A DNA stretch of 64,000 nucleotides from Eledone cirrhosa (lineage: Eukaryota), in NCBI GenBank assembly GCA_964016885.1, contig OZ024741.1, forward strand, positions 348,874,001-348,938,000. Direction: 5' to 3'. Shown here piece after piece: positions 1 to 64,000 of the stretch. The translations under genes and the position numbers were made by a program. The first letter of the stretch is position 1, and every line of letters starts with the position of its first letter. The notes beneath the pieces are model-generated. The model was not told the origin of the DNA. It saw only the letters and a program-made list of their open reading frames with translations, and did no database searches.

Positions 1-140
1 TGACTATAATTGTTGTGGAGATGATGATGGTAATAATAATGATGATGATGATGAGGAGGCGGAGGGGGGGGAGGACATGAAAACCAACAAGAGCAATAAT
101 AACAACAATAACAATAATAATAATTATTATTTCTACTATA

Positions 141-335
141 GGCAGGGCGGTGGATTGGCAGTATCGGTAGAGTGTCGGACGCCATGCTTTCCAGCATAGT
201 TACGTCCCTTTACGATCTGAGTTCAAATCCCGCCGAGGTTGACTTTGCCTTTCATCCTTACGGGGTCGATAAAATAAAGTACCAGTAATTTACTGGGTAA
301 TTGCTGGCCTTGTGCCTAAAGTATTAACAATTATT
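141..335 (+). mobile_element. tRNA-derived SINE (octopus OK-like family)
   Basis: A-box-like TGGCAGTATCGGTAGA, B-box GAGTTCAAATCC, body GCCTTTCATCCTTACGGGGTCGATAAAATAAAGTACCAGT, tail ...AACAATTATT; many similar copies in the window. Confidence 0.8.
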
Positions 336-545
336 TCTACTATAGGCACAAGGCCAGCAATTTTGGGGGTGGGGAAAGTCGATTAAATCGACCCTAGTGC
401 GTGACTGGTACTTTATTTGATCGACCCCGTAAGGATGAAAGGCAAATTAACTTCGGCGGGATTTGAACTCAGATCATAAAGGGCCGCAACTCTATGCTGC
501 AAAGAATGGTGTACGACTCTTTACCGATACTGCCAATTCACCGCC
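335..545 (-). mobile_element. tRNA-derived SINE, same family, tail-to-tail with the 141-335 copy
   Basis: Reverse complement of the same head/body (GGATTTGAACTCAG; ACTGGTACTTTATTTGATCGACCCCGTAAGGATGAAAGGC). Confidence 0.8.
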
Positions 546-599
546 TAATAATGACAACAATAATAACAATGACTGAGACATGAATTTAAAAAAATAAAT

Positions 600-880
600 A
601 AAATAAAGACAATAGAGCCGAACCAGCTCTGCAAAGATGGGAAGCCATCTCTGCAAGAGATACAAAAATTCGTGCTGACTGGCACTCTCCATGTCCTGAG
701 ATGTGCATTATCGATTTAAATACCTTGCAAGCAAATTTACCGTTGTTTTTTCCCTTATGGCATCATTTGTATGAAAATTAGATTGTAAAATGATGCGTGT
801 ATAGCCAAATTTTGTTTCAGGTGTCAGATTAACACTCAGTATGTTATGAGAAAGATGCAGAATTCAAAGGAAGTTTCAAA
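600..880 (+). mobile_element. Degenerate 3' end of an R4/Dong-type non-LTR retrotransposon
   Basis: Translates to ..QEIQKFVLTGTLHVLRCALSI*, similar to the C-terminus of the 48239-48922 ORF (GEIQKIVLMGTAHILRKILSI). Confidence 0.55.
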
Positions 881-883
881 TAA

Positions 884-1468
884 TGGTTTCTTATACAGGC
901 ACAAGGCCAGCAATTTTGGAGGTGGGGACAGTGGATTTAATCGACCCCAGTGCGTGTCTGGTACTATATTATATCGACCCCATAAGGATAAAAGGTAAAT
1001 CTAACCTCGGTGGGATTGGAACTCAGAACCTAATGGGCCGTATATTGTCCGACGCTCTACCGAATACTGCCAAATAATGATTTCTAGTATAAACACAAGG
1101 TCAGTAATTTGGGGGTAGTGGAAAGTCGATTAAATCGTTACCGGTGCTTTATTTTATCGACCCCTTAAGGATGAAAAGCAAAGTTAATCCCGACGTGATT
1201 TAAATTCAGACCCTAAAGAACCGAAACTCTATGCCGCAATGCATGATGTCCGCTCTCCACCGATACTGCCAATCCACTGCCAAATAATAATTGTTTCTAC
1301 TTTTGGCACAAGGCCAGCAATTTCCCAGTGCATTACTGGTACTTTATTTTATTGACCCCGTAAGGATGAAAGGCAAAGTTAACCTCGGCTGGATTTGAAC
1401 TTAGAATTGCAAGGGCCGTAACTCTATGCGTCAAAGCATGGCGTCCGACCCTCTACCGATACTGCCAA
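884..1468 (-). mobile_element. Three tandem SINE copies (about 884-1073, 1078-1281, 1287-1468)
   Basis: Each has CACAAGG(C/T)CAG, AT(C/T)GACCCC-(G/A/T)TAAGGAT, a B-box on the minus strand, and ends near TACTGCCAA. Confidence 0.8.
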
Positions 1469-1997
1469 ATAATAATAATAAATGGATAGATATCTCAAAT
1501 GAAATCAAACGAAGATATTTTATTTTATTTATTCGCATTTTGCTGTTCCTCAGCCGGAATTTTTATTGGTACATATCAAACTGTCTCCTGGAGACTTACG
1601 TGTCTTGCATTTTTCGTATGGTTCTTTAGTCATAACAATACGAAATGTATTAGATGGCTGCTGTAGTCAGCCTGATAGCTATCGTGGCATGTTCCAGCAG
1701 AGTAACAATGAAATATAGAATAAAGAGTAGAAAATAATGACATCTTGTGTTTGAATAGTTTTGTGCTGTATATCCATAATGAAAAAAGTGCAGGATATCT
1801 TTCTGTAAGTTTCGATTCAAATGTAAAACTGTAAAAGAATTGGAGGTAAATACCACTTGTTTCTACACAAACACAACCATAACAAAATAAGACACAGCAA
1901 CACCATGAGATATTCAGACTTACTGGGAAATAATTTGGAACGGAGAAGACAAACACAACTAAAATACACAATATAGAAGAAGGCGGCGGAGCGGGGT

Positions 1998-2050
1998 AGA
2001 AGAAGAAGAAGAAGAAGAAGAAGAAGAAGAAGAAGAAGAAGAAGAAGAAG

Positions 2051-2080
<30 letters not shown>
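1998..2080. repeat. (GAA)n microsatellite
   Basis: Direct; source of spurious poly-F/poly-L ORFs. Confidence 0.95.
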
Positions 2081-2081
<1 letters not shown>

Positions 2082-2739
2082 TGATCATGTTGATGATAAC
2101 ACCACAAACATGGCCTACCATCACTAGCAAGGAAATCACTGACATGTTAAGAACGACTTACAAATGGAAAATAAAAAAAAAGTACAGACATGGTCCACAA
2201 CATTGGTTTGCATCACTTCATCTCTAAACATGGATACATAGCAACATAATTTAATGAGTTGCTACGCAGTGAATATTTAACACATGCATGGATGCCATTG
2301 GAAGGGAAACACTAATTCTCCAAAACAATAAACAACAGACACCTACAGAATGAATTCATTATAACATGCCTACTAGCAAGAGATAAATCTCTCACATAAA
2401 CAATGTACAACCGGCTGACTACACATCGGGAGAACTACAATGTGCAATTAGAAGAAGACAAAACGTGCCGGAAAGGGATTTATGGCTGTAAAGAAAGCTA
2501 CTGTAGAGTCGGACCATTAGGGGTGACAGTTAAAAGGAAAAAACCTCCCCAGATGGCTTGAATCGACAGCATTCTACAATCAGGGAAACTGGAGTCACTC
2601 AACATGAATAAAGCTGTCAGAATACTGTTGAATTACTAATATCTGGAATTCCCAGACGTCTACTGTGATAGATGTGGCATGATTATGCCTTAAAGTGTTC
2701 CTTGTGAGACGTTATATGCCGGGCGGCGGTTGTTGAAAT

Positions 2740-4948
2740 TGAGGTAGGCTAGTCTGTTATCCTCTAGAGTCGTGTGTAGGTGTCAAGCAGAAGTACGGAT
2801 TCTGGATCCGGTGTTTGCTTTTGGTAACTAATTCGAATTTTTTGTTGGTTAGTGGACCTTTTTCCAAATAACATGCAGTGTTTCGGCCAAGCAAATTACA
2901 GGGACTACCCCTCACTTGAACAGCTGTACCATGGTAATGATTTTCCAGTTAAGGTTGTAAAGGATTCCTTTATCGTGTAGACTCAAGATAAAACTGGAGA
3001 GGATTGTGGTATGCTTCTTGTTCTGATCTCGAAAGAAGTGGGTGTATTACGTAAAATCAGATTTAAAACTGTTCACCGTCATACCGATGTACGCCCTCTG
3101 TTGCCCATTTGCTGAGAGGTTGCACTTGTATACTACATTTGTATTGAGGCATTGGTCGTTCAGTGGGGCAATCAATTGTGTTGTGGCGATTACAATTTGT
3201 ACTGGGGCTGCCTTGTTATGTCCGTTTGTTCTGTGGATACTGAGCTGAAACCTGTTTGAGGCGGCTGTGCACTGGCCGATGTTGACATATGACAGTTTCA
3301 CTGTTTTTGTTAAATATCTTGTAGCGATGTCGTGGAAAACGCCATTACACTATGCCGAAGAACAGTCTGTAAAATGGTGCACCACGTTATTCTAAGCTTC
3401 CTGTTCCTTCGGCAGTTGGGTACCACCCATGGTCAGACAAACTCGTTCTCTTCCTGAAACCCGCTTCTGCGGAGGGTGACATTGTAGTAAGGTGAGTATT
3501 CCCGGAAAATCTGCTCGTTTGTAGATAACCGATATACATGAATGTTTACATTTTTTTGTATACTTGTTTTTCTACTAGAGCGTGAGTGGTTTGAAGTTCT
3601 TGTTGATGTATAAAAGAGTCCCATTAGACTTTCTGTGGGGCTAGTGTAGTCCATTTTCTAATTTCTAGGTGACGTGCAGAAAGTCAGCTGAACTCAGGTG
3701 GTTTTGGGATGTAATCCCGAATCCTAATTCCTTGAAGAACTCAATGATAACAATCCTTGTTTTGTCAAATAAATGGGGAGTTGAATTCTGCAGGTTGAGG
3801 AGAGCGTCATGGCGATGAATTCCTCCTCTAACGTGGGGAAAACGATCCTTTATTCTGGATATGATGTACAGGGTGGGCCAGAAATCATGACTCGCTTGTT
3901 AGTTATATTTCTTAACATGCTTATTTTATTGTTTACATTAAATGTGTACATTTGTGTTTTCACCGTATCATGTTCATGATCTTATGCTTGTATATGGTAT
4001 TATATTCCTTAACTTGTTTTATAACAATTTGTGTTAATAGATCTATAAATAATCAAGTGAGTAATGAATTCTGGCTCACCCTGCATAATCCATTAAGATA
4101 CGTAACTTCTGCTGAGCCGGTGGCTTCCATGTTAACATCGAAGGGGGTGTCGGTTAACCGCTTGGCCCAGAACGATCCATTAAATCTCAGAATGGTATGG
4201 CGGGCATGTAGAATAATTTCATACGTTGAGTTTTCGATTGTGGTAAAAGCCCAGGCAAAATCCCTGGCCTTTTGAAGTAGGGGAAAAATTATCTAATCAG
4301 TAGTTTTCGATGTCAAATTGGAGGAATTTGGTTTTCGTCTTGTTATTAATTCTTTGGGTCGAGTCAATTACTTCAGTCGTGTTGAAACAAAACTGAGTTG
4401 TGCACGTTCTTTGACTTTAGGTATAATTTGCTCCAAAAGTTGTTTGCTGATTCTTCCTATGTCTGGCTTGATGGGGTTGATTAACCGAATGGTTGGATTC
4501 CTATTAAAGTCCATCATATGGTTCTTCGGTGTGAAGAACTGTTCGTGTGGCTAGGAGAAATCAGTCCAATCTTGTATCTGGTGTTCAGAGGTAATGCATT
4601 GACCTGTCCTATAATTCTCGTTGATAGCTGGATCTAAGCTTTTTGTGGATAAAACAGTTATAAGTAGAGGGTCCCGGTTTTATCCAAACGTATGAGGATG
4701 TTGTTTGATTTATTTAGTTCATTGGGGAAGTGTCGGAGATAATTCTGGAACTCAGCTGTACTTCTCAGAAACATAATACATTTAATCACAATTAATAGTT
4801 CGGACTCAAATCTGGTGCGCAGTGGGTTAGTTGGTGGGGGTCGACGTAGATTTCAATCCGTAAGACTCCTTGTGGACTGATTCCTGTTATTGTTGTTTGT
4901 CAAAAACAGCACACCATCTCAGTATCTTCATGTAAATATCTGTCTTCT

Positions 4949-5025
<77 letters not shown>

Positions 5026-5110
5026 CGGATGCAAACCTCCCTGTTTGGTATGGGAAATGTTTTTGTAGAAATTTGAAGTTTCTCTTTTGCATGTTCCTGG
5101 TAAATAAATG
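2740..5110 (-). pseudogene. Decayed Naiad-type Penelope-like element ORF (RT + GIY-YIG)
   Basis: Minus-strand fragments: ISTKTFPIP (N-terminal motif), NPTIRLINPIKPDIGRISKQLLE, PFDVNMEATGSAEVT, YSPYYNVTLRRSGF, PLNDQCLNTNVVYKC..RAYIGMTVNSFK; all match the 58410-60490 element; many stops and frameshifts; (TAG)n expansion at 4949-5024. Confidence 0.85.
3869..4083. mobile_element. Tc1/mariner-type MITE nested in the PLE RT
   Basis: TIRs CAGGGTGGGCCAGAA / TTCTGGCTCACCCTG, flanked by TA and CA (mutated TA TSD); removing it restores the RT segment GL-Y-II. Confidence 0.7.
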
Positions 5111-5169
5111 CAAAGGTGAACACAGGTTAGGTGGATAAGGGTCCGGAAAAGTGGTCAATTTCAAGGACG

Positions 5170-5975
5170 GTAGTATATTGACTGTCTGCACCACTGGGAC
5201 CAGGATGACCAGAAATCAAAGATTTTTAGATCTGTGTATATGTGTGTGTGACTTACGAATGAGTATCCTTCCCCTACAACTATCTTACCCTTCCCTCTCT
5301 CCCATTGACTGTCAACACTTGGCCAATATCTGAACCTAATTTATACATACACCTGACATTGCTATTTTTCTATATTTTCCTTTTTCTTTCCTCCCATCCC
5401 TTTTCCAGCTGTTTACTTCCTCTTCAGCATCTCTTTCCTTCTACCCCATGCATACTCGCAAGTTTGACACGCGATATATGTTTGTATGTGGGTGATAAAC
5501 AACTTGATCCCTTCCTCCCTCTCCCCCATTTTATATGAAGTTATAGCCACTGACGGAACATCTACCCACGCCAACAATAGCTGTGTGACCTGCCTTTTTG
5601 ACCTTACCTTACACTTACCCTCATCAGTATCTCTTGTCATTTTAGTCTTTTTATCTTTTGCCTTTGGCGTTTTTTTCTTCTTTTTTCTCCTCTTCTTTCT
5701 TGTCCACTATCTCCGCTCTCCGGTTGCGTCCCTTTCTTTCTAATTCCTCTTTCCATCCTACTCTCCATCTCCTTTCCCTCCTCTTACACCCGAGCTCTAA
5801 TTTCCCGTAAATTTAAGAAATTTTCCCGACGAAGAATAAAAGAAGTAACAAGCCGAAAGCACCGAGCTCACGGTAGATACTCTATCATTACTGATATCAC
5901 CACTCTGCATCTAACCATATATTAAGTACTTCTTTGATTTGTAGTCATCCCGGACCCAGTACCGCAGCCTATTAA
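5170..5975 (+). repeat. Inverted pseudo-LTR of the 2740-5110 PLE
   Basis: ACTGGGACCAGGATGACCAGAAATCAAAGA (~5192-5222) is an imperfect inverted copy of TCTTTGATTTGTAGTCATCCCGGACCCAGT (~5931-5960); ends in a short TA run. Confidence 0.55.
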
Positions 5976-6036
5976 TATATATATATATTAGTTATGAGTT
6001 TCAGATGATTACGCTTACACTTTTAATCTTTACTAA

Positions 6037-6155
6037 TAATTGTTTCGACATTTGGCACAAGGCCAGCAAGTACCCAGTATATTACTGGTACTTTGTTTTA
6101 TCGACCCCATAAGGATGAAAGGCAAAGTTAACCTCGGGGGGATTTGAACTCAGAA
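6037..6155 (-). mobile_element. 5'-truncated SINE (OK-like)
   Basis: GGCACAAGGCCAGCAA..ATCGACCCCATAAGGATGAAAGGC..GGATTTGAACTCAGA. Confidence 0.75.
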
Positions 6156-6188
6156 TGACAAAATAAATGTTTGCTCTGCAGGTTTATA

Positions 6189-6436
<248 letters not shown>

Positions 6437-6496
6437 CATATATATATATAGGACTCTTTAATATCTACAACTTCGCATGTTACTCTTTCTCACACG

Positions 6497-6595
<99 letters not shown>

Positions 6596-7339
6596 AAAGC
6601 GAGAAAGAGAGAGAGAGATATGCAAATATACAAAATAGATGTGTTTTATATTTATTTGTCTTGGTTTTTATCCATGATATATATATATGTGTGTATGTGC
6701 CTGTGTGTGTTCGCCTGTATGGGAGTGCATATATGTGTGTGTAATCGTATGTGTGCGTGGATGTGTATGAACTTTCAATCGAAATGGAGTCTTTAGGGGC
6801 AGGTATTTCTCTCTATCGAAGCGAGATTCCTAGAAAAATTATGCATTTGACTCGTCACATCAATATTTATCGTTAAATTCTTTTATGGAAGTTCCACGGA
6901 ATACTCGTATCGACACCGCATATAGTAAACTAAATAATGCATAATCTGAGAACATAAACGCTTCCAATTTACTAAGCAATATTTATAGATTTCCTAAGGG
7001 TGTTGTAAAATTATAATACTTTTATTTTACATTACAATTACGCGATAATTTGATATTGCTATTGCTTATATACGGGGGACTAACTGATTCGCTTTGCTCT
7101 GTTTTTCTTTTGATGTTATCACTTTGCTTATATGATTCATTGCTTGCAATAATGCAACAAAACTTGAGCTAATATATTGTACATGCATACACACACACAC
7201 ATACACACACTCACACATACGCACGCACACACACACATATATGTGTGTATGTGTATATATATATATATAGAGACATATATATATATATAGGGAGACACAA
7301 AGCAGGCTTCGTTTAGAAACAAGTAGCGAATTTGAAAAG

Positions 7340-7480
7340 TAGGTAGTAACATGTGCTTACGTTGTATTTGACTAAATGAAATCAATACTCATCCTTTTTT
7401 CTATTCAGGTTAATTAAAAATCCCAACTAACATACTAATTATATTTAGTCAAATACGGCGTAAGCACATGTTACTACCTA
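7340..7480. repeat. Short fold-back element (38-bp arms) next to TA repeats
   Basis: TAGGTAGTAACATGTGCTTACGTTGTATTTGACTAAAT vs ATTTAGTCAAATACGGCGTAAGCACATGTTACTACCTA. Confidence 0.75.
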
Positions 7481-7486
7481 ATTATA

Positions 7487-7518
<32 letters not shown>

Positions 7519-7731
7519 CAAGTGGAAGCTTAGTAAAATCGAAGCTTTGACTGTGGCCAAGCAAAGCCGACCTACAATAAGGAATGAGTAGCAAAGCATT
7601 CAATAAGGGTAGGTCCATTTCGTTTAAAAACTTGACAAATTAAAAATTGTGGTAGGCAAAACCCAACCATACATTACCAAAAACAACGAAAGAACTAATC
7701 ACAACGATTATTATTACTATATATATATATA

Positions 7732-7770
<39 letters not shown>

Positions 7771-7879
7771 GTTATATTTGATTTGTTGGGATTCAACAAG
7801 CTTAAAAAATGTTATAATTGATATAAAGCACTCAACAATGAGTGGAGTAAATATACAATATATTAATAAATGGAATAAT

Positions 7880-7945
7880 TATTTTATTATATATATTTCA
7901 AGGGCGACCGAGGTAAATTATGGTGCGCTTTCATCAGATAAAATA
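7880..7945 (-). ncRNA. Minimal type I hammerhead ribozyme
   Basis: TATTTTAT-CTGATGA-AAGCGCACC..GGTCGCCCTT-GAAA-TATATA-TA/ATAAAATA: 8-bp perfect stem I, intact core, palindromic stem III, AUA site; lies in an element (7765-8018) homologous to 11726-12066. Confidence 0.8.
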
Positions 7946-8019
7946 CAGATTTGTTTTATAAGTAAATATTGACATACCCGGAAAAAAGACAACCTCAACG
8001 GTTGAAATTCGCTGGATAG

Positions 8020-8052
<33 letters not shown>

Positions 8053-8053
8053 G

Positions 8054-8137
<84 letters not shown>

Positions 8138-8148
8138 CATATATATAT

Positions 8149-8242
<94 letters not shown>

Positions 8243-8738
8243 ATATAATTAGGTAGTAATATATGCTGATAATGCCCAATTGTTGCATATGGATCAGCGA
8301 AACTGCGTAGTCGGGACTTTGATGAAAAAATAGGTTATAATTTTGTCTATTAGTTCCTCTTCCTCTTATTTTGTAATTTGATATATATTTGAGTGTGGGG
8401 GGGCGTGTGTGTGTGCGTGTGGGTGTGTGTTTGTGTTAGTGTGGGTGTATTTGTATATTTACGAACATTTTACATATTGGAAGCAAAACTCTTTCTCTGT
8501 ATGATCTAATGTCTATGAATCAGGTATAAATCTATATATCGACATATGCATGTGTAGGGATGTAAAAACATGTGTGTGTCCATACCTATTTGGTTTCATG
8601 TAGGAGGGGTTTTAGAAAATAACTTGTGTAATTCTTTAAATTTCTGTAATTGATTTAAAATCCCCTCAATCAAAAAACATAGTGCATTTGTAGTATTAGC
8701 AAGTCAAATTAACTTATTGCTATATAATATATATATGT

Positions 8739-8801
<63 letters not shown>

Positions 8802-8959
8802 ATACTTTGGGAGGGTCATGTTGCCAATAAGAAACACACGCACCAGTTGCTTTCACTTCAATTTATTATATATTTATAAATTTATAAATTTACAAATCTA
8901 CAAACTTATAAATTTCTGGTTGGTTGGTTGGTTCCACAACCAGATAGTTGTTTAAATAT

Positions 8960-9004
8960 AGTTATAGTCCTTTCGTCACACACTCTGTGACCTCTTCAGT
9001 GACT
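8960..9004 (-). ncRNA. Degenerate hammerhead motif in the 3' region of a PLE
   Basis: AGTCA-CTGAAGA-GGTCACAGAGTGTGTGAC-GAAA-GGAC-TA/TAACT; one mismatch in stem I. Confidence 0.45.
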
Positions 9005-9199
9005 GGGGATTCCTTTCTTTATTTCTGTGCCTTTCCTTTCTTCTGTCCTACGCCATTTTGTTTCTGTGTGTGTTTTGTGTGTGCAGTTTGCGCATGCGCC
9101 ACATCCGGGAGTCTGTGTATGTTTGTGTTCATTTATCTATTTGTTTATTTATTTACATGTTGTTGGTTGGTTGATTGTTCTATGTGTGTGTGTGTTTTC

Positions 9200-10115
9200 A
9201 TTTTGTCCTTAATTGTAAGTTGTGATGTTGCTGTTCTACTCATATTTTCTATTTAATTTTGGTTGTAATTCTTTTATGCTTACTGCCTCTGTAATTTGCC
9301 TAAACATTGCATCTTTTCTGTGTGGATTCTATTTTTATTTCTATGTTCTCTAATTTACCCTTGTGTTCTATCTTAGCATGTTGGTAGAGTACAGATGATT
9401 CTTTATTATCTTGAAGGTCTCGCCAGTGTTCATTTATCCGTTCCCCTATACTACGAGCTGTCTCACCTATGTACACTATATTTTTGCTTCTACATTGTCC
9501 TTCAGTACATCTCATGCTATACACTACATTTCTAGTTTTACAGTTAATATGGGGGCTTATTTTACAGGTTATACATTTCTTATCTATACATGAGGGTCTT
9601 TGGAACGGGTATGTCTTGCTAATAAGTGTTTTTATGGAGGTACCTGGTCTTTCTACTATCTTAATATTGAGTTTATGTTTATTTAGGGCCCTTCTAAATT
9701 TGTAGGCTAGTTCGCCTCTAGGGGTTGTATTGATGAACATTACACTCTGGTATTTATTGCTATCATACCATGAGTTTGTTCTATTGGCCTTGTTCCTAGT
9801 TCTTTCTATTCTATTCCAAAATTTGCTCCTATACAAGGGGCAGGTCCCGTTTATGTCATATTTACCATTTTTTCCCATTTGGTTCTGGCTCCTCTATACA
9901 CTCTGATTCTATCTCTCTGATTGTAGCCAGAGAACTGCATACGGTGGATGAAGTGTTGTATGTGTCTCTCTAGTTCTTCGGGGTTGCACATGCGGGACAC
10001 ATTTCTCATCACCCGTACCAAATCCGCAATCAGTATGTTGATTTTGGTATGGTCCGAAATGGCCGAGTTTCGGTGGATCAGATGTTTGGAAGTCATGGGT
10101 TTGGCATAATGGGAA
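9200..10115 (-). pseudogene. 5'-truncated Penelope-like element (RT thumb, Cys-rich linker, GIY-YIG; Nematis/Neptune-like)
   Basis: ORFs 9851-10096 (HFIHRMQFSGY) and 9300-9878 (FINTTPRGELA, IVERPG, CxxxxCxxC, NVVYSMRC..VYIGETARSIGERINEH) joined by a frameshift; 3' region runs to (TA)n near 8795. Confidence 0.85.
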
Positions 10116-10224
10116 TTATGCCAAACCCATTACATTATGAAGAGCTCAATGTAATCCAAATATCATGAAAAGAGAGGATGCATTCAAAAATTTTCGATAA
10201 AAATCATAGGAAAGCAGAGTCAAG

Positions 10225-10366
10225 ATAAATTAATAAAAACAATGAAATAAAAACAAAGAACAAGTTCCTTATATTTAAAAATTCCTCGGAAAAGATCGTA
10301 AAATGATGAATTTTTAATATAAGGAACTTGTTCTTCGTTTTTATTTCATTATTTTTATTAATTTAT
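10225..10366. repeat. Fold-back mini-element; same family as 31518-31600
   Basis: ~55-bp inverted arms; shares GATCGTAAAATGATGAAT..TAATATAAGGAACTTGTTCTT with 31527-31570, where GAAA-CGATCG-TA (3' half of an HHR) is intact. Confidence 0.7.
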
Positions 10367-10533
10367 ATATATATATTTATGAAAATGTGTGAAATCTTTG
10401 GTACTGTTAGGTATATTTGAAAAAAGGAAAAGAATGGCTTCAATTTTATATTATAATTTTGCTTGTAAAATTATATTATAAAATTAAATCAAATTGTTTA
10501 GAACTACAAGCGAAGTCATTCTTTTCCTTTCTT

Positions 10534-11297
<764 letters not shown>

Positions 11298-11391
11298 ATA
11301 TATATATATATATATATATAAATATAATAAATATATATATATATATATATACATAAATATAATAAATATATATATATGGGGATGGGGTAAA

Positions 11392-11690
11392 GGCACATGG
11401 CTTTGGTTTCGAGTGTTGGGCTTGGAACTGAGAGGTTGTGAGTTCGATTCTCGGACCGGGTGATGCGTTGTATCCTTGAACAAGACACTTTATTTCACGT
11501 TGCTCCAGTTTACTCAGCTGTAAAAATGAGTTGCGACGACACTGGTGCCAATTTGTATCTCTATTGCCTTTCCCTTGAACCACATCGTTGGCGTGGAGAG
11601 GGGAGGCTGGCATGCATGGATGACTGCTGGTCTTCCACAAACAAATCTTGCCCAGGCTTTGCCTTGGAGGGAAACTTTCTAAGTGCAAAA
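11392..11690 (+). mobile_element. tRNA-derived SINE, second family (V/Meta-like central motif)
   Basis: B-box GAGTTCGATTC followed by TTGTATCCTTGAACAAGACACTT..GTTGCTCCAGT; related copy at 33130-33325 (-). Confidence 0.7.
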
Positions 11691-11725
11691 CAATGGTAAA
11701 ACCGTAAAGAATAAGGAACCATATA

Positions 11726-12066
11726 TGTAGAGGTTATATTTAATTTGTTGGGATTCAACAAGCAAAATATTTTTATAACTGATATAAAGCACTCAACAAA
11801 TTATTGGAGTAAATATACAATATATTAACAAATGGAAACTATATTTATAAAACCATATTTATTTGATTATACATATTTCAAGGGCCCCCAAGGCAAACTA
11901 TGGTGCGCATTCATCAGGGTATGTCAATATTTATTTATAAAACTAACCTATATTATATTTTATCTGATGAAAGCGCACCATAGTTTGGCTTGGTGGCCCT
12001 TGAAATATGTATAATGAAATAAATATGGTTTTATAAATATAGTTTCCATTTGTTAATATATTGTAT
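11726..12066. mobile_element. Fold-back HHR element (arms ~11810-11917 / 11964-12066)
   Basis: Homologous to 7765-7980; inverted arms; ends in (TA)n. Confidence 0.8.
11956..12021 (+). ncRNA. Minimal type I hammerhead ribozyme
   Basis: TATTTTAT-CTGATGA-AAGCGCACCA..TGGTGGCCCTT-GAAA-TATGTA-TA/ATGAAATA. Confidence 0.8.
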
Positions 12067-12179
<113 letters not shown>

Positions 12180-12237
12180 ATCCCGAGTTCAAGACTATGT
12201 AATCACAGTAAGTAAGGTACTTAATATGTAGCAGAGT

Positions 12238-12341
12238 ATAAATATAGAAAGGGCTTCTACAGGACTAGAACTGTTTCATTCGGGAGAAATCATCTGCCCC
12301 AATGAAACAGTACTAGTCCCGTAGAAGCCATTTATATTTAT
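12238..12341. repeat. Small fold-back carrying the 3' half of an HHR-like motif
   Basis: GGCTTCTACAGGACTAGAACTGTTTCATT / AATGAAACAGTACTAGTCCCGTAGAAGCC; GAAA-C-AGTACT-A-GTC. Confidence 0.55.
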
Positions 12342-13566
12342 ATATATATATATAAACAATGAGTTAAAGACTTAATTTATATGTAATCAACTGACTTATA
12401 TGTATATTAGATTAATCCTACAGCTTGTTATTCTGTGTATTTCTGCTCATAGTAAAATCAGACACATGCGTATTTAGCCCTCTGGAGATCTCACATATCT
12501 TGTAAGATTTGCATGTCTCTTCTTGAACTCCTTTATTATTTCATAAATTTTCACCGTTTATAATATTGAAACACATCTCTTTCAATGGAATTTAAACAAG
12601 ACCAATTAGGTAAATATGTATGTATGTTTGTTTGAGTATGTGTGCGTGCAGGTATGGGTGATATTGCATGTGTGGGTCTGTATGTTTTTAGCTATATAAT
12701 TACAGGTGCGTATATTTTCGTATATATAGGTGTACATGCAGTTATTACATGCTGAATTCTCGAACTATTGTTTTCAGAATATCACATTTCCATTAATGGA
12801 CAGTACTTTCTACTGCCTAACTAGCCGTGTCTATTCTGGTTCTCTGAAGAACAACTTCTCAAGATTTGTACTGAGGCAAATAGTAACAAATCCCAGAATC
12901 CTAATGAATACAGATACAAATGTAAAGGCATACCCAAGCATAACTATGTTCATATTTTCCTTTCTTTTAATCATTAAGACTTTATTAACAAACTGAATTT
13001 AGCTAATTTCCACTACTTTGAATGACTTCCTTTCTCTGTTCCATATCACTATGTCTACTCTGTTATGTTTCCATTTTATTGGGTTTTGAGGGGAACAGTA
13101 GTATTTCTTATTATGGCTACGTACGCCCTCCGCGGCACTATAAACGTTTTATATTTTTATCCTCGGGACTGTCGGGACTGTCCTTTACACATCCTGGTGC
13201 TTATGTAGATATTGTCGTGCAGACTACTTTGAACATCTACTTATGATGTTGGTCACATCCTCAGTGTTTATTCCACAGAATCTGCAGCTGTTTTCGTATC
13301 TACGTGATACACCTGCATTTCTAACTCTTTGATGTTGTGTCATTTCTTCTTGGATTGCAATTGCATATCCTTCAAGGTGAGAGCTGTGATACTGGTTGAT
13401 GCTCCAAGATATACTACTTAGATTATCTATATTATTCTCACTTTGAAGCTTTCAAGCACTAAAGCTGTTCATCAACTCATTTGATGCCGCATTACTCTGC
13501 AATATACACGTTTGAATGATCCGTTTATACACACGTATACATACACACCCACATTAATACACACAC

Positions 13567-13654
<88 letters not shown>

Positions 13655-13807
13655 GTATATGTGTGTTTGTGTGCAAAAAGCTAACAGAAATAACAAACTA
13701 AACGAAACAGTGCAATGAAGAAATAAATACGTTTACGCTTGGAATAACAGGAAAAGCGGCTTAATGTTTCAGACACTACTCCTTCATCAAAATATAGAAT
13801 TATAAAT

Positions 13808-13980
13808 ATAATTGTTTCTACTTTAGGCACAGGGCCAGCAAACTACCCAGTGCATTACTGGTACTTTATTTTATCGACCCCGTAAGGATGAAAGGCAAAG
13901 TCAACCTCGGCTGGATTTGAACTCAGATTGTAAAGGGACGTAACTATGCTGGAAAGCATGGCGTCCGACCCTCTACCGAC
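13808..13980 (-). mobile_element. tRNA-derived SINE (OK-like)
   Basis: Close match to 1287-1460. Confidence 0.8.
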
Positions 13981-14819
13981 TGAATGTGAGAACAGGATGA
14001 AATGAAAAAACATGAGCGTTTTCAATCAACCATTTTGAAGATTGGACATATATATGTGTGTGTGTGTGTATTTGTGTGTGTTTATATATATATATATATA
14101 TATATACTGTATATATATATATATATGTGCGTGTGTGTGTGTTTATATATATATATATATATATTGCTGTTTCTTTAATATGTACGCACATACAATATGC
14201 GCATGTTCACACAATCTGTTTCCTATCTCAGTCATTTTACTACAATAAACATTTCGCTTTCCAGCCTTAGTGTCATTGGTTCTATCCCTACATTTACTTT
14301 TGTAAATAAATATTTCTCCAAATTTATTTATTTTCAATCTTTTATGTCATATGTCGAACATTCACGTAATTATATCCTAGAAATATATTATCAAACTTTG
14401 ATTCTTATATTAATCTCAATCACCTCTTAATAATCAAAACTATATATAGGGTTTCTCATTTGCACACTATTAATTTATCAAAACGCAAATTTCTCAGTTT
14501 GTATGATAGTTCATATTTCCAATAAACCTATGATATATGGCAAATTAATTCTGGACTACAAACATTTTGTACCTTTACCACTATTGCTAACATTATATAC
14601 GACAGGGGTTCATTTATATATGTATAATCTGTAGTTCTGAGAACATCCGAATGTTAGAGATCTAGATCTCTCTTAAAATTTAGAAAATGTGTATTTATAT
14701 ATTCATATAATTACTTGTGTTTCATATTGTCTAAGAGTGTAGCTCTCTCGGTTGGTTTTCTTTGTTTGGTCGAATACATTTTTGATTTCTTTATAACGGA
14801 TTTCAATTAACATGTCTGA

Positions 14820-15090
14820 TCAATGCGAATAGCTTGGAGTGCTGTGTATGGTTAGCTTTTTTCGTAGTTCCATATTTTTAGTGCAGTTGTAGACGAACTT
14901 CACACGATGTCTGTTAAATAGTTTACAAGAACTGTGATTAAAGGAAAAGTGCTTATCTATGGCGGTAAGGAGTGTTTTGCCTGTATACATATTCTCTTCC
15001 ACTGCTCCAAGCCAAACATATTCACTTCTATACTCAAGTCCACGCATATTCACATAACGCCCCAAGCTCTGGGCAATCACAGTCACTACT
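14820..15090 (-). pseudogene. Naiad-type PLE fragment
   Basis: TGKTLLTAIDKHF..KLFNRHRVKFVYNCTKNM resembles IGKIFFRLIEKHF..IINKNTIKLSYSTTPNF of 58460-58987. Confidence 0.65.
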
Positions 15091-15710
15091 CACAGCCATA
15101 CATATTCACTGCTACTGATCAAAACTATAAGCATTCACCAACACTGTTCAAAGTCACATTTTAGTTTCATATAATTTTCTAATGTATTCTGATGTCAAAA
15201 GATCACGATATCGTTGTTTCTTTTCTTCCATGACCAATCAGTGATGTATCATCATGTATCAGTAAATTCTGAATTACTTATTCTTAATCACGTTCCATAG
15301 ACACAAACACACTCAGAAACACACGCGCACATACATACACATGCACACACCCACACAAATGTTCATACTGAGAGACAAGTACAAACAGACACACAAAATC
15401 TGACACAAATGCACACACATGTATGCAGACAGAGACACACACACAGCCACATGATAAGGCAAACGCAATAGATATTGTACACATAGCTTCGTTCGTAAAC
15501 AGATGCAAATAAGCAGACACACAAAAAGATATGCACTCATCCACTCACATATATTCACATATATACACATATATACACATAGACATCGACATGCCTAGAT
15601 AATCAGGAACATACTGAGGCGCATAAATAAGCGCTCTCGGATGCATGCATACATATAACTGTATATATTCTTCCCCAACAGCACACGTGCCCATACATAT
15701 ACTTTCATAG

Positions 15711-15794
<84 letters not shown>

Positions 15795-15798
<4 letters not shown>

Positions 15799-15983
15799 AA
15801 GTATGACCCCGACGGCAGAGCTTAAGCCGTTTCGTCGGCTATTTCTGGACTCAGAAATAGCCGTCGAAACGGCTTGAGTTCTGCCGTCGGGGTCATACTT
15901 TTTCCTATTACCCACTCTACTACCCTAAGTATTAAGTACTCTGGTGTGTTATGGTCCATATGGTTCCTTACCACAATTCCTTC

Positions 15984-15988
<5 letters not shown>
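15795..15988 (+). mobile_element. Fold-back mini-copy of the Naiad pLTR 3' end in (TA)n
   Basis: Homologous to ~62555-62692; 15795-15847 is inverted relative to ~15852-15904; keeps only the GAAA-CGGC..GCCG-TC half of the HHR. Confidence 0.85.
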
Positions 15989-16060
<72 letters not shown>

Positions 16061-16213
16061 ATAATAATCTGTTATTTGTTACCATGTATATACACTCGTA
16101 TTCATACATAACTGCCCACAAGCACATATTCACAAACGTGCATAATATCATTTGTTTCTCTCCATCACTGACTTGTTATGTAAATGTAGATTTTACCCTT
16201 CTTCTTCTTCTTC

Positions 16214-16278
<65 letters not shown>

Positions 16279-16486
16279 GGCGACCTACGTAGTAAATCGT
16301 ATCATCGTGAGCTCCGCAAAGGTTTGTTATTTCCGTTTGTTAAAAATTGCCATTTATGGAAAATTTTATTGTTAACTGTTTATAAGCACACATACATTGT
16401 TTTCCGAAAAGGACACCCAAACAAATTGGGGCCTTGTGCCCAAAATTTTAACTTTTATTATTATCAAAAAATTTCTTTGAAAAAAA

Positions 16487-18480
16487 ATGGCTAATTCACC
16501 TCTGCAACAAGCAGCTGAAAGCCTTCCTCACAAATTAACACCTCACACCGACACCACCATTGTAAATGTTACTACGTTTGCCAACACAAAAAAAAATATA
16601 AGCAGTAGCAATATTTTAAATTTGTCTCAGGCAGACATTCATTTCCCGCCATTACCAATGACTGCAGGTGTTAAAGCCTCCACCACCAACACCACCGCGA
16701 CAACCACCACCACCACCACCACCACCGCGACAACAGAAACAAAAGAAGAAAAAAATAAATTAACTCGTGATGTCGAAATGAAATCAAGCAAAATGGACTC
16801 TGCCCCACCAAAGACGACTGACGTCACCACCACCACAACTAAAACTAAAATTAATATTAACGATAGCAACAACAACAACAATGACATTATAAAACCGACC
16901 CTCAGTTTCGCCAGAGTAGCAAAACAATTCGAAGCTTGTACGGTAACTCAGGAGGATTTAGAAAATGCCAAACAAATGGTAAAGAAAGATGGGTACAGGG
17001 TCAGCCTCACCCCCCCCCCCCACCTAATAAAATGGAGCATCGGCGCCTATGCACCGTGTCGTATAGAACAATAAATGTAAAATCGCGCCGAGTGGAACGG
17101 GCATCCGAGTCCCAAATCCAAAAAGCTTTGGGACATGTGTGGGCAAGAAAAACCCACATCAGACGTGGGCAAAAGTATGGAACCGTGGACGTGTTCTTTG
17201 AAACACCAGAGGAGGCTAGAGAACACTCCATGGCCTCATTAAAAAGTGACGACTTCACACTCGTCCTAAGCTATTGTGGCCAGAGACTCGTAAAGATCAG
17301 GATGACCCACGTTCCACCGGCCATCGAAATTCCCTGGCTAATAGCGGCCGTCCTCGCCGGCATCGAAGCCAACACGAAAATAATAGCAGTAGCAAAAGAA
17401 AAGCAGGAAAACTGGTCCGGATCTGGGATGGAGCTCCTGATCCAAGCGGACCAAAAAAGCATTGAGGAGATCCCAGAGGTAATAGACCTCACTGACGGCA
17501 GCCACCTCACGGTAATTGTCGAGGGCAGAAGACCTAGGTGTGTCGTTTGTGGTGAAGGAACCCACCTACGGGCTTTCTGCCCTCAGGCTAAAAGGTTGAG
17601 GCCACCTCTCCTACCCACCCCAGTGACACAACCATCAACACCACCAGTAGCAGAGATGGCAGCAACAACTGTAGCAGCAACAACAGAAGCAACTATAACA
17701 GCAACAACCCCAGCAACAGTAGCAAAACCAACGCCACCATCACCACCAGCAAAACCAACACCACCACCACCCAACGCTTCAGAACTAGCACCAGCGCCTA
17801 CACCATCCACCACGCCACAACCAAAACTAACGGCTGTGGAGGATTTTCCACTCCCCGGCCTATCACAACTGGAGACAGATTGTGACGACGAGGAGTGGGA
17901 AACGATATCCGGAAAAAAAAAAAGAAACCAAAAAAGAAAAAATTCTCTTCCTTTCCCCTCCAAAAACAAAATACAGAGGGAAACAAATAAATTAAGAAAC
18001 AAAAAAGTTAGGACAGATATGCCATCATCCACACCAGCATCACCAACCCCATCAACCCAAACACCAACACCATCACCATCATTAACCCCAACACCACCAT
18101 CACCTACACCACAAAAGTCACCAAAATGCGAAACAGAAACAAACCCACAACAAACGCAAACAAAACAAAACAACCAAAACGATACACACTACACAGCATT
18201 AAATTTGAACAACAAGCAATTATTACACTACATCCAACACAACACCAGCATCACAGAAAAAGATTACACAACAACCCCAAAATTCACACCACCTCCACAC
18301 ATACAAATCACTCGCATCACACAGAAAACGTACATGACACTAAAACAAAAATTCCCCAAAGACATCGGAGACTTCCGACAAGCACACTCCAGGAGGATTT
18401 ATAAGGACATCCTTCCTGAGGAGGCCACAAGCAGTGAAAAGGATGGAAAAACCGTCCTTCCCCTACGAGAAGTAAGGTAA
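16487..18480 (+). CDS. Tx1-type ORF1 (gag-like, CCHC zinc knuckle), split by a frameshift in a C12 run
   Basis: ORFs 16487-17074 and 16936-18480 join at the C run 17010-17021; knuckle CVVCGEGTHLRAFC; Pro/Thr-rich and basic C-terminus. Confidence 0.8.
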
Positions 18481-18514
18481 GTGGTCTTTCCCATCTTTTC
18501 CACTCCTTTTCAAC

Positions 18515-21500
18515 ATGACCTCACTCAGAATAGGCAGCATAAATGCGCGTGGCTTGGGGTCGTCATGGAAGCAGGGCCACCTGCTCAACGACCTCAGGTC
18601 ACTATACATAGATGTAGTGGCCATCAGCGAGACCAGAATCTCCGAAGCACAGGCTTTCGCACCGATCTGCGGCGGTTACGATGTGTACGCATCTCCCAGC
18701 CGTCCGGGATCGGGGGGAGGAGTTGCTGTGCTTTTTCGGAGAGGTTTGGATCTTGCCATACGGGCCATCTTCCTGGACCCAGAAGGTAAGTTGGTGGTGC
18801 TGGACGTGACCATCGGAGACGGCCAAGCTTTCAGGTTAGTGGCCGTCTATGCCCCGACAGGAGCAGGGCGGCCTGATTTCTTCCGGCGTCTGGAGACCTT
18901 TCTTGGAACGTCCCGCCTTTTAGTGTTAGTGGGCGACTGGAACGGGATCTTAGATGCACGCTGGGATTGTGTGGGATTAGTGGATAGGGAAGGAGGGTGC
19001 AAGAGTCTCACCAACCTGCTCAGACGTTTTGAACTGTCTGACAGGTACCGAATGGATTTCCCGAATGTACCAATGTGGACTTGGACAAATCGCATAGGGT
19101 CATCCAGATCATATCTAGATAGAATATTTTGTAGGGAAATAGATAGGTCTAGCATAGGCTGTCCACAATTCAAGATAGTCAGCTACACGGACCACAAATT
19201 CGTGATCTGTGTGCTTGACTTAGATAGGCTTCATAGACGAGGACCCGGCTACTGGAAGCTAAACGCGTCCTTACCAGCGCGCAAGGCCTACAGAGACCGG
19301 ATTAGCGAACTAGTTAAGCGGGCGTTGACGGGGGCCATCGTCAACAACAAGTGGTGGTTTGCTCTGAAAAGAGCAATTAGAATAGAGTCCATTAGGTTTA
19401 GTAAGACTTTAGCAATAGAGAAAAATAGAGCAGAGGGAGAATTAGTTAGAAAATTAGATGAGGCGCTTAGCAAAGGCATCGCGACCGACGTACTTGCGGC
19501 GAAATTGGCCCTTGACCAATTCTTCAATGCAAAGCACGAAGGCTGCGTTGTCAGAGCTAGGGTGCGTGCTCTCAGACACGAGGGGACGAAAGCCGTTCAA
19601 TGGGCCCGAGTGGCGGAGGCGCGTCGTGGCAACAAAGCCACGATCCGGTCTTTGGTGGACCACGACGGGCGCATGCTACTCGATCCCGGGCAAATGTGTG
19701 AAGCTTTTCAGCGACACTTCGCTCAACTGTTCGGGGGCAGTGGCGGGCCGGATCGAGGGATGGACTTTAGTGTCTACCTCGACGGACTGCCGCGGCTTTC
19801 GGCCACTGAGGCGGAGTGTTGCGAAAAGCCGATAACAACCGCTGAAGTACGGGATGCAATGACTAGTTGCACAGGGGGTAAATCGCCTGGTTTGGATGGT
19901 CTGCCCTATGAACTTTACGTACAAATGCCAAACTTGTTCGGAGGCCTCTTGGCGGACGTCTACTGCAACTGGCAACAGAACGGGAGAATTCCCAGCTCTG
20001 TGAGCCGAGGAGTGGTGGCGCTGCTGAGAAAGGATCCGAACAAGGGGGATAACATAGATAATTTTAGGCCCATAACTCTGCTAAACACAGAGTTCAAGAT
20101 TTTGGCCAAGGTGCTAGCAAAGAGGTTGGCGCTTGTCGTTGGTGGTCTGGTGGGAGAGGCACAGACATGCGCCATTCCCGACAGATCCATCCACGACAAC
20201 CTCCACCTCATGCGATACATCGTAGAGAGGGTAGCTAGGGAACCTGGCACGGGTGGGTCTTTGATCAATTTAGATCAGTCGAAAGCCTTCGATAGGGTCG
20301 ACCATCGTTACCTAGCGGCAGTCCTGAGGGCGGCTGGCTTTGGGCCCGTCTTCAGAGGCTGGATCGCTGCCATGCACAGTGACATCTGCTCTGTAGTGAG
20401 AGTGAACGGTCACCTTGCGGAACCGTTCAACATCATGCGCTCGGTCCGCCAAGGATGTCCCCTCTCGTCCCTATTGTACGTATTGACTCTCGAGCCATTA
20501 CTGCACAAACTGAAGACGTTGAGGGGGGTCCCGCGCGAACTAGGATGCGGAAGATCCGTGTCAGCATATGCCGACGATGTCACCGTAGTGGTGTCGAACG
20601 CCAAACACATCGAGGCGATCGGCACTACACTAAGAGAATACGAAGCGGTGACAGGAGCAATGATCAACCAGGAAAAGTCAGTGGGCCTGCAGCTCGGCAC
20701 CAGGAGAGGCAGGTCCATGCCGTCCAACAGCGTCGTCGGGCGCTGGACGGACGGACCGGTTAAATTGCTAGGGGTCTGGTTCGGTCCAGACCTCCAGACG
20801 AACAAAATCTGGGACGAGGTGACGAGCAGGGTGGCTTCTCTCACCCAGAAATCGGCCGAGAGGAAGCTATCCCTGAAAGGTCGAGCGGAGGTGGCGAATG
20901 CGTACATCGCATCCGTCATCTACTACCGCCTGACCGTCGTACCTTGTCCTAAGCCCCGCCTGACTGCGCTGGAACGTTTGCTCTTTCGCTTCTTGTGGAA
21001 GGGACGCGCTCCGATGGTCAGGCGGTCCATCTGCTGTCAACACCCGCTACATGGAGGGCTGGGCATGCCGTGGCTGATGATGCGCAGGCACGCGCTCAGG
21101 CTACGACATCTCCACCTCTTCCTCGACGGTGATCAGGTGTGGTCGCCGTTTGCAAGACACGTTTTTCCTCAGCTCGTCTCCTTGACGGAGCTGCAGTCCT
21201 GGGTCAAGCGAATACCGAGAGGGAGCGCTTGGAGACTGGAATGTCTTCAGGCGCTCACAGCCCTCGACCAATCGGGCAATGTGATCGGTGGAAACTCCAC
21301 CTTGGCGTTCTATAGGGGATTAGTGGAGGGGAAGAGCGACGATGTACTTGGAGAAACTCTAGGCGTCGACGAAAATCAACTAGCCAATCTCTTCGGAAGG
21401 ACTTTCGGGCCGGGGCCTATGGACAACTTCCAGAAATCCCTGGCCTGGCAGTGCTACCGAGGAGCTTTGCCAGTTCGGGATAAACTCTACAGGCATGGAG

Positions 21501-21934
21501 GTGCCGTCAGCCGGGCATGTCCGAGATGCGCGCAGGGCGACGAAACCGTCCTGCACGCACTCGTCCAGTGTCCGAGCATTGCTGACTTGTGGGTTTATGT
21601 CGAACACCTGCTGTCACGTGTAGGACGGATCCAGCTATCAGCTGAGTCCATCGTGAGGATTGCCCCGCCCCCTTCCTTTAGCCTGGAAGGGCAGGCAGTT
21701 TTTATCTGTCTGGTGGCCATGGCGAAAGAGATAGTATGGTGGACACGTTTGAAAGGGCTGAAGACGAGCACTTACCTCTTCGGTGATGCTCTGATTAACT
21801 TTTTCAAATTTCATTTGAAAAGGAAAATCAGGGTAGAGAGGGAAGTGCTCTCTTCCCAGCATTTTGTTGAAAGATGGGTGAGAGAAGCAAGTATGGCCCG
21901 AATGAATGGGCCTTCTCTGAGTATGTGTCTGTAA
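18515..21934 (+). CDS. LINE ORF2: AP endonuclease + reverse transcriptase + C-terminal Zn finger, intact (1139 aa)
   Basis: SINARGL, ISET, GDWN, SYLDRIF, YTDH; GPGYWKLN; KSPGLDG, NFRPITLLN, LDQSKAFDRV, RQGCPLS, AYADD; CPRC..ETVLHALVQC. Confidence 0.95.
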   Translation: MTSLRIGSINARGLGSSWKQGHLLNDLRSLYIDVVAISETRISEAQAFAPICGGYDVYASPSRPGSGGGVAVLFRRGLDLAIRAIFLDPEGKLVVLDVTIGDGQAFRLVAVYAPTGAGRPDFFRRLETFLGTSRLLVLVGDWNGILDARWDCVGLVDREGGCKSLTNLLRRFELSDRYRMDFPNVPMWTWTNRIGSSRSYLDRIFCREIDRSSIGCPQFKIVSYTDHKFVICVLDLDRLHRRGPGYWKLNASLPARKAYRDRISELVKRALTGAIVNNKWWFALKRAIRIESIRFSKTLAIEKNRAEGELVRKLDEALSKGIATDVLAAKLALDQFFNAKHEGCVVRARVRALRHEGTKAVQWARVAEARRGNKATIRSLVDHDGRMLLDPGQMCEAFQRHFAQLFGGSGGPDRGMDFSVYLDGLPRLSATEAECCEKPITTAEVRDAMTSCTGGKSPGLDGLPYELYVQMPNLFGGLLADVYCNWQQNGRIPSSVSRGVVALLRKDPNKGDNIDNFRPITLLNTEFKILAKVLAKRLALVVGGLVGEAQTCAIPDRSIHDNLHLMRYIVERVAREPGTGGSLINLDQSKAFDRVDHRYLAAVLRAAGFGPVFRGWIAAMHSDICSVVRVNGHLAEPFNIMRSVRQGCPLSSLLYVLTLEPLLHKLKTLRGVPRELGCGRSVSAYADDVTVVVSNAKHIEAIGTTLREYEAVTGAMINQEKSVGLQLGTRRGRSMPSNSVVGRWTDGPVKLLGVWFGPDLQTNKIWDEVTSRVASLTQKSAERKLSLKGRAEVANAYIASVIYYRLTVVPCPKPRLTALERLLFRFLWKGRAPMVRRSICCQHPLHGGLGMPWLMMRRHALRLRHLHLFLDGDQVWSPFARHVFPQLVSLTELQSWVKRIPRGSAWRLECLQALTALDQSGNVIGGNSTLAFYRGLVEGKSDDVLGETLGVDENQLANLFGRTFGPGPMDNFQKSLAWQCYRGALPVRDKLYRHGGAVSRACPRCAQGDETVLHALVQCPSIADLWVYVEHLLSRVGRIQLSAESIVRIAPPPSFSLEGQAVFICLVAMAKEIVWWTRLKGLKTSTYLFGDALINFFKFHLKRKIRVEREVLSSQHFVERWVREASMARMNGPSLSMCL

Positions 21935-22177
21935 ATTAAAGGTGGAAAACTAGGAGAGGGCACTTGCCCTGGTGGTCAGGGCCACTGTGGTCTTTTAATG
22001 GGCTTTCTCCACAAATGTCCCTTGGAAGTCTCCCCCCTATTGGGGAATTTTTCTTTGTTATTTTATTTCAACCTCTGTTTTTTTTACACGCAGAAATGCC
22101 CATTTGTACCGTCCTGTATTGTCCTGTACTGTCCTTAATGTCTACTTTATGTGAACCCTTGTGGTTAATAAAGAAAA

Positions 22178-22229
<52 letters not shown>

Positions 22230-23329
22230 TTCCTATCCTTCTTTTTGGCATACTCCTTAAACCGATCGATTGAATGCCAATTGCTATTTAGTGTTCATTT
22301 TGAGTTCAAATTCACCTGAGGCCAACTTTTCCTTATTGTTGCATACGTGATCTCAGAATATACAGTATCACAAAGTACTCTAGTCAATATTATCAACAAC
22401 CCCCACCGACCTCCAAAATATGTGTTTCGGGCCGATATAGAAACACAGCATTGTTTTCATATGTTATATTTGGTACAGTACCAAACATTTTTGGAAAGAT
22501 TATACTTGATTAAATTAGCCCCCAGTCCCCATCTGATAACAAAAGTTATCAAATGGGTGGATATGATTGAGTATCAGTAGGTTACTGGGGCTGGTTTAAT
22601 CGACTATGTTTAGTGGTTCTGAGAATCTAACGACAAAGAAGGCTAAAATTATCATTAGATTGCTTCTACTACAATCAAATTCTGCCTCATTCCGGGATAA
22701 AATTGAGTTGGACTCAAGATTTGAGGTCGTTTTAAGAGAAAAGCTCAACATCTAAGGATTATTAAATAGAGTACCACAAAATTAGTTCAAGGGACACAAT
22801 ATAATTTTCCGCTATTTTGTTTTCTTTTTCTCTTTCAGTGGCCATACTCATAAGTGGTATTATAAATATACATGGTCTGCGATCAAAGTTGATGCTGCAA
22901 TATCTGTTCACAGACCTCAAGGCACAACGACAGGTTGTGATATAAATTAGAGAGACGAGGATTTCTGGGATACGCACGCCTGCACTGCTCCTAATCGACT
23001 AGTTTCTTTCGGTGAGCCCGGTTCGAGATAATTAGTAATACTCTTCATGAATCTAGAGATAACAATGGTTTTCCTGAACCAGGGACTTATATTAGCGAGG
23101 GATATAAGTCCCTGGTTCTCAGATTAGTGGAAATGTATGCCTATACAGTCATGCAGTGCGGGACTTCTTTAGATGTCTACATACATACATACATACATAC
23201 ATACATACATACATACATACATACATACATACATACATACATACATACATACATACATGTGACGACAAGTGCAGAGAGATCTCCAGATACAATGCAATGC
23301 CTGCGCCGTGAAGCTTTTATAAGGAGCAT

Positions 23330-23930
23330 ACATGCATACAAGTGCAGACTCTGCAGAATTAACATCGAAGATGTCACCCATGTCATAAGCAGCTGTCCAA
23401 TGATGTCTTGGCGGTACTATCTACTATGAGGCATGATGTATTGGCCAAAACACTGTACAATGCAATCCATAGAAAAGATGACAAACACATTAAAAGCTAC
23501 AGCAATGTGGAAGACATACATATACATAATGTGAAAGAGTACTAGTGGAATGTTCCAATAAAAATCGGAATAAAATGCAGGCATAACAGACCAGATATAA
23601 TGATATGGGTCAAAGAAAAGAAGGCATGCACAGTAGTGGAAGTTAGCTGCCCAGCAGATGCCAATATAATATCAAAGATTAGCGAAAAGGAGAATATTTA
23701 TGCAGAACTAATGAGAAATCTGCTGATACTCCACTCTGACTATACCTTCAGATTTATGCCTGTGATTATTTGGGCACTGGGATATGTTAGTAACCGCCTC
23801 AATACAAATATTGAGAAGCTAGGCTTCACAGAAACAGAAAGAACACAACTAGTTAGGAAATTACAAGTACAATCCGTTAAGGGAACAGTAAAAATATGTA
23901 AAACATTCCAAACATTTTGCATTTAATAAC
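23330..23930 (+). pseudogene. 5'-truncated R4/Dong-type element (CCHC + REL endonuclease)
   Basis: KCRLCRINIEDVTHVISSC, RHD, HNRPDIMIW..VVEVSCP..EKENIY; interrupted by stops. Confidence 0.8.
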
Positions 23931-24246
23931 TGCATATACACATGTACAGATACAAACTGCATATATACATGTACAGACACATGCACACATACAACTCAAA
24001 ATATACACATCCACACATACAATAACATCCATACCTGCACACACATGCATGCATGCATGCATACATATCAACCTAGTTGATGTGCAAATTCCAATGAGAG
24101 AGTATTGTAACTATGTTAGAAACCAGCTCTCTCTCTCTATTGGCAAACATTTGTGAAATTATAAAACCAGAAGAACATACATACATACATACATACATAC
24201 ATACATACATACATACATACATACATACATACATACATACATACAT

Positions 24247-24853
24247 GGTGGCTGCCAACTCGTTTTCGAGTACGGCCACTACTTTATATCCATGTAGGAG
24301 AACTCCTACCGATGCGCTGAACGAGTGTGACTTTTTAGTCCAGCCAGCGACTTGAAAACTCTGATACAAACACTACACTTGTGACAATTATTGACACATT
24401 GTGCTGGGCCCAAGATACCATGTGACGACAAGTGCAGAGAGATCTGAAGATATAAAGCAATGCCTGTGCCGTGAAGCTTTTATAGTGAGCAAAGGCACTG
24501 AACAAAGCCAGTCCCACTCTCTTAACCAAGATGATATTTACCAAAAAGAAGAACAAGTCAACATCATTGAATACCATCAGAGTTGCATGTGTTATATCAG
24601 AGTTTTCCTTCTCCTAGAATTCTGCCTTGACAAAGGCTAAGGGGTCATCTCTCCCGGTGATTGTGGATGGTAATTGACTCTTAATAGCTCCTTTACCCTT
24701 TGACAGGTTTTGTTTTTAGTCCTGCAGGATGTCCAAAGTCACCCTCCTCACCAAGAAACCTTGGTGGGGTTGCCAGTTTAGTCGCCAACGACCCGACCAT
24801 GAAACAGGTTGTACTGGGATACATGTTACCAGTACCACCAACTGGTGACCTGA
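24247..24853 (-). mobile_element. Non-coding RTE-like (bipartite/SINE-like) repeat between (TACA)n tracts
   Basis: Related copies at 26733-27270 and 27388-27760; minus strand has CCCCTTAGCCT..AGGCAG..CTAGGAGAAGGAAAACTCTGA, resembling RTE 5'-UTRs; terminal hairpin GGTGGCTG..CGGCCACT. Confidence 0.55.
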
Positions 24854-24889
24854 CATACATACATACATACATACATACATACATACATA

Positions 24890-26446
24890 CAGAAACAATT
24901 GGACCTCATTACACAATTTTCAACCGACATCAAAATGAAATTTGGTGAGTCCAAGTGTGCATATTTGGCAGTAAAACGTGGAAGAGCTGTGCCCTCCTCT
25001 AGAAATCTAGAGATGAACGGCCTGACAATACAACCTCTGCAGTCAGGGGACAACTACAGATATCTTGGACAGGATGAGAATGTCAGATATGATGGACCCA
25101 TAAATAAGGAGAGAACCAGAACTGAATACCTCAGAAGAGTAAAGAAAATATGGTCATCAGAACTGTCAGCATACAACAAATACATTGCCCACAATACTTA
25201 TGCTGTGCCAATTCTAACACCAACATGTGGCCTACTGAACTGGTCATTGCAAGAACTAAGTGAGATGGATATTAGAACTCGAAAACTTCTCAGTGTTACT
25301 GGGAACTTTAACATCAATGGTGATGTGGATAGTCTATACTTCTCACGCAAGGAAGGTGGCCGGGGTCTAAAATCAATATTAACAACATATGAGACCCGGA
25401 TAGTAACACTGAAGCAACACCTTCAACAGAGGAAAAAGGTTGGCAACCATCTTGCCCAGGTTTATGACCATGAAAAAAGAAATATCATTAGAATAGCGAC
25501 TGATCTGGAGGAGAGATATGGAATAAAGCCTGATAGAAATCTCTCACACAGAGAAATCGGAAGATCCTATTCAATGTTCAAACAAGATAAAAAAATTGAC
25601 CAATTTACAGAAAAAGTTGTGCATGGATACTTGAGGCGTAAAACAGACCATAGAGGGGATAAACCACTCAAAAAGCCTGGCATGGAGTTCCGACAAGTTT
25701 ATGACATCACACCTTGAGGGATACCTCTATGCAATACAGGAACAAGAACTCCCTACCAAATATCTGCTGCACAAAAGAGGAGGGCCAGCAGCTGACAATA
25801 AATGTAGGCTATGTAAAACAAAGATCGAGGATGTAAGCCACATTGTTGCCAGCTGCGAAAGAATGTCATCTCGCTACTACCTCCCCATGAGACACGATGG
25901 GATAGCTAGAACCATCTGGAACGCACTTCGGAAAACAAAATTAACAACAAACGAGGAAGAATATATTGAGACAGATGGCACTAAGGAATACTGGTGGAAC
26001 CTGAAAATAAAAACTGCCACCAAATTAAAGCCTGATATTGTAGTTTGGGACCACACATTGAAAACATGTTCTGTTGTGGAGATCAGCTGCCCACTTGATG
26101 TAAACGTTGTCAGAAAAATACAGGAGAAGGAGGACATCTACGGACCATTGATGAGGAGTTTACAAATCCAGTATTCAAGATACACCTTTAGCTTCATACC
26201 CATCATTATTGGTGCTACGGGTTATATACCAACCCGCTTGGACCAAAGTATGACTGAACTTGGATTTGCGGACAAAAAGCGCAGCTCCCTAATTCATAGT
26301 CTACAAATGGCTGCGATAGCTGGCACCTTCAAAATTTGCAAAACATTCTTGCGATTCAAGGGATGACAATTTCTTTTCTTTTACAACCTTGCCACCAGGA
26401 AGGTGGCCGGTCAAAAAAATATACTCGAAATTAAGAGAAAGAGAAA
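24890..26446 (+). pseudogene. 5'-truncated R4/Dong-type retrotransposon (RT C-terminus + REL) in (TACA)n
   Basis: FSTDIKMKFGESKC, YRYLG, LYFSRKEGGRGL; AIQEQ, CRLC..HIVASC, RHD, KPDIVVWD..EISCP; one frameshift ~25650-25700; last ~200 nt repeated at 26490-26680. Confidence 0.88.
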
Positions 26447-26732
26447 ACATACATACATACATACCAGCCCGCTAGGACCAAATTATAACTGAACCTGGAT
26501 TTGTGGGCAAAGAACACAGCTCCCTAATTCATAGACTACAAATGGCTGCGATAGCTGGCATCTTCAAAATTTGGAAAATATTCTTGCTATTCAAGTGATG
26601 AAAATTTCTTTTCTTTTACAACCTTGCCACCAGGATGATGGCCGGAGAAAAATGTACTCGAAACTAAAAGAAAGAGAAACATGCACACACACATAGAAAC
26701 ATATATACATACACATATACAAACATACATAC

Positions 26733-27270
26733 ATGATGGCTGCCCTTCGTTATCGAGTATAGCCATCGCACGATGTACCATTATTAATAATTATTAATTA
26801 ATTCTATTGTGCAATGCCTGTGCGTGAAGATATTTTTTAAAGTGATGAAAAACTGTGCACTGAGCCAATCCCACTCTCTGAGCGACAGTAGCTATAACCC
26901 GAAAAGAAGAAAAGATCAATATCATCGGTAACTACTGAGCCGCAGGTTTTATATCGGAGTTATCCCAGTTTCATGAGTTGCCTTCTCCTAGAAGAATGCC
27001 CTGACAAAGGCTAGGGGTCCTTCGCTCCCAGTGGTTTAACCCGGTACATGTCTATTTACATATTTACACAATTTCGGATGGCCGTTGACTCTTATGAGTT
27101 CCTCCGCTCGCCCTTTGTCAGGTTTTGTTTTTTGTCCTGCAGAGTGTCCATAATCACCCTCCTCACCAAGTAAACTTGGTGGGGTTGCCGGTTTAGTCGC
27201 CTAATACCCGACCATGTGACAGGTTGTACTGGGTTACATGTTACCAGTAGCACTCAAGAGTGGCCCGACA
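26733..27270 (-). mobile_element. RTE-like non-coding repeat, diverged relative of 24247-24853
   Basis: Shared ACAGGTTGTACTGGG.TACATGTTACCAGTA and CACCCTCCTCACCAAG segments. Confidence 0.55.
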
Positions 27271-27387
27271 TAACATACATATATACATACATACATATAT
27301 AGAAACATACATATATACACACATTCACACATACATACATACATACATACATACATACATACATACATACATACATACATACATACA

Positions 27388-27760
27388 TGGTGGCTGCCAA
27401 CTCGTTTTCGAGTACGGCCACTACTTTATATCCATGTAGGAGAACTCCTACCGATGCGCTGAACGAGTGTGACTTTTTAGTCCAGCCATTTGAAAACTCT
27501 GGTACAAACACTACACTTGTGACAATTATTGACACATAGTGCTGGGCCCATGGTACCATGTGACGACAAGTGCAGAGAGATCTCCAGATATAAAGCAATG
27601 CCTGTGCCGTGAAGCTTTTATAGTGAGCAAAGGCACTGCACAAATCCAGTCCCACTCTCTTAACCAAGAGGATATTTACCAAAAAGAAGAACATGACAAC
27701 ATCATTGGATACCATCAGAGTTGCAGGCGTTATATCAGAGTTTTTCCTTCTCCTAGAATG
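27388..27760 (-). mobile_element. Truncated close copy of 24247-24620
   Basis: Direct high similarity from GGTGGCTGCCAACTCG to TCTCCTAGAAT. Confidence 0.75.
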
Positions 27761-28367
27761 CATACATACATACATACATACATACATACATAATCTCGAT
27801 GTACTTTTTTTGTTCAACAAATCTTCAATTAAGACCAGCGTAGGCAACTGATAATGATCAGCGGGAGCTCATGATCTCTGAAAACCTGAGATACAAATAG
27901 AATAATAGTTTCTACTCATCCTTTCGTCTATTTCATACCTACTCCATTAGATACATGTAATATATTTACGTTACTTTTATCGAGCGTATAAGTCAAAGAT
28001 ATAGAAAAAAAATTAGATTCTCAATAGAGAATTTAGTATGTACCTTAATTCTAATTCATGATTAGGGAAACAGTAGAGGAAATTAACAAACACATCTTTC
28101 CAGCAGCTTATTCTTTCAAGCCACTCTCCATCCACGATATAATAAATATACAATATCGCATTTATTAAAGAAATTATATGCGTTTTCCAAGTGCTGGTTC
28201 ACGAGGAATTTAAATATTTTCTTTCGTTTGTCCTTATCCGTGAGGAATTTTGCTGTTATTTATTATCAAGTCACGACGCGCGTAACATTTTGTTAACTAC
28301 TGTGATTTTATGCAGGACAAATCATTTTCTCTCCCGCTCTCTCTTTCTCTCATTCTCTCTCTCACTG

Positions 28368-28487
<120 letters not shown>

Positions 28488-28719
28488 CTATCTATCTCTA
28501 TCTATCTATTTATATCTCGCTCTCGCACTCTCTCTCTTTCTCTCTTCCTCTTCTTCTCTCCCTTTCGCACTCTTTCTCTCTCTTTCTCTCTATCAATCTA
28601 TCTCTATCTATCTATTTATCTCTCCCTCTCGCACACTCTCTCTCTTTCTCTCTCACTCTTCCTCTCTCCCGCACACACACAACCACACTCTCTCTGACTC
28701 TCTCTCTCACACACACACA

Positions 28720-28771
<52 letters not shown>

Positions 28772-28775
<4 letters not shown>

Positions 28776-31362
28776 GAGTTAAACAAGATTCAATGAGTAC
28801 ATCAAAGAATGAGTTTCACAGTAGATTGTAAGCACTCTACAGTTAAAAAAAAATAATTTTCCTAAGTTATTAATATTAAAATACAAATATTAATAAAATA
28901 GATGTTATTTTGATCAATTAAATTTTATTATACATATTTCAGAGGTACAACAGTACGTCCTCATCGGACAAAATATAATGATACATGACATACCCTGAGA
29001 TGTTAAATGGTTAAGATTGAATGAAGGTAGTGATTAACCTAAGAGAAAACTCAACATTTATACCCTAATAATGAGAAAATGCGAAAACGTAATAAATTCA
29101 ATAGAGAATGTGTAAGAAAAACGTTGGTTAATGTGACAGCTATAGAGCTTTTAAAATGTAGGATACTACAAGTTATGGTTATCTAGGAAAACATCTCATG
29201 AATTATAACAGTCCATGAGGGCCGTTGAAAGATGATTTAAAGAGAGGGAAAGATAAAGGGGAGTAATATATGCAGAAAGAGATTTTTTTCCCCAAAAGCT
29301 AAATGGTTAAGTTTCAAAATATTTAATTTATGTTATTTTAAGGGTGAAGATTCAATATTTTAGGTGTTTTTTAAAAGTTTCTGGTTATTTATATTTATTA
29401 ATTTTATAAATTCTATAAGTGTGTTAACATTTCTAAACTTGTGAATTTTATGAGTATAAAATTTAAAGGATTTACCTGGCCAGCGAAAGGAAAATTTACA
29501 CTGTTGAATATTTTCCTAAATGTAATCTTTAACGAAGATTACCTATAAAAATGTCAATATTTTCGGTATGTACTTATTGTTAAAAATATTTACATAACGA
29601 TTATGTATATAGAGATATATTAATGAGCCAGTATATTTTAGGTAAATGATAACGAATATATAATAATAGATTCAAACATGCTAAAGTTAAATAGATAATA
29701 GTGTAAATGCATGAATTATTCACAGTTCAAAATAAAATAAATAATAATCTAAAAATTTAAAAGTTATCTAAAAATTAGGTATAGAGAGATACAGATATAT
29801 AGATATATTAAGTATTAGTGATACAGTATACTTTAGGTAAATGATAACGATTATAATCTTATATAATAGATTGCAACGTGTTACAGTTAAATACATACAT
29901 ATTTATAAGAAAAATAATAAATGCATGGATAATTCAGAGTTCAAAATAGGTCCGTAATAATTTACAGGTTGGATATTTGTTCTATATTTGAATCATGGAT
30001 AGAAAAATAAGGTAGGTATATTTAAAAAGTTACAAGGGATAAGTACATACATATTATATACTCTATCTTTATTTTCCTATCTAAGTTTTAAATTTTAGTT
30101 TAAATATCCAACATGTTTATTTTTACGGAACTTATTTTTAATTGTGAATCATTCATGTGTTTACATTTTTTTATTTATAATATGTAACTTTTTAAATATA
30201 TCTACCTTATTTTTCTATCCATAATTCAAATATAGAACAAATATCCAACCTGTATATTATTACGGACCTATTTTGAACTCTGAATTATCCATGCATTTAT
30301 TATTTTTCTTATATATATGTATGTATTTAAATGTAACACGTTGAAATCTATTATATAAGATTATAATCGTTATCATGTACCTAAAGTATACTGTATCACT
30401 AATACTTAATATATCTATATATATATATATATATCTGTATCTATCTATACCTAATTTTTAGATAACTTTTAAATTTTTAGATTATTATATATTTTATTTT
30501 GAACTGTGAATAATTCATGCATTTACACCCTTTTATATATATGTATCTATTTAACTTTAGCATGTTCGAATCTATTATTTTATATTCGTTATCATTTACC
30601 TAAAATATACTGGCTCATTAATATATCTCTATATACATAATCGTTATTTAAATATGTTTAACAATAAGTACTTCATAAGCTTTACATACCGAAAATGTTG
30701 ACATTTTTATAGGTAATCTTCGTTAAAGATTACAATTAAGAAAATATTCAATAGTGTAAATTTTTCTTTCGCTGGCCAGGTAAGTCCTTTAAATTTTATA
30801 CTCATAAAATTCACAAGTTTAGAAATGTTAACACACTTATAGAATTTATAAAATTAATAAATATAAATAACCAGAAACTTTTAAAAAACACCTAAAATCT
30901 TGAATCTTCACCCTTAAAATAACATAAATTAAATATTTTGAAACTTAACCGTTCAGTTTTTGGGGAAAAAAATCTCTGTCTGCATATATTACTCCCCTTT
31001 ATCTTTCCCTCTCTTTAAATCATCTTTCAACGGCCCTCATGGACTGTTATAATTCATGAGATGTTTTCCTTGATAAACATAACTTGTAGTATCCTACATT
31101 TTAAAATCTCTATAGCTGTCACATTACCCAACGTTTTTCTTACTCACACATTCTCTATTGAATTTATTACGTTTGCGCATTTTCTCATTTTAGGGTATAA
31201 ATGTTGAGTTTTCTCTTAGGTTAATCACTACCTTCATTAAATCTTAACCATTTAACATCTCAGGGTATATCATGTATCATTATATTTTGTCTTATGTACC
31301 TCTGAAATATGTATAATAAAATGTAATTGATCAAAAGAACATCTATTTTATTAATATTTGTA

Positions 31363-31371
<9 letters not shown>
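28772..31371 (-). mobile_element. Giant non-coding fold-back element (~1.16-kb arms 28873-30034 / 30183-31371, ~100-nt tail) in (TA)n
   Basis: Arms are reverse complements with scattered substitutions and indels; internal ~190-nt direct sub-repeats; no ORF. Confidence 0.9.
28922..28974 (-). ncRNA. Minimal type I hammerhead, U4C core variant
   Basis: ATTTTGT-CCGATGA-GGACGTAC-TGTT-GTACCTCT-GAAA-TATGTA-TA/ATAAAAT; the opposite arm (~31283-31322) has lost the core. Confidence 0.65.
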
Positions 31372-31417
<46 letters not shown>

Positions 31418-31594
31418 GAAGACAGCATATATATGTGAAAGTATGTATATTTCCTCTGATAGTCTGTAATATTTTTACATAGATCTATATGATATACATA
31501 CCAACATACATATATATCCTAGAAACGATCGTAAAATGATGAATATTTTAATATAAGGAACTTGTTCTTTGTTTTTATTCATTTTTTTATATTA

Positions 31595-31640
<46 letters not shown>

Positions 31641-32093
31641 AGAAGATGAGTAATATTGTAGAACAATAAAACTATGCATATCTCAAATAAGTAGCACTCA
31701 ACAGTTGGTAGAACTGCAGTATATATAATAAAGAAGAAATTAATTTACTTTTTAGCCGTTATTCACAGCTGTTTTTCATTTTGACAGCGTTTCTGAACAA
31801 AAGTCTTTCTCTCTTTCTCTTCCTTTTTTTCTTCTTTATTTTATTTTATTTTTTATTTTTTCCCTCTTCTTTCCTTTCTTCTATTTTCCTATCTATTCCT
31901 CTCTATAGTTATAACACTTATATCTCTGTCATATGTAGACTTACCACTTTCCTGTAAACAAGTGCTCTTATGCCTCATATCATGTTACATTATTTTATCT
32001 GCTGAGAACACAATTTTTGTCCCAGGATGATTTTGTATTCGAAATGCGCATAATAAAATATATGGAACTCTTTTAACCATCTTTTAATTTCTT

Positions 32094-32131
<38 letters not shown>

Positions 32132-32174
32132 TACCCACACACACTAACAAACACACACACTCTCTCTCTCTCTC

Positions 32175-32224
<50 letters not shown>

Positions 32225-32694
32225 ATACACTCTCTCACTCTCTCTCTTTCTTTCTTTCCACCTTTCTTCCATTTCCTGATACATGATCAGCCACAGTTTT
32301 AATTCACAGAGTACTCATAATATGTTTTTAAAGAGACCAGATATACACTTTCTCTTTTTCCGCAAATACTTATATCCATTCTCAAATAAAGTCTCTAAAT
32401 ATTTTCTTTCCTTCCTCCGTTGTTTTATTCTACTTTTTTTTTTACATAATTTACCCTGTACTGTCTCTCATCAAGTTCAAATCGAAAAAGCTTTGTGGAT
32501 TTATTTATTTACTCTCATTCCAGTTTGTTACACTTGAAACACATTAGCTTGATATTCTCCTGCATCATCTGTTTTGTGGTAACCATAAGACTTATTGTTT
32601 ATGTAGTTTCTGCCTTGCCTGTTGACGTCCAGATACTTATGCACAAGCGCGAATACACACACGTATACACACACAGACACACATACACACACAA

Positions 32695-32745
<51 letters not shown>

Positions 32746-33129
32746 TACACAAACAAACACACACACACACAAACACAAACACATATACACACACAGGAGC
32801 TATTTGGCAAATATTTTAGAACATCGAAGATAATACTTTACGGAATTCGTTCGGCTCTCGAGGTCAAATTTGCTTTTCAGCACGTAATTGGATCGATTCT
32901 AATTCTATATCTCTTTCTCGCTTCCTTTTCCTCACTATCTCTCCTTCTTTAGAAGAAATCTTCTGTGTTCAGACTTGGAGAGTATATTGGCTTTGCCTGA
33001 TTTCATATGCTCAGGCAACTGTCCACGTCAATATACCGCCCGTATGAATCCAGCAGGTGTTACTCATCTCTCTCCCTCTCTCTCCCACTCTCTCTCTATA
33101 TATAAAAAGGAACGATCAACTTTTGTCAA

Positions 33130-33323
33130 ATCGGACCGAGGAAGCAATGTTTCCATTGGTCTTTCCAATTGCCAATACTATCTATCGGTCGCAACTCCAG
33201 GTAGAAGGAGCAACGTGTAATGAAGTTTCTTGCTCAAGGACAAAACGCATCGCACGGTCCGGAAATCGAACTCAGAACCTCAGCATTGCGAATCCAATTC
33301 TATAACCAGTCAGCCACACGCCT
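33130..33323 (-). mobile_element. tRNA-derived SINE, second family
   Basis: Minus strand GGCGTGTGGCTGACTGGTTA..GAGTTCGATTTCC..GTCCTTGAGCAAG. Confidence 0.7.
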
Positions 33324-33344
33324 TTTCTCTCTCTCTCTCTCTCC

Positions 33345-33375
<31 letters not shown>

Positions 33376-33377
<2 letters not shown>

Positions 33378-34896
33378 ACAACTAGAAATTGATTAACATA
33401 TAAATAAACATGAATAATCACAGGAGTTATTTTTTACAAGTGTGTAATCACACATAGCTAGGTAGGTAACTAAATAAAGTTAACTAGAACTTTAAAAATA
33501 GATACCTTATAATATGATTAATCTTCCCTGTATATATTCCATTAAAGAAATATATTTCACCAATTAATCGAATGGTAAACCATGGATACCGATACTTGGA
33601 TTTTCAACAAGGAAGAAGTCCAGCGATCTATGTTTACGCATCAAGTTCAAATCAGCGACTGGCCAGTAACACATGCTAAATCTACTAGAAATACACACAT
33701 CATACCAGCTTCGTCCTAGTGGCCTGAATAGGGTTATCGACAACTAGAAACAGCAGTCAAGTCCTTTCAACAGAGTTAGCTCTTCAATTAAGGAGCCGTA
33801 TTTATATATCTATATCCAAAATTAAGATAAATCAAAATGAATTTAATCTAAATCAAAATTATGGGTGTCATGCCAGAAAGGCATGCGCCATATCACCCGC
33901 AAAATAAGCTCTAAGATTCTAACGAATAGGTCCTAGCATTTTATAACAACTAGAAATTGATTAATATATAAATAAACATGAATAATCACAGGAGATAATT
34001 TTTACAAGTGTGTAATCACACATAGCTAGGTAGGTAACTAAATAAAGTTAACTAGAACTTCAAAAATAGATACCTTATAATATGATTAATCTTCCCTGTA
34101 TATATTCCATTAAAGAAATATATTTCACCAATTAATCGAATGGTAAACCACGGATGCCGATACTTGGATTTTCAACAAGGAAGAAGTCCAGCGATCTATG
34201 TTTACGCATCAAGTTCAAATCAGCGACTGGCCAGTAACACGTGCTGTATCTACTAGAAATACACACATCATACCAGCTTCGTCCCAAATTTTGATTTAGA
34301 TTAAATTCATTTTGATTTATCTTAATTTTGGATATAGATATATAAATACGGTTCCTTAATTGAAGAGCTAACTCTGTTGAAAGGACTTGACTGCTGTTTC
34401 TAGTTGTCGATAATCCTATTCACGCCACTGGGACGAAGCTGGTATGATGTGTGTATTTCTAGTAGATACAGCACGTGTTACTGGCCAGTCGCTGATTTGA
34501 ACTTGATGCGTAAACATAGATCGCTGGATTTCTTCCTTGTTGAAAATCCAAGTATAGGCATCTGTGGTTTACCATTCGATTAATTGGTGAAATATATTTC
34601 TTTAATGGAATATATACAGGGAAGATTAATCATATTATAAGGTATCTATTTTTGAAGTTCTAGTTAACTTTATTTAGTTACCTACCTAGCTATGTGTGAT
34701 TACACACTTGTAAAAATTATCTCCTGTGATTATTCATGTTTATTTATATATTAATCAATTTCTAGTTGTTATAAAATGCTAGGACCTATTCGTTAGAATC
34801 TTAGAGCTTATTTTGCGGGTGATATGGCGCATGCCTTTCTGGCATGACACCCATAATTTTGATTTAGATTAAATTCATTTTGATTTATTTTAATTT

Positions 34897-34899
<3 letters not shown>
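33376..34899. mobile_element. Non-coding 568-nt unit: 1.6 tandem copies then 1.08 inverted copies, in (TA)n
   Basis: TAACAACTAG at 33376 and 33944; inversion at 34286/34287; AATTTTGATTTAG at 34287 and 34855. Confidence 0.9.
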
Positions 34900-34931
<32 letters not shown>

Positions 34932-35737
34932 TTAGAAGGATAGGGTGAAGGAAGTGTAAGGAGGGGGAGGGATAATATTTTATTCGGTTACTTTTATTAA
35001 TTCTATCTTGAAGATTGCCCCACGACCTTCATTTAACAAGAAGAGGCGTGCCGTTTTTTCTGTTGACTGTGGTGAAAGTAGTGAAATTGTTAAGAGGTGT
35101 TGTGACTATACTCCGGTGCGCTTGTATGTCGGACAACGTCAGTTAAGAGAGTTCACTCTTGAGTATGAAATTGATTGTGGATCAGTAGAGCTTTTAAGCT
35201 ACATTTAGGTATTCCGCTCTCTGTACCTGCTTGACTGAATGTCTCATATTATTTCCTAATTTGTACGCATGTTACCAATTTTCTGATATATATGTAAAGC
35301 CACCTCAATGTTTAACTTGTCTTTGTAATGTTTCCTCCATCCGTTGCCTGTGCGGCAAATAAAAGAAAGTTGATTGACAGTCATCATTTTGAAGTTTTTA
35401 TTCTTGACCGTCTGATTTCAAATCTTGCTAAGTTTAGATTTGCCATTCATCCTTAGGGTTCGATAAAATAAAGCACCAATAACATACTGGGATCGATTTA
35501 ATCGACTTCCCCTTCGCTTCAAATTGTTGTTGGTGTGCCAAATGCAGAAAACAATTATTAATATTATTGGATAATCTTTAGAGCCTACGACAGATTTTTG
35601 TTAGAATTTCAAACCGTTTCAATTTTCTTCCTTTCAGATGTTGATTAAATAAAGTACCAGTTAAATAGTGAGGTTTTTGTATTTAAAATGTTCCCATCTG
35701 CTAAATTTACTAGCATTGGCCTTCAATTAGAAATCAT

Positions 35738-35921
35738 TTGGCAGAATCGGTAGAGTGTCGGACGCCATGCTTTGGAGCATAGAGTTACGGCCCTTTATGA
35801 TCTGAGTTCAAATCCCGCCGAGGTTAACTTTGCCTTTCATCCTTACGGGGTCGATAAAATAAAGTACCAGTAATGCACTGGGATAATTGCTGGCCTTGTG
35901 CCAAAAGTAGAAACAATTATT
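35738..35921 (+). mobile_element. tRNA-derived SINE (OK-like), well preserved
   Basis: TGGCAGAATCGGTAGAG..GAGTTCAAATCC..AAACAATTATT. Confidence 0.85.
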
Positions 35922-35929
35922 AGTATTTT

Positions 35930-36068
35930 TATTGTTTTAAATGTTTATTTTCTTAGCCTCTTTTATAAATGTTATTTAACACAAAGAAAAACCCACACTG
36001 TATCGTCCTGTATCGTCTTTAATGTTTCCTTAATGTGAGCCCTGTGTGGCTAATAAAGAAATCATTAT
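35930..36068 (+). mobile_element. Tx1-type LINE 3'-UTR fragment
   Basis: GTCCTGTAT..TTTAATG..ATGTGAGCCCTGTGTGGCTAATAAAGAAA matches 22110-22178. Confidence 0.65.
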
Positions 36069-36570
36069 TTGTTTTTTTATTTCATTGTTAATCCAAGTAT
36101 TATTTGAACACCAAATACATGACTAAACAGAATAGTGAAACTAAATTCTGTTAGGTGGTCTGTCGTTTCTGCAACTTCTGTTCTAAAATATTTAAACGTT
36201 AAGTTTGCATTCAATTTATTCCTCCATTTTGTATCTTTCAGAATCTTGGAGACAAGCAAAGACATATATATGTTGTACAGAAAACACCGTCACCATAACT
36301 GGATAACCAGACGCAATATTAACACTGAAGGCATTATGGATACCATGCTGATATCCTATAACCTGATATCAATATTAATGGACGACAAAATTTCTTTGAA
36401 ACTACTAACCACGTAGTTCACGGCCCAAGAAGGACAATCGAATGAATTACAAATACATAAACACGCCAGCGCACACACCCAACCACAGAACCACACATAG
36501 AAACAGTTATATATGTATAAATGTGCATCTAACTACTAACCAGCTGCTAGAGATTGGTAGGTAGATTTCG

Positions 36571-36671
<101 letters not shown>

Positions 36672-36922
36672 TCTGTGTGTGCGTGTGTCACTATTCTTAG
36701 GTATTACAGAAGATATCGTGATCAGTAAAATAAAATGATAAAAATAAACTATTTTTTCGTGAGTGAGAAAATAGTATATTAAACATTCAAACAAACACAA
36801 AATATTTTTAACATTAAGTTTAGTCGTATAAAAACATATGACACTATAGTATTTTAATAACAATAACACCTACAAAAGAACATCAATACTACTATTACTA
36901 CTTCTACTACTACTACTAATAA

Positions 36923-36953
<31 letters not shown>

Positions 36954-38580
36954 AATAATAATCGCAATGATAATATTAATCTTAGTAATACTATTTAAAA
37001 GTAAAACTTAAAATAGTTTTAATAATAATAATAATAAAAACAACAACTACAACAATAATGATAATAATAAATGTGTTTGAGAGTGTGAGAAAATACAAAA
37101 TTCAAGTAATGGTTTTTTGATACAAAGTTTTTAAAACATTTTCTCGCATCTCAGACAGAAAACAATTTTAGTTGAATATAAAACAGAAGTAAAATATGAA
37201 GTATTTAATAAATTGTGAATTATCTTAATGTATATTATCGTTTTCAAAAACGAAAACTGATATTAGATCAGCGAGAGAAAAATTATTATCGCTTCTGATT
37301 TTAGCTCATAGCTATTCCTTATTTTCTTCGATGGTGTAGTTTTGTTGAAGCTCTATTCACGCCATATTCTTAACATCCGTTCTTAAGGGTAGATATAGAA
37401 TAATATTTTTATCGATTTACGAGACATCATTTTTGAAAAATAATAATAACGCCATAATAAATAAAGCAAATATACAAGGTTTCCTATTTATATAGGTCAA
37501 CAATCGTAATCACAAATTGTCGTATTCTTAATGGGAAAAAAAGATAGTAGGATGGAAACTATATTAACATCTAGCTTGTAAGAAACACAGAGTGTTTTTG
37601 TTCATTTACTCCAATAGTTGTCTTTTAAAACTCTTTATTTTAAAACTCTTTAACCCTCCGTGGGTTACATGCTTTGAGGTATAACATAAAACAGCTGAAC
37701 TTTAATTTGCAGCACTTTTATATTTATTTTTCGCCTTCGACTTGTAATTATTATAAGTTTCATAGTCATAATAATTATCATTATATTTATTACTAAGGAT
37801 TTCAAAAATGCATCAAGTTGTTACTTATTCAAAAGAGTTCGATGCATCTAATATGGTAAAATGTTCAATTTTAAGTAGGTTGTTTAAGGTTAACAAAAAT
37901 GTTGAATGTTAATTTGCATATTCCTAATACAATTTCTATTATTACAATTATAATCAATATTAGTTGTAGAATTTCTCTGGCTAGCTGAAGCAGCCTTAAA
38001 ACGATTCCTACAAGACCATAGCTTCATGATATGGCTTCTATTCCTAGTGAGATCAATCATACTTAGGTGTAAAATGCATTCCGGAATGACATGATTTCTT
38101 CCGCACTCCAGTTTGTAAAAATTATCCCATAGAAATCCATAAAAATTATCCCTCGTCTGGACAATGTAAGAGATATTATATTAATATTTAACTTCATTAC
38201 TTTTTATCGCCACGATCGTTAGTAAAGCTATTAAAATATAGAATGATACATGGATACATGCATAACTGTGACCACAACCAACCAGTGATCAATATAATTT
38301 ATACATAAGTAAAATTTATTTAATATATATATATACATCCACATATATATATAATTTTATATATATATACATTCACATATATATATAATTATATATATAT
38401 ACGGTGATGTTCATAATAAATGCACGAGCTATACTACTCCTAGTCCCCATGTTAGTGGTGTTTAAATAGGATATTGCAATAGACAGGTTTAAAACTTCCA
38501 AAAAGTATTATTGCCAGCTTTACTTAAGCATGTTAATAATGTTATCATCCTTATAAACTGTATTGCTCATTGTGGATTTC

Positions 38581-38655
<75 letters not shown>

Positions 38656-39228
38656 CAGTGGCCATGTTTCGGATATATCACACTTTACTTATCTGTTGCT
38701 ACCTTTTGAAAAAATAATCACAGTGAAAGTCAAAATATTCCTATGATCATATCTATCTATTTATCTATCGATTGTTTATCTATTTATCAATTTATCTGAC
38801 GACTAATCTATCATTCTGTCAGTTAATGTTTAGACATTATTAATATGTATCTATATCGAATCTTTCCAGTATGTTTTAATAATATAAACAGCAACAGATT
38901 TGTGATCATTGTTTGTTAGTCTAAAAACAAGTTTCTAAACCTGAAAATAGAAAGTTCTATTCACACAAAATTTCTCAGGCGAATCGGGGGAATAATTCTT
39001 ATTCCGTGACGCTCTATGTTAATATGAAATCAGTCTAGTCAAAACAAATATATTATTTTTATAAACTATTATTACACATTTTAAAAATTAGTTTATCACA
39101 TAAGATCAATCACGTAGTGACAATTATTCTTATATTTTCGTCATATATCTTCATCATTTCTAGAGTACAATGTACAGATAAAAACCATAATTTTTCACAT
39201 CACTTCAGTCATATATTTCAATAAAAAA

Positions 39229-39298
<70 letters not shown>

Positions 39299-39661
39299 AC
39301 CACTATTACTGCTACTACTACTAGTATTGTTCAACAAATTACTTTTAAATATAACAAAATTAATCGTGGTTGTGTAAGTAGACGTAAGAATATATTTGAT
39401 AAATAAATATAATTCTCAAGATTCTTTTTCATAGTAGCATAACTGATGCGTGCCTTGTTTTCTTGGAATGTTCCTTTCTTTCCATTTTTTTTATTTTATT
39501 TTCGTTTTTTATGCGGTTAGTCTCTCGGTTTGAACATTTTCTAGTATTATATTTGGTATTTTTGTTATTATTGAATTAGTTGTTGGAGGCTGAATATAAA
39601 GATTCAATATAATTTAATTGAATTTGAAAACTCCTTTTCTTTATTGAACATTTAATACAAA

Positions 39662-39724
<63 letters not shown>

Positions 39725-39802
39725 GCTGCTGCTACTACTACTACTACTATTACTACTACTACTACTAATACTACTAATACTAATACTACTACTACTACAA
39801 TT

Positions 39803-39856
<54 letters not shown>

Positions 39857-40009
39857 CTAGGTGTCAGGAAGACACTCGGCATATATCAGAAACAATACTG
39901 AAGGAAAAGGAAAAAACAATAAAAAATTAATAATAATAATATCGATACCCACAACAACAACATTATCAACAAATGAGTCTCTGCAAATTGTAATATAAGA
40001 CGTAGAATC

Positions 40010-42064
40010 ATGGCACTTTTAAGGTTCCCGTTTGATTTCAACTTTACAGAAGACAACTTTGGCAGTGGCTTGGACAATACGACAGCCTATCCGGCTGGAT
40101 TTGCAGCCTACTCAGAGCAAGTGACCTTTGATTTCTGGCATTTTTCCATTGATAATGAGACATTCAATGACACAGCACAAAATAACAAACTCCCAGTTTA
40201 CCCCGGTGCTGGATTCCCTAGTGGTTACAGCTGGCCAACTATCATCATATCCACTTGTTTTGTTATAATACTCGTTGTTCTTGTCGGACTAGGCAATTTA
40301 CTTGTTTGCATTGCTATTTACACTGATAAAAATTTGAAAATAACCCAGAATTACTTCATAGCTTCTTTAGCCATAGCAGACATGTTGCTTGGCATTCTCG
40401 TAATGCCTTTATCGTGGTGTAACGAGATTTTAGGATATTGGTATTTTGGTCCAATTTTATGTGATTTGTGGTTATCCATAGATGTTCTATTGTGCACAGC
40501 TTCCATTTTAAACCTTGTTCTAATTAGTTTGGACCGTTATTGGTCGATCACAAGAGCTCTCCATTATCCTCAGCAAAGAACTCCCAAAAGAGCTGCTATA
40601 ATGATTGCTATTGTATGGGTTTTGTCAGGTATTATATGTTTGCCACCATTAATCGGCTGGAAACAGCCACGACCAGAAGGAAAAACTCTTTATCCAAAAT
40701 GTTTCTTAAGCGAAGATCTTGGATATGTGCTGTATTCTTCATGCGGTTCATTTTACATTCCAATGGTCATTATGGTTATAGTATATCTTCGAATTTATCT
40801 CGCTGCGTTGAGAAGAGCACGTGGTACTTTGAAAAAGAATCCAAAAGAAGTAAGTCCAGACGCAGTAAAAGACAAAACCACATCCTCTACCGCAACCAGT
40901 TTCACCACACCGCCCAAAAACAACAACCAGAAAGCCATCACCACTAATGCTTCATCACACACTGCAAATAACGCCCTTAAAGATACAAAATCTGCTAATG
41001 CCAACGGTAATTCTAATTGCATAGAAATCAAGCCTGTTGATAAAGAAGCACCTCCTCCAACTGAGAGTATAGTGCCCGTAAAAACAGATGATAAAGTATT
41101 AACGGTGCCGGCACAAGAAAATGGACATAGTGTATCGCTTCAAATTGAAGATGAGCAACGCAATCTCATACACACTGATTCCGATTCTGTTAGTAATTTG
41201 GTTAATAAAACGGCAACAAGTGACAGTGAAGTAGGTGAAATTCGGCCTCCAAATCAGCGTTTAGTACTGGTCACGGATACCGAGTCTTCTTTGGAATCAC
41301 CGAAAAAATCATGTGTTAAAGGAGACCTTTCCACAGAGTTAGAAACTGTGGAGGAAAACGCAAAGCCATTATTAGCTGGTGACACTGATTCAACGACGTA
41401 TTATGATTCCCCTTATTTATCACCGGAAACTCAAATGACTGATACTGGAACATGTACGGAATTAAAGACACCGACTACAACCCGAAAAGAAACTAACCAG
41501 TTTCAGCAACCAAATCAGGTTGAACGTGAGGAAAGTGAAGATCATGGTGAAAACCATGCTGAAGATGAGAATTTAACGCGCAAAAATCCAATTACAGAAG
41601 CTTTGCCTTCTCCAAATATCAAAGAAATTAACGACAAAACACACAAGGACAAAAAGAAAAACAGAAAGAAAAAAGAACATATTTTAATGACAAATTTTAA
41701 AAAGGGACACAAAAACAAAGCAGATATTGAGAAAAACCGCAAGGAACAAACTTGGAAAGCTCCTTCCGCACGCGACGCGGAAAAACAAAAACGACGAATC
41801 GCCAAAGCGCGCGAGCGGAGAGCCACCATTGTACTAGGCATAGTAATGGCGGCATTTATTTTGTGTTGGTGTCCATTTTTCACACTCTACGTTATTTCGG
41901 CATTCTGTGATGGTTGTATACCGATTTTGGTATTTAACATTTTCTTTTGGTTCGGTTATTGCAATTCAGCGTTAAACCCTGTTATATATACTGTGTTCAA
42001 TCGAGACTTTAAGCATGCTTTTATTAAGATTCTTTTCGGGAACAGGAATGTCAAAAGACGCTGA
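40010..42064 (+). CDS. Intronless aminergic GPCR, alpha2-adrenergic-like octopamine (Oct-alpha2R-type) receptor, 684 aa
   Basis: Seven TMs; GN, SLAIAD, TM3 Asp in IDVLLCTASILNL, DRYWSIT, TM5 SSCGSFYIP, CWCPFF, WFGYCNSALNPVIY; N-terminal PSGYS and RERRATIVLG resemble invertebrate alpha2-like receptors; ~340-aa ICL3. Confidence 0.9.
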   Translation: MALLRFPFDFNFTEDNFGSGLDNTTAYPAGFAAYSEQVTFDFWHFSIDNETFNDTAQNNKLPVYPGAGFPSGYSWPTIIISTCFVIILVVLVGLGNLLVCIAIYTDKNLKITQNYFIASLAIADMLLGILVMPLSWCNEILGYWYFGPILCDLWLSIDVLLCTASILNLVLISLDRYWSITRALHYPQQRTPKRAAIMIAIVWVLSGIICLPPLIGWKQPRPEGKTLYPKCFLSEDLGYVLYSSCGSFYIPMVIMVIVYLRIYLAALRRARGTLKKNPKEVSPDAVKDKTTSSTATSFTTPPKNNNQKAITTNASSHTANNALKDTKSANANGNSNCIEIKPVDKEAPPPTESIVPVKTDDKVLTVPAQENGHSVSLQIEDEQRNLIHTDSDSVSNLVNKTATSDSEVGEIRPPNQRLVLVTDTESSLESPKKSCVKGDLSTELETVEENAKPLLAGDTDSTTYYDSPYLSPETQMTDTGTCTELKTPTTTRKETNQFQQPNQVEREESEDHGENHAEDENLTRKNPITEALPSPNIKEINDKTHKDKKKNRKKKEHILMTNFKKGHKNKADIEKNRKEQTWKAPSARDAEKQKRRIAKARERRATIVLGIVMAAFILCWCPFFTLYVISAFCDGCIPILVFNIFFWFGYCNSALNPVIYTVFNRDFKHAFIKILFGNRNVKRR

Positions 42065-42266
42065 AATATAAGTAAAAAAGTAATTATTACTTATTGTACG
42101 GTATCTAATGATACCAAAAACACACAAATCAAAACAGGAAAGCTATGAAGAGCATTGAAACTTAAAACAAACAAAACAATTTTTATTACAATGGGTGTAA
42201 TTCACTAATGTATACATACATATATACATATATTACGAAGATAATAATAATATATATTATATATGT

Positions 42267-42448
<182 letters not shown>

Positions 42449-42773
42449 CAGTAGAAAACATTTTGAGAAACTCTAGTAAAGGGAAAAAAAATTAAAAGTG
42501 TGTGCAATATATGAATAAACATATATATATATATATATATAAATATATATATATATATGTGTGTGTGTGTTTGTACGTATATATATATATGTATGTGTGT
42601 GTATGTGTGTGCGCGTGCGGTGGGTGTCTGTGTGTATGTCAGTGTGCATGTGTGCGACAAAGAAAATGATTATACACCACTTCAAATTGATATATATGTG
42701 TAATTGTAATTAGATACAGTATGCGTACATATCTATATCTGTGAATATGCATATAGATGAGCATGTATGCATA

Positions 42774-42855
<82 letters not shown>

Positions 42856-43444
42856 TATTTATTTATATATATATATGCATATATAAGTATATACATATAT
42901 ATGTGTATGTGTCTGTGTGTGCGCGTGTGTGTGCGTGTATATATGTGTGTGTGGGTGGGTGTGTGTTTGTATGTGTGTGTGTGTGTGTGTATAAATAAGC
43001 ATATGTATAATTTCAGCATAAATTCGCGCACATTGATGTAAAACATACAGTGTTTTTTGTTTGTTTGTTTGTTTTTTTTTTTGTTTGTTTTTTCCTTTTT
43101 TTCCGTTTCAGGAAGAGAGACATTGCAAACTTAAAACTTATTTGAAAGAAATTGTAGTTACAAAACCATATACAGAAATTGAGAAAATGTATATCCGGTT
43201 CGGAGAAATTCCAGAATAGTTATGTTATTTTATTTGGTGAATGATCTACATATGTATTCATTTAAAAAAATATTATTACAATATTCTTAATATTTTATCT
43301 GTTGAAATTATCATTAAAACTTCTTTTTATTTGTTTTTATCTTCATTTATTTATCATTTATTGCTGTTTTGTGTTAATCCTTATTTTGGCTTGATGAAGT
43401 TGAAATTTCTTCTGTACTATATATATGTGTGTGGGTTGGTTGTT

Positions 43445-43536
<92 letters not shown>

Positions 43537-43550
43537 CATACATACATACA

Positions 43551-43596
<46 letters not shown>

Positions 43597-43623
43597 CATA
43601 TAATCAAAAGTAGAAGATATATG

Positions 43624-43657
<34 letters not shown>

Positions 43658-44060
43658 ATGAGAAAGAAACATATATCCAGAGAAGATACATATACTAAGT
43701 CACATGTAAATACATATTACAGAGAAGAACATGTATTTAAGATGGAATCAAAAGAGACCTTATGGTGCCATTTCGTTAACTGTAAACTGCGATTTAAAAT
43801 CTATCCATGTGAACGGATATCGATCACAAACTATTGATTAAGATTAAACAACAGCAGACTCAGAAAATACGTCAAAGGTACAGTCTTTACCATTCTAATA
43901 GTAAAACAGAAACAAAAATGTAGTATATAGAGCAATATACTTGCAGATATCCTGAGAGAAGTTTAACACACCACACCATTTTAAAAACCGCATGGAAGAA
44001 CTCATGGTGTAACTACGAAGACGACAGCTACGATATATGGTTCTTTCTCTCTCTTTCTCT

Positions 44061-44127
<67 letters not shown>

Positions 44128-45325
44128 TCTTCTATTTTGACTTAATATGCTCTGAATATTGTCTATTGAGAAGCACATAATTCAAACATATTTGATATGT
44201 TACATTTGTATGTATATATATATATATAAATTCAGATCTGGGAAAGCAAACTATATAAGAAAAAAATCTTTACTTAATTATTTTAATGTCCTTACTGCAG
44301 TCTAATTGAGAAAATAACGATACTCCGAGTAGACTACTGTGAGAAATCTTAAAACATCAGGAGACTTTCTCAATCAAGAAAGAAAATTCATGACAGAATA
44401 ATTCCTTCCTGCTCGCTATGTATGGAAATTTCAAATTGAAGAACTGTCTTGTGATATGTACTCAACAGGACGGTATTAAGTTGGATATTTGCAGGTTGCA
44501 TGCTACTAGAAAAACCAATCAGATTCGGCCAAATTTTGACGCTACGATAGGGGAGTGTATTACAAATTAAATGAAGACATTTATATATATCTTTACACAA
44601 GTATAGATACATTCAAAGGCGTCCAGCCTATACTAGGCTTTGCTATATGAAAGAATTAATAAAAATCAACCCATTCAGAGCTTAATAAAATAATTGTTTC
44701 TATTTTAGGCACAAGGCCAGCAATTACCCAGAAATTAATAAAATAATCTTTAGGAAAACAAAAAAGATAAGAAAAAAATATTTACTTGCTTACTTTAATG
44801 TCCCCACATCAGTTTCATTGAGAAAATAAAGTTACTCCGAGTAGATTTCTCGCAATACAATCTTCAGATATCGTTAGTTATGATTTTATTAAGCACTGAA
44901 TGGGTCGACTTTTGTTAATCCTTTCATAGAGCAAACTTAGTATCGGTTGGACGCCTTTGTATGTATCTATATTTGTGTAAAGATATATATATTTCTTCAT
45001 TTAATTTATATATAGATATAATATATATAAGTATATATATCATAACTCATGTCTATAGAATTAATCAGATATTAAAATATATACTATTTCTTCTTCTAAT
45101 CAGCATAATTAACCATATACATAATCAAATCTAGCAAGCTTTAAGAATAAATTTTCTCACGGGGAAATCTCCGACAAATAACTGACCGCAGCTAGTTCGC
45201 GTTAACTCCGTTCACCATTTATCAAACATTTCGGCAGCATGCAGAATCCGATCAAATACACCGTCAACCGCACGTAATTAGTAGTAAAATTAAACTTAGA
45301 AGAAATGCGCACATACCGTAATTAT

Positions 45326-45406
45326 ATCTCTACCATGGTTTCTTCCTAGTTTAGGACATCCAAATAATATGGATATGCTTTTTTGAGTCAGGAATCTTCA
45401 GGAGAC
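45326..45406 (-). ncRNA. Type I hammerhead ribozyme (unit 1)
   Basis: GTCTC-CTGAAGA-TTCCT..AGGAA-GAAA-CCATGG-TA/GAGAT; canonical core, GUA site, palindromic stem III. Confidence 0.85.
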
Positions 45407-46016
45407 AAACTCAGAAATAGACATTTAATTTCTCAGACAGACCGCGCCAAATTTAGATTCAAAAATCGCTAAGATCGCTATGTAGCTGTGTACCAGCTAG
45501 AGAGAAAGCGTGTGATTGGTCGCTTACGGCGGGTAGGCATGCTGCTAGAAAGCGCAGCCATATATCGCCAAATTTAATCTCAACCGAAAGGGAGATTATT
45601 AAATATAGAGGTTATAACATACATAAAATTAAATTAAATTAAATCAAGGATACATATATGTGTTGCAACTGTTCACTTTTAAGCTCAATGAAGAATTAAT
45701 AAATTAAAATCAAAAAATCAGAGCATTATATCATAACTCATGTCTATAGAATTAATCAGATATTAAAATATATACTATTTCTTCTTCTAATCAGCATAAT
45801 TAACCATATACATAATCAAATCTAGCAAGCTTTAAGAATAAATTTTCTCACGGGGAAATCTCCGACAAATAACTGACCGCAGCTAGTTCGCGTTAACTCC
45901 GTTCACCATTTATCAAACATTTCGGCAGCATGCAGAATCCGATCAAATACACCGTCAACCGCACGTAATTAGTAGTAAAATTAAACTTAGAAGAAATGCG
46001 CACATACCGTAATTAT

Positions 46017-46097
46017 ATCTCTACCATGGTTTCTTCCTAGTTTAGGACATCCAAATAATATGGATATGCTTTTTTGAGTCAGGAATCTTCAGGAGAC
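46017..46097 (-). ncRNA. Type I hammerhead ribozyme (unit 2)
   Basis: Identical to 45326-45406, exactly 691 nt away. Confidence 0.85.
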
Positions 46098-46224
46098 AAA
46101 CTCAGAAATAGACATTTAATTTCTCAGACAGACCGCGCCAAATTTAGATTCAAAAATCGCACGATCGCTATGTAGCTGTGTACCAACCAGAGAGAAAGCG
46201 TGTGATTGGTCGTTTACGGCGGGT

Positions 46225-46570
46225 AGGCATGTTCTGGTGTAAATCCGTGAAAGGTTTATTTTACTATGATTATTTCAATGACTGGGTTCAGTATGAATCC
46301 GGTGACATCATCAGAATATAACGTAGGAATATATCAGATAAAAATGTTTGGTGTTTAAATCAGAGACTTGAGGGAAGTCGCTAAAATACCGGCCACCCTA
46401 TTGTCTCTTATTTAAACACCAAAGATTTTTATCTGATATATTCCTTCGTTATATTTTGAATTACCTGATGATGTCACCGGATTCATACTGAACCTGGTCA
46501 TTGAAATGATCATAGTAAAATAAACCTTTCAGGGATTTACACCAGACCATGCCTCCTGTTATTTTGTAAT
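46225..46570 (+). mobile_element. Fold-back HHR element (arms ~46225-46367 / 46403-46554)
   Basis: Inverted arms from AGGCATG to CATGCCT; ends in TA/GA repeats. Confidence 0.8.
46461..46518 (+). ncRNA. Minimal type I hammerhead ribozyme
   Basis: TTAC-CTGATGA-TGTCACCGG..CTGGTCATT-GAAA-TGATCA-TA/GTAA; damaged mirror copy at ~46261-46318 (-). Confidence 0.7.
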
Positions 46571-46590
46571 ATATATATATACATATATAT

Positions 46591-46679
<89 letters not shown>

Positions 46680-46835
46680 TAGTATATCTACCAACATATG
46701 TATACAGATGTATACCCATGCTAGCAAATATATATGTTATGTCTTAGTACCTTTGTGGTTCTATGCAGAACAATTATATGAAAGACGTAAAATTAGAAAA
46801 TTTTAAAAATTAAAAATCAACTTACTAAAATTATC

Positions 46836-46917
46836 ACTCCAACAAATTAGTTTCTGTAAGGGAGTAAATAGAGTTACGCAATGCAACTATAGAGAAGTCC
46901 TTACGTCATCAGGGAGT
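46836..46917 (-). ncRNA. Type I hammerhead ribozyme within element 46780-47214
   Basis: ACTCC-CTGATGA-CGTAAGG..CCTTACA-GAAA-CTAATTTG-TT/GGAGT; perfect 5-bp stem I; element has ~50-bp terminal inverted arms. Confidence 0.7.
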
Positions 46918-47209
46918 CTATTCTCATCTAAGTTCCCAGGCAATGCGCGGACACTAGGAACCCATATGAAAATAATAATTCAGTGGATGGAATAAATTCC
47001 AGGGCACTGAAAAAATTCACTGCCTACTTAGTCAGTGGCAAATTCTAAAGAATCAATCACGTGACACTGGGGTTAATCAGTGAGGAGTGGGGTGGTATTA
47101 TGACAAGAGCCTAACTACTACCTTGAACCATAGCAGTAAATTTTGGCAAGTTTTGCTCTAAATTTTAGTAAGTTGATTTTTAATTTTAAAAATTTTCTTA
47201 TTTAACGTC

Positions 47210-47327
<118 letters not shown>

Positions 47328-48097
47328 ATACATTTATGTATATCAATATCAATATATATATACTTACATATATATATGTGTGAATGTGTGTGTGTATGTG
47401 TGTGTGGGGGGGGGGGGGTTTGTATGGGTATTGTTTGCTGTAATTAATTAAAAAATGGAAATGAATTGGAGGAATCATAGACTGAAGGACACGAATACCT
47501 TGCAGTACTTACTTATGTACCTTAATGTTCTTAATTAATCTTCTTCCAATCTCTCAAATTTGTATTTTAACTATCTGGAGTCACTCAAATACATACAGTT
47601 AAGTATTTTTATAGATATAATTGACTATGCCATAAACCACAATTGAATATATTGTTACTAACAACATTCATTCTATCTTGGAGGTTTCGCAGAATCAGTA
47701 GAGTGTCAAAAAATAAATTTACGTTCCTATTTTCACATTCTGCCGGGTCACTATTTTCAACATTGTTTTTCATCCTTCAGGGCTCGATAATATAAGTATC
47801 GCAAAAGTACTGAGGTCGATTCAAGCGACTATATTTGTTTTGTTTTTTTATATTGAGCCATAGTAGAAATGAATGTAATTTTTTGTATATTAAAAATATT
47901 AAGAAAAGTGATTGGCAGAATCAGTACAACGACAAGCGCATCATCCGATTGTTGATTTCGTCTTTCACTCTTCCAAAGCTGATAGAATATGGTACCAGTC
48001 GTATACAGAGCTGGATTCCAAGATTTGTGTCCTGGTCTCTGTTTAAGAATATTTCACATTTTTATTATTTGTATATTATTATTATTATTATTATTAT

Positions 48098-50145
48098 TTG
48101 CATTTATCTTGCTTTATGTTTATACGAGTTATCACCAAGTCACAACCAGTGACCTCAAGAGACAACAAGGTCCGCCATGTTCAAGAAAGAACATACATAT
48201 TCACACATGCATCCTTAGTGTTTAGACTTGTGATGCACTTATATTGACAAGATCTTCCTTAGTATATGGGCAGTTCCCATTAGTACTATCTTTTGTATTT
48301 CTCCTATACGCGGGTTTCCTGGGATTTGCGATAAGTAGTCGTTAGACCCCTTAGATATCATTCCCAGAGCGCCTACAATCACTGGTATTGTTTTAGTTCT
48401 CAATTTCCACATTTTTCCAATTTCTATCTCCAGGTCCTTATACTTGCTCAATTTTTCAAATGTTTTTATAGATACATTCTTGTCTATTGGAACAGACATA
48501 TCAATTAGCAGGCATACCCTCCTTTGAAAGTCCTTCAATATTATATCAGGTCTATTTGCATCTATTTTTCGGTCTGTTTGGATGCTAAAGTTCCACAAGA
48601 TTGAGATGTGATCTTTTTCAAGTATGGGAGGTGGTTGATGCTCCCACCAATTCTTTTGATGGGGCAGGTCAAAATGCTTACACATTATCCAATGTATGTA
48701 TTGTGCAGCTCTGTCATGCCTGTTTAGGTATTCGGTTGGAGCTATAGGACTGCACATTGAAATTATATGGTCAATGGTCTCTGGTTGTTTTTTGCATACA
48801 TGGCATAATGGGCTGCATCCATTTTTTATTATGTTGGCTTGGAAAATTTTTGTTGGCAGACACTGATCTTGTGCCGATATAATCAGTCCTTCAGTCTCCG
48901 ATTTCAGTCCAGAGGATGCCAACCACTGATGGGTTAAAGTTTTGTCAACATCAGGATTGTTAGCTCGCTCTGGGTATTTTCCTTACAGAGGCTTTTCTTG
49001 CCATTTCTTAGCCAGTTTCTGTAGCAGTTCTTTCTTTGCAGTTACTTTTACCTGCTTTGCTTTTTCTGTGTTTTCCATTTCAGCAGTAAATGGGACTTCT
49101 GAAATTTGTAGTCCATTACTGTATCTTTGTGCATCTTTTGTAATGGAATATGATCTTTTGGTGCTTTCGTGTTTCAAAACGAGTTTGATCATCCAATCAT
49201 GTGATTCCCTTAGATATGTGGATAATCCAATTGTTGCAGTTTTCAACGCAATGTCTAACTGGATTAACCCACGTCCTCCTTCTTTCCTAGGGAGATATAT
49301 TCTATCTATGTCTGCCTTAGGGTGATGCATTCTGTGCATGGTTAAGAATTTTCGAATTTTTGTATCGAGCCTACGGATCTCTGTGCTTGACCAGTTGATG
49401 ACATTGTAACTGTAGGTTACTACTGGTATGGCAAGCGTGTTTATGGCATCGATCCTATTCCTTGCATTCAATTCCGTTCTTAAGATTGCTCTGACTCTGC
49501 TGTAACATTCCTTCCTTATCCTTTCCCTCATTGTCGAGTGCTTGATTCCGTCTCCTTCACAAACACCTAGATATTTGTAAGTTTTTTCTTGATCAAGCTC
49601 TCTTATCACGTTCCCCCGATCAAGATTAATGTCTGAACTCTTCAGCAGCTTTCCTCTGGTGAACGTTGCTTTGGCGCATTTATCCAGTCCAAACTCCATT
49701 TTAATGTCATCACTGAACTGCTTCACAGTGGATAATAGCCCTTGCAATTGTTCATCATTTTTTGCAAATAGTTTCAGGTCATCCATGTAGAACAGGTGAT
49801 TAATGGTTTTGTCATAGACTCTATATCCATGTTTTGTTTCATTGAGCATTTTACTTAATGGTATAAGTGCGATGCAGAATAAAAGCGGTGATAAAGAGTC
49901 ACCCTGAAAAATTCCACAATTAATGTTAACTTCTCCAGCTTCCAGTGATTTTGTTTCACTATTCAAAAGGAGTGTCGTTCTCCATGTCCTCATACTGAAT
50001 GACAAAAACCTCCTGACAACGGGGGATATTTTGAAAATCTCTAAACATTTTTCAATCCAACTGTGTGGCAAACTATCGAATGCTTTTTTATAATCTATCC
50101 AAGCAATCGATAGATTTTTGTGTCTATTATGACAATCTTCCAGTA

Positions 50146-50148
<3 letters not shown>
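48098..50148 (-). pseudogene. 5'-truncated R4/Dong-type retrotransposon in (TAA)n
   Basis: WIDYKKAFDS, GIFQGDSLSP, FYMDDLK, YKYLG, GGRGL; in-frame TAA at 48983-48985, then SAQDQ, CHVC..HIISMC, NRHD, RPDII..IDMSVP..KLSKY. Confidence 0.92.
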
Positions 50149-50192
<44 letters not shown>

Positions 50193-50199
50193 GTTGTTA

Positions 50200-53100
50200 T
50201 TCCTTGAATCTCAGTCATTGATGTTGGTTAACTGGAAAGTCCGTTGGATTGAATATCAAGCCACTACCTGCAGCCTCAGATATTCAGGACGTATCGGAGG
50301 GTTCTTGCTGTTCCAAGCAAGCATGCCTTTTGAAGCGTTCCAAAAAGCGTGAAGGGGCCGATTTTCTTTAACCATCCCTGGAAACTTTTGGAGATAGTCC
50401 CCAGTGCGCCTATGACAATCGGGATCACTTTGACTTCATGGCAGTTCCAGATCCTTTTCACCTCCCACTTTAGGTCCTGGTATCGGTTAATTTTCTCCCT
50501 CTCCTTCTCTTGCACTCTCGTGTCGAATGGGCAGGCCACATCCACAATCAGACACGATCTTTTTTCTTTGTCCACAACCACCAGGTCAGGTCTATTGTGT
50601 TCCAGTTTTTTGTCCGTCTGTATCCTAAAATCCCACAGCACCTTCACCTGATTGTTCTCCATCACCGCCTCTGGCTTATGCTCATACCATTTCTCAGAAT
50701 GTGGTAAATTGTTTACTTTGCACAGGTGCCAGTGGATCACCCTGCCCATCACATCGTGTCTCCAGCCCTTATAGTGGGTCTGGGCTAGGTGTTTACACTC
50801 GGACACAAGGTGAGCCACAGTCTCCTCTCTCTCTCCACAGATCCTGCACAGTGGGCTAGCCTCCTCCTTGTAGATATGGTGCTTCAACCACTTCGTTTTG
50901 AGGGCCTGCTCCTGCGCAGCCATTAGCATTCCTTCTGTAGCCTTTTTGAGGTCTCCTCTTCACAACCAGTTCCATGTCTGTGGATCTCTAAATTCAGTTT
51001 TCTCAAAGAAGGTACTATGAAGGGATTTTCCCTTAAGGCTGCTCTTCCTCCTTGATGTTATTTCCTCCTTGGACATCCCCTGGCCTACTGTCCCCTCCTT
51101 CAGTACAGTTCTGAGCATTGGCTCCTTACTATAGGTCACGTATTTGTATAGGTTGTTTTTCTCCATCTGAACACAGTCCTCTATGCTGATAAGACCTCTT
51201 CCACCCTCAGATCTCCTTAGGTAGAGTCTATCGACATCACTCCTCTTGTGGAACATGTTGTAGATAGTCAATAGCTTCCTAGTCTTCCTATCCATTTCTT
51301 TTTGTTCAGCAACATTCCATCTCAGAATTCCCGCACTGTACCTAATAATAGACACAGCTCGGGAATTTACTGCGCTTATGGCATTTCTGCTGTTCAGATG
51401 TGACTTCAATACGCTCCTTACTCTCCGAATGTATTCAGTTCTTAACAATTCCTTCATTTTTTTGTTCTTTATGCCATCAGCCTCCAGAACGCCCAAATAC
51501 TTGTATCCTTCCTCAGAGTCAATTTCCTTTATCATCTCACCTGTTGGTATCTGGATCCCGTTACTTCTGCTCAACCTACCCCTCTTCATCACAATGACTC
51601 CACATTTACCAATACCAAACTGCATACATATATCACTGCTGAAAATACGGACAGTGTCAACAAGCACATCCAACTCCTTCTCACTTTTCCCGAAGAGCTT
51701 AAGATCGTCCATGAAGAGGAGGTTATTGATGGTAAGCTCTCCCCTTCCCAACTTGTATCCTGCTCTCACTTTTCGCAGCATAATGGTCAAGGGCATCAGG
51801 GCAAGGACAAACAACAGAGGGGACAGGCTATCTCCCTGGAAGATACCTCTCTTGATCTTCACGCTTCCCAAGGATACTCCAGTTGATGTCAACTCTGTCT
51901 CCCAGGACCCCATACTCCTGCCTAGCAACTGTCTGATGTTATCTGCCACCTTGAAGATCTCCAGGCTTTTGGTGATCCAGGAATGGGGCACCATGTCAAA
52001 TGCCTTTCTGTAGTCTATCCATCCCATGGCAAGATCAGTGTGTCTCCTCCTGCAATTCCCCATTACCATCTTATCAATAAGTAACTGGTCCTTTGTACCA
52101 CGTGACTTCTTTCGGCATCCTTTCTGTTCGTCCGGTAACAAGTTATTTGTGTGGAGGTGATGGTAGATTTCCTCAGACACAATGCTCGTCAACAGTTTCC
52201 ACATTACGGACAGACATGTGATAGGTCTATAGTTGGTAACATCATTACCCTTGATTCGGTCTTTCATTATCAGAACTGTGGTACCTTTTGTCAACCACTC
52301 TGGCACCTCACCCGACACCAAGCAGTCATTGAACATGGCCGTCAGCTTCGGGTGGAGGGATGTTAAATGTTTAATCCAATACCCCTGCACACCATCTGGG
52401 CCTGGTGATTTCCAGTTGGTTAGTTTTTTGGCCTACCCCTTAAGAGTTTCAACTGTGATACTCAACTCAGTTTGTTGTTGTGCCTGCTCACCGATCTCCC
52501 TCTGTACTGTCTCAATCCACCCTGCCTGGGCATTGTGTCTAACATCCTGCTCCCATATTCCTCTCCAGAATGTTTTAGTTTGCTCCGCCCCAGGGATCAA
52601 GTCGTTGCCTCTTTCTTTCCCCTCAAGCTGTCCAAACAGCATCTTCTGGTTGTTGTCGAACATGCGGTTCTGTTTATACTGACTGACTCTGTTCTCGTAT
52701 CGCCTGATTTTTGCACTCTTTGCTACAATGCGTTGCTTCAGTTCCTCTATGATAATATTTAGCTTTTTACTCCTAGTTTTGTATTTTATTTCCAGTCTAT
52801 TTTTAGTGCCTATGTTTTTTAGTGTCCCATTCAGTAGTGACTCAAGCTTTCCTATGTCATTTCTCATTTCCCCGATTTGCCCACTCAGTCGCTTCTTCCA
52901 CCACGGCTCTGCTCTTTCTTGTCTGTTGTTTCCTCTCGCTTTTATACCAAGTAGTTTCCTCACCGTATTTGCTGTTGCTTTGAGGATATTGTTGCACTGG
53001 TGAAGGCTCCTCGCCTCAAGGTATGGGATGACTTTGTTTACCTTAGCTGTTGTTTCTTTTAACTTTTTCCTGTCTACAAATCTTAGGTTCATAGGTCTCC

Positions 53101-53700
53101 CACTATCATTGTTCAATTCATCTACCACTAAATTTAGGATGTCAACCGAATCTTGTCCTAGCCCGTCAGCATTCATCTCCTCAGTGGCCGTATCTCTGTT
53201 CCGGGTATTATTTATCTCAGTATTCAGATCATTGTCTGCTTCGGGTGGTTCCTCCGTTCTCAGGACCTCTTCACCTTCATTTCCCACTGGCTCGCTTGTC
53301 TGGCATACTACACCCGCCATCTCCAAGCCATTCTCTCTGCTCAGTTCCTCCAGTTCCAGCTCGCTTATCCATCCATTAGTTCTTATTACCCGAGCCTGCC
53401 CGGCCAATTTTTGTTCATCTAATTTAAATAAACCAATCTCGTTCCAGATGTTATGCATCCGTCTCCTGTAGCCCCTCTCCTTGGGGTTACTTTTCAGGTA
53501 ACATTGCATAACAGTTCTATTCAATTCTTTCGTCCAGTTGGTTCTGGCCCCTTTCCTTCTTCTCCTTCCTCCAACATCAGCAGTATTTGGTTGACAGTCA
53601 GGTTCCTGCTGCTGAGCCAGGGGGCACCTGTTGGGTGAGAGTCTGTCACATGACGTTCTAGACTCCATTTCACCGTTATTCGAACTGTTTATGTTCGATA
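50200..53700 (-). pseudogene. Full-length single-ORF R4/Dong-type retrotransposon (ORF 53668-50276, two in-frame stops)
   Basis: ORFs 52433-53668, 50960-52390 and 50276-50929 are in one frame, split by TAG (52433-35) and TGA (50960-62); WKSPGPDG, NYRPITCL, FQGDSLSP, FMDD, CCHC, RHD, RPDL..DVACP; 3' end joins (TAA)n. Confidence 0.92.
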
Positions 53701-53799
53701 TTTAAACACTCTTATCGAGGATTGGCGAATGTATGGTTACATATCCATCTGTGGATCCGCCATTCCACTTGGCCCTTGTGTGGCATTATCACCACGCTG

Positions 53800-54739
53800 T
53801 ATACGAACACACATAAACAAACAAACACACGGGCAGAAAGGGCCCCAAAAATGAATAAGCATAAGTTTCATGGTAATGTAGTGTTCGAATGTCTGACTTA
53901 GTTTTTGTTTTTTAAGTTTTAGTTTTTCCCCCCTCTTCTCTGTCCGTCCGCCTGCTTCTCTCTTCATTCTTATTTTCTTTACGTTTTGTGGGTTTCTTTT
54001 TTTGTTTTTGTTTTTCTCTGTTTGTTTTTCTCGTTTTTGCTGTTGTTGCTGTGCTGCTTTGGTTTTGTTGTTTGTTTTTTCTTTTTTCTTTTGAGTCTAT
54101 CTATATATTTTGATGCCTTCCTCTTTGTTAGTAGTAGGAATTCTATAATGTGGAAGTAGCAGCCAGCAGGGAGAAGTGGGAGACTGGCGGCGGTAGCGAT
54201 ACTGAGACAGTGGTGGTGGTGATGTCGATACCGAGGCAGTGGTGGCGGTGATGTGACCGTATTACTGTAGTGATGGTGCTGTAGCGGTGGCAGCAGTGAA
54301 GGAGTGAAGGGGTGGTGGCGGCGGTGATGGGATAATGGTGGTAATGATGGCCGTAGTGAGCGGTTGAAAATGCCGTTATCTGGCTGTTGTGTTTAGTGTA
54401 CACAGATGATGGGGTGAGTGGTGTATCTAGTTTCTGGTGTTGGTGAGTTTGGCTGTCCTATATAGTGTAGACAGAGGAGAGGAGGGGGGGGGGGTTCTTC
54501 TTCCATTTATAGCCATTTTCTTTTTTGGATATACAGTGTACAATACAAAGTTGAATATTTGAATATTTGAGCCTTATAACAATATATTTTGGGTCTGAAT
54601 TTTTTGGGGGCTCAAGCCGGGTGCGTTACGTAGCATTTGTACTAAGAGTTGTTATTTCATAAATGATTTAAATATGTTAAAAATTCAAAACTTACGGGAG
54701 CGATTTCATGACCTCCGTCACCTCGTGCGTCTTCTTCCC

Positions 54740-54740
<1 letters not shown>
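53800..54740 (-). mobile_element. 5' end of a Tx1-like LINE (5' UTR + decayed Thr/Pro-rich ORF1 start) fused upstream of the R4 element
   Basis: Shares GCTCC(C)G.AA.G.TTTG, CATTTATG(G)AAA, CCCAAAAT and AAAATGGCTA (ATG 54516) at similar spacing with 16279-16493. Confidence 0.5.
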
Positions 54741-54809
<69 letters not shown>

Positions 54810-55438
54810 GCTTGTTTATTTTTCGTCTTTGAGATAAATATATATTGTATCGGAAAACTTATGTAAACTTGCTGTAATATAATATTTGGAGTTAACATTC
54901 CTACAGATTAAGTCTTGTTCAAGATAGAGAAAGAATATCAACATTTGTGAATTCGTAAACTCTACTCATCTTTCGTCATATTATAATTCAGATAAGATGT
55001 TGAAACTTTTATTTGTCATCTGCTTTTATGAATGTAATGTCACAATTCTTATAGACCTATTTTAACAAATATCCTTAATATTTTAAAATGATCAGCAGCC
55101 ATCTTCTTGTCAATTCCTATTAAAACTATCACACTAAATAACTGTGTCGACAACCCCTGGATTCCATTGTCATAATTCCCTTGTCATTCAATAGTATTAC
55201 TACGATCTTACCTGCATCAATGAATTAAATTTCACATCAATTTATTGTCCGATTATACCATAGTGTAGGTAATATTCCTTTTGTTTCAGTTATCATTTTC
55301 CGTAAATAGGCTATCACTTCTTTCTAGCCATATATGTTAGCAAAGACACTTTTTAACTCCAAAATTATTAAACCAGCAACGATATATATGTTTACTTATA
55401 TATCAATTATGTATAAATTGTATATAGACATACATATA

Positions 55439-55523
<85 letters not shown>

Positions 55524-55526
<3 letters not shown>

Positions 55527-56070
55527 TTAAACATGTCTATAGAATCACCAGATAAAATATATATCATTTCCTCTCCCAATTAGCATAAATAACCATATAA
55601 AAAATCAATTAGATCAAGCTATAAGAATAAAGGATCCCATGAGGAAATCTCCGACAAATAACCGAAAGCAGCCCCTTCGCGGCGGTTACCACGGAGTATT
55701 TATTGAATATTTCGACAGCATGTATAAATCGACCAGATATACAGTCAACTAAACAGAATTAAGTTGACTGTATATCTGGTCGATTTATACAAGCTGTCGA
55801 AATATTCGATAAATACTCCGTGGTAACCGCCGCGAAGGGGCTGCTTTCGGTTATTTGTCGGAGATTTCTTCATAGGAGCCTTTATTCTTATAGCTTGATC
55901 TAATTGATTTTTTTATATGGTTATTTATGCTAATTGGGAGAGGAAACGGTATATATTTTATCTGGTGATTTTATAGACATGTTTTATGATATATAGCTCT
56001 GATTATTTAATTTGTTAATTCTTCATTGGGCCACAGAGTGACCAGTTGCAAAACACATATATATCTATGA
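55524..56070 (+). mobile_element. Fold-back derivative of the 691-nt unit family (arms ~55524-55750 / 55762-55990 plus tail)
   Basis: Inverted arms; shares CATGTCTATAGAAT, AAATCTCCGACAAATAAC and the tail TTAATTCTTCATTG..GTTGCAA with 45040-45730. Confidence 0.85.
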
Positions 56071-56085
56071 CTTTATATATATATA

Positions 56086-56209
<124 letters not shown>

Positions 56210-57110
56210 GTGCACATCTGTGTATGTGTACATTTGTGTGCGAGTGTATATGCGTGCGTTACAAATGTATAGCTAATTGTATTATTTGCTGCATGGTGTA
56301 TCCGTTGATTATTAAAATTTGATGTTAACAATTACTTATAAAATTTAGAAGAATAAAACTAATAATTGTTTCTACGTTAATAATGAAATGAAAAGTATGA
56401 TGATAATAGTACTGCTAATGCCCAAAATTCTGACGGGGCAGGGGATTTCGAAGTTGGAAATGATGTGGATTTCTCTGATGATGATGAAAAGAAGGGGCTG
56501 GTGGTGATGAAAGATAATAATTGTTTCTACTTTCCGCACAAGGCCAGCAATTATCCCAGTGCATTACTGGTGCTATATTTTGAAGATTGCTGATGATAAC
56601 GGTAAGTGATGATTGTAATGGTGATGATCGTATAATGAATAAGAAGAGGGGAGGAAAAGGTGAAGGCGGAGAAGCAGGCGAAAATAGTGTTCATGTTGGT
56701 GTTGGTGACGATGTTGTTTATTACGATGATGAGATTGGTGCCGTTGATGATTGTCATGATGAGCTTGACAATACAGGTGGCGGTGAGGAAAATGGTTGTT
56801 TCTGTAGTGGTGTTTTCGTGGATGTACTGGCAATTGTTGTTGTTTTTTAGAGTAAGTGTGACTAGATGGTGTCGTCGTAATACTAATGCTAACGAGTTTG
56901 AGTATCTTAAATGAATTTTAGGTAATATAGATAAAAAATATTATAGTAATAAATTTGATAGCCTAACGACAAAACAGACAAAGGCCTTCATAATTTATAA
57001 TACGTCCCCCACTCTCTCTCTCGTTATTTCTCTCGTTCTCTCTCTCTCTTTCTCGTTCTCTCTCTCTCTCTATCTATCTATCTATATATATGTATATATA
57101 TATATATATA

Positions 57111-57222
57111 GGAACAAGTAAGACCCCGACGGCTGAGCTCAAGCTGTTTCGACGGCTAATTCTGGACTGAATGAAAATTTATTCTGGTATTTAAATAGCC
57201 GAGCTTATCAAGGGGTTATTCC
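57111..57222 (-). ncRNA. pLTR hammerhead (U3-A8 variant), copy 1
   Basis: Reverse complement of 62499-62610 with one stem III mismatch. Confidence 0.65.
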
Positions 57223-58409
57223 ATATATGGTCTAAGAGATAATCACCAGGATTGGTCACATCACAAGTTAGTAGTAAATCTGTGATGGCAAATTGGTGGG
57301 GGAGGGGTAGCTAAACCTGCCGGTAGGAGAAAAAGGGGAGAGGGGGTGGAGTAGACCTATTCATGCGTTGGTAGTGCCGGCTACAGCTAGGCGTAAGGTC
57401 AAAGAGGATACTGGGGACAGGGGAGGGGGAAGAAGTCGAAACGGTAAGTAGAACAATGTAGGGTAAAACTATAAAAGGTACTGAGAGAGAGAAAAATAAG
57501 CAAAGTCTGGTTACTAAGACTTAAGTCTCTCGCTATTGCTAGGCTAAAGAAATACATGAATAAATAAATAAACAAATAAGTGAATAAAAGAATAGATAAA
57601 TAAATTTAAAAAATATATATATAATGAAGAATAAAAAAATAAATAATAATAATAAAAATAAACTAGGTGGGACGGAAATAAAGGGACCCTTATACGAGGT
57701 ATAAGTGGGTGTATCGTACGGTGACGGGTCAACAAAGGGGGGGGCCAAAATACTAAAGAGACTACCACGAAATAATAAAGGTTTCTACCCCAATCACAGG
57801 GCCAGCAACCACCCAGTGCAAGAAAGTAAACTAGTACGAGAATATAATTCAGGGTCCCGTAAAAAAATACTAGTGCTAACTCTAAGGGTACCGCCACGAA
57901 ACAAAAAGTTTTATACAAGCTACATGAAAGATCGTACGAAGTAAAAGTAAAGAACGGAAAATTAATACAGAACCCCCCCCCCCCATAAAAAAGGGAAAAA
58001 GAAGAAAGAAATACTGGATAAACGAGAAATTAAAGCAAAGATGCCACTAAGAAATATAGAAGGCACGGAAAAAAGGGACAGCGGTCGGAGAAGGGGGCAA
58101 TATCCGAAGTCTAACACCTCTGCTATAAAAAGCGGAGTCAGCCAAATCTATCATAGAATAGGGGAGGGGTGATGAAGCTACAAGGGACCGAGGGGCTACC
58201 GAGGGTGGGCGAGAAAAAGACGACGACAAAGAAAAGGAACTGGGGTAGAAGGACTAGGGAAGGGTGGGGGGAAGGAGGAAATATAGAGGAAGCGATAAAA
58301 GAATGTAAAAGAAGATCTTACGTTTCCATTGGCAAGCAGGAGTTACCCATTACAAAATAGGCAAGTGGGGTGTTATAGCCGTAGTCATTATGGGGTTTGA
58401 GAGCAGTTA

Positions 58410-60490
58410 AGTCCTACGTAATCGGTGTTTACATGCAGTAACCAGTTCATCTTTCTTGTTTAGGAGTTGGTCCGTCGAAAACAGCATTTGCAAAGTTTCC
58501 TCCGAGCATAAATTGCACGGACGGCGTCCTCCCGTGTAAGAGTTGGCTCTGGACAGTAATTTCCAAGTGAGATCATAGTTGTTGTTGTTGTCCTTGAGGT
58601 CCCATATGTGGCCCGAAAGTGTAGTGGCGTGACGCCGGGCCGGGTTCGGAAGGTATGTCTGTGTTGGTATAGCCGGGTCTTGAAGTCACATGCGGTTAAT
58701 CCTATATAAGCTTTGTTGGAGGTGTCTCTGCATCTGTTGTCGAGGGGGCGACTGGATCTATCAGGACAGTTGCACCTCCTGGTCGGCTCTCCACTGCTAT
58801 TTAGGTTGTTTCTTCCATCGGGGTTGAGTTTTTTGTTGTTGGAGGAGACGATGTTTTGTGCGAAGTTAGGTGTAGTGCTGTAAGAGAGTTTGATGGTATT
58901 TTTGTTAATTATGTTGTGGTAGCGGTGTTGTGGTAGGAAGTGTTTTTCAATGAGCCTAAAGAAAATTTTCCCGATGGGAGTTGTCACCTCGGCGTTGTGG
59001 GGAGGATTGAACCATGTAACATTGCGTGAGCGGCGGTGTCGCCTGCTGGTTTCGCTAATGGGAGCTGGACAGTAGGATATTTCCTCCCGGAAACCACTCC
59101 GCTTGATGGCCTGGTTGTACTAAGGCGCATGTTCATCGAATAAATTCTCATTAGCTGACAAACGGGATATGCGGAGGGAGATGTTTTTGACCAGGTTGTT
59201 GGTGATGTTCCTAGGATGGTTAGATCGGCGGTGGATGTAGTGCAGGTTGTCATTGGGTTTCCTGTATGGGTAGTACAGGTCATTATTGAGATCGAGGGTA
59301 ACGTCCAGGAAATTAACTCGGGTCAGGGACGTTTGTAGGTTTATTTTAAATCCACAGTCGCGGAAGAAGCTGATTAATTGTTTACGGACCCGATCTGTAC
59401 TACTGGGGTTGTACCCTTTAAGGGTAAGGAGCCCATCATCACGGTACAATCCACTACCGAAAGCAGGAAACATATCGGTGAGTTTGGCTATAAGGAATAA
59501 TCCTATAAGATCTGTGACCTCCGCCGAATCCGTAGCGCCCATGCTGACGTCGAAGGGTGAGTCGGGAGCTCTTTTTATCCATTTGGAGTTGTCAAAGAGT
59601 AAGACTGTCTTCCTGGCGTGGAGGATGATTTTTCTTTCCTGGTCGGTGATGGGCACAAGTGCTTCGGCGAAGTCCAAGGCGGCGGTAAGTAGCGGTAAGG
59701 TGATTGAAGCATAGTAGCTCTCTGTGTCGAACTGGATAAATTTAGTGTCTCCTTTATCCTCCATATTGCTGAACCATGAGATAACTTTCTGGGTGTTGAT
59801 ATATAGGCTAAGTCGGGCGTGTTGCTTGACTTTTGGTTTCACGCGGTCTAGGATTTTTTTGCTGATTCTCCCTATGTCGGACTTCGTTGGGTTTATAAGC
59901 CTGATAGATGGTTTACGGTCGAAATCGGATTTGTGGTCCTTCAGTGTGAAGTAGGGTGTCCGTGGGTCTAGGGGTTCGGTGCGGTCGGAGATCCCGAGGC
60001 TGGAGGTAATTTGTTGTCCATCTCGATTAACGTCCTCGATGCATGAGTGGTTAGCCTTTTTATAGGTGGAGTTTAGGTTGCTCCTGATCAGTGTGTGGTA
60101 TCTGTCGGGGTTGACAAAGTATAGGTTCCCAGTTTTATCTGAATGCACCATGATGTCATTGGTGTTATCATACTCTGTTAAGTTGCTACGGAGTTTTTGT
60201 AGGAATCGGTTGTGTCTGGGTTTGAATTTAAGGTTCTTGACCAGTTGGAAGAGGTCATTCTCGAAGGGTGAGAGCAAAGGGTTCGGGGGGGGGTGAGATT
60301 TGTAGCTAATAAATCCGAATCTCTCCTTGGTACCGAAGTCCTGATTGTCGCAAAATCTGTCGTAGAAAAAAGTTCTCCATCTAAGTCTTTTCGCAAATAG
60401 ATCGATTTTTTGCGTGAGCATCCGAAGGTAAAGTTTTTTTGATGGGATTGGGATGTTCTTGGTAGAAAAGTCGATGTTGTGTTTTCACAT
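58410..60490 (-). pseudogene. PLE RT + GIY-YIG ORF (Naiad-type), disrupted
   Basis: ATG-TGA at 60490-60485, FSTKNIPIPS, KRLRWR, DKTGN, TLKDHK, RLINP, FDVSMGATDSAEV, GLYRDDGL, NFLDVTL, SNHP; in-frame TAG 59120-22; RNVTWFNPP, CNC..PL..C, AYIGLT..FKTRLYQH; later frameshift. Confidence 0.92.
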
Positions 60491-60663
60491 GGTGCGAGCG
60501 AAAGAAATTGAGCTTAGCGGAAAAGACTCAATACGGCGTGGTAGGGTCGGAAAGTGCTCTAATACGGGGATAGGAGCTAGATAACGAAGGAAATGTGGTG
60601 AGCAACCAGGTGGACCATAACGCACCAAAGTAGTCAATACTTAGGGTAGTAGAGTGGGTAATA

Positions 60664-60775
60664 GGAACAAGTAAGACCCCGACGGCTGAGCTCAAGCCGT
60701 TTCGACGGCTAATTCTGGACTGAATGAACATTTATTCTGGTATTTAAATAGCCGAGCTTATCAAGGGGTAATTCC
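60664..60775 (-). ncRNA. pLTR hammerhead (U3-A8 variant), copy 2
   Basis: ACCCC-TTGATAA-G..CGGCTA..TAGCCG.C-GAAA-CGGCT-TGAGCTC-AGCCG-TC/GGGGT. Confidence 0.75.
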
Positions 60776-62498
60776 ATATATGGTCAAAGAGATAATCACC
60801 AGGATTGGTCACATCACAAGTTAGTAGTAAATCTGTGATGGCAAATTGGTGGGGGAAGGGTTAGCTAAACCTGCCGGTAGGAGAAAAAGGGGAGAGGGGG
60901 TGGAGTAGACCCATTCATGCGTTGGTAGTGCCGGCTACAGCTGGGCGTGAGGTCAAAGAGGATACTGTGGAGGGGGAGGGGCAAGAAGTCGAAACGGTAA
61001 GTAGAACAATGTAGGGTAAAACTATAAAAGATACTGAGAGAGAAAAAAAATAAGCAAAGTTTGGTTACTAAGACTTAAGTCTCTCGCTATTGCTAGGCTA
61101 AAGAAATACATAAATAAATAAATAAACAAATAAGTGAATAAAAGAATAGATACATAAATTTAAAAAAATATATATAATGAAGAATAAAAAAATAAATAAT
61201 AATAATAAAAATAAACTAGGTGGGACGGAAATAAATGGACCCTTATATGAGGTATAAGTGCGTGTATCGTACGGTGACGGGTCAACAGAGGGGGGGGGGG
61301 CAAAATACTAAAGAGACTACCACGAAATAATAAAGGTTTCTATCCCAATCACAGGGCCAGCAACCACCCAGTGCAAGAAAATAAACTAGTACGAGAATAT
61401 AATTCAGGGTCCAGCAAAAAAATACTAGTGCTAACTCTAAGGTTACCGCCACGAAACAAAAAGTCTTATACAAGCTACATGAAAGATCGTACGTCGTCTT
61501 TTTCTCGCCCACCCGAGGTAGCCCCTCGGTCCCTTGTAGCTTCAGCACCCCCACCCTCTCCCCTATTCTATGATAGATTTGGCTCACTCCGCTTTTTATA
61601 GCAGAGGTGTTAGACTTGGGATATTGCCCCTTCTCCGACCGCTGTGCCTTTTTTCCGTGCCTTCTATATTTCTTAGTGGCATCTTTGCTTTAATTTCTCG
61701 TTTATCCAGTATTTCTTTCTTCTTTTTCCCTTTTTTTGAGGGGGGGGGGTGTTTCTGTATTAATTTTCCGTTCTTTACTTTTACTTCGTACGATCTTTCA
61801 TGTAGCTTGTGTAAGACTTTTTGTTTCGTGGCGGTACCCTTAGAGTTAGCACTAGTATTTTTTTGCGGGACCCTGAATTATATTCTCGTACTAGTTTACT
61901 TTCTTGCACTGGGTGGTTGCTGGCCCTGTGATTGGGGTAGAAACCTTTATTATTTCATGGTAGTCTCTTTAGTATTTTGGCCTCCCCTTTGTTGACCCGT
62001 CACCGTACGATACAAGTACTTATACCTCGTATAAGGGTCCCTGTATTTCCGTCCCACCTAGTTTATTTTTATTATTATTATTTATTTTTTTATTCTTCAT
62101 TATATATTTTTTTTTATTTATTTATCTATTCTTTTATTCACTTATTTGTTTATTTATTTATTCATGTATTTCTTTAGCCTAGCAATAGCGAGAGACTTAA
62201 GTCTTAGTAACCAGACTTTGCTTATTTTTTTCTCTCTCAGTACCTTTTATAGTTTTACCCTACATTGTTCTACTTACCGTTTCGACCTCTTCCCCCTCCC
62301 CCTCCCCAGTATCCTCTTTGACCTCACGCCCAGCTGTAGCCGGCACTACCAACGCATGAATGGGTCTACTCCACCCCCTCTCCACTTTTTCTCCTACCGG
62401 CAGGTTTAGCTACCCTTTCCCACACCAATTTGCCATCACAGATTTACTACTAACTTGTGATGTGACCAATCCTGGTGAGTATCTCTTTGACCATATAT

Positions 62499-62610
62499 GG
62501 AATAACCCCTTGATAAGCTCGGCTATTTAAATACCAGAATAAATTTTCATTAAGTCCAGAATTAGCCGTCGAAACGGCTTGAGCTCAGCCGTCGGGGTCT
62601 TACTTGTTCC
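62499..62610 (+). ncRNA. pLTR hammerhead (U3-A8 variant), copy 3
   Basis: GGAATA-ACCCC-TTGATAA(62510-16)..GAAA(62571-74)-CGGCT-TGAGCTC-AGCCG-TC(62593)/GGGGT-CTTACT-TGTTCC. Confidence 0.75.
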
Positions 62611-62689
62611 TATTACCCACTCTACTACCCTAAGTATTGAGTACTTTGGTGCGTTGTGGTCCACCTGGTTCTTCACCACATTTCCTTCG

Positions 62690-62743
<54 letters not shown>

Positions 62744-62787
62744 AAGTTAAATAAAAGTCAAATGATTAAAATTTAGCTTCGTTTATT

Positions 62788-62842
62788 ACTGCTATATATA
62801 TTTCAGTGACAGCCATCTTTGGCTGTGACCTCTTCAGGCAGT
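62788..62842 (-). ncRNA. Minimal type I hammerhead ribozyme
   Basis: ACTGC-CTGAAGA-GGTCACAGCC-AAAGAT-GGCTGTCACT-GAAA-TATATA-TA/GCAGT; perfect stem I, 9/10-bp stem II; in a ~255-nt island between (TA)n tracts. Confidence 0.88.
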
Positions 62843-62988
62843 TTGAATTAGTATGGTATAGACAAGTACATATGTTGTTTAGGTGTATGATATTGTCAAT
62901 ACTCTGATATGCCCAGTTCCTTGCTGGGTTGTTAATTCACTGGGGAACTGGAGTCATATGTTGGTATACAACCAACATAAACTCAAAA

Positions 62989-63020
<32 letters not shown>

Positions 63021-63023
<3 letters not shown>

Positions 63024-63635
63024 TAAAACATGTCTATAGAATCACCAGATAAAATATATACCATTTCCTCTCCCAATTAGTATAATTAACCATATAAAAA
63101 ATCGAATACACCAGGCTATAAGAATAAGGCTTCTATGAAGAAATCTCCAACAAATAACCGAAACTAGCCCTTCGCGTCGGCTGCGACGGAATATTTATCG
63201 AATATTTCGACAGCGTAATCGCCCAGATATACAGTCAATTAAACAGAATTAGGTGTAAAATAAACTAGGAGAAAAGAGAATACATTTATTTAATATAGAT
63301 GTATTCTCTTTTCTCCTAGTTTATTTTACACCTATCTATTTAATTGACTGTATATCTGGGCGATTACGCTGTCGAAATATTCGATAAATATTCCGTCGCA
63401 GCCGACGCGAAGGGCTAGTTTCGGTTATTTGTTGGAGATTTCTTCATAGAAGCCTTATACTTATAGCCTGGTCTATTCGATTTTTTATATGGTTGATCAT
63501 GCTAATTGGAAGAGGAAATGGTATATATTTTATCTGGTGATTCTATAGACATGTTTTATGATATATAGCTCTGATTATTTAATTTATTAACTTTTCATTG
63601 AGCCACAAAGTGACCCGTTGCAAAACACGCATATG
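63021..63635 (+). mobile_element. Fold-back derivative of the 691-nt unit family (centre ~63290, plus tail)
   Basis: Inverted arms 63021-63285 / 63299-63562; closely related to 55524-56070. Confidence 0.85.
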
Positions 63636-63723
63636 TATATATGTATATATATATATATTTATATATATATGTAGACCTTTATATGTATATATATATATAT
63701 GTATGTATATAATTGTGACAGAC

Positions 63724-63771
63724 GCAGATACTTAAGTTTCGTTGGGTTTAATACCAACTTATTCAGTCTGC
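63724..63771 (-). ncRNA. Minimal hammerhead-like motif with an 8-nt core strand
   Basis: GCAGA-CTGAATAA-GTTGG..CCAAC-GAAA-CTTAAG-TA/TCTGC; perfect stems I and II; adjacent inverted fragment reads CTGAATGAGTTGG. Confidence 0.65.
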
Positions 63772-64000
63772 CATATGGTACACTGAATGAGTTGGTGTTA
63801 AATATATATACTAAGTATGTTGAAAACGTGTTCGGCTTTATTTCTCAGCGTGGTATATAATGACCTTCGAGCGATGAATATGTGCAGTGTGGAGCTGCAT
63901 ACATTCATATACATGTATAGTTTTGGCGAGCCTACGGGTTGAGTCGTTTTCAGTAAGAAGAGGTGATGTGCTTCTTACTTGACGCAATTTCATTTCGCCT

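Follow-up and report, generated by a model that had tools for sequence, protein, structure and literature searches.

The window, by which we mean the whole 64,000-nt stretch of Eledone cirrhosa DNA that was analysed, contains an insertion at positions 45036-46231 of the minus strand. It consists of one arm in which a full unit (positions 1-691) is followed by unit positions 1-505, with unit position p of the first copy corresponding to window position 46232-p. The first copy (45541-46231, minus strand) is 691 nt long and ORF-free, and since the second (45036-45540, minus strand) holds only positions 1-505, the insertion amounts to 1.73 units. The preliminary description of head-to-tail, near-identical units was accurate for the similarity of the copies, which are 99.0% alike over 506 columns, and not for the length of the second, and its span of 45040-46231 has been extended to 45036. 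All five differences fall in the first 71 nt, the 5'-most part of the insertion (46161-46231); these variants are absent from the second copy and almost private to this insertion. The second copy ends in a TA-rich target at unit 505, the commonest 3' end of the family, which we infer to be a start site of reverse transcriptase (RT), here called site A. The window copy is a single 505-arm.

Two older hairpin repeats, at 46225-46554 and 44558-45014, flank the insertion. The former is a separate repeat and not part of the unit; it adjoins the 5' end of the insertion, where seven bases (46225-46231) are shared, and its family has 1257 candidates and a decayed hammerhead-like core. We considered whether it could belong to the element, or represent the 3' UTR of a partner, and rejected both ideas, as all other matches end at these 7 nt.

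Several other features were recorded in the window. An intronless rhodopsin-family GPCR gene (39977-42064, plus strand; Pfam 7tm_1, E 5e-68), presumably for a biogenic-amine receptor, lies about 3 kb from the insertion. LINE-type frames were found at 16885-21934 (plus strand), 23016-26366 and 48239-53701 (minus strand), with an endonuclease-RT frame of 1152 codons at 18476-21934. Three more type I hammerheads with a palindromic stem III (TATATA or TATGTA) are located at 7937 (minus), 11964 (plus) and 62837 (minus) in other repeat families. Two hairpin insertions of a sister family that is 70-79% alike (55443-56106 and 62987-63687) have a 505-type end in (TA)n. The segment 9300-9893 (minus strand) is a 3' fragment of a young and very abundant Neptune-like family of Penelope-like elements (PLEs) with 31,686 candidates. 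Finally, positions 57091-62700 hold a Hydra-clade-like PLE with a long pseudo-LTR (pLTR), an inverted arm and an ORF at 60484-58460 that is broken by a stop; its RWR, DKT and CxC motifs are those given in the available text of Craig et al. (PMC8557442).

Hammerhead motifs and predicted folds of the unit

A scan of both strands of the window located minus-strand motifs at 46092 and 45401, which confirmed two identical hammerheads exactly one unit apart. Hammerhead 1 (46016-46098, minus strand) is of type I, with the core CUGAAGA at 46092-46086 and a predicted cut between 46022 and 46021, after unit 210. Hammerhead 2 (45325-45407, minus strand) has its predicted cut between 45331 and 45330. As the preliminary description stated, the motif positions place the cuts exactly 691 nt apart, and the predicted cut-to-cut monomer (45331-46021, minus strand) is 691 nt long. 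Both motifs read TTTGTCTC, CTGAAGA, a 52-nt stem II, GAAA, CCATGG and TA/GAGATATA, with a stem I of 6 bp, an outer stem II of TTCCT..AGGAA that encloses an inner hairpin, and the palindrome CCAUGG as stem III. Because this palindrome is minimal, the ribozyme likely needs a dimer; the self-duplex was calculated at -13.2 kcal/mol, and stem III is predicted to form better between two copies.

The hammerhead fold is not the minimum-energy fold of its 93-nt region (-12.3 kcal/mol constrained vs -15.1 kcal/mol free, a difference of 2.8 kcal/mol), the folding z score of this region was -0.44, and a search of Rfam gave no match at the gathering score for the hammerhead. An exact 28-mer that spans the cut and stem III occurs 818 times in the genome, its reversed control 0 times, so the motif is far beyond chance. 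In about 125 copies the core bases were almost invariant, with N7 and the cut base varying as allowed, a pattern in line with a putative ribozyme function; the core was only modestly more conserved than the whole unit (0.028 vs 0.041). The outer stem II showed two-sided changes across sister families (TTCCT/AGGAA, ATCC/GGAT, GTCTG/CGGAC and GTTCG/CGAAC), and these compensatory changes suggest that selection may act on the ribozyme. Of 98 distinct sequences, only 73 form the first pair of stem II.

When the monomer was treated as a circle, its longest ATG ORF was 27 codons and its longest stop-free run 61, in agreement with the description of the unit as ORF-less. The cut-to-cut monomer folded with a z score of -4.1 against 20 shuffles, mainly through a predicted long rod at unit 212-474 (45758-46020, minus strand), which begins 1 nt past the cut and pairs with the 3' strand of stem I. 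The rod was also predicted in two sister families (z -3.4 and -3.6, compared to -6.4 in the main family). A possible retained GT-AG intron (unit 225-488; 45744-46007, minus strand) is indicated by motifs only and precedes an ATG. No spliced copy of it was seen among 132 regions; its donor is kept in relatives and its acceptor is missing in some of them, and the ATG, which opens no frame, is unconserved and replaced by ACG in many copies. At 46134-46209 (minus strand), CCAAT (46209-46205) and TTTGGCGCG (46142-46134) are promoter-like motifs of putative function.

Family copies, insertion ends and coding relatives

The host genome is 3.0 Gb, and the unit used as query gave 2133 first-look candidates, of which 40 were scored. 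We read 132 merged regions, corresponding to 130 distinct insertions after two duplicates had been dropped, and about 180 insertions in all out of well over 800. The copy-number search that had been proposed returned a dispersed family with at least 818 motif copies, and the view of a young, dispersed, non-coding retrozyme family is supported, with a dimeric hammerhead that is plausible. Contigs from three runs of unrecorded kind, all of one sample, contained variants of the family at high depth.

Single arms ending at unit 505 accounted for 61 of the 130 insertions, while 60 loci had arms on both strands. In 47 of these 60, the 505 end was paired with an end at unit 594-636 (mostly 625 or 635), and 505 was never paired with 505 (0/60). 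The second 3' end (unit 625-635; 45597-45607 on the minus strand of the window) is inferred to represent a further RT start site (site B). Almost all 3' ends (164/173) adjoined (TA)n or (TC)n. The 5' ends were variable, with anchored arms of 72 to 2396 nt and up to 3.5 turns, and 5' truncation, partial tandems and inverted, back-to-back arms were common. Two fixed 3' ends in combination with truncation, inverted arms and (TA)n targets are the signature of a PLE. The coding Neptune-like PLE of the same genome likewise has two 3' ends, at ATG+26 and ATG+106, in (TA)n. The 120-130 nt between sites A and B correspond to the PLE "tail" as defined in the available text of PMC11167929.

A local DNA duplication or satellite with a chance hammerhead-like motif would also yield tandem units, and local expansion does occur in the superfamily, in the form of an array of about 45 units with higher-order repeats. 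We give this explanation next to no credence, since the copies are dispersed, with fixed 3' ends, 5' truncation, inversions and (TA)n targets, and since the window copy itself ends at the 505 site of the family. The array (L280-L283; G000:C1:92,985,500-93,016,000) has units of 657-667 nt, belongs to a relative that is 78% alike, and is bounded by both arm ends and (TA)n in spite of its higher-order repeats; it is a retrotransposed seed that expanded locally into a satellite.

The preliminary description would have been contradicted if the unit were the pLTR of a coding PLE, with the copies as its truncated 3' ends. This was not so in any copy examined. A PLE reading frame that continued a unit arm as its own 5' part was found in 0 of 132 regions, and every arm that could be read past unit 1 ran into unit 691, never into an ORF. 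No long frame continued an arm among the first 30 of the 818 motif matches, which were 73-96% alike and all on the same closed cyclic unit. The 5' flanks of 78 single arms had no upstream sequence in common beyond other repeats, with six pairs similar near the junction, one of them a duplicated region. PLE protein fragments were present in 30 of the 132 regions as neighbours in shared (TA)n tracts, one ambiguous chimera excepted. Six long coding Neptune-like copies had no pLTR similarity to the unit, and a self-search of the window detected no similarity between the unit and the Hydra-like copy. Given these results and an ATG that is not conserved, we regard a pLTR of a coding element as very improbable, even though only about 180 insertions were read and the unit resembles the coding Neptune-like family in having a hammerhead, a possible intron, an ATG and two TA-flanked ends.

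The Neptune-like family, with open frames of about 1240 codons in copies elsewhere in the genome, was recognised by its CX4CxxC linker and C-terminal GIY-YIG. With the PLE ORFs as queries, Pfam gave one sub-threshold GIY-YIG match only and a PDB search gave nothing, and the Neptune-like ORF grouped with RT/GIY-YIG clusters of the Atlas at 0.96-0.98.

As no arm is joined to an ORF of its own, the element is non-autonomous in all copies seen, and none of them has an RT plus GIY-YIG ORF between pLTRs, the feature of autonomous PLEs. It does have the features of non-LTR retrozymes, namely a type I hammerhead in two tandem units, no coding capacity, no LTR and many dispersed copies. The preliminary description set a retrozyme against the pLTR of a PLE; the best reading combines the two, as a non-autonomous PLE whose insertion ends are of PLE type. 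The element is likely a PLE-mobilised non-LTR retrozyme, and we assign the element itself to this class with high confidence. As such, it is one more family of a class that is already known.

Five-prime ends at the predicted cut and the RNA template

For statistics on the 5' ends, arms were sampled by short anchors (unit 432-505 and 226-300) and treated as a survival curve. The sample consisted of the 156 anchor rows that remained once the rows of three duplicated regions and one partial match had been removed, and one arm of the sister family, which extended as far as the boundary of its locus, was treated as censored. A first sample of 40 loci over-represented long copies and had no pile-up at the cut; it was therefore not taken as a source of anchors for these statistics.

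In the main family, 18 of 119 5' ends were located in unit 211-230, the 20 nt after the predicted cut, as compared to 4.0 expected (P 2.7e-7), and none of 5000 random scans was as extreme. The 20 nt before the cut had 6 ends vs 3.9 expected. A sister family that is 77% alike, with a unit of 657 nt, showed the same tendency: of its 35 ends, 7 lay within 20 nt past the cut, where 1.1 were expected (P 1.6e-4), and 0 in the 20 nt before; one anchored arm began on the first base after the cut. Some of these ends join (TA)n through a microhomology of ATATA at +4, which was used in 5 of the 18 ends of the main family and in 3 or 4 of the 7 ends of the sister family.

The simplest reading of the excess is that RT ran off the 5' end of cut RNA, and we judge it quite probable from these genomic ends that the hammerhead cleaves in vivo. 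In a rival explanation, the element is a non-autonomous PLE and its sole templates are uncut tandem RNAs, linear and initiated near unit 615-660; the hammerhead would be a passenger and no circle would be involved. The ends at 211-230 would then result from the structure of the RNA together with TA microhomology, or else from cut RNAs that form a minority; a structural stall could place ends at the cut because both stem I and the base of the predicted rod lie at this point. Such a rival has to account for an excess that persists without the TA-joined ends (11 of 81 vs 2.8 expected) and is not seen where TAATTACG recurs 44 nt downstream (unit 255-274; 3 ends vs 4.6 expected), for the sharp 5' limit in the sister family, and for the compensatory changes in stem II. 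It draws on a second pile-up at unit 614-640, in a range chosen after the fact, which is as dense (11 vs 2.8 expected) and lies at a fixed unit position in both types of arm. This pile-up could represent the transcription start of a linear RNA. Equally, it lies at the point where one turn of a 635-arm is complete and where, on a circle, a 505-arm would run into the second start site. Partner arms that began at unit 495-514 numbered 4 of 28 (1.0 expected, P 0.02).

Most passes cross the cut (81 in the main family and 20 in the sister family), so that the main template should be either uncut tandem RNA or a re-ligated circle. The available text on the anole PLE called PAc also speaks for the copying of uncut RNA, as this is its main substrate in vitro, the ribozyme is dispensable, with ribozyme mutants inserting normally, and no RNA reads start at the cut (PMC11167929). 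The array of about 45 units in a relative could serve as a source of tandem transcripts. On the other side, a divergence of 27% has left the unit closed, while copying from linear RNA with 5' truncation would be expected to make the sources shorter; this mildly favours a circle. Taken together, we consider copying from uncut RNA alone unlikely, although it is the strongest of the alternatives, and we lean slightly towards a circular RNA as template on the basis of the genomic copies. Junction reads were rejected as a test for the circle, since they have the same letters as uncut genomic tandem RNA.

In nearly every insertion, the turns and the two arms had one haplotype when inspected by eye, with 1.3% mismatch. 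This points to one source per event and fits a tandem source and a circle alike. A nearest-neighbour test of origin from one molecule was not discriminating, as only 17 of 60 tandem pairs and 20 of 73 inverted ones had a lower mismatch within the locus than to the closest other locus. The haplotypes also bear on the possibility that RNA is cut to linear monomers and that RT, having reached the 5' end of a monomer, jumps to the 3' end of the following one, which would produce tandems without a circle. The pile-up of 5' ends at the cut would be expected from such jumps, as would the few insertions that mix haplotypes, with arms differing at several diagnostic sites (L052, L054 and L129), and the fold-back and switch junctions at cut-site ends (L217, L221 and L290). 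However, in spite of several subfamilies, successive turns have the same haplotype on either side of the cut in practically every multi-turn arm shown, and positions 209-213 are nearly invariant in read-through arms, meaning that the junctions at the cut are seamless. We therefore find jumping between monomers improbable.

Proposed cycle and known systems

The reading that we favour, with moderate confidence, is that the ORF-free 691-nt repeat, present at hundreds of (TA)n sites, is a non-autonomous Penelope-like retrozyme with a self-cutting RNA, which is likely copied by a borrowed Penelope-type enzyme. Tandem copies would be transcribed on the minus strand, and two hammerheads are predicted to pair by their CCAUGG palindromes and to cut after unit 210, releasing the 691-nt monomer. 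A host ligase would then, in our slightly preferred version, close part of the monomers, with the rod that starts at the cut holding the ribozyme shut. A PLE RT-endonuclease would nick both strands of (TA)n, and copying would start at the observed ends, unit 505 and unit 625-635, one per strand. On cut linear RNA, the enzyme would run off the 5' end and leave arms beginning at 211-230, and on a circle it would read through and produce tandem turns as in the window. The 5' end would finally be joined by microhomology, as observed here for the 7 nt shared with the older repeat.

A more specific version, which we put forward tentatively, is that a dimer of the PLE enzyme copies both the cut linear monomer and the re-ligated circle from the two fixed start sites, with the rod locking the circle. 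Arms going round the circle would stop where the other start site is occupied, and reverse transcription would unlock the ribozyme by stripping the 3' strand of the rod. If true, this version would provide genomic evidence for cutting by a PLE hammerhead in vivo and for RNA circles as templates of retrotransposition in animals. A young family with hundreds of readable insertions and with 5' ends that mark the cut would turn the role of PLE hammerheads and that of the circle as template into a countable genomic test, and the unit is a defined RNA with two mapped start sites that could be used in an in vitro assay.

Metazoan non-LTR retrozymes have units of 170-400 nt and RNA circles that have been demonstrated, with PLEs proposed as mobiliser and the circle-as-template step of the cycle given as a hypothesis in the available text of Cervera and de la Pena (2020, PMC7229834). 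Our element resembles them in being built of AT-rich, non-coding units in tandem, each with a single type I hammerhead, in ranging from dimers to long arrays, and in having a short helix III that likely needs a dimer, as in axolotl retrozymes. It differs in its 691-nt unit and 52-nt stem II, in its mapped insertion ends of PLE type, and in a predicted rod that sequesters stem I, most animal circles being predicted to leave the ribozyme free; its own RNA circles are putative. The plant LTR retrozymes, characterised by a type III hammerhead in LTRs, PBS/PPT and a 4-bp TSD according to the available part of a recent preprint (Li, Clavereau, Pollet 2026, 10.64898/2026.07.22.740005), are unlike the element, which has a type I motif, no LTR and (TA)n flanks.

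The same preprint, as far as its available part shows, argues that animal retrozymes are non-autonomous PLEs of 51-972 bp. With a mean of 650 bp in fish, the 691-nt unit is unexceptional, and the earlier label "large" was dropped. The element has the two consecutive units with complete type I hammerheads that are its working definition and, as there, co-occurs with coding PLEs. In Xenopus the retrozymes are similar in sequence to pLTRs, whereas the link here is the anatomy of the insertions, no similar pLTR having been found in the Neptune-like and Hydra-like copies compared. Eight of nine predicted dimers failed to cleave in that study, the available part of which includes neither an analysis of end positions nor a mollusc.

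The function of the hammerhead in PLEs was called unclear by Craig et al. (2021, PMC8557442). Judging from the available text of that paper, the element shares with Neptune, Hydra and non-autonomous Chlamys elements such as MRC1 the 5' truncation, partial tandems and inverted 5'-truncated arm, as well as a tail on one end only, (TA)n targeting, a hammerhead and a possible retained 5' intron. It differs by having no ORF, a tail of 120-130 nt instead of 30-40 bp, and a unit that is closed on itself. For PAc (Poseidon, green anole; Frangieh et al. 2024, PMC11167929), the available text describes in vitro work in which two internal RT start sites delimit the tail and both target strands are nicked and extended. 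The two internal starts, the extension of both strands, the AT-rich targets and the position of the hammerhead upstream of the start sites are all as in our element. PAc is coding and our unit is ORF-free; RNA reads of PAc never began at the cut, whereas the genomic copies here tend to do so. What is new in this study is the excess of truncations at the cut of a PLE hammerhead, which was seen in two families. The literature searched contained no paper on the family or on truncation points at such a cut, and the family may be present in Repbase/Dfam.

At two loci the element adjoins other PLE sequences. At L279:3485-8230, a full Neptune-like coding arm that terminates at its tail end is followed by 138 nt of inverted Neptune sequence, then by a fold-back of 12 nt and by a unit arm covering positions 217-505. 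This complementary pairing is possibly the result of one co-insertion event, which would name the partner, or of an insertion with deletion. At L285, 17 nt of a Hydra-like end occupy the corresponding place, and this joining could be due to a later insertion with deletion.
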